From contig NC_092676.1 in NCBI RefSeq assembly GCF_964355755.1, positions 19,672,871 through 19,736,870 on the forward strand: a stretch of DNA of 64,000 nt, given 5' to 3'. A program made the translations under genes and the position numbers. The notes below the pieces were generated by a model, which saw only the letters and a list, made by a program, of their open reading frames with translations, was not told the DNA's origin and ran no database searches. Numbering within the stretch: position 1 is the stretch's first letter; the number at the start of each line of letters is the position of its first letter. The DNA comes from Antedon mediterranea. Its lineage: Eukaryota; Animalia; Echinodermata. Positions 1 through 64,000 of the stretch are shown here, one piece after another.

Positions 1-245
1 AATGTGTTCCTTTCTGATAGGGGTATGTCTCCTGCCGACAGACTATTTCTCCTTAAATTCTTTTCACAAGAAAGTGACCCAAATGAGGAGTGCTAATGTA
101 TCTCCATATAATTATATAAAAAGTGTGCTAATTTCTAATCATTTCTGTTTCATATTAACAGAGAAAATGTGTTTCATTAAAAAAAAATAAAACTCTGAAT
201 TTTGCTGCCACATTTTTACTGTACTCAACTGTCTTCCACACACAG

Positions 246-3200
246 ACTTCCCAGCTGTCAACTGGGTAATGCAACTGGATTGTCCAGAAGATGCAGACAC
301 ATACATCCATCGGGCAGGAAGAACTGCAAGATATGAGAAAAATGGCGAATCGCTGCTTGTGTTATTACCATCTGAGGAGAAAGAAATGCTTCGACAACTT
401 GTTGAGAAAAAGATTCCAATTCAAAAAATAAGGTATACCATATTTTTCCATTTTGTAAAGAGGCTTTTTAGCACATATTATTATTATACATTAGAATTTG
501 TAAATCTATTGAATGAGATAAATTTTCATGACTATTAATATCTCCAGCCATTGAACTAAAATACTAAGACATTGTCGTACATTAACCTAACAAATTCAAT
601 TTAGTTTTCTTACGGCCTAATCACAGTGAAACTATTTTCATTGTGAGACTTTGTTTTAGTACTGGTACTGGTACTGGTTCAAATAACCGTCTCACAGAGA
701 CATCTGGTAGCCATTGACTTAAAGTTGGCATTTGGATGTGTATAGTAGGGTGAGTTTAGTTCAAGTGAAACGCAATTCAACGCAGTAATAATAATGTTAT
801 AATGAAGGTATAAGGAGTATATTAAAATACTGTCATCGTGGTTTTTAATTAAAACAATAGTACATTTTACATTATAGGACAAATCCAAAAAAACAGCAGT
901 CAGTTCAGAAGTTGTTGCAGTCGTTATGTGCTGAGGACTTTGTACTAAAACAGGAGGCTCAGCGTTGCTTTATTTCTTACATTAAGTCTGTCTACCTGAT
1001 GAAAAACAAGCAGGTTTTCAACGTCCAATCACTGCCATTGGAAGCATTTTCATAGTAAGAAGTAGTAACTGTATTGTTAAAAATATATAGTAAAATTGTT
1101 GGGAGACAAACTCCAATTCACATTGTGCATGATGCTGACAACATTTGAATGCAAAGCAATCTAGTACAGGTTCTACTGTGATATGATAACCAGGCTTATA
1201 TGCCAATAAAGGTCTGAACATTTTTATGGGCCTAATTATATGTGTTTACGACCTCCTCTACATAGTGATTCTTGGGGTGAACACATTTTATTAACAGTGC
1301 TTGGGAAAAAAAGAACTATAAAATGGAAACATTTATGTTATAAATGCACCATTGTATCTAATTAAACTTTGTCAATGTATTGTACTAATTTATTTTAAGA
1401 AAGATGAAGATGACCTATGATTAGTAATACAAATTGTTCATAAATTGATTTCAGTTCTTTAGGCCTAGCTGTACAACCAAGAGTGAGGTTCCTAAAAAGG
1501 GCAGAAAAGAGGAAAAAGGAACAGCAAATGTCAAAAAGCAGTGTACCACCAACAGTATCATCAGATCCAAAGGTTCTAAGAATCCGTAAACTTCTTCTGG
1601 ATGAGGGAAGCGTCGAGACAGGTGTGCCACCGTCAAGTCAGGAGGAAGGTGATGATACTACTTTACAAGAATCAGATGACGATTATGGTGAAGAAATTCG
1701 TAAATTTAACCTAAAAGCCAGCAGAGATGCTGAAAATGAACCGACAGCTGATGATGAGAATGGTGAAGATTCAAATCAAAATGAAGAGGAAAGTGATGAG
1801 GAAAATGATGGTACCAAAGATGTACCTACAACAGAGGGGAATGAAAATGAACGTATAAGTTTTGAAGCAAAAACCTTTGAATCTAGTGATGAGGAAGATG
1901 AAGATAATTTGTTTACTGTAAAACAAAAAGACGTTTTTGGGACTAAAACTTATGAGGAGGTACAGTACAATACAAATGTTTTCTTTAATTGCTTTATAAA
2001 TTCCCATGTTTCTTTCTTACTGATTTTAAAATGGATTAACCCAAATCTGAGCAGTTTATATTTAATCTGTAATATTGTATTCTTTACATTCGAGATTGTA
2101 AAAAAAAATCTAGTGTATCCTTGCCCTTTGATTGGTTCCTATTGTATCTTGTGCGTTTCTCCTATTTTAATGATGGCCACAGTATAGTATACAGGTTTTT
2201 GCAAATTCTGACTCTAATACCCCTTTCAAATCTGCAAAAAGTTGTAACCAGGTTTGCATAGTGTGAAGACAATTTTATGGAAATTCTCTTAGAAAACTAA
2301 ACTTTCTCCCAATATTTCTTGCCGTTCGCGTATGCATGTACAGGTATTAAAACATGTAATAAATTGTGAAATAAAACCTGGTCACAACTTGTTACAAGTT
2401 GTAACAATTCATGCAGATGTATAAGTCTTCGACATTCGTTTCAAGATGGAAGAGGTGGATTAATTTCATTAAAAAAAAAGGTTTAAACAGTAGCTGTGTT
2501 GTAAAACAATTTGAAAGTTTGTAATCGCTGAATGGGGAGAATATTTTAATTTGTTAAAAGCCTAACAATTTTTTCAAAAAAATCCTACCCCATAAAAATT
2601 TATATTTGTATAATAAACACACTTTGATATTGTTTATATGTGTGACATGATTAATTTTCTTAAATGCCATTTAAAGATACCTAAGTGACAAATTGTGTTT
2701 CAAAGTATAGATAAATTATTGAATAAATCATCAACATGATGCATGTCCAATAAAAAAATATACTAAGTATAAGAAATTGCTTCTGAAAACCATTCACAAC
2801 AGCAGTATGTTTTGTTAACTCATCAAGTATATTACACATGACATATGATATTCACCAGAGTCGAGGCTATTCATATTTCTCTATGGAATCGATCAAATGA
2901 GAACAGCGTCCTTCATCATCCCATAACTATAAGTTGAAATTGTCGTTAATAATTTATTCACGATGTTGCCCATCGGACCTTTGATAAACCTTGTACGCTA
3001 TGATGTGTACGCTATGATGTTTACGATAACGTGAATATTTGTAAATTTAGGTTAAGATGACAAAAAGATACCGTAAAACCTTGAAAAGAAGCCCATGGGC
3101 TTCTTTTTTTAGGACTCCTGCAAAGAGAGGGATTCTATTCGATATGGATTCTGGGCTGGTATTATTAAAAAATGTGGATTTCTTTTTTATAGTGTTTCCT

Positions 3201-6200
3201 TAGGATCAGTGTTTCAGTAGGTTTTATCACTACATCCTCCTTTAATCCTTCATTAATCCTTCTTTTGGTGAATACTAAAAGAAGAAGTTTAAATTCATAG
3301 AAGTTGATTGTTGTTTGACATGTGTAAGAAGTTTCTATATACCAGGTATTAAAGACTTAAAAACAAATAATATAAGATGAAAACCTTTTGTCAACATAGT
3401 TTTACTCAATTATAATTGCTCTTTTCTTTATAGACTGACTCTGAGGTGGAGGAGATGATGAAGAAGAAATCAAAAACTTTAACAAAAGCAGCAATGGTGA
3501 AAAAGATCCGTAAGAAGAAGCTTGTTGTTAACACCAAAGTCATTTTTGATGATGAAGGAGAGGTAACATATACTTTTAACTATATCGCGCTATATTATAT
3601 CTCCCGCTTAAGATGCTATACAAACAAAACTTCCAATAGTGTATAAATTTACCTTTAGGTAAGAAAAATGCATTGCCTATACATTTTCCACAATGTACTT
3701 TTTGTTATTCAGTATATTACACAGAGGCGGCTTACAAGACGGAACCACCTTAGCTTCAAGGCGCCTCAGATAACAAATACAACATTTAAAAAAAAATCAA
3801 ATCTTCCAGAATTAACAAGAAATTGTTGTACATAATAAAACAATAAAGCATTTTCACAAGTACTTAAGTATTTCCATGCTTGCAAAATGCCTTAGTTACA
3901 TACCCATGGTGTACTATAAGTGTTAGTACCTTATTTTCATTTCATTTTTCCAAGTTGAAATGTCTCCATTAAACTCTGGTGAAAAAAACATGATGTTGGG
4001 ATAATATAAGCGTCTTGTAAGACGAGACTTGGTTGTTTTGAAATTACCAATGTTCTTCAACTTTTTAAAAATATATTTTAAAATATTTGAGATTACATAA
4101 TAATCTCTAATCAATTTCTGGTATCTTTTCTTGCCAAGTAAAATAAACATGTCAACAATTTGACACATTTAGTCATATGAAAAGTAAACAGAATTATCAT
4201 ACGTGTGCTAATAACGTTACATTTTACTCATCGTTTGAAGTATTGACTTTGACTGTAGAAAATAACTCATCACAGTTCCTAAAATTATTTGATAGTTGTA
4301 TGTGACAACCTCATTTAGATGAGTATAAAGATATCTTGTAATACTTCCCGGTAATGATAAAAAATACGTCGGTTACGATCTATCAATCGAATGATTAATA
4401 CTAAGTAACTGATTGAGTGACTAACATGATAGATCAAGACCTAGCTTTAAATCCTTTTCCATTCCATCAAGATTTTCCCACGACCTTGTCTTTTTTATTT
4501 TCTATCTTTGACTTGAAATATCAAATTAATTGGATTTTCCTAGAAACACTACTCCATCTGTTTAAAAATTGTCTATTGTGGTTTTATTTTTTGTTGACAT
4601 AATAATCTTTATTCGATGTGATGTTCATTGAAGTACTGTATAAGTAATGACGTCCATCAAAATTACAAGATTAAATATATATCCCTTTGAGAAAACAATT
4701 TCTTTTTGTTGAATAGACCATTTTAATATCACATTAAATAGTTAAAAGCCCATTTGTCTGGAACAAACATATTTCTGGTTAAAAAACCATATACACTACC
4801 TATAATATAGTAACAAACTGTTGATATGTTAGTATAAATATACAGCTATTTATAGTAACAAACTTTTGATAATGTTACTATAAATATACAGCTACTTATA
4901 GTAACATATCAACCAGGCCTTGTTTTTTAAGGCAATCAAGTACGATCTAACACACATCTAAACTGCCCTTGAGGAGTGCGATTTACAAAACGCTTAAATT
5001 TGCTAAACACCAAAATACAAACAGCACACCTACAGTATCCCTGAATATATTGAGGAGTGCAATTTGTAGCACACCTATAATTTTCAAAAGACAAGGCCTG
5101 ATATCTGCTGATATGTTACTATAAATAGCTGCATATGGAAAGAAAAGTACACCATTTTTAAAAGAAAATTCTAAATTATTATAACTGACCGTCTATAGTT
5201 TTACTGGAATGTCATCACTCTTATCCTAACCACATTACCATAAATGTTATCAAAACTTTCAGCAACTGCATACATTTTCCTGCATATTCAATTTCCAGAT
5301 TTACCACTAATAGTCACATTTACGCCAAACCTAGCAAACTTACTGAATTTGTTAAATCAGGAAACTTTGATAAATAATGAAATAATAATTTTTAAAAATT
5401 CAACCAATTTAAGACAATTGATGAATTGAATACTGAAATGACTTGATTTGATGATAACTATATTTAAATTAAATTGATATGAAATCACACTTGTTCAGCT
5501 ACTATTTCAACGATGGCGGAAGTATGATCGACATTTGATTCCCAAAGGAGATCTTGATGTTATCTGCTTGATTCAGATACCAAGGTTGTTGAATCCTTTA
5601 TATTTAATCCAATATTGTGAATGTAATAAACTTGTTAAAAGCTTTTCCATCACTGTTGGCACTGATTGACGTAATGTCTTCCTGTTTCAGGGTGGTTTTT
5701 CTTTTTGTACTTTTTATTATTATTTAGCTGGTAATATGTTTGCTGTCTTTTATTTTACATTATTCAACGTTTAAGTAAGACTTCAACCATATGTATAATT
5801 ATATGTATGGTAGAAGATACAGTGACACACCTTTTTGACTAGATCAACAACTCGATCCCCTGAACAGCTGGATAGGGATTCGCAATTGGTTAAAACATAC
5901 TATATCTGTCCACGTTAAAGATTTTTTTTTGCTTTGAAACTATGAGCTCTCTCTGTTATTCTGTTATACAAATGAATGCATTTTATTTGAAAAGCCCAAC
6001 ACTGTATTTTCCCCTTGGTTAAAAAAAAGAGCAAATCCCACTACAACTACTTTTCCACTTTCTCACAATCGCACATTCCCTTTTGAAATATAGGTAGTAG
6101 GACAACTTTACATTGTATAGAATGTCTGTATAGGATAATCAAATTTTGTTGTCATCTTGTCTCTAATGTAGGTGGCAGAACAATGGCCTAAACCACAGGT

Positions 6201-9200
6201 AGCTAAAGAAGGTAAAGATGATGAAGAAGAAGATGAGGGAGGCATCAACATTCAAAAGGCAAAAAGTTTTCTTCAAGAAGAGGATAAGCATGACAAAGAG
6301 CTGTTCAAACAACGAGTGCGAGAGAAACACAAGGTTTGTATTGATCCGTAATTAATAACATCAATAAGAGCCTCTTTAAAGCTCTGTCAAACTTTATGTG
6401 ACAAAAAAATGTGATGTGTTCATATATGGACATGATGATGTCATATCACTACCATATTTGGGCACATCACTACCATATATGGGCACATCTTACTAGACTA
6501 GTTTGATAGTGTAGACAGAGCTTACGACCAAACAAAGGAGGAGTTTTATGTAGTTACATAATGGGTAGTGTAGACAGAGCTTACCAAACAAAGGAGGAGT
6601 TTTATGTAGTTACATAATGAGTAGTGTAGACAGAGCTTACCAAACAAAGGAGGAGTTTTATGTAGTTACATAATGGGTAGTGTAGACAGAGCTTACCAAA
6701 CAAAGGAGGAGTTTTATGTAGTTACATAATGGGTAGTGTAGACAGAGCTTACCAAACAAAGGAGGAGTTTTATGTAGTTACATAATGGGTAGTGTAGACA
6801 GAGCTTACCAAACAAAGGAGAAGTTTTATGTAGTTACATAATGAGTAGTGTAGACAGAGCTTACCAAACAAAGGAGGAGTTTTATGTAGTTACATAATGA
6901 GTAGTGTAGACAGAGCTTACCAAACAAAGGAGGAGTTTTATGTAGTTACATAATGGGTACTGCAAAAAAAAGAAATATAAAAGCGTATTTCAAAACATGA
7001 TTTTGCCCTTCCGGTTAATACAGTTGCTGTTCATGGAATAATAACATCGTGTACTGTAATAGTACAGTTCCATGGTCACACACTAATGTTAAACTGTTCC
7101 ATATGGCTCCAATTTTCCAAGGTTCTCCCCTCATCATCTGTATGTCACTTCTCATCAATTCGTTAGCGCGTCATGAGTACTCGTTACTATATCATGACAT
7201 TTTGCACCATGGCATTAAGTTTCCTTGATCTTACTTTTCTGTCCCTGACCAAAAATTAAAATCTCGGTTTATGCCATCTAAGTGTTTTGGCTTTTAATGT
7301 TTCTTGAATTATTGAAAGTAATCATGAGTAATTTAGTCGCCATATTGGCATAATGTTGAAGGCCTTGGGTGTATCTACGCTAAAGGTCAAAGGTTATCTG
7401 ATTCAATTGAATTGGTTTGGCTCCATAAATGGGATACTTTTTAAAAAAAGTGAGGCAAATCCAGAAAAATTAAACAGGGGAACATCTAACATGATGCTAT
7501 TATTATTATTAATTATTATGACAAATCACTTATTTATTTAAACCATAGACAAATAAGTTATTCTTCATGTTTAAACACACAAAAAACAATGTAAATAATT
7601 GTTTTAAACTGAGTAAGGAACCGTTTTCCCACATGGTGCTATGCCTAGCATTCTAGTAGCTGTGTTAATGCAGTTTCACTCATGTTAAAGCCAATTTACA
7701 CAGACGATCGGGTTTATGAATCGTCTGTCTATAGAAATATACAAAGGTGAAATATGTGATTGTCTATAATGTAACACCACTGTCAATCTTGTTGCAGGCA
7801 AAACGACTGAAAGAAAAAGAGGACAGAAGAAAGTCTAGAAAAAGGAAGGAGGACAGACATTCTGGTGATGATAGTGACGATGGAGAAGGAGGCGGAGTCA
7901 TGTTGGATGTGCAGTCAGAAGATACATTTGATGTCGATCTACTACCAGACCCAGATAAACAGAAGTCATCAGAAGATGAGGAATTAGAGGAGGATGAAAA
8001 GAAAGTATCAAAAAGGAAAAAGAAAGACAAATCAGATAGGTACATACAATATAAGTTATGATTGACAACTATCCAACACTTAATGCATATTTTTGGACTG
8101 TGGGTTGGTAAATACATAATTAAACGATAGAGAAAGATTATGTAATTCTATAGACTATTCAATAATATTTTGGCTCGTACAGTGGTGATATATTTTGTTT
8201 AACTTAGAGAAATCTTCAGCCTAAATGTATTAATATTTTTTATGGTGATTGGTTAATGGTTAGACCATCTATACATCACAGCCAATCACCAGTTCTAAAC
8301 AATGTTTATTTTTGGAATATTATTCATGAGCAGTAAGATACACGGTACCTTTGATCTAAAGTTGTTGCAAGTCCTTCTGTTTCGTTTTTTGCACTTAAAC
8401 TAATGCAAGTGCTACAGATACATACTGTAAAAACAACAAATACAGAGAATTTGATTAAAAAGATATTTATACAAATAAACGCCCAGCTTCGAATAAATGC
8501 CTCCCCTGAATAAACACCTCCCATAGAACAACCCTTTTCAATAAACGCCACCCCCTCCCTCTTTTCGAATAAACGCCACATAAACTTTATTTATTTTCTC
8601 GAATAAAATCCCCGTCACATGCATACAGTATATACACAATATTGTATTACAAAACATTTCTATTTGTAGAAATCATTGATCAGTTTTATGTATTTTATCA
8701 CTTCTCGGTATTGTGTTGTATCTTGTCATATCTAAGAAGTATTTAATTGATTATACATTCTAACATGTTACCATATTACACCTAAAATAAACGCCTCCCC
8801 CAAGTAAATGCCTCCCTCGAATAAACGCCTTCCCCTAAAAGCCATCCTGAACAATAAACACCCTGGGGCGAGGGCATATATTCAAATAAATACAGTATAT
8901 ATGAACAAAATTGATCATTATTCTACCCCATCCCAGCATCTAAATTTAACATCCTAACATGTTACCATATTACACCAAAAAAAAAATAAACGCCTCAACC
9001 TAATAAATGCCTCCCTTGAATAAATGGTCCCCCTAAAAGCCCTCCTGAACAATAAACTGGGGCGTGGGCGTATATTCAAATAAATACGGTATATTAACAA
9101 AATTTTAATTTTTTTTATATTGCAGCATCTAAATTTAAAATCCTGCTGTTATAATAATAATAATAAATACTTTATTTTAACACGGAAAAGCTTGTGTCAC

Positions 9201-9771
9201 CATAAAGGTGTTCTTCTACAAGGCCGTGATCAACTAACAGTAGTACATTACACATTTAAAAATAACAAATTTTAAAAATAACAAATTTTAAAAATAACAA
9301 ATTTTAAAAATAACAAATTAGAGAACAAAAATATATGAACAGAAACCTTAATTACATTTGTGATAAGAGTACAAAATAAATAATAAATCACACCAATAAT
9401 TTTTTGAAAGTATTCAAATTTGTGGCATTTTGCATTGGTTTTTTTAGAGTATTCCATAAACTAGCACCATGATATGAAAAACTTTTTTTTTTATATTCTG
9501 TTGTGTTTTTGACTGACATTTGTCAATGTTAATGATGCACAGTCTGATTGACGATTGATTGACATCCATCTGTCATTTTTAAAATGTCAAGTTCAATTGA
9601 ATTTGCTCTCATCAACCTAATTTTTATTTCCTTCATTGCAGTGTACGGAAAAGAAAACAATCCAAAACAAACTCAATGCCATCCGGCGGCGATTTTGATA
9701 CGGGGATGACTCTAGCCGAGGATGAGGAATTGGCGTTACACATATTATCAAGCAACATGATATCAATATGA
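246..9771 (+). CDS. DDX10: DEAD-box RNA helicase DDX10/Dbp4, 3' part (5' exons lie outside the window)
   Basis: GT-AG exons 246-432, 878-1054, 1455-1959, 3434-3562, 6172-6333, 7798-8039, 9642-9771 join in frame. They give [29 protein letters not shown] (motif VI), [31 protein letters not shown], and C-terminal [17 protein letters not shown], all matching DDX10. Confidence 0.95.
4914..5100. mobile_element. Short MITE
   Basis: Terminal inverted repeats caggccttgttttt ... aaaagacaaggcctg; interrupts a short local repeat. Confidence 0.5.
6379..6523. mobile_element. Harbinger-like MITE family A (copy 1 of about 5)
   Basis: Ends aagctctgtc... / agtttgatagtgtagacagagctt; core atatggacatgatgatgtcatatcactaccatatttgggcac recurs at ~14644-14753, 17042-17204, 19266-19406, 47554-47703. 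Confidence 0.75.
6506..6957 (+). repeat. Tandem repeat, 56-bp unit x ~8
   Basis: Unit gtagtgtagacagagcttaccaaacaaaggaggagttttatgtagttacataatg(g/a); starts at 6565, 6621, 6677, 6733, 6789, 6845, 6901 plus a first, slightly longer copy. Confidence 0.95.
8460..9145. repeat. Tc2/pogo-like MITE remnants with ataaacgcc repeats and a local ~190-bp duplication
   Basis: Repeated (a)ataaacgcc motifs; ends aaataaatacagta / aaataaatacggta; ~8755-8960 is repeated at ~8950-9145. Confidence 0.5.
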
Positions 9772-10004
9772 TTATTGATAGATTATTATACTGTAGTAGT
9801 AATCGTATCCTGATGTATGACAACTGAGATTTTCAGAAGCCATTTTTTATTACTCATTGCATTTAATTGTCAATAATTTTTCTTTTAAATTCATGGAAAA
9901 CTTTTAATTTAGGCTTTCTTTAAAAATCTTGGAACAATAAATCTGATTTCTGGATAATTTCATAAATTTTGTATGGATATATTAAATAATAAGTTTCTTG
10001 TTTA

Positions 10005-10142
10005 CTTTAAAGAACCTAGTACTTCTTTTGAAACGAGTAGAGGTTTACCCAGTGTACCCCTAGTACACACACAGCTACTGATCATAACTGGGCCCTCTGG
10101 GAGACCAGTCTTTGATTGAAGAGGTTACCCGTATAAATAAAT
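10005..10142 (+). mobile_element. 5'-truncated SINE 3' portion (same family as the copy at 57.5 kb)
   Basis: aagaacctagtac...cgagtag...cagtgtac...acacagctactg resembles the reverse complement of 57490-57580; ends in taaataaat. Confidence 0.5.
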
Positions 10143-10901
10143 AACAAATGGCATGTGATAGTTGCATAGACTACAGTCTATAGACTACAGCCCTTAACGG
10201 CAACTACAATATTCAGTGTAAACTTGTTGCACATCTCATTGGGACTGTGCCTCTGATTTAAAAGAGATACAATAAAAGTTCAGTTCAGTTCACCATACTG
10301 GGAGAGATGAGTGTTTTTAGGTTTACATGTATCATATATATATGATCTTTTTCCTTCTGGATGTCAGGGTATTTTACTGTATGTGTACAAAATTTGAATG
10401 ATTTAATTTGTATAATGTACTGTGGTTTACTGTCTATAAAAAAAATCATGGTACGAAAAGTAAAAGCACAAGAAAATAATGTTTGTATCTTTCACACAAA
10501 ACAAGGGCAGATCCAGGATTTATCAAACAGTGGAATGTTACATATAATATTGTTTTACAAAATTATTTTAAAATTAGTTCATAATTTCATTTGAGTGTCT
10601 CTACAAAGAATTATTATTCGTACTACAGGTATAATAAATCTGCAAAATCTCAACTACAATTTAATTAAAATGAATTTTATGCAATAGAATATTTATGATA
10701 GTAACATAGATAACGATCTTTTCTCTGATCATTCTATGCCATTAAAAGACATTACTATTGCACATGACATCATGTTTAATGATGTTATTTGGGTTTTGAA
10801 ATAAAAACTTTCTGTAGTGATCTGACATCCATGACAGAAATGGAGTTATTTTCTTGAGCTTCCAGGTCTGTCTAATACTTGTTTACTGAGTAAAAAGCTC
10901 A

Positions 10902-11077
10902 ATAAGGTTTATCGCAAATACCTTGATTTCGCGAGAAACGTCATTCCACAATGGATAATGGGAAGGGTTTGGGAGCAATAGCGCCACCGTATAATACAAA
11001 CTTTATATACTGGTGGTGGTATTGTTCCCAAACCCTTCCTATTATGCATCGCTCACGCAATTTGCGATAAACCTTAT
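10902..11077. mobile_element. Hairpin MITE upstream of the CaRF-oxidoreductase gene
   Basis: 18-bp TIR ataaggtttatcgcaaat / atttgcgataaaccttat plus internal inverted arm gggaagggtttgggagcaata / tattgttcccaaacccttcc. Confidence 0.8.
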
Positions 11078-11419
11078 GTACATACTGTTATTAAATATAA
11101 TAAACAACATCCAAAATTAATTGTATGAATGGCTATGTTTAAAATATTCTGTTATAGACATGGTTATGGTGCATACCAATCGCATCATTATTTTAAACAT
11201 AATTATTATTGATTATGAATACTTTTATGAGAAATTTTTTTTTTTTTCAATATTAAAGAGCGTAAATATATGATTATGTTGTGTGTTTTATTGGTTTTTT
11301 TTAATATAAATGCGACGTTTAAACGCTAAATGAGTATACCATCAGAAAACAAAAACAAATTCATACCGTCACCAATATTGGGCTGAAAATGTTTTTTACT
11401 TGGCAACCTTGTCTTCAAG

Positions 11420-14400
11420 ATGGATCCAATCTTGAATCCTGATGACAAAATTGCTCGTGAAAAAGACGGTTCTTGCTGGACGAGTCTATTTGCTGGGACA
11501 ATTTTACCTAATTATGGTTACGTAAACAGCATCGAGGATTGTAAAAAACTCACTGAATTTTACGCCGAAGTAACATCGTCAAAATATGTCGTTACCAAAG
11601 TTAATAAAGCTTTCGGAGAAACCGGTAGGCTTTTCATCTTCATGTTTAGGTAGTCTACCTGAACTACCGCACCACCACCAATGTGCCCATCATTGCGAGG
11701 CGATGTGTAGGATGGAATCGAGATTCATAGGCCTAGCCTAGGCTTACACTACTTCTGCCATTATACTTACTTGTGTGGTATTTGTAAGAGTATATCAACA
11801 CATTGGATGGCTTTCATTTATTTTATTTAAACTAGAGGGGCCTATATGTACTAGGCCCTAGTATAATTTTCCTTTTAATTGATTTTTTTTTTTAAATCGT
11901 ACTTTCTGGCAATTTCATTGTTTTGTATTGTAGAGTGTCACATGTGTGATGCAAAATTCAAATTTCATTTTTATTCAAATAATTTTCTTTAAAAAGTAGC
12001 CTTGTTTTAAACTAAAATTTGTGTGATGCCAATACAATTTATATCGAGAAGTAGTAGAAGGGAAATGAGGCAATCTCTATACTACTAATTACTGTTGTCA
12101 CTAAACTCTTTTGGATTGTACAATGTGCTTTTAATGTGACTGTATAAGTACAAAAATAAATTCTTTTCAGATTTCAAAAGAGAACCACATCGTCTTACAT
12201 GGGAATTTAAATCATGCGATAGCCAGGGAATGGATATTCCTTTTGATGGAGTACCGTTTATGATCGTAAGCAAGAAGATTATGAGTTGCCAGTATGGATC
12301 GGACAAGTGCATCGCACAGAAACGTCGTTACAGACAAAAGATGGAAGTAAGTTTTGTATTAACTGTAGCAGTTAGTCGGTACAAACAGTCGTGACCAGCT
12401 GAGCGTAAAAAAAAATAACAGCGTTTTCAGGGGATTTCACCTTTTCAGGACACCATGTTAATTAAAAAATCGTAATTCCTTTACGGATAGTTGTTTGAGA
12501 AAATAAATTACTGTGAAATGTTCTTGAAAGATTGGCCTACATCACTGTATGATTGAAAAAAATTAGAAACATTTTTTTCAGTGCTTAAAATTTACATAGT
12601 GCTACATTACAAATATTCATATTTTTTATTGTAAATAAGTTGTGGTAAAAACAAATCGTTTTCATAAACAATAATATACAATTTAAAGGAACAAAGTAAA
12701 ATTCAATCACATTTTTATAATAGGAGCCTGGAGTTACAAAGAAGCGAAGAAACGTTGTGTTCTGCAAAAAGCGAGACTGTCCTGTTCAGATTCGATTTAG
12801 AGAAGTCATCAAGTTTCCAGACTATAAAGTAAAGTGTTCAATTTCGGTCAATTTTTTTTAAAGAAAAAAAAATGCTATGAGTTCGACTTTCATCGTCTTT
12901 TCTGTGAGAGTGTAATATATTAGCAGTATTCTCGGGACAACATCCCTTTGTTGGGTACTGAAGGTCCTCTTAAAAAAATGGTTTTACTATATAAAAAATT
13001 TGGATACGTGTACATTTTCTGCAAACATGTAGTTTTGTTAGTTAAATCTACAGCTATTACGTCCCTATCCTTCCCAAATTATTGTAAAATTTGATTTTAA
13101 CCAAGCAAATGGAAATAAAAATTACATTTAAGGGTTGATAAATTTAGCAATTAATAAATTTGTAAATTCTGAAATCGAATCAAATTGCCAAATTCATGAT
13201 ATCGTATTTCTTAAAAAGTGGCACTGGCGTTTAAATTAATTTGTTATCCTTGGAAAAATTGCAGCAACTGTTCTTATAATAAGCATGTTTTATATATATG
13301 TGGAGCCTGTTATGTAGGCCTACTGTAAAACAAGGTTAAACATGGTATATATTCCAAAAAAATACCTCCTATTTAGGAGGATACTTTGGAACCCAAAAAG
13401 GGATGTCTCCTGATTATTGGTTGGTTCTAGTGTTAAAATATATATTGTCCCTTGTTTGTTTGACAGGTAAGTGTCCCCTTCATAATGGTGTCCCTTGAAT
13501 TGGTGGTCCTAATGTAAATTAACCAAATATGGTACTAGTGCATTCTTACACTGAATCAATTTTCAGGCTGCCATTTAAAATTTCAAGAAATTAGAGTTAA
13601 TCTATTCACACGGTTAATAACCGGTTATTTTTTGCCAGAAACATGACCTTTGAAACATGACCTTTGACTGCCACTTGTAGGAACAGAAATGAAAAAAAAT
13701 ATTGTTTTGTTATTTTATAAATAATGCTACAGTATATGATTGCAAAAAAGCATCCATAATTTTTTTTTAACTGAATAATGTTTTATCAGAAATTCATATG
13801 AAAAAGTAGTTCCTAATTTCAAGGGTTGTCGAAGGGTAGGAGTGTCCCCCACCCTCTTGGATCTGCCCTTGATATACACAATGAATTTGTGTTTCAACAT
13901 GCCCTTTGACCCATTGAATAGATTACTAGTTGAAGAAGTGAGTGATTTTGTATGCATATTAGAGAATGCATTTTCAATGGGATGTATAAAATTAAATTAT
14001 GTCGTTTTTATTTTTTTAAATTATTGGTTTCTTTTTTATAAAAGGAGAAATCCTTAACCCAAATTAGTCATCGCATAGGGATATGAAATGACCTTGTTAA
14101 TTGTCCACCCAGTAATATTATATCGAATTATTAATTATTAAAATGAGATTTATTATTCAATCTGTCACTTTGATAATTATTAAGGTGCATCTGTCAAATT
14201 TAGTGGGTTTTTTTTTTTTTTAAAAAATGTAATTTTAATTTTTTTCAGTAGTTTAGCTAAGCATTATAAAAATGTTGTGTGCTGTATCAGTCCATATTTT
14301 ACTATTGTGCCAATTTATTTTGGGACGATGTTTTTACTGGCTTTACTAAATCACTCAGTAGTCATCTTAAACAGTATAATTATATTACTGTACAAGAAGT

Positions 14401-17400
14401 ATGTGAGATATCAATTAATTAAAGAAAAATAATGAATGTTTATATTCGTAGAATGGTACAAATAATTTCATTCAGTGATTTCTACTATTCCACACACAAA
14501 CAGTCATTATTTGTATACTATTGCATGTTCAGCTTTTTGAAAATACTGTAATGCATGACAGCAGGTTATTTAAAAATGGAAAGTGAATATGAATAGTTTT
14601 GATGGAATAAATCTTTACCTCAGAACAGTAGGTGTTTTGACTAACTAGTTTGACAAAAGTGTGATGTGCCCAAATATGGTATTGATGATATCCTGTCCAT
14701 ATATGGGCACATTTTTTTTTGTCACATAAAGTTTTATAGTGTAGACAGAGCTTTATATTTTTAACTACAGTAGACCAAACTGAAATACTGTACTTATAAA
14801 GAAATAAGTCCTTTTTTCTTTAGGTCGTAAATGACAGTAAATACAACAGAAGAGTTCAATCACGTAAATGTCATCATGACATGAAGACTGGAGTCAATGT
14901 GCGATTTGAAAGACAGATCTATGTTCTTCTGCCATCACCAGATGATCACCAGTTCCATCCAACCCACAAGGTATGTTTACATCTGGTGCATCTGCATGTA
15001 TGTCAGAAAGAGGTGTTGCCCTGTCAATACACTACACAATACAATTTATTTGTCAGGTGCAACTGTAGTTTGGTTTCAAGGTTTTATTAATTCTAATGTC
15101 GATGCCTAATGTCAATGGCTAATTTCCAAAAAGAGCTTGACCTATCTCGTAAAAGTCCTAGACTTCTAACAAAGAAATACATAGTATGGTATGATAAAAC
15201 TGATAATAATCATTCAACAGTAAAAGAAAAACATTACAATTTTAACATACATTAAAACACCTCCTTTGGGACACCCCTATTTAGAAAGATACCTCTATTG
15301 AGGGAATACTTTCCCATGAAATGAATTCGGGGCAACATATGTTCTTGCACTAGAGACAACCCCTGTTAAGGGGAAAATTTTCTGAGTCCTCAATAGGGAT
15401 TTTACTCTATCCTAATGTCAAAATGAAGGCAAATTATTTTACTTTTTTTTAATAAACTGTATAGTACAGTAGGTTATGTCCAACACACCAGACAAAAAAT
15501 TTTAACCACAGTTTGACCCCTGAATAATGTGCTGTTTACTTATTATTAATATCAAAATTAAGGCAAATTATTTTACTGGAAAGTAGTAAAATGTCCAACA
15601 CATCAGACTCAAAGTTTAACCATAGTTTGACCCCTAATCAAATTGCTGTTTACTTTTATTAATATCTGTGGTTCCAGCCAAGTTCAAGGCAGTATTACGA
15701 CATGAAACCTCAGAGGAATAGGGAAGTCAAAATATAACCTGGGTTAAGCAGGGGGTCAATGTACTATATTTTTTTTCTAATACTGTTACTGGATTATGAA
15801 TTTGCACTGTTTATTTACTAATTTGACATTTGATTTTTTTCGTTTTGTTAGCGACTTAGTTCCCAAGATCCCATTGGACAGACATCCATTTCCTGCGTTG
15901 GTCATGGATTTGTAGAAAAATGAGTTATAAAAACATTTTGACAGATTAATCTCTTTAAATGAGATAGTACTGTCATGCCATTTTATATTCAATCAAACAA
16001 AGTATAAAAACATGTACATATTATAAAGTCTGAGTGGGATTTCTTTATAAAATCAGAGTAAAAAAAACTCATTTGAATTGTGTTAAGTACTGTAACGGTT
16101 TAATTCTGGTGTCAAAATTATCTTAAACACAGCACAAAAGATTTCAAAAAACATATTGTAAATTGTTTGCAGAAAGTGTTTTACTTGATAGTAGAATTAC
16201 GCAAATGATCAGTTAAAATTCTAACCGTATAATATCAAAGTTACAACATACTGTATTTAGTGACATCTATGCTTACAACAACTACAAAAAGTGTTGTAGT
16301 AAGTCTTGGTGGACATGCTTCAAAGTCCTAATAGAGGACTTTTTTGTGACCTAAAGGTGTCCCTTAATAGGAGTTCTACTGTATATTTTTTAAAGTTAAC
16401 CAATGATTTTTGACAGCAGAGATATGCCGAAACTATCCTAATGAGTTAGGTTGGTGTAAAAAGTGGAACTTGGCTCTGTCATGCAATACAGGCTTAAGTT
16501 TCAGGGTTAGGCTACTTATCCCATAAGCTATGTCTGAGAGCTTTATTAGAATGCTAAAAGATCATTGAAATTTCACCCAGGATAGGTACCCTGGTGGGCT
16601 TACAGAAGGTTAAATTATAGGTTTCTAATTTGCAAATATATCATTAAGGATAATTTTGGAGGATATTCTCACGCACGATTGAGATGATTTTCCTAAGAGA
16701 GATTTAAATTTGATGGGTGATTTGTTTCTTCCCCCTGATTTAGTTCCTATGGGATTAGGATTGAATAAGCCTAGAAAAGTCTTCCGTTGATAAATGTTTT
16801 GTGATTGGGAATTGAAAATAAACGTCATCTACGTATCCGTCACCATATACAAATGCGACTACCGCTGTCAGCTCTCCACTTTCTCACTTTCACAAGTTCT
16901 ACCGAATATTTCAACTTTTGATTAATTAGAGTAATTAAATGCAACTTTCTATTATTCACAATATTAAAAATTCAGTTTAAATTATTTATATTTTAAGTGT
17001 ATTTCTAAGATTTTGTAACTTAGGAAACTAATTCTATTCTGAAGCTCTATCTACTACAGTATATCGAACAACAACAAAAAGTGAGATGTGCCCAAATATG
17101 GTAGTGATATGCCCAAGGTAGTGATATGCCCAAATGTGGTAATAATATGATGTCGTCATGTCCATATATGGGCACATCTCATTTTTTTAGTGTAGACAGA
17201 GCTTAATAGTAATTCCTTCAAATAATACCAGTCTGGTATTCTATGGGAGGTTGGTGCTATGGACAGGATTTGAACCCAGCTTCTGGGATTGTTAGCCAAG
17301 TGTGTTCCCAACAAAGCTACAATTTTCCATACTGACTGCAAAAAAAATCTCAATCAACCAATTTCTTTACTCTTTTAGAAGGATTTTCGAATGAGAGCAG

Positions 17401-20400
17401 CAGTATTGGACAAGTCAATTGACCAACCGCAGTACAGGTTAAAGGTCATCATTAACAAGGTTTCTAGGCCAGAGCCTAAGAAAAATGAAGTGCGGATAAA
17501 AGTAGCGGCAACATCAGTGAGCAGACAGGACATTGCGAAGGTAATATACGCACATTGTTAAGATATTTGATCCTCGGTAAGCTTGGTTTGAACACCGCCC
17601 TTTATGATACCTTGCAGCTGTGAGGTTGATATTATAAGCAAGATAATCTATAAAAGATATATAGATAAATTTATTGGGAAATGATTTGTAATTATTAGAT
17701 AAGCTTTGACATTTAAATGGATTTATATTTGGTCAAGCTGAGTGGTTAAAATGGCTTCTTTCCAATCATTGTCAAATAAACTAAAACTATAGCTTGGAAT
17801 TTAAAATTATATAATAAAAAGGCTTACAGTCTAAATCAAATTACTTTACTTTTTTTGTCCTGTAATTAAATTGGATCTAAATTTCTTTAAGATAACATCA
17901 AACTTTTGAGAAAGATTTACTTTTCGGACTTTTGTATGTATTATTGAGGTGTTTCTTTCTTATTTTATTTTATTAATTCTTTATAGAAGTGCTTTGGTGG
18001 TTTTCTTTGGGAAAGGGGCAATACAACAACATCAGAAAGCCCTATTTAGGGGGAAGGCACAACTCCATTAAGAGGCCACTTTTTGGTGTCCCCTGTAGGG
18101 AATAATTTGGTATTTTGTTGTCCAAAAGATTTAATATATTTTTGTCCTTAATGTTTTCCAGAGATATGAAAGCTGGCCATTGCCACTAGGAGTCTCCAGC
18201 ATGGTAGGTACAGATGCAGCTGGTACAATAGAGAAAGTTGGTGATATCCTTCAGTCTAAGTGGAAAAAAGGTAAAAATATAATGCATGTAAATAATTTAA
18301 AAGAATAATAATAATGCGCTTTCCAACAAAATTTACATTTTACAGTTTTTAATTTATTGTTGCTCTTGTATTTTAGGTGACCGCGTAATGTGTCTTGTAT
18401 CCCATGGTGGGAATGCTGAATATGCCATAGCGTTGGAGGATCATGTGATGCCCATCCCAGATTTCATGTCCTTCTCCGCTGCGGCGGCTATACCAGAGGC
18501 TTGGATTACAGCGTATTATCTACTTCATGTACTTGGTAAGATATATTGCAAATTAGAAATGTATAATCCCAGTTCGAGTATAATTCCATTGTTATCCATT
18601 TATCGACAATAAATAGATAAATATGCATAACCATATACCCTATCTTTGCTGAAAATAATTTGTTGAAAGTTCCAATAGCAATAATAACGATTTTATTGTT
18701 CTTATGGATCATGACGTCATTTTATTGTATTTAAAAAAACACAATTTGTATCAAAGACACAATAAATGGTTATCTTAAGAAAGACGCATGATTATCTATT
18801 TACTGTCGATTGTTAGCATTCTGGGCCTTTAGACTCCCAATTATTCTTTGTCAGAGATTGTTCCCTTTTCTTACAATCAATTCCTTTCGATTCGATTATT
18901 TTCCTTTTGTAGTAGGTGGTATAAACAAAGGTGATGATGTACTGATACATGCAGGAGCTAGTGGTGTTGGAACGGCTCTCATTCAGCTGGTCAAATTGGC
19001 TGGTGGTCGCGCTATTGTCACCGCCAGTTCATGGAGCAAGTTGGAGATGTGCAAGAACATTGGAGCTGTAGCTGGATTCAATTACAAGGAACAAGATTTT
19101 GCACAAGAAGTGCTTACGTTCACCAAAGGTACAGTATGCATGAATAAACCTGAATTTAGTATCAAATATAGAGGGCTCACTTTTTTATAATTAGAGTTTG
19201 GGACAATTTTCAGCATGGAATCTTGCCATGATTTATGACGTAGCGTATGGTAAATTTGTTTACTTAGGCTCTGTCTACACTATCAAAGTTACTGTGACAA
19301 ATAAATGTGACATGTCCATATAGACACTATGACGTCCTATCTCTACCTACCACATTTACATCACATTATTTCTGTTTACACTAGTTTGATAGTGTAGACA
19401 GAGCTTGTGTTATGGAAAATGGGTCGCTTTTATACAATAGCCGCCTCAAGGAGCATTGGACCGAATGTAAAAAATAAACATTCATTCGTTCTTGTTGAGT
19501 TCTTCCACCAAACATCTGTCCACAATATTGTTGTTTGTTCAGTAAAGTTATGGTTGTGTTCCCAAATATGGTACTGATATGACATCATCGTGTCCGTAAA
19601 TTTTGTTATAAATTGGATCTTTTTTTTGTATTTTATAAATAGGGTTGTAAAAAATGTTGAAAAAGATACACACAAACATAAAAAAGACTTTTAAAAACCA
19701 TTAGACAAATTTAAAAATTGTCTAATGGTTTTTGCTAGCTATTTGTTTTATGTATCTTGTTGATGTACAGTATTCTACATTATATCAATTTTATGGTTAA
19801 TTTGATAAATATTTTTTATTTGTCACTTAGATCAAGGAGTAACATTGATCTTAGACTGCGTTGGTGCGATCCACTGTGCTGGAAATGCGCAGGTAATAGC
19901 AACAGAGGGCGTGTGGGTGGTTTACGGTTTGCTAAGTGGAACCGAGACGCCTATTGATCTACTGTCGACGATTTTGAAAAAGCGTGTGAATGTTATTGGA
20001 GCATCCATGCAGAGTATGGACAACAGTGTAAGTACTTAACCTTGGTATTATAGACTTTTATGTCCTTTGATTTGAATGAATGCTTAGTTCCAAATGAGGA
20101 TGTATGTATCGAATTAGTGGTTGTTTTAGTGGTTAATGTTACATTAGTGTTTGATTGTTGCGTTACTGGGTTCTAAAGATGTATACATTATGCAAGTTCA
20201 ATCAGATATGTATTTGCATCATTGTTATATTTTGTGTGACTATATCGTTTAGGTATTAAATAAAATTTCTTAGGTTGGAAACTTATTTTAAATATGCAGT
20301 AGTACTCCTGTTTCAAGAGAACTTGACTGTTTAAAAAAAAATATCAATAATTTGGCATTTATTTACCTTACAGTACAAAGCTGAACTGGTTGCTGGATTT

Positions 20401-21435
20401 AAAGAGAGACTATTACCCCATTTTAGTCCTGGGACGCAGTCATCTCTGTCACCCATAATCAACAAGTTATATCCTCTAAAGTGCGTTGGTGAAGCTTATC
20501 ATTTTGTTGAGTCGAATAGCAGCATGGGAAAAGTAATCTTAACATTAGAGGATAGTTTAATCAGGGATGAACAAGCAAAACGAGAACTGTTAGAAGTGGC
20601 CAAGAGCTTTGAGGCTCTTGCTAATGGTGTTATTGAGGTAGATCAAGGAAAAGTGACAGTAATGCAGGATGGACAAGTCTTGGCAGCTGAAACGCTCAAA
20701 CTCGGACATATCATTGGATTGCGACAACAGAATAACGTTCTACAGAGCGAAACAGAGGAGAGTGTTCAGGTGTTACTAGCAGATAAAATGGATGTTGGAT
20801 CGACCGTACACGTGACGACAGACCAGGTGCAGGGATTGAATAGCACTAATCTTCTAGTTGGTATGCAAAATGTAGAACATGAAAACACTATAGTGTATAC
20901 AGATCATGAGCGTACATTTATTATTGAAAATGAACAAGAATCCATATCAAATGCAAAGGATGGACAATTTACACAAACTTGTGCCGATAACACGTTTATA
21001 TATTCAGGATCACAACCAGATAACCAAAACCAAGTATTAAACCATGTGCAATCGATCGAACAATCAAACAGCTTTAACCAATCAGAAGCTGAGCATCTTT
21101 TAAATCAAGGTCAAATTGAAGGACAGCCACAGTTGATTGGTCATATTCAAGAGGTCGAAACCATGGATACAGATCATCTTTATCATGACCAGCCAACTCA
21201 GTCATATAACACGACTGGACAGTCAATAAACATACAAACACAACAAACTGATTTTGATGGTATGAATAGCTCAAATCAAGCACAACATATCGACTCGCAA
21301 GGAGAATTGAACCAAGGATTTACACAAAAGGTTGTGTACACCAACCAACCTCACCATTCTGGTGATAAACAACAGGAGATAATATTTGTACTAGAAGAAG
21401 CTGTAGCAAACTCGTCCTCTGAATGTCATGGATGA
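11420..21435 (+). CDS. CaRF (ALS2CR8)-like zinc DNA-binding domain fused to a PIG3/TP53I3-like quinone oxidoreductase with a Q-rich tail (isoform A, ~844 aa)
   Basis: Exons 11420-11624, 12171-12346, 12724-12828, 14824-14970, 17379-17540, 18162-18270, 18377-18535, 18916-19128, 19831-20027, 20374-21435 total 2535 nt, all GT-AG and in frame. CaRF motifs: RLTW, IPFDGVPF, SCQYG, DCPVQI..KFPDY, IYVLLP..HQFH. PIG3-like motifs: AAAIPEAWITAY, VLIHAGASGVGTA, AGFNYKEQDF, LILDCVG, VYGLLSG, MGKVIL. Confidence 0.85.
13320..13510. mobile_element. Tc1/pogo-like MITE remnant family (also ~15255-15400, ~16310-16384, ~18040-18100, ~38230-38620)
   Basis: Shared motifs cccctatttag(a/g)ggata(c)ct and gtgtcccttaatag...ctactgta; degraded. 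Confidence 0.45.
14644..14753. mobile_element. MITE family A copy
   Basis: gtgatgtgcccaaatatgg core, ending agtgtagacagagctt. Confidence 0.65.
17042..17204. mobile_element. MITE family A copy
   Basis: aagctctatctac ... tagtgtagacagagctt with the shared core. Confidence 0.7.
19266..19406. mobile_element. MITE family A copy
   Basis: ggctctgtctacactatcaaa ... tttgatagtgtagacagagct; full TIR pair. Confidence 0.8.
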
Positions 21436-21970
21436 GGTCATTTTTTTTTACTATACTATTGTACAAAAATTGTAGTAGAAAATGTCTAAATAAACACCAT
21501 TAGGGGACACTTCGGTTTCAATTTAGAACCAATTTCTTATTTCAAAGAATTTTTACTAATGAATAAAAATACAATTGTTTATGTATATTTATCCAATGTG
21601 TGCTGTGTTGTTGTGTGGTACAAATATTTTCTCCATCCAACAATTCTCTGTTACATATTCCCTCTATTTTGTCATATTTTACAGCATTTTTCAATGCAGA
21701 GTGGCTCAATTTTCCAAGCGCAGCAGTCATTTATATATATTGTCTTACATATTGTGTAAGACTAGTAGCCAAAGCGTTTGGTAATGTTTTTTTATTATTT
21801 AAATAAGCTCCTATAGTCAATAGAAAGTTACAATTGTATTGATGCCTAATCTCTGAAATCGTCAGGAAGTGAGCCCTCTATATTTATTCAGAAACGCACA
21901 ACGAAAATTAACCAAACCTCTGACAATTTTAATCACCAAGAGCATTGTGTTGTATAACTTTTTCTTTCAG

Positions 21971-24900
21971 CTTGAAACTGAAACAAATGAAGATGCCAAG
22001 AAAGGTTGGGTTTCCTTTATCAGCAAGAAAAGGGACTGTCCGGCTAATGTCACATTGCTGGAAATTATCAAATTTCCAGATTTTACAGTATGTTTTGAGT
22101 TACTAATGACTAATGTTTTAACTATTTGAACTTAACAAATTTATACTGTTCTCAGAGTACATAATCATCATTAAATATGAAAATACAGAGAAACAACACG
22201 GACACACAAGCAAACCCACACCAACCCCATTCCAATGTTGTACTGTTTGTATGACATGAATAAAGTTGAAAGTAAAGTAATCCTTTGTCACTTGGAATAT
22301 AACTCCTTTATCCAAGGTGCAGATTCTGAGAGGCGGATGACCTTACTTTATTTTAGTGGAAACACAACACACTAAAATATATATAAAACTTTGTTTCTTT
22401 AATTTTTGCGCTACAGGTACATGTTCTGTCAAAAACCCTGTCAGGCCCCACTCCTGACCCCTGCAACCACTCAAAAGCACCCCCTCCTAAAGTAAAAACA
22501 TGTATTATCAACTTATAGTGTGTATTTTGTTTTTAGCTTGAAGCAGACTCTGAAGATGGTAGGCGGTACGTGTCACAATACTTTTTTACCAAATTGAAGG
22601 AAGGAGATGTAAAATCTGAAAGACGTATTTATATTGCACTACCACAGCAATCTGATCACCAGTTTCATCCTTTCGAAAATGAAACCAAATATGTTCCCCG
22701 TAATAGGAGTAATGTTGAGATCCTTAATGATAAATGCAGAGTAAGTTTCATTAGCCTTCAAAGAAATCCATTTTACCTAGTTTAATGGTTATTTAATTAT
22801 TTTAACAAATAAATGAACCCAACAGAACTCATCTGTAGCAGAGAAGAAGTACTCAGTTTAGTGAAATAATATTTTGGGCTTGAGGTTATTGTCTGTTAGA
22901 TTGGGCTATATGTTTCTACTCTAGTACCTCACAGTGAAAGCAATTGCAAGCCAAATAAGGGGAAATATACTGTATACATCATGCAAGCGTACTTATTATA
23001 TTTCGGCTACAATTTGTACATCATTTTATTGTAAATGCTTTTACTTCAGTATTCCTAATGAATGTAACTTCATTTATTTTATTTTTTATTTGTATATATT
23101 GTATGAGAAACCAAAACACTTTCCTCTTTCCAAATTACAAATAATCTAAAAAATATCTCCAAAAAGATCTAACAATCTATTTTTGTTTTCATACCAGATT
23201 TCAAGAACCTTGAGGATAAAACAAACAATACGGGCCGCAATAGCTTCCAAGTCTGGATCTGTAGAAGACATCAGTGTTAAACGTATCCCAATTTCGATGT
23301 ATGCAAAAAGTGATGAGATAGTTATTAATGTTTTTGCCAGTGCTGCCAATAGACAAGATATTGTAAAGGTAGTGAATGAATTGTTTATTTCTGAGGCAAA
23401 ATGATAAGAATAATAAATGTTTCAAGCATTATAACGATGGAGTGTTTTAGTTTTAAGACAGCAGCAGCCGATTTTATAAACGGTTTCTAAGACCCCAATG
23501 TATTCTATTGATCACCAAGAACTGTTCTTTAACCAGTTTTAAATTTTAGCTGACATAACACAACCATGATCTGCTTAACTCTGAAATCAATGTGAATATT
23601 TAAAAGTCAAACTTCCACTTAAGGAAAACTGTGTTCTGGCTAATAATATCATTTCATAGTGAAGTATGTACAGTAGTTAACATTAAGTTCTATCATTAAT
23701 TATTTGTTTTTTCTGTCTTTTCTATATTTTTTCAACCTTTAGGACATCTCGATAACAAGTGTGGGACAACAGATTATTGGTTGTGAAGCAGCAGGCATTG
23801 TATATGCAACAGGCAACAAAGCTTCCAAATGGAAAAATGGTAGAGTAACACATTTTATTTTTTCACTTCAACTTCTCGGCATGAATCTTGCAGCCAATTC
23901 CAGCTGAAGCTATAATTTTCTAGTGTATAGATGAATTATGTGCACCACATTTGTCACAAGTGTATTCTGTACACCACATGTGTTTCACAATAGATACATT
24001 ACCTTTATTATATGCCTAACATACCGTATTTTCCGGAGTATAGGTCGAGACTTTGTGGGAAAATTTTAATTGCAAAATCGGGGGGTCGACTTATACTCCG
24101 ACCATGCGATTTTTGAAAAAAAATCAGGCCGAAAAAATATGTTCCAAAGCCGTCAGCTGTCAAGGCCCAGCAAGGTCAGTGGCCTATCATCAATCACTCA
24201 CAGAAGTTTTCAATTTAATACCTACACTGTACAAAATAATACAACTCCAACAAGTACTGGTCAATAAAATATTAATATATCACAATGACTCATTTTGATA
24301 TTAATATTATGCTTTTAAGATAATTAAGAATAAATAGTTTTCTTTATGCTTCTTATTCACTCTCGCGAAAATATCGTAACACACACCACAGACGTCGGAA
24401 TGTCCATGCAGCATGTTTGTTATTGCGCGATATTTTCATCTATATGCATGCGCAGTTTGGTTGTTTGTTCGTAATTACAATTACTGCGCATGTCTATTCA
24501 TAAAATAAATTCTCCTTAGTCGGGTGCGTGTACATTTACAGATAACGCGATTTACAACTACTCGCCTGTACAATTTAATAAGCCTCCTAACGGAAAACTC
24601 GTTTTAATTTATTCGAGTGACGCGAAAAACATCGCTGATGGCAAGTAATGCTACATCGCTGTCATTTATTATAGGCTGGTGAAGACGGCGGCGGCGAAGT
24701 CGTCGTCATTACGTCCGTCCGATATTGATTAGGCCTACACTTTAATAATATAAACAAATAACCACATTTCATACATTTCTAACCCTCTTTGAACTTTAAA
24801 GTAAGTTGTGTTATTAGCCGATTTTGGGGGTCGATTTATATTCAGGTCATACCAAAATCAACGATATTCTAGGCCAATGTTGGGGGTCGACTTATACTTG

Positions 24901-27900
24901 GGTCGACCTATACTCCGGAAAATACGGTAAATCCAAGTTTAACTTTCCATGTCCATATCATGGAATTCTCCTATGTCATATGAAAACTATTCAACATTTG
25001 CATATTTTACATATTCCAGGTGATAGAGTGATGGCATATTTACATAGTGGAGGATGTGCTGATAAAGTTACTGTACATCAAGATCATGTGATGTCTGTTC
25101 CAACATGGATGACACTATCATCAGCTGCTGCACTCCCTCAAGCGTGGTTGACGGCCTACAATCTGTTATGTCATGAAGGTTAGTACTGTATATATGTATG
25201 TAAGTTCGCAGTACACAAAAATACTCTTCTATGGCTAGTTTCAATCATTTTCACTGTGAGCCTTGCTATCTTTTTTTAGATAGATATCTATATTTTTTAA
25301 TTTCATAAGCATCCAACCGTGAGTAACTCGCCAATTACAGGATGGATAAACTAAACTTTTGTTTTCACCATGCAAACTTCAAACAATAAAACACTGTATA
25401 TTGCACATTCATACAAAGCCATTACATTCCAGGAGAGACTTTAAAATGATTAGTTTTGGATGCATGGTGTACATGTAATAGTTTCAGACTTTCAATGTAT
25501 AGAACCTAAAAATAGCTTTCTTTTTAATAAAAATCAATTGGAATCAAGTGTACATCAACATAAAAACATAAAATGCTGTGAATTCTCTCTTTTTCTTGTT
25601 TGCAGCTTCTATGAAACACGGTGACATTGTCTTGATCCATGCAGGGGCTAGTGGTGTAGGCACAGCACTGGTCCAATTGGTCACCATGGCTGGGGGTGTT
25701 GCAATTGTTACAGCAGGCTCAGATGGAAAAATTGGAATTTGTAAATCATTGGGTGCTTCTGCTGGATTCAACTATAAGTCTTTAGATTTTGCTAAGGACC
25801 TCACAAATCACCTTAATGGTAAATTATGTGTTTTATTTCTTGGTTCAAAATGTGTATGACTGCCCAGACACATTTTTCACAACGTGTTAAAGCAGAAATT
25901 GTGGATCATGTATGAATTTAATTATTAATAGACACCTAACCATATTTCATGTGAAATCCTCATCAGCCACCAGAGTCACAGCCAGAGTTTCAGAATGTAT
26001 TTTTTTTCCAGACACCGTCTGTCTTTGGAACAAACTACCACAAGAGGCTGTGGAGTCAACATCACTAGAGGGATTACAAAATTGTCTCTCCTATGTTGAC
26101 ATAAATGAAAAATCTAAAATTATCTTTAACAACAAAATGTAATGTAATATAATATGAAACATGTAGAACACAACATTTTTGGAAAGGCATAAATGCAGAC
26201 CAACCCATGTGCGACTATACTTAAATGAGGTTCTGCACATAGGAAGATGATGATGAGATAATTTAATAATCTGTCTCTTGAATATAACTAATTATTTAGT
26301 ACTGCTTCCAGAAAAGCTGTTGACATACAGCTATAAGGAATAACGTTGCCAGAACATCATGTGACTATTACCACTATAGACTGTAATTACCATTGCTAAT
26401 ACCAGCGTGTATTATATTCTATTAATATTTAGTAGCTGAGTTTCCTATTGGTTATTATAAATAACATTTCTTTCTTATTATTCTTTTCTTTTTTGGCCCT
26501 AAATCTCTTTGATTACCTTATTTAAAGAAATAAAAATCTCACACATAAATGTGCTATTTACAAATAAATTCTGAATGATATAACTAAAGTTTTTTAATTT
26601 TAATAGGAAAACGTGTACATTTGATCTTTGACCCAGTTGGTGGTACTCATTGGCAGTTGAATAGTAACATTATTGGACAGGATGGAACTTGGATTATCTA
26701 TGGTCTTTTAAGTGGGCCTTATATTGCTGGAGATATGAGACCACTCTTGAAAAAGAATGTTACAATCAAGACATCCTTGCTGAAAAATAAGTCCAACGAG
26801 GTAAGTCAATCATTAAGAATAAATTGTTTCATTTAAAATGTTCTTATTGATGGAAAATCAGTAAAAAAAATCATTTGAGAATAACTGTACCTGTGGTGTA
26901 GGCCTGCCCTACACTAGTCATAGGCTCAGTTCACCCTAGGCTAGTGTAGCATAGACTAGACTAATACTACCGTTTAGTATTACTAGCTAATACTGGACGG
27001 GTGTCCCGTTGACTTTTCTACAACATACTGTGTGATGTACAAGATTGTGGCAAAAGATTGCTAGGACCCAAGTCACTTGAGTCCAAGTGTTTGGATCTGA
27101 CAATAGGGAATTTAAAAGTTGCCCCAATTTGAACAAAAATAAAGAATATCATATATTATATATGTTTATATAATAAAATGACCATTAGATGTAGTTCATT
27201 GCTTAAACTACCATTACCAATATGAAGTGAGAAGAAGCTATAAAAGACAACAACAAAAATGGCTGTTATGGCTAAGATGTCGTCGGGATTTTTTCTCATG
27301 ACAAAAAGCAAACACCACAAATAACCTGTAACCAGTTTTGTTTAATATGTTGAGCATATTGTGTGAGCTTTGAATTATCTTTCGGATATCCTTAGAAATA
27401 AGAAAGAAAATAAAAACAAAGAGAATATTATCTCCGTTGATGATCTTATCGAATGTTCTATTAGGTTATTAAACGCGCCACTTAAACTGGAAATGTGCGG
27501 TTATATAAATACCAAGTATTATTTTATTCTAGCACATAGCAGAACTTACCACAGAATTTACCAAAGATGTTCTACCATATTTTTTACCAAATGATAAAAT
27601 TCAACTGAGTCCAGTTATCAACAAATTCTACCCATTAGAAGAAATTAAAGATGCTTACTCCTTTCTGGAGTCAAACGAGACCATTGGAAAATTGATTATC
27701 AATATTAAAGATGAGGATATGTCTAAGGTAGGAGTACCAAGTAGTTTACAGAATCGAAAAAACGTCGAGGTTCCGGGCACGTGCAGTCAGCTCGAAGAAT
27801 TGGCACACGCATCGTCTCAATTGCTTGAAGAATCAAGAATGCTGGAAAGAAGAAAATCGGGTTTGGAATCTCCGCTTGATGTTTTTATTTCTTCTGAGGT

Positions 27901-27919
27901 ATCAGTTGAAACGACATGA
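21971..27919 (+). CDS. Second paralogous cassette (exons 3-10): C-terminal half of CaRF-like domain plus PIG3-like oxidoreductase; predicted isoform B (~640 aa) using shared exons 11420-11624 and 12171-12346
   Basis: Exons 21971-22087, 22537-22740, 23198-23368, 23743-23839, 25020-25178, 25606-25818, 26607-26800, 27533-27919; same intron phases as cassette A (159- and 213-nt exons identical in size); no stops. Motifs KKRDCPANV..KFPDF, IYIALP..HQFH, LPQAWLTAY, VLIHAGASGVGTA, IYGLLSG, IGKLII. Confidence 0.82.
24024..24927. mobile_element. Non-autonomous Tc2/pogo-type (Tc1/mariner superfamily) DNA transposon, 904 bp
   Basis: Perfect TIR ccgtattttccggagtataggtcga / tcgacctatactccggaaaatacgg, TA on both sides, subterminal gggggtcgacttatac repeats, no transposase ORF; sits in a cassette B intron. 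Confidence 0.88.
25860..26256 (+). mobile_element. 3' fragment of a CR1/L2-type LINE
   Basis: Translates FFPDTVCLWNKLPQEAVESTSLEGLQ, the typical CR1/L2 ORF2 C-terminal FFPxTxxxWNxLP motif; followed by a (gat)n-type tail. Confidence 0.6.
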
Positions 27920-28172
27920 TTCAAACCAATGTTTGGATAAATAGGAAATCTTATTCTTTGAAAAAGTAGAACCTTTTAATACTCGCTTTTTAAAACAATG
28001 TGAAATGAGGTTTTGTTTTTTTGTCCAGTTAAAAATGATTTACTAAATACTTCATTCATTTACTAAATAAAAGTACATTTATTAAAAATGATAAAAACAA
28101 TTCCATATCTTAAATTATTTTTATTTCATTTACCTTTTTACTTGTATTGTTCTTCTATCAAATTTACCCTAA

Positions 28173-28701
28173 GGCTGGGTTCGGACGTAAAATCAGTTAC
28201 ATGTGTAACTTTACATGTGTAATCAGTGATCTTTTGAACGATGAACAATTTACACGTGTTAACTAACAAAAAATACCCAGCAGGGTCATACAGTATTTCA
28301 TGCATCTCTTTACAATATTAAGGTCAAATTGCTCCTTATCTTGCGGTTAATCAGCGTGCGGTTTAAGGTGTAATTGAAAAATCCACCTCATGAGGTCGAT
28401 TTTTTTTTTTTTTTTTTCGTTCCCCTAACGGGGTTTTATTTCCACAATATTTAGGCCTCTGGCCCTTATATCTTACATACAAATCATACAATAATATTTT
28501 CTGGTTGGGTTGCAAAATAATATTTTCTATTTTCGTAAGCTAGATAAACAAAATTTGCTAAATCTTGGACTACTCTAGTGTTGCACATTAAAAAATAAAA
28601 CTTATTTAAACAAGGGAACGTGTGATAACAACAAGTTTATCTCAAAAGTTACACCACACGCGACCATTACACGTGTAAATTTGTTCCGTCCGAACAGGCT
28701 C
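28173..28701. mobile_element. Harbinger-like MITE
   Basis: Imperfect TIR ggctgggttcggacg / cgtccgaacaggctc and subterminal ttacacgtgtaa repeats. Confidence 0.55.
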
Positions 28702-28895
28702 TATGTAATTGCTTCCAAGCAGTAATAAAAAATGGTACAAAAAATGTAACATAAAATTAAAACTTGTTTAGTAGTAATAGGCGACGCCTAGCTGTTAAAA
28801 CCCTTACACAAGAGCAATTGGAGGCTTTATTTTGTCAATTGGATGGATAAAGTACAGTGCCATATTTGACATTTGTAGTAAGTTTGGAGAACATT

Positions 28896-31800
28896 TAGTC
28901 TATGGGCTGGAGGGGGGTCACCGTGCACCCCCCCCCCCCCTCCCACAGTTAAACTTCCTTGGTATCATTTTATTCCCACAGGCTTATAGAGTGAAAAAAT
29001 CGATGTTAACAAGAAAAATATAGGGATGCATTGTATGTACTTGCATTATTTGCATTGGTCATTAGTGTTTTATGTTAAAATATTTGTTTGGGGTAGGGGG
29101 TAACATTTATGCTCATAACCCATTAATTAAAACACTAACCAATATGATCTTGGTATCATTGTGTAGCATATATGTTTTTTAATCATATAAAATTTAATTC
29201 AATTCAATCGGACAATTATTTCCGTCACTAGAGGTCAAAAGGTCATGAACTTTTGCAAAAATGCACATTTTGTCCAATATTATACTAGATACATTTCAAT
29301 GTCACATCTCCAAATTTTGATACATTTGATTTAGATTATGTTTTACTTATACTTACTAACATATGTAATTATAAAATGTCAGTTAACATGAAAACAATTA
29401 AGTGCATTATGTACCATTACCATTTTTGTCTATTCATAAAAATCGTAATCAAAATATTTGTTTGGGGTAGGGGGTAACGTTTATGCTCATAACCCATGCT
29501 TTAGCGAATGGATTTTTATAGTGTTGGTATCAAACTTTAGCCTACATGGTGATCAGTTATAAAAATGTTAAATAATAAATACAATTTACAAAAATCGATG
29601 TTACTAAAGATCAAAAGTTCACAGATTTTGTAAATTAATCCTAAGACGTTTAAAAATCTACAATTGTGTGTAGACGTCTTTTATGGAATATGAATATTGA
29701 TATTAACACGAAAAATGTATAAAAATTGAGTGTATTTAACTATCATATTTGAATATTTGTTATTCATAACCACTAATACAAAATACTGCTCAAATCGTCA
29801 TTTTGATCATTAAAAATTACATTTTGACTACATCCTTTTCTGTAATCTGACTCATCTAAAACTTGATACCTTATATTTAAATGCTACATTCCATTATCTG
29901 TGTCACTATCAGATGTTTCATCACTTAGTACATCATCGTCGTCACTTGAAACTTCACTTTCGGAGTCCGTCTCATTCTCATCATCATTTTCTAGTGAGTC
30001 TAATACATCCACAAGTTCCACAGGCAAAACTTCATTTCCATTCCATTTTGGTTCAATGTATCCATTTTCTATTACCCAACCATGTTCATTCAGATTTGGT
30101 ATTTGGTGATCTGCAACATGGGCATGTTTCCATATCCATACTTGGTAATTAACCCTTTTCATGTGTTCTTTAAGTGTTGATTGGCATGGTGGTAAGGCAC
30201 CCATGTCAAATTTTGCACTTCGTCTTAGAATGCCATCTTCTCCACGACACTCAATATCTTGGAATGACTCAACATATTCACCTTTCTAACAAGTCGATCA
30301 CCATACATTAGACATGTAAATTCTTCAATTGTTGAAAAGATCTCGTCACTGATCGCAACACCATTTCCAACTTCAGCAAATGCAATTTGATATTTTGAAT
30401 CAGCCAAAAGCAGCTTTTGTGGCTTTACTTTGCCTTTTGCCTTAAATGCACTAGTGCTATCACATCCTGTAAATGCATGCATACTCAACAATTATGCCTT
30501 CAAAGACTGTGTCATTGACTTTGCCAGTTCTGATATATTGATGCACTTCTTTGTTCCACCTCTTCCTGTATCAAATATGACAATGATGTTTCTTAACTTC
30601 TCTGCATAGTGCATCAAAATGTAAAATATGTCTGTGTCTGGGCTTTTTACCCTCACATATTTGTAACCCATCTCCTGAGCATACAGTTACAGTTACAGTT
30701 ACAGTTACAGACAGTACAATATTATCCGGGTGTTGGTCTCTTCTTGATTTGATTCCAGGGATTCAATCATATTTACTGTGGTTGTTTTTCCATCAGATCT
30801 CAGATCATATGCTTTGCCATCATTGATTAAAATAATTTTCTTTCCCATTATACTTGAGGAAGATTCATCGTTACTCCATGTGAACTGAACTTTATTGTCA
30901 TCATTTGTTAAAAATTGCTTCCAGTCCTTTGGCCGCCGCATGCTGCCTCCTTTCAAAATCAGTCTGTCACCGGTCCCGCGACGACGTCTCTCCATTCCTT
31001 TCACCGATTTCTGTCTGTACATATCAGTACTGAAGATACATGCTGTTGATTTTTTGATTGCCTCAAGTAAAATTTTCCTTGCTATTTCATCAAATGTTCC
31101 TGGAATTTCTTTTAAAGTATGAAATATTGCATTTCCGTCTTCGATCACCATACACTCAGTTAGATTAAAGCTTACTGGAAATTCACTGATATCTGATTTT
31201 TTTAGAAGTTCATGCATGCCCTTTGACTTATCAGTTTTGACAAAAGAGCCATCTGCCATTCCTATGCTGTATGGAACCGGAGTTAATTGATATGTCTTGA
31301 GTTCTTGTAAGTTAAGTTTTTTATCTGGAACACTTTGCGATTTTGCTAGAATTTGAAATGCAATATTTGCTTGTTGACTGTATTGTATCTCTTTGTTTTT
31401 TGAAGTTTTAAGTATGATATGTTTTGGTAGCTTCCATCTACCATTGGTCACTACACGGCAGATATCTTGACCAATGGAATTTACAAGACGGTTAACATGA
31501 GATGATTTGGAGTGCTTTTCACCAGAAAACAAGCACATTAGAAAGCTAGTAAGTGATGTAGGAATTACTCCATTCCCAGTGTCCAAGGACTCCATGACGG
31601 GAGGCCAAGCTAATTCTTTACTGGATTTATATGCATCCAGAATGCCATCTCGCAACAAACCAGCAACTTCAATTACTTTATCTGAGCATGCGAGGATGTA
31701 ACTGGACCTTATGGCCTGTCCAACACTTACAGTTAAATTATAGATGATATAAGTAGCAAATTTACCATCGCTACCATTTCCTTCTCCATCATTTTGTGGA

Positions 31801-34179
31801 CTTATAGAACAAAAACCAATTTTCCCAGCATACTTCATACTTTTTTCAAACTTTCTCTTTATTTTTTCACTTCTGAGACTTGGATTTTCAAATGGTGTGC
31901 CACTTAGATGTGTTATATATATGTTATTAAGGTCACTTAGCCGAATAACCTCATTATCCATAAGGACTCTTCTGTCAATAACTTTACATACTTCTTGAAA
32001 TGCATGCACATGAGCATCTGTGCAATTTTGTTCTTTCTGTACATGGTTATGATCTTTACTTCTCCATTTTATGGGATCCTGTAAATATTGAGAAAGACAT
32101 CTTGAATGATACTGTGCTTCACAAGCAAACAAGTCGTACCCTCTGATTCTCAACAATAATTTCTCATCCTGCTCCTTCTCTGCCATCTGAACAACTGTGT
32201 CACCTCCTCCACGTTAAAATCTTGTTAAACCTTCAGTTGTCTACGAGGATTTTACTTTTACCTTTTTCCTACAGCCTTTGTTACAAAATATACAGTCTGG
32301 TTTGAAAATGTACTTTTCTTGTTCAAAGGAACGCCTTCTTACATCTCGTGCTTGGTCAGAACCTGGTGGTGAATTAATAGCTGGTAGTCTATTTAAGTCT
32401 TCGTCTGTCTCGAATATCCTGGATTTTCTTAAATCTATCATTTGGGTCACTGCAGCTTTTAATATATGTAAATTTCCCACATGATGAATCCTTGGAGTGC
32501 AGTATACAAACCGCTGTATCTGGTATTAACTTGTCGCTGTTCGACATTATGAAAGACAGTAGCTGAATAAACAACCTTGCAATAAAGAAAATAATTTTGA
32601 TAGAATGAAATTCATTTATATAAGACAGTACCATTGCAGATAATATATGGTAACATACTTCTAGCCATTGTTGTTTTGTTTAGAGGGTCAATAAAAACTT
32701 TGCCATTATTAAAAATCTATTAATTTATTATTATGATTAAGGTCACAAACATCTATTGAACTGATTTAGACTATACAATAACACAACCCAGTAAAAGGTG
32801 CCTACTTATGAGGCTAGGCCTAATCATGAGTAGGCAACTATTCCTACTCATTGAATAGGCCTAAGCCTAGGCCTATGCCTATGGCTATTCATTCATGTAG
32901 GCAAGATGAAGAGCTTAAAATATTCTATGTGGTAATTATAAATGATTTATTATTGGGATTAAGGTTACAAACGTTGTCTATTAAACTAATTTAAACTATA
33001 CAACACAACCTGGTAAAAAGTGTTTCCTCACGATTAGGCCTAAGCCTAGGCCTTATTATGAGTAGGCTAGGCAACATGCCTACTTGTGGATAGGCATAAG
33101 CCTATGGCTAATCATTCATGTAGGCTAGGCCTAGAGCCTAAGATATTCTAATAATATTCCATTATTTTTTTAGATCTTCTTATGCCAAAACTAAGCTACA
33201 TGGCAGGTGAAAATATTTTAGTTTTTTTATAGAAAAAATATAAATGAAGAACTTCATTGAAATTACCAGTTTTAAAAATGGCTGAACTCATGCAATCAAA
33301 CTTTCCAGCCAATCATCAGCAAACTGAACCCAAATGTATGGAAGGCCATAGATGTCAAACACAATTAATATTTGTAAACGCTGTTCTTGAATTTGGGTTA
33401 CTTTTCTGTCAAGATCTGTGAACTTTTGATCTTTAGTAACGTCGATTTTTGTAAATTGTATTTATTGTTTATTGTTTGTTTATCATTTTTATAACTGATC
33501 AACATGTAGGCTAAAGTTTGATACCAACACTATAAAAATCCATTCGCTAAAGCATGGGTTATGAGCATAACGTTACCCCCTACCCCAAACAAATATTTTG
33601 ATTACGATTTTTATGAATAGACAAAAATGGTAATAGTACATAATGCACTTAATTGTTTTCATGTTAACTGACATTTTATTATTACATATGTTAGTAAGTA
33701 TAAGTAAAACATAATTTAAATCAAATGTATCAAAATTTGGAGATGTGACATTGAAATGTATCTATAATATTGGACAAAATGTGCATTTTTGCAAAAGTTC
33801 AATGACCTTTTGACCTCTAGTGACGGAAATAATTGTCCGATTGAATTGAATTAAATTTTATATGATTAAAAAACATATATGCTACACAATGATACCAAGA
33901 TCATATTGGTTAGTGTTTTAATGGGTTATGAGCATAAATGTTACCCCCTACCCCAAAAAAATATTTTAACATAAAACACTAATGACCAATGCAAATAATG
34001 CAAGTACATACAATGCATCCCTATATTTTTCTTGTTAACATCGATTTTTTCACTCTATAAGCCTGTGGGAATAAAATGATACCAAGGAAGTTTAACTGTG
34101 GGGGGGGGGGGTGGAGATTATGAGTAGGTGGAGGGGGGTGCACGGTGACACCCCCCCCCCCCCTCCAGCCCATGGACTA
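28896..34179 (-). mobile_element. Academ (AcademX-type) DNA transposon, internally deleted, 5284 bp
   Basis: 5'-TAG...CTA-3' termini, 3-bp TSD ATT (28893-28895, 34180-34182), ~730-770-bp TIRs (28896-~29630 vs ~33410-34179), and an XPG/PIN-like coding region. Confidence 0.88.
29884..32547 (-). pseudogene. Disrupted Academ transposase/XPG-nuclease ORF
   Basis: Fragments CIFC..DLFACEAQYHSRC, WKLPKHI, IEDGNAIFH, SNQEETNTRII..SPDTDIF, HAFTGCDSTSAFKAKGKVK, LPPCQSTLKEHMKRVNYQVWIWK, separated by stops and frameshifts. Confidence 0.82.
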
Positions 34180-34449
34180 ATTGAACAGCTAGGAAATTTA
34201 CTGAACATACTAACAAACATTAAAATATTATGTGTGACTGATATACAGTTAAAATTACTGTAATAAATATAAAAATGTAATATAATGACAATTATTGACT
34301 TATTAACAAATACAATTAAAAGAGTATTGTTGTATTCCATTGTTCTTCGGTAATAAAGAAATGAAAAGGTCTTTATTTGTACGTCTTCATAGTTTAATGG
34401 TAATAAATGCGATGCGAAGAAAGAAACGTGTGTGACACAAACAATCGTT

Positions 34450-34822
34450 AAGTTTGTTTGTCTATGTTCCGTTTATCTAAGGTCTGTTCTGTGTGTCTGC
34501 GGTCTCTTCCGTTTGTCTATTTGGAACTCGTGTAATTTGTTTTGTTTGTCTACGGTCTGTTCTGTTTGCCTACGATCTGTACCGTTTGCCTACGATCTGT
34601 ACCGTTTGTCTACGATTCTGTTCCGTTTGTCTAAGGTATGTTCCGGGTACCTATGGTCTGTTCTGTTTGCCTATGGTCTGTTTCGTTGTGTATTGTCTCT
34701 TCCTGTTTCGTTGTGTATTGTCTCTTCCTGTTGTCTACAGTCTGTCCCGTTTGTCTACAGTCTGTTCCGTGTGCCTATGGTGTGTTTCGGTTTTCTATGT
34801 TCTGTTCCGTTTGTCTATGGTC
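34450..34822. repeat. Degenerate ~20-bp tandem array in the peptidase 3' region
   Basis: Unit ~tctgttccgtttgtctacgg repeated about 15-18 times, just downstream of the peptidase stop codon. Confidence 0.85.
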
Positions 34823-34856
34823 ATAGTGCAATAAACGTTTCAAGCGAGAAACAGGT

Positions 34857-37800
34857 TTATCCAGGCACAGGACCACTTTGTTGTTGTAGCCAATCATTAA
34901 CTTCGTTATAGTTGGTTGACATCCACCGAATGTTCGCCTCGATTTTCTCCACGGATTGAGTAAATGCCGTTCGTCCTGTACCTTGATCAGGATGATCTGA
35001 CATAAAGCTCAGTACCTGTAAAACACAAAAAAGACTGAGAAGTGGTCCTTGTTCCTCCTACATAATCGTTTATGTACTTCTGCCGTTATATTGCTACATC
35101 TAGGTTTAATTATAGCCAATTTACACAGACGAGCAGTAAGAGCAAGCGAAAAACCGCGTAGCTTGTCCCACATAGAATTCGTATCTATCCAGAGCAGGAT
35201 TCCTCTTAACCGCCCGTCCGCTCCGTGTTTCATATATTCTATATTTTCCGCATAACGTTACCGTCGTCTGTGTAAATTGGCCTTCGAAAAGTACATAGAT
35301 TTCGGATTTAAAGTAAACTTGCATTGTTATGTAACATATTTTGTATTGACTTTAGCTTGTGTATTATTTATCTATTACACAACATCAGTGAACCTTACCT
35401 CGTTGAGTTTAAATTCAGTATTGAAATGATTAGTCACTCCTTCAATAAGTCTTGAAAACTGGAAAAGACTGTCTCCATATCTGTAATGCAAACAAACACA
35501 ATAACTGAAATTGGACGATTTTTTGAAGTTTATTTAAATGTCGTCATCGATGCCTTTCTACTTCCTGTGTTCCAAATAGTGACTACAAGGGTACTAGCCC
35601 CAACAAAATTCAACAAATACAACATATTTGGATGCCTGAAACTTTATCTCTGATGATGACGTGATCTTATCGGATGTTTCAATTAAACGTGCAACTTAAA
35701 GTAGAAATGGAAATGTGCGCATTATGCGGTATATATACCAAATATTAGGCCTATTTTATTCTAGCATAGCAGAACTTACTACAGAATTACCAAAGATGTT
35801 CTACCATATTTTTTACCGAACGATAAAATTCAACTGAGTCCGGTTTTCAACAATTTCTACCCACTAGACGATATTAAAGATGCTCACTCCTTTCTTGTGT
35901 CAAATGAGACCATTGAAAAGTTATGCAGCAGAGAGGAATACATTAATATAGGGATTTACGTTTTTCTGAAGTAGTCCCAGTTGTCTCTGAAGAAGTTCCA
36001 TGCCAGTGGAGCTCCGGTTGGATTACGAGCAACCTCCGTGATAACCGTCACCCAGTCTTGAGAACGGATTACATCAGATCCCATTGTGAAATGTAAAAAA
36101 CTAAAATTAAAACAATTTAGTATAAGAGGATTATTAGCCAAAAGAAAAAAAAAACCGAATACATTGTTAAAGATAAAGAAGTTTAATTAAAGATCGTGTA
36201 CACTGTTCTATGCGACTAATAATCTGTTGCTAAGTCGCGGAAGACCAGCATCACTTTCTTGACAGCTCCATGATACGCTATGACGTCTGGACAATAATTG
36301 GTCAAGACTACAGGATAAGGTATTATAGCGTAGGTTATCCTATTCACTAGCTATCCATAACATTCATGAACGACCTGTGTCACAGCTTGTGCCATGACAA
36401 CTCTGTGACGTCTGGACAATAATTGGTCACTTACGTGCTAAGTGTCCAAGACTCATTAAGATAAGGTATTTATCGTAGGTTATATCCTTTTCACTAGCTA
36501 TCCATAACATTCGTGGAAGACCTGTGCCACAGCTTGTGCCATGACAACTCTATGACGTCTGGACAATAATTGATCACTTAAGTGATAAGTGCCCATGGCT
36601 CTTTGCTACAGGATCCATAGGGCATAGTGCAGGTTATCCTGTTCACTAGCTATCCACGATATTCGTGGACGACCTGTGTTACAGATGGTGCCATGACAAC
36701 TCTATGAGGTTTGGACAATAATTGATCACTTAGGTGCTAAGTGCCCAAGGCTCCTTGCTACAGGATCCATAGGGCATAGTGTAGGTTATCTTGTTCACTA
36801 GCTATCCACGAAATTCAGGGAAGACCTGTGTCACAGTTGGTGCCATGACAACTCTGTGACGTCTGGACAATAATTGATCACTTACGTGCTAAGTGCCCAA
36901 GGATCTTTGCTACAGGATAAAGCATAGCGTAGGTTATATTGTTCACTAGCTATTTGCGAACTCTGGTACTGTTCAAGAACAAAATACCATTCCGTTTGGT
37001 CGCCATTTTTTACTGCAGTACAGTACACAATGTCGCGTAAATCGGACGCAATTCTGTAAGAAAGAAGTTTACACTGCTGGGTACATTCATTGCCACTTTT
37101 AACTGTTTTCCCCTTCTACGCAGAGGAACGAATCAAATATTTTAAAGCATTCTATATAAAGATCTTAGTAGTAGTAGTAGTAGTAAATGCCATTGTGGCA
37201 CAGTACTACATGCAGGCCTACCTGTTTTCACCTGGTGTACGCATCCAGTTTTGAAACATTCTGATGGCAGTGTTGATGCAGTCGGTGTTTTCATAGTGGC
37301 ACGCACCTGAGACTGCGATGCTTCTGGTTAATCTAAAAGACAAACATTGTACTTAATGATATGGGAATTCCAGTGCAGTCCATGTTATAAACAAGATTTC
37401 TTTGGTCGTAGCGTATTGTATTACCTCCTTGCCATTTTCAGATGATCTTTCTCTTTTGCTCTAAATATGGGCCACTCACATTCAAGTGTATGAGTCAATT
37501 TAGGCCTATAGCACTAATTTACTGCCAGCTACAAAGTTAAATCCATTCGTTTTTGTTGATACTTACCTGGTCAAATGATCTCCTGTGTTATCCCACCCGA
37601 CATGTTCATACAGCGGAGTTATCTGCCGTCTCATGTATTCCTGCACAAATATAATGCGAAATATGTTAAAGATAGGCGTCCCGAAAGATCCATTTCAAAT
37701 TGCAGAGAGGTCGTTTTGAATACTCTTCAAACGCTTGTATTGCATATGCATGTTGTTGAATTCCGAATATCAGTTAAGTCACTTACTGTATGCTACACGA

Positions 37801-40800
37801 CGGTGATATGTTATTCTATGGCGCATTTCAGCCATCTGGCTGTCTGAAACATTTGACAACATCGAACGCAGAAATAGACGGGTAAAACTGCTAATCATTT
37901 ATCAATTTTGAAGATGCCTTGCCAATTGAAGCTGGCAGAAACATACCTGCAAGCGCCCGTACGCCGGTGATATCTTAAGCATCTTAGCAATGTAGCCCAG
38001 GGAGTTCGAAGCAACAGACCAAGGTACATACTCCAACTCTTTATTTAGGTATCTTGTTAGGTCTAAGGCTGTTACTTGGTTCAGTTCACCAGCCTGGGCT
38101 AGTTTAAGAGCATCGCTAAGTAGTGCAGCTCGACTCTTAATCGGTATTATCTGTTTGAATACACAAAACAATAAATATAGAATCATCTATACCGTCAATC
38201 TTATCTGTGTATACTTTTTTGTAACTACAGTTTACATGTCTTTGGTACACCCCTATTTAGAAGATACCTCTAAGGCGATACTTTTAAACCAACGAGGGAA
38301 TACTTAACACTACGGCCAACCCTTATTCGGGGTACACCTCTATTAAAGAAATACTTTACCATGAAGCGGACGAGGGAATACACAGTACTACGGCCAACCC
38401 AGCTGTTCAGGGTACACCTGTATAAGGAGATAATTACCATGAAAAGAACGAGTGAATAACCCCTATTCAAAATGCAGTTTGTGGGTCCCGATTAAAGAAG
38501 ATACTTTGGTCCCGGTTATAGATTACTTTATTACAGAACCGACTGCCGTTCTATTGCCTTTATCATATTATGGGGATACATTCGAGACGCAACAAATTGT
38601 TCCTTTAATAGGAGCGTCTACTGAATAGTATGACAAATAGGTTTTAGTGTATTGTATTCTCTTACCTCGTGGTTATTAACTAATTGATTACTAATTAGGT
38701 TCCAGTTAGTCTGGTCGTAGTTTACCCGGTAGTAACCGGTTTGGTCGATGTTAACTAATATCCAGTCATCATCGTTCACGTCAGGTAGATCTTGTATCAC
38801 TGAATAATAAGTCGATATAAAATGATGTCAGGCATAGAACAAAATAAACCAATACATTAAAATGGATATGAAAGGGTTCCTAGCAATATCATTTTATTGG
38901 CTCAACGTGTAGATCAATCAGTTTTAAGCTTGCCATAGTCATACTTAATGTTTTGGAGGACGACAACGCCCTCAAAACGCCCCTGAGAAACCTGTGAAAA
39001 ACTTTTTGTGACGTCACTAAAAGTTATTTTTGTATTACAGAGATAGGAATTTAGCAGTAAATCATTGATTGATGCAAAAGCATGGTAGTAATTACTTATT
39101 GCTTTGATATTTTTATTCTTGGATAAGTATGTTAGCCTAATCGAATAAAATTAATTCATATTATCAACCAAGTTTTTTTTTAAACGGATTTTAATTTCGT
39201 TTTTCAAGGCCATCTTTTACGAAATTCATAGCCAAATGCCTATCTTGCTGGGTACACGGAGTTATTTTGCGCATGCGTGAGAATCACAGAGTCGACCACC
39301 TTGGCCTCTCTCTCGACCCTCCTCGCGAGCGATGTTTATTTCGCTATTTATTATACACGTATTATTGAAACATTCATTTTATTATTATTTCGTTGTAATT
39401 AACTGAAATTGATGGAAATTCGTCCACATCGTCTTGTTAACACGGATGTTAACATCGTTTTGAAGAAACGGTTGGACGAGTAAATGGTGTTTGACAATAA
39501 TGCCATGGCCTGGAGCTAGCTAGGCCTAGGCCTTTTTAGTAGTGATGACTGCTGGATACGGTGTTTAGTCGCCCGGCCAGAGGTGAGCTGAGAGCGTATG
39601 CTCCTTGATGTATCGTTGAGGGTGTTAATGGTAGGCACAATTGTGTTACTGTATTATGTATATACACATTATTTATAAGTACGTTTATTAATATTGTTGT
39701 GTGCTGTAGTGTCCTGACTAACGTATTATTAAAATATTTTTTTGTTATTACATGCCGCCCTACTGTACTAGCTAGTAGGCTAGGCAACACTGAATACTAA
39801 ATATTATGATTCCCAATAAAATGAATAGAGTTGGATTTTCTCTAATGTAGTAATAAAGGTTATAACAGGCCAGGCCTAGTTAGGGGTATTTCAGCTTGTA
39901 TCATACAGTACAATATACAGTACAGTATACAGTAAATAAACAATTCATTTGTATTTTTACCTACCTACAGGTCTATAATTGGAGTGCAATTATGATAATT
40001 GATGGACGGGATAAGCAAATGTATTTATTGATTGGAATGGAAGCGCAAATGTTAGAGTCAAATTATAATATTAAGGTAACAGATACTGAGCATTGCTATT
40101 TTAAACTGTTGATCAAACCTACATAATACATTATACTAAATTATTATTTTGTTTTGAGGGCAGATAAACATGTGCTTATTCATTTTCCTTTTTTCAGGTG
40201 AATAGAAAGATACCCAGAGTACTTTATAATAGATGCTACTTGGATCATGCTTGCACGATACATTTATGCAGTATACTAAGACACCAAGTATAGAATGAGC
40301 GCAGACAATTAAAATTACAGAACTAAATATTTATGAAGAATAGTAAAATATGCATAATAGAATTCTTTAGACGCGAGTGCTAGGGTTACAGTCATACTGT
40401 AACTATGGTAATGTACTACCAGACAGTACACTAGTAGCAGTGCATCATATAGTGTTTGTTTTTAACCATCTAAATGGGTCTGGGTATATAAACAAATAAA
40501 CCACTACTGTACTTCTTTTTTTATTTATTTAGCCAAATACTATGTACAATGGACATTTATGAAAGAATCCATCTCTTGAATATGATGGAGCTGGCTGGTG
40601 TTGATAGAATTAAAATGTCTCAGGTCTAAAAAGTAATTTATGTCCTGTTTGAAAAATCCTGCTTGTTCCAAACTCATTATGATGCATTTGTTCAATAAAA
40701 TTCATTCCACACACTATTTCTGCCATATAATTTGATGTTTACAATTTTATTACTAGTACTATTACAGTTCTTCAAAGCCATCTCATGTACTGTTGATTCC

Positions 40801-43800
40801 ATAAATCTGCAAAGATAAGACCAATAAATGGATGGAAATGTACTATTATTTTTATTCAATCCTACCTCTAGGCCCTATAGTATTATATTTTATGACTTGG
40901 TAACAAACAGAAAGAGGTTATTATTTAATTACACTACAGTTACTAACTAAACTATAATAATCCTCTCGGCCTCACCTCCTCTGCTCTACTTTAATTATTA
41001 GTATTATTATATTACTATATTAGTCAATAACAAAAGTCAGAGCCAAAAACAAGTTCAACACAAGCTTACCTTTTTTATTTACGTCGCCTTTTACATACGT
41101 CTACGCCCGCGCCTTGTCCACTTCCTGGAGGTTCGTCGGTGGACCGGCGACTGCTACTCTCTTGTACTGTAGGCCATGGAGTAACTCCATGTGTAGGCCT
41201 AGCCTACTACTAGCGAATTTAGAAGAAACTATAGTCTACTAGACCTAGCCTAATTTGTAGTCTGCGTGAGTGGTTTAGTGTGAGAAGTACAAATACACAC
41301 TTTCTTCTTTTCACGTACAATCTTTGCAGACATAACTTTTTATTGATTTGTGAAATATCGATATTTTCTACGACTGCAGCAACAGGGAGCTTGCAACACG
41401 CGAGTCTCGTGTAGCATGGGTTTGTTTATTTTTGTTTTGACACAGTCCGCGAACGAGACAAGGCGGTGATTGGACTGTATTAAAATTCATTAAAGGAATA
41501 CTGAATTAGTTAATTTTCGACATACTATGTATTAATTATATATCAAAGAGTTAAATAAAGTCATAAAAAATATTAATATATTTACACATTCTGAATTATA
41601 AGCCAATTAATGTTGTCGCCAATGGAGTTCCACCATTTTTAAATATTACCCAGAAGCCGCGGGAGCTGGTGGGACGGAAGTACCTTCATCCGGGTATTTT
41701 TAATTGTGTAGCACTGTGTGCACATGTGTTTCGTATGCGTTTAGCTGTAATATCGAAAACAACAACGATTTGTTTATCCTAATTAAATTGATTTTTTCGA
41801 GTAGTATAGATTCTTTCTCTATTTCATTTGTGTTTGTAATTATCTTGGAAGTTATTGGTGATTTATCAAAACAAAAAAAATAGTACAAAATGGTGTTTTG
41901 TATGGCGTTTGGATGCAGCAATGCATCGGATAAGAAAGGCAGGAAGTCCAAAGGAATACGCAATGTTAGTTTCCATCGATTGCCGTTAAACAATAAGGAT
42001 TTGCTAAAGAACTGGGTTGCAGCCATGAAGTTGGAAAAACCGCACATTAATATTTATTCCAGAGTATGTAGTGACCATTTTGAAAAAGAAATGTTTGAGG
42101 ATGACTCCGTAAAAAGTCAGTATTGTTGGTGCGAAGTCTAGGCCTACCAGGCGGTTGAAGCCAAATGCTGTACCTAAACAGTTTGTTTTCAGTAAAGCGG
42201 TTAGCCAAGCAAGCCAACAAAGACAGGAACGACAAAAACTACTGACACAAAAGCGATGGCCCAAGACCAAAAACAAGGTACGTAACATACCAAATTCTGC
42301 TTTTTGATGTTCGGCCATACATTGAGTGAGAGGCTCCTAGGCTAGCTAGACTAGGATAGTAGAGGCTAGGCCTAGTTAGTACTGTAATACTAAAATAGTA
42401 GGCTACTACTACTACTCTAGCTAGTAGGCCAAGGAAAGTAGGTTACCGAGGTGAACGGCCAAACACAAGACTAGGCCTAGGGCCTAGGCAAAAAAAGTGT
42501 AGGCCTACACATTTATCTCAATTTAAATTTGTTATATAAATCTTTAGTTTATTTATATAGCCTAGTACTTATTTTATTTTTAAGACCATCAACTTGGAGA
42601 ACTTAGTGGAAAGTGAGAATGCAGAATTAATGAGTGGATCTACAGTTGACACAGCATTTGATGAGCAGATGGAAATTCCTGTTGAGGTGTGCAACTGTAG
42701 ACATGGAACTAAAATCAGCAAATCAACACAGGTTTGTGGTACTTAAAATAAATAATCTTTATTCTATATCTTTATTGGCCTAATGTGATAACAGTTTGGG
42801 GAAACTCTAGTTGAACTAGTTATGCCAACCCCTTCTTTTACTGTAGACGGACACTCTGGCAGACCAACTGAAAATCCAACATGACCATTCATATGCGCGA
42901 AAATAATAAGGACGGACACCACAAAATCTAAGACTACAACCTCCAAATGCAAATTAGTGCCAACCAAGAAGTAAGAGGAAGATGTAAATGTCGTGGGAGT
43001 GACTACAGATAGACATGTCCAAATTGCAAGTGACATGAATAAGAACTACCCCGAATTAAAACATGAGTTTGACATTTTTCATGTTGTTAAAAGCGTCACC
43101 AAGAAGCTTAGAGAAAAATCGAAGAAAGAAGGTTGCGAAGACCTTAGATTTTGGATACCGTCCATAAAAAATCATCTGTGGTGGTGCTGTGCTTCCTGCA
43201 ATGGCGATTATGCTGTAAGTTATATTAAAGCTGTTTTTTTATTACGATTTGTTTGTATATACTGTATTGAAGTACAGTATGTGTTGTACATTCTTATTGA
43301 TTATTATGTTAACATTCATTTATGTTAATAGTTTTCATTTAATAGTTTATACTATATTTCACTTTTAGGACCTTAAGGACAAGTGGCTTTCTTTACTACA
43401 GCACGTCTGCAACATCCATGAATGGGCTAGTGCAGATAAATTCCACAAGTGCAGTCACAACCCACTATTGGAGGACATGCATGAAATTGAATGGCTGACA
43501 CCAGGTAGCGATGCTCATGATGCACTTCGGGGTGTTGTTATGAACACTAAATTACTAAAAGATATGCACAAGATGACACTTTTTAAACACACAGGTATGT
43601 ATGTAAAAAGATATATGAAATGTACTATTTTTGCTGTGGGATCATTCGAATAAATTAAAGGCAAAAGAAGCCCTGTTATACTAACTACATTCTTTAACAT
43701 ACAATAATAAACACTATAATATAACAATTTTTATAATAAAATTAATCTTCTTACAGGATCGCTACAGGTTTTTCATGGGATGTTGTTAAAATATTGTCCA

Positions 43801-46800
43801 AAGAGGGAACGCTTCAGCTATGAAGGCATGAGAGCCCGTCATCAATTGGCAATTATGGACCACAATGAGAATGTTGGTAGACAGCAAGCAACTACTGAGG
43901 AAGGTAAGTAGTTTTATAAGAGCTTCTTTAATTTGTTGATTAGTAATCTATAAAGACATATTTACAATGAGGAATAATTATGTGCATTTCCTAACAGGCA
44001 CTCTTCGATTTGGACTGGCATTTCCCAAACGCAAGAAGCAGTGGGTATTGAAGAAAATTTATGTAGACAAAACCTTCGAATTTAGAAAGAGACTGATGGA
44101 AATGGTGTGTGACCGACGTGAAGATAGCGCTATAGTTCTAGGTCAACGTTATGTAGACAGACCAGATCTTCCAACAAACATTGCTTCTTCTGAGAAACCA
44201 GAGAAAGAAGATGCGATTGAAGATTTTAGAACTAGGTTTCTGCTTTCATAGTGTGTTTACATTAAAACCAACAAAGCTAATTTATGCTTATTTTGTTTTG
44301 TAAAAAAATCTTTTTAAACTGCTAAAGATGAAACCTTACATATTATATTATTATAAATACTATTTCTTAAATATTTTCTTGATGCAATTATTAGTGTATA
44401 GTTTTTGGTTGAATTAATAAAAAAAAGGCATTAAAGGAAATACTCTGAAAATAGTGAATAAACTAATTTTACCGATGCAAAAATGTTTATTATAATAATT
44501 ATTGTGTTGTTGTGCAATTGCTGTAAGATGACGCTCAGTAACTTTCTGCAAAATACGTCTAATTATATTTCACACATTTGGCCGGCCAGATAATGACTAC
44601 ATATTGATTGGATTTGATTCTTCCCTGTTTTGGAACAGCTTTTAATACAATGCTTGCATACAAATAATAAACAGAAAACACTTGTTACTGTTTGTTGCTT
44701 TTAATTTTTATTTACAAAAAAATGTTATTATTTGATGCATTCGATATTTAAATGTTATGATTTAACATCTTGATACCATTTATGATTTATTCGACTTCTT
44801 TAAATCCAACATAATTTCCATCAATGCTAGGAAAGTCCTTTCTGATTTTGTTTACGACGCAGGCTGGGATGACTCGTCGTACGGCTTTACCGAGGCGGTC
44901 ATGCACCCAGCAGTACAGTAGGTGAACTGCCTGTACGCCTGAAGGCGAAATGTTTCGTTCGGGATCGGGTCAACGATGCTGTCTCGCCTAATGTCTGTCC
45001 GGGCAACAAGTGCAGTTCTAATTACTGCAGGATGTAAACATACAAATTCGAATTCAAAATGGTCTAAAATGCATGCCATTTCGTTTTCTGATCCTATGTT
45101 CATCTTCGCTCGTACATTTTCAATTTCCCGACAACAAAGGCATTCCACAGAGTGTCTATCAACTCACACCCGGGCTCACACCGTCTGCATTGGCACCATT
45201 CCTCCTTGTTTACTTTCCTCCATTCTATATCTTCTCCTTCATGTGCGACAATATTATCTAAACCTTCTATTTCCTCCACATCTCTTCTTCTTCTTCTTCT
45301 GGGTTCTAATTGGTAAGGTTGTAATCCGTGATTCATCTTAATTTAGCTCTGTGTATATATAGGCATCCACGCTCTACGGGCAGTCTCACAGTTGGATGAT
45401 TTTCTCTGTCAAACCAATGACGTCACAACCTCGTTTTCGTGTTAAACATGGCGGCTCATAGAGAATCCGCGGTTTTTTTGAAAAATCTACACTTCAAAAT
45501 CGATTTTACTCTAAACAACAATAAATTTCAAACAAATTTTACCGCACTTCGTTTTATATGAATTATATCTACAATGCTACACATTTTAAAAGAAATAATA
45601 CTGCATTCCTTTAACCAATCACAAAACGACTGCTGCCGTGGCTACAACCCCGGGTGTTTCAAACTCTAAATTTGACGATCTCGTACGTGCGTATAGAACG
45701 TTCATAAAAATTAAGATGGCGTACCAGTTGGTCGGCCATTTTGCGGACGTTTTATACCAAAATTTAATTTGTTTATTTCTTAATTTCTACTAGGTATTTG
45801 AATCTAATTTTTTGTGTGCTGTTTATTAACATTAAAAGGATTCATACAAAGTCCTTTTTGTGAAATTTTAAAATCCTTTCATATCCATTTTAAGCGCTCA
45901 TAAACTGAGCGACTTACTTGGCAAAAAAAACGCGCTATTTTTAACTCGGGCCATATTAAAGATAAGCTTTTGTGACGTCACCAATATATAAATTTGGTTA
46001 GACATCTACATTATATGATCGTGAGATCGAATCCAAAGATCGTCACATTGCTTGTGTGGCAAAACAGTTTGCTTACGTTTGCCTCTTTCCACTCAGGTGT
46101 ACAAATATTTTCGCTTAGATATTACTAAATCTGACTTAGGCAAATTCAAGGATTTAAGGCAAAGTTAAGACGATTTATTTGCTAAGCAAGTTTGATAAAT
46201 CCGGCCCATGGTATATTGTCGAATGTTTGTTTGTTTGTTTTGTTTGTTTTTTATTCGGTACTCAAGAAATACAACAAAAATACCAGGATGACCCATAAAG
46301 CTGAAACAGCTTAATTCCAATGGGGTCCTTTAAACAAGCAAGTTAGATAATAAAGTGTACATAAACGTATACGAAACACAACTGCAACATAATGGTTTGG
46401 TTTCTAGACGCGTTTGATACAAAACATGACCGGGGTAACAATGTGAAGACTTATACTTTATGCATTTAACATTATATCAGATCGACGTATTATTATTATC
46501 TATACAGATCTAGGACAATAACTTAACAATTTTGAACGTCATCGTGCAAAGTATACACTACAAGAAAACCAAATGTTTTGAACGCATTTGCCAAGTTTTG
46601 TTTAAATATATTATATAAACCATTCAAGTTAGGAGGATGAAACCATAAAATATGATTTTACACACATTTGCCTAGCTATACATAGACGGCCAAAATAAAG
46701 CAGTAAAATTACCGTCTCCGTTCTCCATCCACAGTCGTACTGATGGTGTATTTATGTTTTGTTGACTGCGTATAGTTAAGGGGATCCACCAAACGTAACT

Positions 46801-49800
46801 AAATTTGAAAGAAAAATAGTTATTAGATATTCCTGTATTTATGCTTAAAAGTGTTAAAAATATAAAATAAACGTCATCCATATGATGATTAAAATATTGG
46901 TACATTTCCGTTTGTAGGATTTTCGCAAATTAAAACTATGACATACAGGGACGTAGGCCTACCCAGCATAAATTAAACACAGTATAGAATAGTCATTGGT
47001 GCTCCAACAGCCTCCCCAGAAGCATGTCTAAATGAAATTGTTCATACAAAACAACAACTATTACTTTACCCTAAATCGTCATATTTTGTAGTGAAATTAG
47101 CGTCTGGGTTTATAAGAAAGTGATGTTGGGTAGCAGTGAAGCCAGCCTCAGGGCCGCCATATCGTCGAGTGAAGTTGACGGTGGGTAAGCCCATTTGTAA
47201 GGTCCACGTGTGCATGATGGTTTTGACGTCCATGTCTAAGTTGTCTTCTTTCACTACCTATAATTAATTGATATTTTATATCATATTATTATGCAATTAA
47301 AACATTTACGGGACTGCGACGATCAGGCCCAGTTTCGTCTTCTGCGTTGGCCGTTCTTATGCATTTTAGCACGATTGTCTCTCAATTTCAAGAAATCGGC
47401 TGCAAGATTTTAATTCAGAAAGTTAGGTTTTTTTAGTTTCAGTCAGGTTGGTTATTGAGAGAGTTAGGTTTAGCAATGGTCTTTAAATGGACCCGTGTTT
47501 GTCCGTGGCAACCATTTAAACATAATTATTCATTGATGTTATATAAAAGGGTTAGCCCTTCCTACACTATCAAACTTTATGTGGCAACAAAAATATGATG
47601 TGCCCATATATGGACATGATGATGTCATATCACTACCATATTTGGGCATATCACTACCATATATAGCCACATCACATCAAGTTTAATACTGTGGACAGAG
47701 TTTAACGTGTGCGTGCCAACCTCATTAAAACAGTCCCAGAGTTGGTCGTTATTAGCATTGCTGTATTTGTAGCGTTGCAAATATATTCGAAGTCCTCTGA
47801 CAAACAAATCGTCTCCAAGAAAATCTCGACACATTCGAAAAATAGACGCACCCTGTAAAAATATGTATAGATCATATAAATTATGGCATTTAACTATTGT
47901 GCACTATTGGAGTAGAATTATAGCTTGTGGTTGAGATGCCTGGCTACCGTGTCAGGGTTCAAATCCTGTCAGATGACCGGATTATTCTAATGACCAAAAA
48001 CAATTCCCCTTCCAAATACTTTGTATGTAGAGAATATTGTGTTTATTGTGAACAGGATTGCCACCTTTTATTTTAATTTCTTAAGGTTACCGTATCATTG
48101 CCAATTTGTCTAAATACATAACAACAGAACTATTAAGTAGCATTGATGCAATAGCATAATATGATATACTCATTGGTCCATTTGCCACAATGTTGTGATG
48201 GCATTAGTTACTATTCGCTATGCATGATTAGTTTCTAGAATGACGTAGGCCTAATGCATAACGGTATTGTAAAGTACGAATGAATTTTACTTCATGGGAA
48301 CGGCATAGTATAAGTTGGAGAACCCTGGCATCATAAGAATACATCGACCGCCATACTTCTCTCTAAGTATAGTAAAACGGACACTTTACTCCAAAATGTA
48401 AACAACAAGTCCATACCTTGTTGTATGCTATGATATCAAACTGCTGACTAATTTCTTCAAACGTTTGCACACGAGCCAGTACCGGTCTTGAGGAGCTTAA
48501 CGAATCCGAATCAAATACCGAATGTAATTCACGAGGCAAGAACTGCTGATCCTGAAGAAAACGAATATTATATTTGTTTTTTATATGCTATATTTTCACG
48601 TATATTTTTTTCATATTTAGTCATAGAACCAGTTTATCATTTATTATATAATAGTAATCAGTTATGTCAACAAATAAAAGGGTTTGCTATTTTTCCTAAA
48701 TGTCTACTAGGCCTATAGTACAGGGATTTTTTCGGGAAATAGTAAAATCTCGACTTTTTAAAATATGTTGAGATAACATGCGCAGAACACATTATGTGAT
48801 TATGCGCATGTCAATTATGATAATAATAGTAACCAATTAAGTCAACAAACAAGAGTCAAATTTTGCTTCTTTCGAAAAATTCCCTGTACAGTTCTATTAG
48901 TATTAGTATAGGGATTTTTATCGGAAAATGTGATTTTGCGCATGTCCATTTTTAATATAATATTGCCATATATGCGCATATATTGTGTTATTACTATCTT
49001 ACAGAGCTATATAGTGTAATCAGTTATGTAAAAATGTAACATTTTTCGAAAATTAAGTACTATATTGCACGGGGTTTTTATCGAAAAATGCCCAAAATAT
49101 TTACTTTTTAAAATTCAATAATTATGTGATAATATTGCCATAGGCCTATATGCGCATATATTGTGTTATTATCATATTATAGAGCCATAGTAACTAGTTA
49201 TGTCAACAAATAAAATGGTCGAAAATTGGCCATTTTTTCATCTACTGTACTAGTACAGGGATTTTTTTCGAAAAATTGTCAAAATATCCACCTTCAAAAA
49301 TTCAATAATTATGCGATAATATTGCCATACGCATATATTGTGTTATTATCATCTTATAGCGCTATAATAACTAGTTATTTTTTTTTTCTCTTTTGTGGCG
49401 TTAACCACTATTTATTCATTTCATTTCATCAACAGATTAATACAATTATTTCTAATAATAATAACTATTCATTGTTATTCTTACTTTTGTTTGGTTTATA
49501 TATATATATTTTATTTATTTTTTGATTTTATCAACGTTACTGTTCTTGGAATCAGAACATTAATATTTCTTTTCTGTTATCCACCTTTTTTCATAATTTT
49601 CTAGTATTTTTTTTTTGATCTATAATTCTCAACATCTAAAATTGTGAACACTTAACTAATAAATGTACTGTAGAAGATACATTTACTAATGTTGTATAGT
49701 TATTTTCGGTAGTATTTTTTGACATATAATTCATTTATACCCTATATACAGATTATATACGTTATTTTAAAATACGAATATAAAAAAAAACAAAAACAAA

Positions 49801-52025
49801 AATATTAAAAATGCTTTTCTTACTCCTGTGTCTAGATTTATGTCTCATGGTTATATTTGTTTGCTTATCTTCTCGTGCGTTACTTATGTTGCGTTACGTT
49901 TCTTTTTTGTTTTCAATATTAATTTATACAATTTTTTTTTTTTAAATTGATATTCCATATAAGATAAAATGAAACTGCCTATGTGTATTACAACATTATT
50001 ATGTAATATATTTTAAATAATCAGATTCACATCAATATAAATTATAATAGGTGGTTAAGGTAAGATCTTTTGTTTTTTTCCGCCATAAAAAGACGAGACA
50101 ATGATCCGGTCCATTTGTTTACATTTTTCAAATTATGTGCCTTGTAAACGCAGAAGCATCCAATAGAGAACATGTGGTCTACATATTTGTTTCCTGTACC
50201 TAGTACAATGTTTCGATAATTTGCCTCGATCCCAAATTTGTGCATGGTGTAAACGTTAATATATTCCCATAAGGGTTTTACTTCAGTGCATTCATAAAAG
50301 AAATGGGCATCATCCTCTATACTACGTTGCATTGTAGGCAAGTAGGCCTATCTGTGTTGCTTATTTTCCATTTTAACAGCCTTCTTTTGGTAGGTGTTAT
50401 ACAATGCAATAGTTTGATGTTCAACTGTTTAAGTTTATTATCTTTAATATATATAATAACTAGTTATGGCAAAAAATAAAAGGGTCGAAAATTGGCATTT
50501 TTTTGAAATTTTCCATGTACTAGGCCTATAGTTCAGGGATTTATTTTCGAAAAATGGCCAAAATATCCACTTTTTAAAATTCAATAATTATGCGCTAATA
50601 CTGCCATATATGCGCATATATTGTGTTATTATCATCTTATAGAGCTATAGTAACCAGTTAGGCCTATGTCAAAAAAATATAAGGGTCGAAAATTGGCTAT
50701 TTTTCGAAATTTTCCATGTAGGCCCTAAAGGGATATTTTTTTTAATTGTCAAAATATCCACTTTTTAAAATTAAAAAATTATGCGATAATATTGTCATAT
50801 ATGCGAATGTATTGTGTTATTATGATCCATAGTAACTAGTCATATGACATCCTAAAGATGATAGCGCAAAAAAAATAACAACAATAGTGCTTAGGGAATA
50901 ATTGAATGTTAACATTCCATATTTTGGGTGATTTCGTCTAAAATTAGTCAAAAAATCGATAATAACATTGTGCACAAATAGCAATATTAGGGAAGTTTAT
51001 GTTCAATATAACATACCATTCGCCATGTTGGTTCTACGTATTCGCTTCCAATGTATTCCATAAACGAAGCAAATCCCTCCTTTAGCAAAATATAATCCCA
51101 CCACGCATGCGTCACAAGATTTCCAAACCACTGAAAAGGTATAGTAAACACTCAGTCAGAATTTAATCATACAAACCTAAACCCCTGAGAGTTAGTAGCT
51201 CTCAACATCATGACAACATAAATTTATAAAATGCCTCCCAATTCAAACTGCAACTGTATCATTAACAAGCGAGCGTTTTAATCATTAGACCAAAGAAGCT
51301 TCATGTACTTGTTCTTCAAATACATTGCATAACACAATGAATTCATCCTTGAAGACTATTTTTTATAGAAGTAAACCAACATATTACCTGATGTCCAAGC
51401 TCGTGAGCAATTACTGCACAAACACCTTGTTTAGTCCCTGCTGACGTCACGTTTTCGTCTACAAGAAGTCCTGTCTCTCGGTAGGTAATAATACCCCAGT
51501 TTTCCATTGCACCAGCAGAAAAATCAGGAATCGCCAACATATCTACAAAAAGTATTGCAATACTGTTGTCAGTGCCAGGTATCTTTCTAAACCCATTGTA
51601 CTATTCCTAGGTACATTTTAAGGGAAATAATGCATCTTATCTAAATCATTTATTAAACATTTTCCTTGCCGATTTTGGGAAGCGGAAAATCTATATCAAG
51701 ATACGTTTGAAAGTATTCAAGTATTCGAACTCCGATGTCAAGCGCGTAATCCACAGAATATATGATATCAGGACGACTCCAAACTCGCATCTAAAAAAAT
51801 AAAAAATAGAAAGTTTGCATTTGTTTTAGCTACTGTTCTATGTATGTCTGTGCCTACATTCTTTGTAATTAAGCAGCTGAGTCAACTTTTTGTGAAAATA
51901 ACCCATGCAAGAACCATAAAATATTGACCTAAATGTTGGGTTAAAATCAAAATTGTAAGGCATTTGATCTGATGAACAGGAAAACTGCCCAAAAATACCG
52001 TGACTATTCTCATCATCAGAACTGA

Positions 52026-52059
<34 letters not shown>

Positions 52060-55000
52060 TACTTATATACCAATAACACAGTTGTATTTAAATGAGGTAA
52101 TAATTAGCATGATAAAGAACGCCTGTTCATCAAATGCCTTACAATTTTTAACCCGAAAGTATGGCGGTATCAAACATGATTTATCGGACCTAACTGAATC
52201 CTACAATATTATGCCAGTATAATAAATAGGTCAAGAAATAATGAACATACACGTATGTTGTTTTCAGTGATCGCTTCCTTGTAAATAAAGTCACATACAC
52301 AATATCCAACAAGGTAAGTAGAGATAGGAAGAGAAGTCTTGAAGCGAGTAGTCTTCCATCCATTCTCAGTAAGTTCCGATGACAAAACGGGCATATTGGA
52401 AAGTGCTGTGTATTCTGACCGATGGATGACAGTGATTGCAAAGGTTGCTTTCAGACCTGGGTCGTCAAAACATGGAAATGCTCGACGGGCATTGGTAGGA
52501 GAGAAAAATGTAACCGCTAACCATCTAGTTGAAAGATTTAAAACAAATAAATGTGTATATAAGTAATATAATAGAATTTTCACAGAAAGTTTTTTTATAC
52601 CCACAATATTACACAGACTACTGTGTAGGCATGCCTACCTTTTATCGCCAGTTGACGTCGTGTAAGAACTTCTGTAAAACCCATTCAGGTCATCCGTCAA
52701 AGGTCCGGTAAATTCTACTGAGAAATAATACTCTTCGTTCAACTTTAGTTTTCCTTCCAATAACACCAACATGTATTGCTCTTCTGGATACATGGCAACA
52801 TCAAGAACATCCATTGTCTGTCCGCCTAATCCACTCAACTTTACAGAAGAATGGTCGATGTTTAAAAGTTTAGAATTTATTAGGATAACATCTGTGCTTT
52901 TGTCACAGACTATAGTAATTTTGACTTTTCCATTGAAAGTGAAATTTGTGAGATCTGTTTTAATTTCTAATTCATAGTGTACTGGTCGAAGTGAGTTTGG
53001 CAGGCGTGGATTTTTCCATGGTTCATTGTCAGGCAAAACCGTTGTTTTTGGAAGATCACTGCTATAAAGAAATAAAGCCATGTATTTGTAGAATTAATGA
53101 ATGAAATTATATGTATCTATCTATTTGTAGCGCTTAACCAAAATACATTTTCTCGAAAATCTTGACTTTTTAAAATATGTTGAGATAACATGTGCAGAAC
53201 AGATTATGTGATTATGCGCATGTCAATTATGATATAGTAACCAGTTATGTCAACAAATAAGAGTCAAATTTTGCTTCTTTCGAAAAATTCCCTGTTCTGT
53301 TTTTTATCGGAAAATGTGATTCTGCGCATGTCCATTTTTAATATAATATTGCCATATATGCGCATATATTGTGTAGCTATATATTTTATTTTTTATTTAT
53401 TCAATTTCTGCCATATACATAACAAAGAAGACAAAACAATTATAAACGGAGGCACGGAAAGACCAAACAGGTTATGTAAAAAAATAAAATGGTCGAAAAT
53501 TTTTCGATAAAACTGGTTACTATAGCACAATTAACATGCGCAGAACCCATTATTCGTCTCTGCGTATATTTATTATGCTATAGTAACCATTTATGTCAAC
53601 AAATAAAAGGGTCGAAAATTGGCCATTTCGCGAAAATCTCTATGTACTATAGTACAGGGATTTTTTCCAAAAAATCGCAAATATTTGACCTTTTTATTTT
53701 TCGATAAAACTGGTTACTATAGCACAATTAACATGGGCAGAACCCATTAGTCGACTCTGCGCATGTTTATTATGCTATAGTAACCATTTTTTGGGAAAAA
53801 ATTCCTGTACTATAGTGCTATTATGCAATAGTAACCATTTATGTCGAAAATTTACGCAGAGACGAATAATGGCTTCTGCGCATGTCAATTGGGCTATGGT
53901 AACCAGTTTTGACATAAATGGTTACTATAGTATAATAAACATGCGCAGAGGCGAATAATGGGTTCTGCGCATGTCAATTGTGCTATAGTAACCAGTTTTA
54001 TCGAAAAATAAAAAGGTCGAAAATTTGCCATTTTTTGAAAAATCCCTGGGTTTTTTCAAAAAATTGCCGATTTTCGACCCTTTTTTTTTTTTACATAAAT
54101 GGTTACTATTGCATAATAAACATACGCATAGTCGAATAATGTGTTCTGCGCATGTCAATTGTGCTATAGTAACCACTTTCGACATAAATGGTTACTATTG
54201 CATAATAAACATGCGCACAGTTGACTAATGGGTTCTGCGCATGTTAATTGTGCTATAGTAACCAGTTTTATTTGACATGCGCAGAACCCAGTTTTAAAAT
54301 TTGTTGACATAAATGGTTACTATTGCATAATAAACATGCGCAGAGGCGAATAATGGGTTCTGCGCATGTCAATTGTGCTATAGTAACCAGTTTTATCGAA
54401 AAATAAAAAGGTCGAAAATTTGCCATTTTTTTTTTAAATCCCTGTACTATAGTACAGGAAATTTGCGAAAAATGGCCGATTTTCGACCCTTTTATTTTTT
54501 GACATAAATGGTTACTATTGCATAATAAACATACGCAGAGACGAATAATGGGTTCTGCGCATGTCAATTGTGCTATAGTAACCACTTTTGACATAAATGG
54601 TTACTATTGCATAATAAACATGCGCAGAGGCGAATAATGGGTTCTGCGCATGTCAATTGTGCTATAGTAACCAGTTTTATCGAAAAATAAAAAGGTCGAA
54701 AATTTGCCATTTTTTGAAAAATCCCTGTACTATAGTACATGGAAATTTTCGAAAAATTGCCGATTTTCGACCCTTTTTATTAAATGGTTACTATTGCATA
54801 ATAAACATGCGCAGATACGAAAAATGGGCTCTGCACATGTTAATTGTGCTATAGTAACCAGTTTTATCGAAAAATAAAAAGGTCGAAAATTGGAAATTTT
54901 TTTAAAAATCCCTGTACTATAGTACAGGAAATTTGCGAAAATTTCCTTGTACGTGTATAGTACAGGGATTTTTTTTCCAAAAAATGACCTTTTTATTTAC

Positions 55001-55830
55001 TATAGCACAATTGACATGCGCAGAACCCATTATTCGCCTCTGCGCATGTTTATTATACTATAGTAACCATTTATGTCAAAAAATAAAAGGGTCGAAAATC
55101 GGTTATTATTCGCAAATTTTCCTGTATATAGTACAGGGATTTTTTTTCGAAAAATGGCCAAAATATCCACTTTTTAAAATCCAATAATTATGTGATAATA
55201 TTGCCATATATGCGCATATATTGTGTTATTAGCATCTTATAGAGCCATAGTAACTAGTTATGTCAACAAATAAAAGGGTCGAAAATTGACCATTTTTTCA
55301 TCTACTATATAGTACAGGGAATTTTTTTGAAAAACTGTCAATATATCTACTTTTTAAAATTGAATAATTATGCGATAATATTGCCATATATACGCATATA
55401 TTGTGTTATTATCATCTTATAGCGCTATGATAACTAGTTATTTTTATATATATTATGTATCTACTACTAATAATAATAATTTTCTTTTGTAGCGCTTAAC
55501 CAAAATACATTTTCTCGAAACAAGGTTCTCCTAAATCAAATTGTAAAAAGAAAATGAAGAACAGCCACAAACATTGGAAATAACTTCATGACTGGAAAAT
55601 ACGGACAAAAAAATTGATAGTAAAGTTAGGGCAATACTTTACACTATTTTGTACCAGGTAGTAAAACAAACTTACCAATCAATCGATTCACCTTTTGGTA
55701 GAAGTCCAGCTAATAATCCTACAATGAGTATCGTTATCAGGCATACAACTCCGAGTATTACGCAGTTCTTGTATTGTATAAAGTAACCCTTTTCAGTATC
55801 TTTATCATGTATTTCGTGCTTAGATTCCAT
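34857..55830 (-). CDS. Type II membrane M1 zinc aminopeptidase (aminopeptidase N / TRH-degrading ectoenzyme-like), ~951 aa
   Basis: 18 coding exons (high-low): 55830-55676, 53061-52639, 52524-52251, 51790-51670, 51542-51388, 51130-51017, 48551-48417, 47852-47721, 47257-47070, 46798-46713, 38799-38666, 38150-37947, 37640-37567, 37332-37222, 37053-36886, 36100-35960, 35480-35399, 35015-34857; 2856 nt in frame. N-terminal TM helix, [68 protein letters not shown]. Confidence 0.95.
35645..35974 (+). pseudogene. Duplicated copy of cassette B terminal exon start, with acceptor, inside a peptidase intron
   Basis: 35645-35922 aligns by eye with 27431-27692 (tattttattctag...caaagatgttctaccatattttttacc..gataaaattcaactgagtcc..gagaccattg). 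Confidence 0.85.
36250..36955. repeat. ~150-bp tandem repeat x ~4.5 made of a peptidase exon 3' end, donor site and intron start
   Basis: Unit includes gccatgacaactct(a/g)tgacgtctggacaataattgatcactta..gtgctaagtgcccaagg..gctacaggat..gtaggttat..ttcactagcta; period ~147-152. Confidence 0.9.
41890..44251 (+). pseudogene. Spliced THAP-domain Kolobok transposase, frameshifted and internally deleted
   Basis: THAP: CMAFGC..FHRLP..W..RVCSDHF, then a frameshift, then LKPNAVP. Catalytic-domain pieces [56 protein letters not shown] in exons 43369-43594, 43757-43903, 43998-44251. Confidence 0.85.
44787..45336 (-). pseudogene. KolX protein with P2X7 C-terminal ballast-like Cys-rich domain (two frameshifts)
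   Basis: QPYQLEP..WCQCRRC / [26 protein letters not shown] / [40 protein letters not shown]. Confidence 0.85.
47554..47703. mobile_element. MITE family A copy
   Basis: ctacactatcaaactttatgtg... core ...ctgtggacagag. Confidence 0.65.
48630..50840. repeat. Complex satellite-like repeat (~150-250-bp modules), interrupted by a LINE
   Basis: Recurrent tagtaac(c/t)agttatgtcaacaaataaaagggtcgaaaattggc..tagtacagggatttttt..ttgccatatatgcgcatatattgtgttatt modules. Confidence 0.8.
49378..50451 (-). mobile_element. 5'-truncated L1/Tx1-type non-LTR retrotransposon
   Basis: TSD tataataactagtta (49363-49377 and 50452-50466); poly(A) seen as a T-run at 49378; minus-strand ORF2 C-terminus [39 protein letters not shown] (CCHC knuckle). 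Confidence 0.85.
53157..55445. repeat. Second block of the same complex repeat, with internally inverted modules
   Basis: Starts with a copy of 48745 onward; modules catgcgcagaacccattattcg / atagtaacca switch orientation near 53850 and 54930. Confidence 0.85.
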
Positions 55831-57489
55831 GCCGGTACCTTAAAATATTAATACAATTTCAACTTAATCTAATATTAGGCCTACAGTACATTATAAACTT
55901 TATGCTATCGTAAATCATTTTATTTGGAATACATATGAGATTGTTCTTTTCTGACTTTTGACATCAACCTCTAACATTTCATGTGATTTGTAGATTTCAT
56001 TTTGAAACTTTACAGCCAACTGTAATTTATTGTAACATGGCCACAGGTGTTTGTACGCTTGGGCTATTGCTTAAAGCGAGTGGGTCATTAAAAAAAAGGA
56101 AAAACGCATTCTTAACAACATTTTTCAATATTAGACAAGAATATTTCTTACAAAAAACGCTGCTCGCTTATTGTTATTGCTAAGGTCAAGTCTGGGGGTC
56201 ACTTCATCACGCCTAGATACTTCAAGTAGTGAATTATAGTAATATCATGGGACTCATAAATACCAGAAATGCTTTGGGATTTGTCATTAGACTCTTTTCC
56301 CAGCCGTTTTTTGGATTCAACAGGTGGTACCTATAAATTATAGTCGAGTTTCCATTTTAACAAAAATGTCAAAGTGTAGTACTATACTGCTGCTTGATTT
56401 TATCTAATGAATGAGTCATCTCGTGTGACGTAGCGGACTAGAGCAGCAGCGTGAAAATAAAATTAGGAAGAGTGAGATCACTCTTGGAAAAATACAGTTA
56501 ATTCTAAAAGAAAATAACCGAAAGCGCCATACCAAACATATCTGATCTATGAAGCCAATCAATAGTTGTTTTTAAAGAAATGGAACATTCCTTAAGGGGA
56601 AATTTTACTATTATTATTCACTTTTATAAACATTTAGAATTCAATCCATCAATAAAACATGGGAAAAACAAATATTCCGACAATGAATAGGCATATCAAT
56701 AATTTCTATCTAGTTGATCGGGCATTGGCCTATATAAATTAGGCTAATGTTTTTTTATTTAACATCTAATATTTAAAAATATTACCTATCCTATCCTGTA
56801 ACAACTTACTAGTATATAAAACAATAAATATCTAATCTAATCATTATCCATAATGTAATCTATTTTATACCGTCAACAGTCAGTTATAATGTATAGCGTT
56901 TCTTAGACGATGTGTAAGCCAATCATCATCATAGTTCCAGGGTTTCCTTATTCCGAGTGTATTCCCATGGTATTCCACGTTAATCATTGTGCATGCCTAC
57001 TGTAAAACTCATTGACATAACATATACTGTATTATGATAATGTGGAAACAGCCAGAAGGTACGGTATATATAAGTAGGCCTACATTACTTTCAGTATTTA
57101 ACCCTCATATAGGCCTAAAGGTTCCTTTTCTTACCTTATCAAAATAAACCTCCGGTAAATCACAAAAGTACAATCAGAAAACGGTAATTTCTAAATTTTG
57201 ACTTCACAAGTGCAATCAAACATGCTAATGGGGTGCACTTTGAATTCACTTAAAGCGATTTAAGCATATTTGTAAAGCGATAGGTTTGAGGTCGAACGAG
57301 TTAAAAACAACTTAACGACAAACCAGATGGTATACTTCTCTACTGAGGCCCAGTAATAGGACTGTATATGAAATGTAGTGGATAGAACCTAGTAATTGTT
57401 TGAAAAGTATTAATTTAAGGTTATTGTGCTGCCCTCGATAACGGTCGCGTCTACTAGACAGCCAGATAACCAAATAAGACCAATTTGCA

Positions 57490-57741
57490 CAGTGGCTGTG
57501 TGTGACAGTGGCTGTGTTTGTGTGGACTAGTACACCGGGGTACTACTCGTCTCGAAAGATGTACTAGTACTAGGTTCTTTAAAGTGCACATGAGCTATGT
57601 GTACACTGGACCTACGGTTTATAGTCCTTATCCGAGAAGACTCGTTCTACCACCAGAACCATGGTGGAGCGAGTGAGCCTCGAACCCTTGCCGATGTTAT
57701 GGCTACGTAATTACGGTTCTTAACCGCTCGGCCACTCACTC
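57490..57741 (-). mobile_element. tRNA-derived SINE (Meta-domain-like core)
   Basis: Minus strand: box A tggccgagcgg, box B ggttcgaggc, then tcttctcggataaggactataaaccgtaggtcc, resembling the Meta core as recalled. Confidence 0.72.
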
Positions 57742-58747
57742 AATAAGACACTAGATGTACATATAGTTAGAGTTTCGTTACTAACGTTTATTATGCGTCG
57801 TATCGTAGTATATTATATTGGTAAAACTGTGGAGGATTACAAAGAAAAACATTATCTAGACTACATTAAAAATGGCAATACAGCGTATAAACATTGTATT
57901 TAGTTGTTTAAGCAAAAAAGGTAACGTAATTATTCTAATAAAAACCTAAATTAATTAATATCTTTAATAGCGATACTGTACTCTTTAATTAATATAACAT
58001 TTCAACAAAGGTATAGGCATCAATGGTACAATTATGCCTATGCATTAAGACTAGGAATGAATTAAACATCGTCTTTGACTAAAGACTGTAATTAAGATAG
58101 ATACTGTACATATATAGCCAGTACTATAAAGTAGTAACTTGATTAAATAGTATATATGGACCTATATATGGCCTAATTAAAAGTTAAAATAACAACTATA
58201 AATTAACATGTACTCACACACTGTGATTCTCAAATAGAGGCACGTCAAAGATATAAAAAGAAATGAAACTTGTAAACGAAAAGCATATAAAAGCTTGTAC
58301 TTCTCTCAGTGAATGCTACTGTATTACTAATACAGTACTTTATACTGTACAATGTATTAATGCATTGGAATGTCCAAATCTAAACAAGTGCCTTACATGA
58401 TAATACAGTGTGGTACCCAGAGGTCAAAACTAGGAGTAACCATGGTAACAATTAAAGTACATTTTTAAGGAAATTTATTTGGAGACAAAATAGTTATCGA
58501 AATCAAATTAATGTTCAATTAAGGGCGGGGTAGGAATATGTGATGTTATGCAACGTAGAATAATCGGGTTATACATAAATATAAATAAGCACAAAACGAG
58601 TGACATTAACCTAAAATTAATTTGATTTTTTAAAAGTTGAATTTAAACGAGCCTACGTCATTGAAAAAAGTTAAATGCAGGCGAAGAGTATCTTTCGAGG
58701 ATTTAGAAAGGTCATTCCATGTTTTAGTTCTTGATATAACAAAAACA

Positions 58748-59886
58748 TACGAAAGCCCATTAATGCCATTTTAAGTATATGTTTTTCGAACGTAATCCGT
58801 TCTAACGAATTAGTAATTCGTTTGAACGGATTAATAATCTGTTCAAACGAATTAGTAATCCGTTCAAACGAATTACAACATATACAACAAGTGCTATTTA
58901 AAGTATATGTTGTAATTCGTTTGAACGGATTACTAATCCGTTCAAACAAATTACTAATTTGTTTAAACGGATTACTAATTTGTTCAAACGGATTACTAAT
59001 CCGTTCAAACGAATTACTAATTTGTTTAAACGGATTACTAATTCGTTCAAACGAATTACTAATTTGTTTAAACGGATTATTAATCCGTTCAAATGAATTA
59101 CTAATTCGTTCAAACGAATTAGTAATCCGTTTAAACGAATTAATAATTTGTTTAAACAAATTAACAATTTATTTAAACGGATTACTAATCTGTTTGAACA
59201 AATTAGTAATTCGTTTGAACGAATTAGTAATCCGTTTAAACAAATTATTAATTTGTTATAATTTGTTTAAACAAATTAATAATTTGTTCAAACGGATTAC
59301 TAATTCGTTAGAACGAATTAGTAATTCGTTTGAACAAATTACTAATCCGTTTAAACAAATTACTAATCCGTTTGAACGGATTCCTAATTCGTTTTAACAG
59401 ATTATTAATCTGTTTAAACAAATTAGTAATTCGTTTAAACAAATTAGTAATTCGTTTGAACGGATTAGTAATCCGTTCGAACGAATTACAACATATTCTT
59501 TAAATGGCACTTGTTGTATATGTTGCAATTGGTTTGAACGGATTACTAATTCGTTTGAACAGATTACTAATCCGTTCAAACGAATTACTAATTTGTTTAA
59601 ACAGATTAATAATCTGTTCAAACGAATTAGGAATCCGTCCAAACGGATTAGTAATTTGTTTAAACGGATTACTAATTTGTTTAAACGAATTACTAATTTG
59701 TTTAAACAAATTACTAATTTGTTTAAACGGATTACTAATTCGTTCAAACGAATTACTAATTCGTTCAAACAGATTAGTAATCCGTTTAAACAAATTGTTA
59801 ATTTGTTTAAACAAATTATTAATTTGTTTAAATGGATTACTAATTCGTTTGAACAAATTAATAATCCGTTTAAACAAATTATTAAC
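58748..59886. repeat. Quasi-palindromic 21-bp tandem array with an inverted spacer (foldback-like element)
   Basis: Unit ~ttcaaacgaattactaatccg; spacer 58871-58916 reappears inverted at ~59484-59530. Confidence 0.9.
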
Positions 59887-60625
59887 AAGATATATTAAAA
59901 GTAATTAAATATTAAGAACTCGCATACAGGTACACATAGTTCCATCCACTATTACGCGTACGCCTACTTCTCTTGTCCACATTCTTAGACGACCGCCTCG
60001 GTCGTAAATTCACTTATTTCATTTAGGAGTTCATCTCAGCAGCACAAAATAAACCGACCCATTTTTCTTGGGTATCTTTTTCTTTACATTAGGTTTTTCA
60101 CCTTGTTTTTTATCCAATTCTGGTGAATAACTACAGTAATAATGTGATATTAAAAAGGCCTATTCAACCAAACAATTTATAAACATTATTGATTCAGTTA
60201 TTTTATTGTTAATTCATCGTTAAGGAATGTGTGTAATTTTGGTTCTACAAAAATACATTATGGCTTGCCAAATTAAGTAGCATTTTGTCAAGATAAAATA
60301 AAATGTTTTTTTACTAAATGGATTTTACATTGAACACCACAATAAGACAACGATTTGTATATGTTACAAAGTTTATTCAATCTAATACTTTTCAATTTAA
60401 TTAATTATTTGTGTGCAGCAAAGATTGTTTTTTAATTTATTTTGTTAATGATTAAACACGCAATATTTTGAGTAAGGACAAAAATACTGACGATAAGAAA
60501 TGGTTGACGCTAGAAAATGTATTGAATTATTCACAGACTATCAATTATCCGTACATTACAGAATATTAAAGTAATTAATTAGCAGACACAGTTTTATGAA
60601 CAATCTAAACCATTTACAAAATTAA

Positions 60626-60778
60626 TGCTGGTTTCCCACTAGAGACGCAAAAAAAGGACGTAGACGCAACGCAATTCATTTGATTAATAACAATCGACTG
60701 ACCGAATAATCCATCGCTTGTGATAGATCAAATTGCGTTTACATCTTTGTGTTGCGTCCCCGTGGGAACCAAGAATTA
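60626..60778. mobile_element. Hairpin MITE family B (second copy ~61218-61362)
   Basis: ggtttcccactagagacgcaa ... ttgcgtccccgtgggaacc; shared cgcaacgcaa..tgaccaatcac / gtgattggtca..ttgcg core. Confidence 0.65.
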
Positions 60779-62153
60779 AAACTGAACAATGAATCAAATT
60801 ACGTAACGAAATTCTTGCACAATATGCAAAAGTATATCGTACATGTTATCTGGCTAGACTATAAATTAGAGATCAATGCAACTACTGCATAATCGGTCAG
60901 TTAAAATTCTGTTTTATAAAGATGAGGCATATTTATGAAGTAGCTTGCCAATAAAGTTTACATTTGTAGGTTGAAAAGATAAAATGACTAAAGTATCTAC
61001 ATTATTAAAACTAATACAATACACTTGATCGAGGATATGACTGATATTTAAATGTATTGGATAACTATTCACTTCACTGCATTAGGTCTGTAGGCCTACT
61101 AGATTACTAGTACTGTACTGTTTATACTGAGGAATTTTCTTAATAAAAAAATTTAATCAATTTTACCAATTAACATTGGTTAAATTACATTGCATGTACA
61201 TCCTTATAGTGGAAACAAGCTTAGTTTGCATTTTGACACGACGTAAAACCAGCGCAACGCAAGTAAGTTGACCAATCACAAGCGGCAGTTCAAATGATCC
61301 ACCGCGTCGTGATTGGTCAAATTACTTGCGGTGCGGTTGCGTCCAAGTATTAGGGAAACAGGATCAAACTGATTTGATACCTTTAAAGCTTCCATGGGTG
61401 TATGCATTTGGCCTACTAGGTGTAAAGGTACCAGTGAATATTGTCTGCACTGTGGAGACCGAGATTCCTATATGCGCTTTTAAAAATATTTTATTCCCAT
61501 TTTTACATAAATTATACAGAGAATTACCTATCATATGTGACATTCAGAAATATTATTAGGATTAAAGGAGTACAGTATTAATTAAACTAGTTTTGGGAAA
61601 TTGTATCCAGTTACAAATTAATTAAGTTATGAAATTAGGTCTAGATATCTAATAATTAGATTACGCACTTGGAAGCTTTCTCAAGACTGTAGTCTAGATA
61701 ATCAGGTCTTTACACTAAAGAAAACTACACATGTTTGCATTGAACACATCTTGTTAAGATGTCACTGCCTAGTGTTACCATATCTAGTCGATCCAACTGA
61801 GAACAGCACATATGCTTACTGTTATCTGTTAAGCAGTATGTTCTATTTTGTAGATACTTTCCTTTTATTACACCTATCCTTTGTCTGTTGGCTTATTTAC
61901 AGCACCTTTTGCACTCCATACTTAAGTTACATAGGATCAGTTAGTCATTCAGTATCGTCGATAAGCTCTTGGCGAACGAGATCTGTGGAGGTAACGAAAA
62001 CAAACCTACAAATCTTGTATCTCTAACTCTTGTTAATTAATTTTGTATTAATAAATTACCAAAATAAATATAAATTAGATTCAAGTTACAAAATATGATG
62101 ATTAAAAAGTAAATTGCACTTTTGTGGAATTTATTGGACAATATTCAGGTGAC

Positions 62154-63718
62154 CTACCTTGATCGTCCTCTGCGCTTCTTACCGGACCTCTCTGACCTGG
62201 AACGAGAATCCTCAGAGGAGCTACCATCTGAGCTTCTATCCCGTCGGTACCGTTTCTTCTTTGAATCTCTCGGTGATTTTTTATCGTGTTTCCGAGATTT
62301 GCTAGTCTCTCTTTCATCAGAAAAAGAATCTGAATCTTCACGTTTCTTTTTTTTACTCTTCTTTAAAACTTTTTTATCGTTCCTGCTATCATCACTGTCT
62401 GATTGTACCTGCTTAGTATCAAATAGGCTTTCATTAGAACTACTAGAACTATCTACATATTTTGACCCACCCTTTCCATTCACCCCTGAACTAGAACTTT
62501 CTCGGCTACTTGAGCTACTCTTTCGTCGTTTTTCCTTTTTTATTTCCCTACTCTTTGATCGATTACGCCTTCTGTCCCTTCTATCATTTTTTTCTTCTCT
62601 GCTGCGTGACCTTTTTCTTCTGTCCCTACTACGCGACCTACTGTGTCTTCCTCTATCCCTATCATAAGACCTACTATGCTTTTGATCTTTTCTCCTATCT
62701 CTACTTCTTGACCTTCGTTCCCTACTATGTGACCTACTGTCTTTCCTATTGCTCCGTTCTTTACTTTTTGAACGCCCCCTTTTATGTCTTTTTTCTCTAC
62801 TTGGTGACCTACTCCCTCTACTTTTATCTCTACTTTTAGAACGGCTTTTCTGTTTCCTGTTTTTATAATCCCGGCTCTCTCTCCTACTCCTAGAATCTTC
62901 AACACTAGTAGACCTCTCCCGTTTGCGTCTGTCATCCTTTGAAGGACTTTGATGTCGGCTCTTCTTCTTGCGATCCTTTTTTCTATCACTTTTCTCTTTG
63001 CTTCTTGATCTGTTCTTTTTACTTTTCCGCTTATTTTGTTCTTTAGATTTTCCATCTTTATTCTCCAAATTTTTCTCCTTGTCTTTGTATTTTTCCTTAG
63101 CAATATCTTTAGTCTCCAGAAATGGAATTGTATCAGTATTACTAGGATTAAATAATTTTTTATTAATTTTATCTTCTATCTCTTGCTGTTGACGAAATCT
63201 TTCTTCTTCTGCTTCTTGTGCCATTCCTGAAGACACAAGTATATTAGTTTTAATGGATTTTAAAAACTAAAGAATGCCACATTAAAAAGGAAGCAATCAA
63301 GTCTCAAATAAGCCTTGCACAATGTGATTACTTTTTGATTGCCAGAATTAATAAGTCTTCATACTTCCTGGTTACAAAACAATTTAAACCACGATTTTAT
63401 AGATTATTTGTATTGTATTAAATATACTGTACATTGTGCTGTGACAGAGACACTTTTTGGTGGATTCTAAACACAAAGAGACACTTGTTGATGGAAGTTC
63501 TGTCCAAACCAGTCTTCACTTCAACCTTGATCACTTATAGGTAATCTATACTAATAAGAACTTACTATGTTCAAGAATTTTTTCTTTCCATGCCCTTTGT
63601 TTTCTTCTAATACTTAATTGTAGTTCTTCGTCACTTGTTTCATCACCACTGTCTGACTTGGTTTCTTTCTTGGCTTCATCTCCACTTTCATCACTGCTAC
63701 TGATGTAGTCTCCGGTAA
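62154..63718 (-). CDS. PNISR: Arginine/serine-rich protein PNISR (SFRS18), last two coding exons
   Basis: Exons 63718-63566 and 63226-62154 join in frame. SDSGDETSDEELQLSIRRKQRAWKEK resembles PNISR SDTDDEELRHRIRQKQEAFWRKEK; long RS tail ends SRSRSERSGKKRRGRSR*. Confidence 0.75.
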
Positions 63719-64000
63719 CTACAATGCAAGAAGATAATACTTCAGATTAAATATAAACGAGATATGAGTGGAAAATATTAGATGAAAGGAGATGAAGAGA
63801 AAATATTAGATTATTGGGACTATTACGATAAAAGCCAGAAAACCAACAGGATTGTGGAGGCACAGTAAGTAGGAAGGAGACTGGAAAAAAAGATTCATTT
63901 TTGGATATGTGATGTCAATGTAACATGTAAAGAAACAGTCCATAAGTCCACTAATAAGTTTGACAACAAAACAAACTCCAAAAAAATGAAGCAAATCATT

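What the first reader, a model, noticed from the sequence alone, without database searches (positions are those of the whole stretch)
11420..21435. Transcription factor-oxidoreductase fusion: CaRF-type zinc DNA-binding domain + PIG3-like NADPH quinone reductase + Q-rich tail
Seen: ten canonical exons form one 844-codon frame. CaRF exon 4 ends ...HQFHPTHK at a phase-0 donor (14970) with no stop, and the next exon (17379) opens in phase 0 into KDFRMRAAV.. of the oxidoreductase. Known: CaRF/ALS2CR8 is a sequence-specific DNA-binding factor; PIG3/TP53I3 is a stand-alone MDR-family NADPH quinone oxidoreductase. I know of no described protein combining them. Inference: a one-component redox, NADPH or quinone-sensing transcription factor, conceptually like CtBP, Rex or NmrA but with its own DNA-binding domain.
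Basis: partly seen in the sequence, partly recalled or inferred. Interest (0 to 1): 0.92.

Follow-up and report, generated by a model that had tools for sequence, protein, structure and literature searches.

The report
CaRF zinc finger–PIG3 reductase fusion
In feather stars and sea cucumbers, one spliced gene joins a CaRF-type, predicted DNA-binding zinc finger to a PIG3-type quinone reductase domain, likely making a transcription factor that would sense NADPH or a quinone directly, and a second intact, half-fingered copy lies just behind its stop codon.

Summary
The fusion is real. Ten GT-AG exons give an 844/845-codon frame. Single contigs from two studies carry all nine junctions, including CaRF exon to reductase exon 14970→17379. 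RefSeq models hold the same architecture in Antedon, Anneissia (two paralogs) and the sea cucumber Apostichopus. The finger keeps C108/C146/H204/H207 and is 83% identical in Anneissia, more than the enzyme (74%). Its model matches Aft2–DNA best (Z 5.3), pointing to the MULE-linked WRKY-GCM1 fold. The reductase keeps its NADP motif residues but has lost pocket Tyr51 in 3 of 3 fused clusters, against 128 of 141 unfused that keep it. Best reading: an NADP(H)/quinone-responsive DNA-binding regulator (0.45); no function was tested. Corrections: only the finger of CaRF is present; the tail is modestly Q-rich (13%) and absent in sea cucumbers; a finger-enzyme precedent exists (fungal WRKY-GCM1–isochorismatase). 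New: an intact cassette B (21971–27919, 43% identical) lacks exons 1–2. One run appears to splice into it one base after A's stop, supplying an AUG that overlaps that stop. I found no paper on the fusion.

The parts
11420..11624 (+). Gene A exon 1 (Met1-Thr68): N-terminal strand-helix-strand extension of the finger domain
   Evidence: GT donor, phase 1; 63% identical to Anneissia X1; contigs cover 11429/11431 onward, not the ATG
12171..12346 (+). Gene A exon 2: ALS2CR8 domain start, first predicted zinc ligand Cys108 (12287-12289), Met89, start of a bipartite NLS-like motif (residues 119-136)
   Evidence: Pfam PF15299 E 5.9e-12; motif positions; junctions in X1 and X4
12724..12828 (+). Gene A exon 3: KKRDCP motif with Cys146 (12778-12780)
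   Evidence: PF15299 profile 59-88; junctions
14824..14970 (+). Gene A exon 4: HxxH ligands His204 (14947-14949) and His207 (14956-14958); phase-0 donor of the fusion junction
   Evidence: PF15299 profile 90-139; invariant C, C, H, H in alignment A3; junction 14970->17379
17379..17540 (+). Gene A exon 5: start of the PIG3-type domain; Asn40 of PIG3 is Ser here
18162..18270 (+). Gene A exon 6: Tyr51 of PIG3 is Trp here
18377..18535 (+). Gene A exon 7 (reductase)
18913..19128 (+). Gene A exon 8, NAGNAG acceptors 18913/18916; NADP motif AGASGVG at 18951-18971
   Evidence: PF00107; contigs use 18913; RefSeq X1/X2 differ by this Val
19831..20027 (+). Gene A exon 9 (reductase)
20374..21435 (+). Gene A exon 10: end of reductase, then a 292-residue Gln/acid-rich tail (about 20557-21432), stop TGA 21433-21435
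   Evidence: tail 54% identical in Anneissia
21428..21436 (+). ATG (21428-21430, G at -3 and +4) overlapping gene A's stop in another frame, followed by a weak donor at 21436; in frame with cassette B after the inferred splice to 21971
21971..27919 (+). Cassette B: eight GT-AG exons (21971-22087, 22537-22740, 23198-23368, 23743-23839, 25020-25178, 25606-25818, 26607-26800, 27533-27919), 513 open codons: second half of the finger plus a PIG3-type domain, same intron phases as A exons 3-10; no exon 1-2 of its own
   Evidence: X4 contig of 1652 nt fits the exon sums exactly; 43% identical to A

Best explanation
One spliced gene encodes a protein in which a CaRF-type zinc finger, predicted to bind DNA, is joined to a PIG3-type domain that likely still binds NADP(H) and would act as a built-in redox or quinone sensor, so that the protein likely works as a ligand-responsive transcription regulator. 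Shown: the fusion transcript, its conservation in crinoids and holothuroids, the four conserved C/C/H/H residues, the intact NADP motif residues and the replaced pocket tyrosine. Inferred: the finger binds zinc and DNA as CaRF and Aft2 do; the basic motif brings it to the nucleus; the reductase domain dimerises (as PIG3 does, recalled) and so pairs two fingers; NADPH/NADP+ or a quinone in the remodelled pocket changes DNA binding or tail activity; in crinoid gene A the acidic Gln-rich tail would be an activation region. Low-level enzyme activity is not excluded. The finger belongs to a MULE-transposase-linked fold, so the fusion likely arose by exon shuffling of a CaRF-like or transposon finger onto the TP53I3 gene in an echinoderm ancestor, then duplicated in crinoids.
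For: All nine junctions in single contigs of two studies. Same four-Pfam architecture in Antedon, Anneissia (P0004, P0005), Apostichopus (P0016) and an unnamed transcript-sized record (P0006). Finger exons 2-4 are 83% identical between Antedon and Anneissia against 74% for the enzyme. C, C, H, H are invariant in 5 of 5 rows of A3. The finger model (pLDDT 72.8) matches Aft2-DNA best among 48,161 chains (Z 5.3, rmsd 2.8, 73 aligned), with WRKY and FLYWCH chains lower. Atlas neighbours include CaRF proteins, ALS2CR8+MULE transposases, AFT and FAR1. Best PDB sequence match is human PIG3, E 2e-87. Ser151 motif, Lys177 and Tyr192 equivalents are kept in 6 of 6 fused domains. Tyr51 is replaced in 3 of 3 fused cluster representatives but kept in 128 of 141 unfused ones with the position covered. 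Human CaRF binds DNA directly through this domain (PMC2877716, passages). Free human PIG3 already goes to DNA-damage foci (PMC3654439, passages).
Against: No binding, catalysis, localisation or coupling was tested. Z 5.3 is under the tool's caution line of 8, and Foldseek found nothing for the finger. Only profile positions up to about 148 of 235 of ALS2CR8 are matched, so CaRF's second conserved region and its activation domain are missing. Sea cucumber proteins have no tail beyond 25-27 residues, so an activation role is not general. Tyr51 is a substrate-binding, not catalytic, residue (Porté 2009, recalled, paper not held), so its loss does not show loss of catalysis. The 3 fused clusters may share one ancestral change. 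A single origin of the fusion is not shown: crinoid and sea cucumber domains do not join in the free tree, though monophyly is not rejected (p-AU 0.135).
Confidence: 0.45

Rival explanations
1. DNA-tethered enzyme: the finger only positions an active quinone reductase on chromatin or in the nucleus, where it detoxifies quinones or makes local reactive oxygen; there is no allosteric control of DNA binding.
For: NADP motif residues intact in all fused domains; Asn40 kept in 4 of 6 fused domains (not in the two A orthologs); the sea cucumber protein is compact with no tail; human PIG3 needs its activity for ROS (PMC8007802, passages) and localises to damage foci (PMC3654439, passages).
Against: Pocket residues are remodelled in every fused copy, most in gene A (Asn40Ser, Tyr51Trp); the finger is more conserved than the enzyme; crinoid A and the second Anneissia paralog carry long acidic tails.
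Confidence: 0.27
2. Constitutive transcription factor in which the PIG3 domain is a dimerisation or partner-binding scaffold, NADP(H) being only structural.
For: Substrate pocket diverged while the cofactor cleft is kept; CaRF's own C-terminal conserved region is missing and may be replaced functionally.
Against: A purely structural role would not by itself explain pocket changes that differ between paralogs (Trp in A, Leu in the others, segment rewritten in B).
Confidence: 0.15
3. The finger no longer binds DNA specifically and serves protein or RNA binding; the product is mainly a cytosolic enzyme with an appended domain.
For: Antedon RefSeq models and several isoforms start at Met89 and lack the first strand and helix; cassette B has only half a finger; related zeta-crystallin reductases bind RNA (recalled).
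Against: Zinc ligands and basic residues are conserved; 83% identity of the finger across two crinoid families; bipartite NLS-like motif in A.
Confidence: 0.1
4. Two neighbouring genes joined by rare read-through or by a gene-model error.
For: Contigs are not reads and cannot show transcript level; X1 is only guessed to be RNA and X4 has no type on record.
Against: The junction has 145 or more letters on each side in two studies; exon 4 has no stop-bearing conserved continuation (intron read-through stops after 39 codons); the same join occurs in three species and three paralogs.
Confidence: 0.03

Closest known systems
Calcium-response factor CaRF / ALS2CR8 (PF15299)
   Same: Homologous finger region, E 4e-34 in the Anneissia ortholog; nearest Atlas structure is a chordate CaRF cluster, TM 0.69; basic NLS-like stretch in the same domain (PMC2877716 calls it DBD/NLS).
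   Different: Only profile positions 6-148 of 235 match; CaRF's intermediate domain and activation domain are replaced by a reductase. CaRF was reported as single-copy and unfused (PMC2877716, passages); crinoids have at least three fused copies between them.
Human PIG3 / TP53I3 (2J8Z, 2OBY; TIGR02824)
   Same: Best PDB match by sequence (E 2e-87) and by fold; groups with animal and choanoflagellate PIG3 at 95/96; NADP motif with Ser151 kept. Exon sizes 109+159, 213 and 197 match human coding exons of 268, 213 and 197 (human sizes recalled, not checked).
   Different: Fused to a finger; Tyr51 replaced in all fused copies, Asn40 replaced in gene A; TIGR02824 score 271-281 is below the 296.8 cut-off.
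Fungal WRKY-GCM1–isochorismatase fusions and Aft1/Aft2, FAR1/FHY3 (MULE-derived factors; PMC1702500)
   Same: Insert-containing finger with two spaced cysteines, N-terminal helical extension and, as in an animal MULE subfamily, HxxH; enzyme domain proposed there as a small-molecule sensor; best fold match Aft2-DNA.
   Different: Different enzyme (MDR reductase), different lineage, independent origin; that paper does not mention CaRF (0 occurrences).
Host-transposase fusion genes (bioRxiv 10.1101/2020.05.07.082677, listing only)
   Same: Exon-shuffled join of a transposase-type DNA-binding domain to a host domain.
   Different: Described cases are vertebrate; here the host part is a metabolic enzyme, and whether the finger came from a transposon or from a CaRF-like gene is not determined.
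Rex, NmrA, CtBP (recalled)
   Same: Dinucleotide-binding Rossmann domain used in gene regulation.
   Different: Rex is bacterial with a winged helix; NmrA and CtBP lack their own DNA-binding domain; none uses an MDR quinone reductase.

Membership tests
CaRF (calcium-response factor) | ALS2CR8 DNA-binding region above Pfam cut-off | tested here: met
   100-119 bits against cut-off 28.9
CaRF (calcium-response factor) | Second conserved region and C-terminal activation domain after the DBD | tested here: not met
   match ends at profile 145-148 of 235 and the reductase follows directly
CaRF (calcium-response factor) | Sequence-specific binding to CaRE-type DNA | not testable with these tools
   no chCaRE match between 9.7 and 11.5 kb, which says nothing on binding
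CaRF (calcium-response factor) | Orthology to vertebrate CARF (tree of finger domains) | not tested
   no named full-length CaRF sequence was fetched
PIG3/TP53I3 quinone oxidoreductases | MDR two-domain fold closest to PIG3 | tested here: met
PIG3/TP53I3 quinone oxidoreductases | NADP motif (A/G)xxSxxG with Ser151 | tested here: met
   AGASGVG at 368-374; kept in 6 of 6 fused domains; motif as given in PMC8007802
PIG3/TP53I3 quinone oxidoreductases | Pocket Asn40 and Tyr51 | tested here: not met
   Ser and Trp in gene A; Tyr51 absent in 3 of 3 fused representatives
PIG3/TP53I3 quinone oxidoreductases | TIGR02824 curated cut-off | tested here: not met
   270.7 and 281.3 bits against 296.8; the model is built for prokaryote annotation
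PIG3/TP53I3 quinone oxidoreductases | NADPH-dependent ortho-quinone reduction | not testable with these tools
   needs assay
WRKY-GCM1 fingers, insert-containing family | Two spaced Cys plus a His dyad | tested here: met
   C108, C146, H204, H207 invariant in A3
WRKY-GCM1 fingers, insert-containing family | Four-stranded core with N-terminal helical extension | tested here: inconclusive
   model has strand-helix-strand then three long strands; top match Aft2 at Z 5.3, rmsd 2.8, 73 aligned, below the caution line; Foldseek blank
MULE transposase | RNase H-like catalytic and SWIM domains after the finger | tested here: not met
   Pfam finds only ALS2CR8 and ADH families
TURBS-type termination-reinitiation (for cassette B) | Start codon close to or overlapping the upstream stop, out of frame | tested here: met
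   ATG 21428-21430, stop 21433-21435; geometry as in PMC10275272 passages
TURBS-type termination-reinitiation (for cassette B) | UGGGA core upstream of the stop (motif recalled) | tested here: not met
   none in 21330-21435

The most novel reading that the evidence does not exclude
Echinoderms own a one-component quinone/NADPH-sensing transcription factor built from the p53 target enzyme PIG3 and a transposon-type finger, expanded in pigment-rich crinoids into paralogs with different ligand pockets. In Antedon two paralogs sit on one bicistronic mRNA, the second made by termination-reinitiation at an AUG that overlaps the first stop and acting, with its half finger, as a heterodimeric modulator of the first.
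Probability: 0.12. Interest if true: 0.9.

Novelty: new variant of a known kind. Interest (0 to 1): 0.68.

Why it matters
Animal transcription factors that carry both their own DNA-binding domain and an NADP(H) enzyme domain are rare. This one is transcribed, conserved across two echinoderm classes and testable in the farmed sea cucumber Apostichopus. It would link redox or quinone chemistry (echinoderms are rich in quinone pigments, recalled) straight to gene control. It also places the CaRF DNA-binding domain, described as unrelated to other families (PMC2877716), near the MULE-derived WRKY-GCM1 fingers, and it hard-wires a chromatin link that free human PIG3 shows only in damage foci. Cassette B adds an intact 516-codon frame that my protein searches did not retrieve and whose route of translation is open.

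Tried and rejected
Separate genes: rejected by junction contigs. No whole genome is held, so other copies and a free PIG3 or CaRF gene in this animal could not be sought. No RNA holder is on record in the run listing; X1 and X4 were treated as RNA because their contigs skip GT-AG introns. The joints table was filled by repeats, so absence of these junctions in X2/X3 was not seen directly; X2/X3 contigs do run through intron 4 (14730-17105). Exon 2 -> cassette B splicing (12346->21971, in frame, would complete B's finger): not seen in X4 or X1, and no such protein among the 2 candidates; contigs drop rare forms, so it is not excluded. Stop read-through into B: rejected, that frame stops two codons later. 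An in-frame donor at 20637 could join A to B but no contig shows it. X1 has no cover of B's first exons. Full-length fold of the sea cucumber protein was poor (pLDDT 48.7) and gave only reductase hits. Foldseek gave no match for the finger. The profile search listed 150 of 72,355 hits; only 3 are known fusions; 27 of the 150 were scanned with Pfam and 2 had ALS2CR8 (P0017 fused, P0080 a frog triple-finger protein); clustering at 50% hides members, so sea urchins, starfish, brittle stars and hemichordates remain undecided. The '94/95' support printed for the fused group is the vertebrate branch and was not used. The Atlas search with the whole protein and a complex prediction of finger against reductase gave no answer, so domain contact is untested. 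Earlier-findings look-ups returned nothing. Not-in-print searches: ALS2CR8+oxidoreductase (1 unrelated paper), calcium-responsive transcription factor+quinone oxidoreductase (1 unrelated), PIG3/TP53I3 with echinoderm terms (none of 15 listed of 1,259 held PIG3 or TP53I3); subscription journals are mostly not covered.
Full report
Observation. Pfam places ALS2CR8 on exons 2-4 in profile order and the dehydrogenase families on exons 8-10. Five public runs hold the last exon; none is on record as RNA. Four were laid on 10600-28600 and two again on 10200-23950. Runs X4 and X1, from two studies, each have one contig that skips all nine introns, including 14970->17379 with 145 letters on the shorter side. 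X2 and X3 contigs run through the introns like DNA. Both spliced contigs use the upstream NAGNAG acceptor at 18913, giving 845 residues, of which 89-845 equal RefSeq XP_071956548/9 of the feather star Antedon mediterranea. Neither contig covers the first ATG, and the Antedon models start at Met89; the Anneissia X1 model has the homologous Met1 and exon 1 is 63% identical.

Spread. The four-family architecture PF15299+PF08240+PF00107+PF13602 was found in Antedon, in two Anneissia japonica genes (P0004, 877 aa, the ortholog; P0005, 777 aa), in the sea cucumber Apostichopus japonicus (P0016, 588 aa; P0017 from another assembly) and in one unnamed record (P0006, 82% identical to P0016). In all, HxxH-P is followed within about 6-11 residues by the reductase's first Met. 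A profile search of 1.84 billion representatives listed 150 of 72,355 hits; the top three are the known fusions, and of 27 rows scanned with Pfam only P0017 and a frog triple-finger protein had ALS2CR8. Clustering hides members, so the range outside crinoids and holothuroids is open. A tree of 25 reductase domains chosen from the fetched rows puts all fused domains with animal and choanoflagellate PIG3 (95/96); the four crinoid domains form a clade (100/99), while the two sea-cucumber-type domains join an unfused unnamed protein (96/92). One origin is not rejected (p-AU 0.135; 0.205 with that protein added after seeing the tree) and not shown.

The finger. C108, C146, H204 and H207 are invariant across five aligned rows. 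Exons 2-4 are 83% identical to Anneissia, the reductase 74%, the tail 54%. A bipartite NLS-like motif spans residues 119-136. The Atlas returns CaRF clusters first, then ALS2CR8 domains attached to MULE transposases, AFT and FAR1. A model of the Anneissia finger (pLDDT 72.8) had no Foldseek match but matched Aft2 bound to DNA best among 48,161 chains (Z 5.3, rmsd 2.8, 73 aligned), with WRKY chains at 3.1-3.6 and FLYWCH at 3.1. [quoted passage not shown] Only profile positions up to 148 of 235 match, so CaRF's second conserved region and activation domain (PMC2877716, passages) are absent. The protein has a CaRF-type finger but is not a CaRF.

The reductase. Human PIG3 is the best PDB match (E 2e-87). 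The motif carrying Ser151, needed for NADP binding and activity (PMC8007802, passages), is intact, as are the Ser, Lys and Tyr that by position would match the 2'-phosphate site described for VAT-1 (PMC7822847, passages; equivalence inferred) in 6 of 6 fused domains. The pocket differs: Tyr51 is Trp in both A orthologs, Leu in the other three full fusions, and its segment is rewritten in B; Asn40 is Ser in A. Among the 150 representatives, 146 are unfused reductases; 141 have the position covered and 128 keep Tyr; 3 of 3 fused do not. From memory of Porté 2009 (not held), this Tyr binds substrate and is not catalytic, so this points to a changed ligand, not a dead enzyme.

The tail. It is 292 residues, 13.4% Gln and 14.7% acidic; the second Anneissia paralog has a 215-residue acidic tail; the sea cucumber proteins have 25-27 residues. 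It is a crinoid addition, not part of the core design.

Cassette B. Directly downstream, eight exons (21971-27919) repeat A's exons 3-10 with the same phases and 513 open codons, 43% identical to A in both finger half and enzyme. No copy of exons 1-2 exists elsewhere in the window, so B lacks the first cysteine. A 1652-nt X4 contig fits the exon sums exactly. The X4 contig of gene A has 31 letters beyond 21434; the bin depth (37.7) equals 118x111.4+31x134.4 over 459, which places them at 21969-21999 and implies a splice from 21436, one base after A's stop, to 21971. The joint row was among 13 not displayed, so this is inferred. That splice brings an ATG in good context (21428), overlapping the stop, into frame with B: 516 codons. 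In X1 the contig runs on unspliced to 21449 and B is not covered. B was not among any protein fetched. My odds for how B is made: internal promoter in exon 10, 0.3; exon 2->B splicing not caught by contigs, 0.35; termination-reinitiation, 0.2 (geometry fits PMC10275272 passages, but no UGGGA core, and an in-frame ATG in a ten-codon open stretch is not rare by chance); other, 0.15. Conservation of a half finger argues that it is completed or paired somehow.

Mechanism. The best-supported reading is a nuclear, DNA-binding regulator whose PIG3 domain binds NADP(H), dimerises the fingers and senses redox state or a quinone (0.45). Rivals are a DNA-tethered active enzyme (0.27; free human PIG3 forms damage foci, PMC3654439, passages), a scaffold role (0.15), loss of DNA binding (0.10) and artefact (0.03). 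Every functional step is inferred; the fusion, its splicing and its conservation are shown.

Novelty. Three literature searches found no paper on this pair, and databases name the proteins 'uncharacterized', 'PIG3-like' or 'VAT-1 homolog'. The kind has precedent: fungal WRKY-GCM1-isochorismatase fusions were proposed as sensors (PMC1702500), and transposase capture by host genes is described (bioRxiv 10.1101/2020.05.07.082677, listing only). I rate it a new variant of a known kind, interest 0.68.

Noticed in passing
window 35644-35922 +: A decayed copy (79.6% identity, 33 gaps) of cassette B's last intron end and last exon start, lying among exons of the minus-strand aminopeptidase gene.
   Followed up: partly
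window 1-9717 +: 3' part of a DEAD-box helicase gene (translation; DDX10/DBP4 identity recalled), ending about 1.7 kb before gene A.
   Followed up: no
window about 35000-53100 -: M1 aminopeptidase gene (Peptidase_M1_N and ERAP1_C exons).
   Followed up: no
window 41890-44250 +: THAP domain followed by weak MULE/ISL3 transposase hits, apparently broken, inside an intron of the aminopeptidase gene.
   Followed up: no
window 29400-33800: Minus-strand ORFs of 502 and 133 codons without Pfam match between long inverted-looking flanks; looks like a DNA transposon.
   Followed up: no
window 14640-14760, 17076-17190, 19280-19600, 6390-6520: A very high-copy short interspersed repeat (contig depths of 1e5-1e6) sits in gene A introns 4 and 8 and upstream.
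   Followed up: no
window 62154-63266 -: A 370-codon Arg/Ser-rich exon without Pfam match.
   Followed up: no
P0008, P0052 (crane, koala): Vertebrate gene models that join profilin to PIG3; probably neighbours merged by annotation or read-through.
   Followed up: no
P0080 (frog LOC142256862): A protein made of three tandem ALS2CR8 fingers, against the report that each species has one CaRF-like gene.
   Followed up: partly
window 10263-10930 and 11044-11262: Separate X1/X4 contigs cover these stretches upstream of exon 1; they may be 5' exons of gene A or the helicase gene's 3' end.
   Followed up: no

Follow-up and report, generated by a model that had tools for sequence, protein, structure and literature searches.

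A candidate alternative 3' cassette behind the shared exons of a crinoid CaRF-domain/quinone-oxidoreductase gene

In the crinoid Antedon mediterranea, a gene that joins a CaRF-type (ALS2CR8) domain to a quinone oxidoreductase has two tandem copies of its exons 3-10. The second of these, cassette B, is probably an alternative 3' cassette that is spliced behind exon 2 and has its own poly(A) site. The locus, which lies in the 64,000-nucleotide stretch analysed here (the window), consists of exons 1-2 followed by two eight-exon cassettes, A (12724-21435) and B (21971-27919), with AG at every acceptor and GT at every donor (Table 1). At E < 0.001, 10 of the 17 exon translations have a match to ALS2CR8 or ADH_zinc_N/ADH_zinc_N_2, and the matches follow the order expected, so this gene layout is not due to chance.

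Table 1. Features of the locus (positions in the window).
Feature	Position	Strand	Remarks
Exon 1, coding part	11420-11624	+	ALS2CR8-type domain, first helix and strand 1; ATG 11420; donor phase 1
Exon 2, shared	12171-12346	+	Cys108 (codon 12287) closes strand 2; donor phase 0
A exon 3	12724-12828	+	Cys146 (codon 12778); in RefSeq Antedon proteins
A exon 4	14824-14970	+	His204, His207
A exons 5-9	17379-20027	+	quinone oxidoreductase domain
A exons 5, 6, 7	17379-17540, 18162-18270, 18377-18535	+	quinone oxidoreductase domain
A exons 8, 9	18913/18916-19128 (tandem acceptors), 19831-20027	+	quinone oxidoreductase domain
A terminal exon	20374-21435	+	enzyme-domain end and 295-aa Gln-rich acidic tail
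A-B gap	21436-21970	+	535 bases; AATAAA at 21489 and 21562, then pyrimidine tract of B
B exon 3'	21971-22087	+	phase-0 acceptor; conserved Cys at 22037; PF15299 E 6e-05
B exon 4'	22537-22740	+	His at 22657 and 22666, then longer linker; PF15299 E 5.7e-06
B exons 5'-9'	23198-26800	+	quinone oxidoreductase domain; nucleotide-binding Gly motif intact
B exons 5', 6', 7'	23198-23368, 23743-23839, 25020-25178	+	quinone oxidoreductase domain
B exons 8', 9'	25606-25818, 26607-26800	+	quinone oxidoreductase domain
B terminal exon	27533-27919	+	enzyme-domain end and 70-aa tail; ADH_zinc_N_2 E 6.5e-06
AATAAA after B	28066-28071	+	ATTAAA at 28081

Judged from their sequence, exons 1-2 and cassette A are the crinoid fusion of an ALS2CR8/CaRF domain with a PIG3-type quinone oxidoreductase. 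This model is letter-for-letter equal to two RefSeq A. mediterranea proteins, which start at the Met at 12230 in exon 2, and its splicing, including the predicted join of exon 2 to 12724, is seen in an RNA contig of the same spliced length (1467). The RNA evidence comes from one contig set, of a run presumed to be RNA, in which A appears in spliced form, and it shows presence, not absence. An RNA contig covers 11429-11623 of exon 1, the translation of which is 63% identical to the N-terminus of Anneissia X1; exon 2 alone scores 46.4 bits against Pfam PF15299 (cut-off 28.9). Exons 2-10 of the A form hold 12 listed allelic differences (7 silent, 5 changing), and the B exons hold none among the best 40 of 93 rows.

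The best solved relative of the enzyme domain is PDB 2oby/2j8z (299 bits over the full domain length), which we take to be human PIG3 (TP53I3). The gene has a full two-part MDR domain with an intact nucleotide-binding Gly motif, as outlined for MDR enzymes in the available text of PMC7822847, in both A and B. It differs from PIG3 in that the enzyme is predicted, is fused behind a predicted DNA-binding domain, and has a different loop after the first conserved helix in A as well as in B. The same domain order occurs in a second full fusion gene of Anneissia (XP_033125677) and in Apostichopus (PIK51516), so the fusion is common to crinoids and a sea cucumber; unlike the Antedon locus, these encode single-cassette proteins. 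A literature search, supplements aside, found no published work on an echinoderm CaRF/ALS2CR8-PIG3 fusion or on this locus.

Cassette B is complete. As originally predicted, its first exon is homologous to A exon 3 (16 of 35 aligned residues identical) and its phase-0 acceptor fits the frame of exon 2, and the cassette is intact over all eight exons: its 15 splice sites are canonical, intron positions and phases are conserved with A at 7/7, and joining exons 1-2 to B in silico gives a single open frame of 640 aa. Protein identity between A and B is ~45%. The joined sequence scores 173 bits on a CaRF-family profile (positions 6-187 of 188); the two CaRF-half exons of B taken separately reach 23.5 and 26.9 bits on PF15299 (cut-off 28.9). 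The CaRF half of B scores 71 bits on the family profile vs 82 for A and has a net charge of -2 vs +10, and B lacks the long Gln-rich tail of A.

The divergence between the cassettes is large (pS 0.73, dN 0.55, dS 1.8 or more, synonymous sites being near saturation). The two CaRF-half exons of B (dN 0.54, dS 1.77) are, by their sequence, constrained as coding exons. In 2000 neutral simulation runs, without indels or at an assumed 0.1 indel per substitution, B was still intact at 2% divergence in 18 and 2% of runs, respectively, and at 5% divergence in 1.3 and 0%; selection on the intact B has thus either ceased very recently or continues today. Trees that group B with either A (Antedon or Anneissia) are rejected (p-AU 1.4e-06, 2.7e-05), and B therefore predates the Antedon-Anneissia split, for which no date was found in the literature. 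As to its place among deep paralogs, 3 of 5 trees are not rejected, and strict four-way site counts (0/1/1 and 4/1/7) favour no placement. Tajima tests that use the second Anneissia gene as outgroup give B a faster rate than A (chi2 8.5, 10.1), and those with the other outgroup do not (chi2 0.2, 0.3). These data support the view of B as an old duplicate under purifying selection, which the original prediction had suspected from its intactness.

What B lacks is a front end. It was proposed that B starts just after the stop of A, with no copy of exon 1 or 2 in between, and both points are borne out. A tblastn search of the whole window with the 127 aa encoded by the shared exons, as found in Antedon and in Anneissia, matched only exons 1-2 themselves, the next best hit having E 0.72, and blastn of 10800-12723 against 20374-22100 found no exon 1-2 remnant before B (best E 0.41). 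The gap allows 13 hypothetical phase-0 mini-exons running from an ATG to a GT, the best donor scoring 2.7 vs 5.5-9.7 for the seven donors of B. Both cassettes end in a stop codon of their own, with a candidate poly(A) signal after it. The CaRF-half exons of B need an upstream phase-0 exon that carries Cys108; exon 2 is the sole source in the window, and we infer from the sequence a join of 12346 to 21971. Frame alone does not single out exon 2, since A has further phase-0 donors (12828, 14970, 17540, 20027) and two good phase-0 GT sites inside its terminal exon (20637, score 6.8; 20532, score 5.7). Searches for a docking/selector RNA pairing were negative: the best duplex between intron 2 and the region 5' of B (-19.3 kcal/mol) is weaker than that of 19 of 25 control windows, and none of 15 inverted repeats supplies an arm.

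In the contig set and the public proteins searched, the join of 12346 to 21971 was not found. Over its first four exons (21440-24020) contig cover consists of seven short intronic repeat pieces only, and several later bins have near-zero depth in the single contig set; both were counted neither way. The best 15 of 752 contig joints are mostly intronic repeats. A protein search with exon 2 returned two candidates, both A forms (Antedon and Anneissia), and one with the B terminal exon confirmed none of 293 candidates of 225-2000 aa, each a weak negative; the Antedon and Anneissia protein clusters have two members each, all A-type.

The cassette boundary falls within a predicted zinc site, as first proposed: C108 lies in shared exon 2, and C146, H204 and H207 lie in each cassette. 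Of 81 family members in the alignment, 80 retain Cys108 and 72 all four Cys/His. PF15299 matches the Anneissia ortholog with 118.9 bits (cut-off 28.9), a match limited to profile positions 6-145 of 235. A structure model (pLDDT 91) has strands at 56-61, 98-108, 149-157 and 191-197 with these ligands and shows the strand/ligand pattern given for WRKY-GCM1 domains (PMC1702500); strands 1-2 of the predicted fold correspond to exons 1-2. According to the accessible part of that source, strands 1-2 make most DNA contacts in WRKY-GCM1 domains. By analogy, the main DNA-contacting strands would be common to both forms, and the earlier idea that they are swapped between the cassettes is not supported by the predicted fold.

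Among solved structures, the top row for the model is Aft2-DNA (4lmg; Z 5.0, rmsd 2.9, 75 aligned), presumably a member of the WRKY-GCM1 fold, and WRKY domains follow at Z 3.2-3.3, both tied with unrelated folds. A domain atlas lists AFT and FAR1 rows below its naming threshold, and Foldseek with the same model gave no match at E <= 0.001. The CaRF-type domain family comprises 448 clusters at E <= 0.001, and a MULE transposase domain at, above or close to its cut-off follows the domain in 7 of 30 scanned proteins. None of the best 150 family matches starts after the first Cys, which carries little weight because half domains are easily missed with a full-length query; a metagenome scan with exon 2 confirmed 0 of 163 candidate stretches. 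Sequence-specific DNA binding is demonstrated for mammalian CaRF (PMC2877716, available text). The Antedon gene likewise has a Pfam match above cut-off; its DNA binding is predicted, its profile match is partial, and its family is large and often carries MULE transposase domains. It resembles host-transposase fusions in that a transposase-type DNA-binding domain is captured by a host domain; in vertebrates, as far as the consulted portion of bioRxiv 10.1101/2020.05.07.082677 states, such fusions involve mainly regulatory domains, e.g., KRAB, and not enzymes.

Three other readings of B have to be weighed. B could be a former complete tandem paralog that recently lost its promoter and exons 1-2 and is silent yet undecayed. 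Complete fusion paralogs exist (Anneissia XP_033125677; a tree with B as its ortholog is not rejected, p-AU 0.07), the protein searches found no public B protein (a weak point), and the CaRF half of B is an acidic outlier, with 1 of 78 family members as acidic. A silent B would stay intact for a short time only (~2% divergence), however, whereas its history reaches back beyond the Antedon-Anneissia split, and the gap holds no remnant of the lost exons. A DNA contig of another run covers 20321-21916 (8 letter differences and 2 small gaps vs the assembly), so the shortness of the gap is not assembly-specific, though that run may come from the same sample. Moreover, A and B share the rare motifs HQFH and KKRDCP, each found in 1 of 149 other family matches, and the site counts favour no placement. 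This account is therefore considered unlikely.

Alternatively, B could be joined to the end of A as a tandem polyprotein with two enzyme domains per chain. The donor would be 20637, 20532 or, at the end of exon 9, 20027. All three are in phase 0, their scores (6.8, 5.7 and 6.8) fall among those of genuine donors, and 20637 lies just past the end of the A enzyme domain, leaving a short intron. On the other hand, under a polyprotein reading it would be puzzling that B has retained three zinc ligands and a CaRF core without a nearby first Cys; the RNA contig of the A terminal exon is unbroken over 20431-21449, RefSeq A proteins of both crinoids keep the full C-terminal tail, and use of 20027 would remove the last part of the A enzyme fold, all of which makes such a product improbable. 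A promoter within the 535-base gap, from which B would be translated alone (from a tiny first exon or from Met141) or trans-spliced to exon 2, has an equally small chance of being correct. The gap does hold two moderate donors, 21755 (4.8) and 21780 (4.7), and variable 3' exons are trans-spliced in mod(mdg4) and lola (PMC4528330, in part). These donors lack an in-frame ATG, however, and those with one are poor; the first in-frame Met of B is residue 141, after 10 out-of-frame ATGs, and a start there would leave the constrained CaRF-half exons untranslated. CpG o/e, a weak indicator, is 0.48 in the gap and 0.40 in intron 1, whereas the region of exon 1 has higher values (0.96-1.42).

Under the preferred reading, transcription would continue past the poly(A) sites of A and the exon 2 donor would use the acceptor at 21971 in place of that at 12724, presumably rarely or in restricted tissues, to give the 640-aa product ending at the poly(A) signal near 28.07 kb. 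In both products the splice is predicted to complete a Cys2-His2 zinc site, and since they share strands 1-2 they would recognise similar DNA. B would supply an acidic second half, another enzyme pocket and no long Gln-rich tail; its product may bind DNA more weakly and activate less than A, and the oxidoreductase dimer face may allow the two to pair. More speculatively, and with low confidence, one promoter would yield two versions of a transcription factor-oxidoreductase, in which the shared half sets the DNA address and the cassette the affinity, pocket and tail, the acidic, tail-less B acting as a damper that pairs with A in an NADPH- or quinone-sensing switch predating the Antedon-Anneissia split.

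A layout with two back ends is of a kind already known from fly genes. In Drosophila CG42235, Pip and PGRP-LC, common 5' exons precede tandemly duplicated multi-exon 3' cassettes with demonstrated junctions (CG42235 has five to seven, each made up of six to eight exons), and cassette choice in such genes is linked to 3'-end formation and in some is steered by competing RNA pairings (PMC6191721). Here, too, common exons are followed by homologous multi-exon cassettes, one after the other on the same strand, and the downstream one has no copy of those exons and is in frame with them. The crinoid locus differs in having two cassettes, an inferred second junction, no special RNA pairing found, and a boundary that cuts the predicted zinc site of a DNA-binding domain. 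The likeness originally drawn to lola and mod(mdg4) applies in part. From a single locus, each of these genes, like broad, encodes DNA-binding proteins whose 5' part is constant and whose 3' part varies, the BTB/POZ domain being shared and the C-terminal zinc fingers varying, partly by trans-splicing (PMC4528330, as excerpted). The constant/variable arrangement stands; Pfam scans of the exons and the Anneissia ortholog found no BTB/POZ domain, the data used here give no sign of trans-splicing, and the zinc site is not confined to variable exons, one of four ligands and strands 1-2 being shared. The predicted DNA-binding domain here straddles the junction and the enzyme domain is swapped, and CG42235, Pip and PGRP-LC are the closer relatives in layout.

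If the junction of exon 2 with B is real, annotation overlooks an eight-exon isoform kept since before the Antedon-Anneissia split, and the locus would show that 3' variable cassettes of the fly type also occur in a deuterostome, here with the switch point within a predicted zinc-binding domain. The predicted fold sets the CaRF domain, which the 2010 CaRF paper assigned to no known family (PMC2877716), near the transposase-derived WRKY-GCM1 fingers. Present in crinoids and a sea cucumber, the fusion of a CaRF-type domain with a PIG3-type enzyme may act as an enzyme-coupled transcription factor.

Exons 1 and 2, the shared front end, form an 844-aa frame with cassette A, the first of two homologous 8-exon 3' blocks, in a window of AT-rich animal DNA with introns. 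Residues 89-844 of this frame are, letter for letter, RefSeq XP_071956551 (Antedon mediterranea). A tandem acceptor in A (18913/18916) yields one extra Val, and both forms are in RefSeq; the version using 18913, which is also the acceptor of the RNA contig, is identical to XP_071956548/549. The exon 1 peptide is present in the Anneissia japonica ortholog (LOC117120356 X1, 877 aa). Splicing of A is seen in contigs of one run, where one record of 1523 bases begins at 11429 and its position 1467 falls on 20027, matching the summed exon lengths exactly, and a second contig spans 20431-21449. In the stretch 11625-12230, RefSeq Antedon X1/X2 and Anneissia X2 begin at the Met at 12230, inside exon 2, and an RNA contig (11686-12038) lies within intron 1; an alternative first exon, which would drop strand 1 of the CaRF-type domain, is possible. 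The product opens with an ALS2CR8/CaRF domain, continues with a quinone oxidoreductase domain of the medium-chain type and ends in an acidic, Gln-rich tail of 295 aa. The best solved relative of the oxidoreductase domain (299 bits) is 2oby/2j8z, human PIG3.

Features of the window and its repeats and neighbouring genes
Feature	Position	Strand	Remarks
Upstream gene	191-8061	+	Helicase_C match, charged C-terminal exons; presumably DDX10-like
Palindromic repeat, short, very high-copy	~14640-14755, 17076-17190, 19264-19410		Several A introns
Likely non-autonomous DNA transposon	24022-24929		908 bases, B intron; perfect 27-base terminal inverted repeats; high copy in sequencing runs
Fragmented long reading frames	29884-32679	-	Up to 502 aa, without Pfam match; probably a decayed transposon
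M1 aminopeptidase gene	37902-53093	-	Peptidase_M1_N, ERAP1_C
Broken transposase-like region	42975-45163		M1 aminopeptidase intron
Short-period tandem repeat with open frames in both directions; long exon rich in Ser/Arg, no Pfam match	58671-59908 and 62154-63266	-	

An RNA contig at 11044-11262 ends ~160 bases before the exon 1 ATG and may be the 3' end of the upstream Helicase_C gene.

Cassette B has eight exons with AG/GT sites and an open frame. It begins where the original prediction placed it, although the gap after the A stop counts 535 bases rather than 536. All 7 introns share position and phase with those of A, while intron alignment is lost. The cassettes are 45% identical in both the CaRF half (36/80) and the enzyme domain (143/320), compared to 84 and 74%, respectively, between Antedon A and Anneissia A. 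Substitutions at synonymous sites approach saturation (pS 0.73; 31/79 four-fold sites identical, with 24 expected by chance) against a dN of 0.55, which bears out the claim that B stayed intact under purifying selection despite strong divergence. In simulations that assumed simple mutation rates, a non-functional copy was rarely intact past ~2% divergence; hence B still functions, or ceased to do so only very recently. The two-cassette feature is real and well built. Because five-taxon trees reject B as sister of either species' A (p-AU 1.4e-06, 2.7e-05), the duplication is older than the Antedon-Anneissia split. These trees favour no single placement of B relative to the second Anneissia gene and the sea-cucumber gene, and none of them is rejected on the CaRF half by itself.

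B lacks a front end of its own. As predicted, the gap contains no copy of exon 1 or 2, and the remainder of the 64-kb window holds no second one. The two CaRF-half exons of B are constrained, scoring 71 bits on a profile of 80 non-query relatives (82 for the A half), and the missing half would most simply come from exon 2. We consider it probable that B is a cis alternative 3' cassette. Frame alone is no proof of this join, since phase 0 also applies to four other donors, all in A, and to two GT sites within its last exon. A read-through polyprotein with A is improbable. An independent promoter, or trans-splicing, is equally improbable. The first in-frame Met of B is residue 141, which lies within the enzyme domain and follows ten ATGs in other frames. 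No phase-0 donor with an ATG scores above 2.7 in the gap, versus 5.5-9.7 for B's own donors (matrix from the nine donors of the shared exons and A).

That B is a recently orphaned paralog is unlikely, if somewhat less so; its intact frame allows function to have ended only very recently. No transcript or protein among those searched joins exon 2 to B. Exon 2 returned A forms alone and the last exon of B matched no protein (both weak blanks), and the contigs of the single spliced run do not cover B, an uninformative absence in one run.

With B as a cis alternative cassette, the switch point would lie inside a predicted zinc site, which appears unusual. The boundary follows residue 127, such that in the predicted fold one ligand and strands 1-2 are shared, and three ligands and strands 3-4 are in the cassette. 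This agrees with the predicted division of ligands: C108 (80/81 members of the family alignment) is shared, and C146 (81/81), H204 (77/81) and H207 (75/81) are on the cassette side, with all three retained in B. The proposed swap of the DNA-contacting strands is unsupported, because in WRKY-GCM1 domains, which serve as the analogy, the first two strands make most DNA contacts (PMC1702500). With these strands shared, the two products would probably have similar binding sites. Searches by structure gave suggestive matches at best (Aft2-DNA first at Z 5.0, level with unrelated folds). The A half has 19 K/R and 9 D/E, and the B half 13 and 15; the family median net charge is +8, and 1/78 members is as acidic as B. 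The enzyme domain also differs between the cassettes, as do the basic linker ahead of the second Cys and the tail, with 295 aa in A and 70 aa in B. B may bind DNA more weakly, activate less or dimerise with A; dimerisation is described for this quinone oxidoreductase family (PMC7822847).

The layout is already known in kind. PMC6191721 describes tandem 3' cassettes in Drosophila CG42235 (five to seven, of six to eight exons each), Pip (ten) and PGRP-LC (three), which the Antedon locus resembles, its exon 2 to B join being predicted from sequence. In contrast, lola and mod(mdg4) combine a common BTB domain with variable zinc-finger domains (PMC4528330).

The CaRF-PIG3-type fusion is wider than this locus, as both domains also occur together in another gene of Anneissia and in one of a sea cucumber (2 further fusions among the best 150 of 448 matches). 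The CaRF-type domain has relatives that are often followed by a MULE transposase domain or another enzyme, an arrangement resembling host-transposase fusions (bioRxiv 10.1101/2020.05.07.082677). In gene models as deposited, Patiria miniata XP_038066994 (P0018) and an ENA record (P0025) place an ALS2CR8-type domain before OHCU decarboxylase and mevalonate diphosphate decarboxylase. Neither the fusion nor the locus was described in the literature searched, which covered few subscription journals, and the CaRF-PIG3-type protein is apparently undescribed. Together, the PIG3 and two decarboxylase fusions hint at repeated enzyme capture by the ALS2CR8-type domain.
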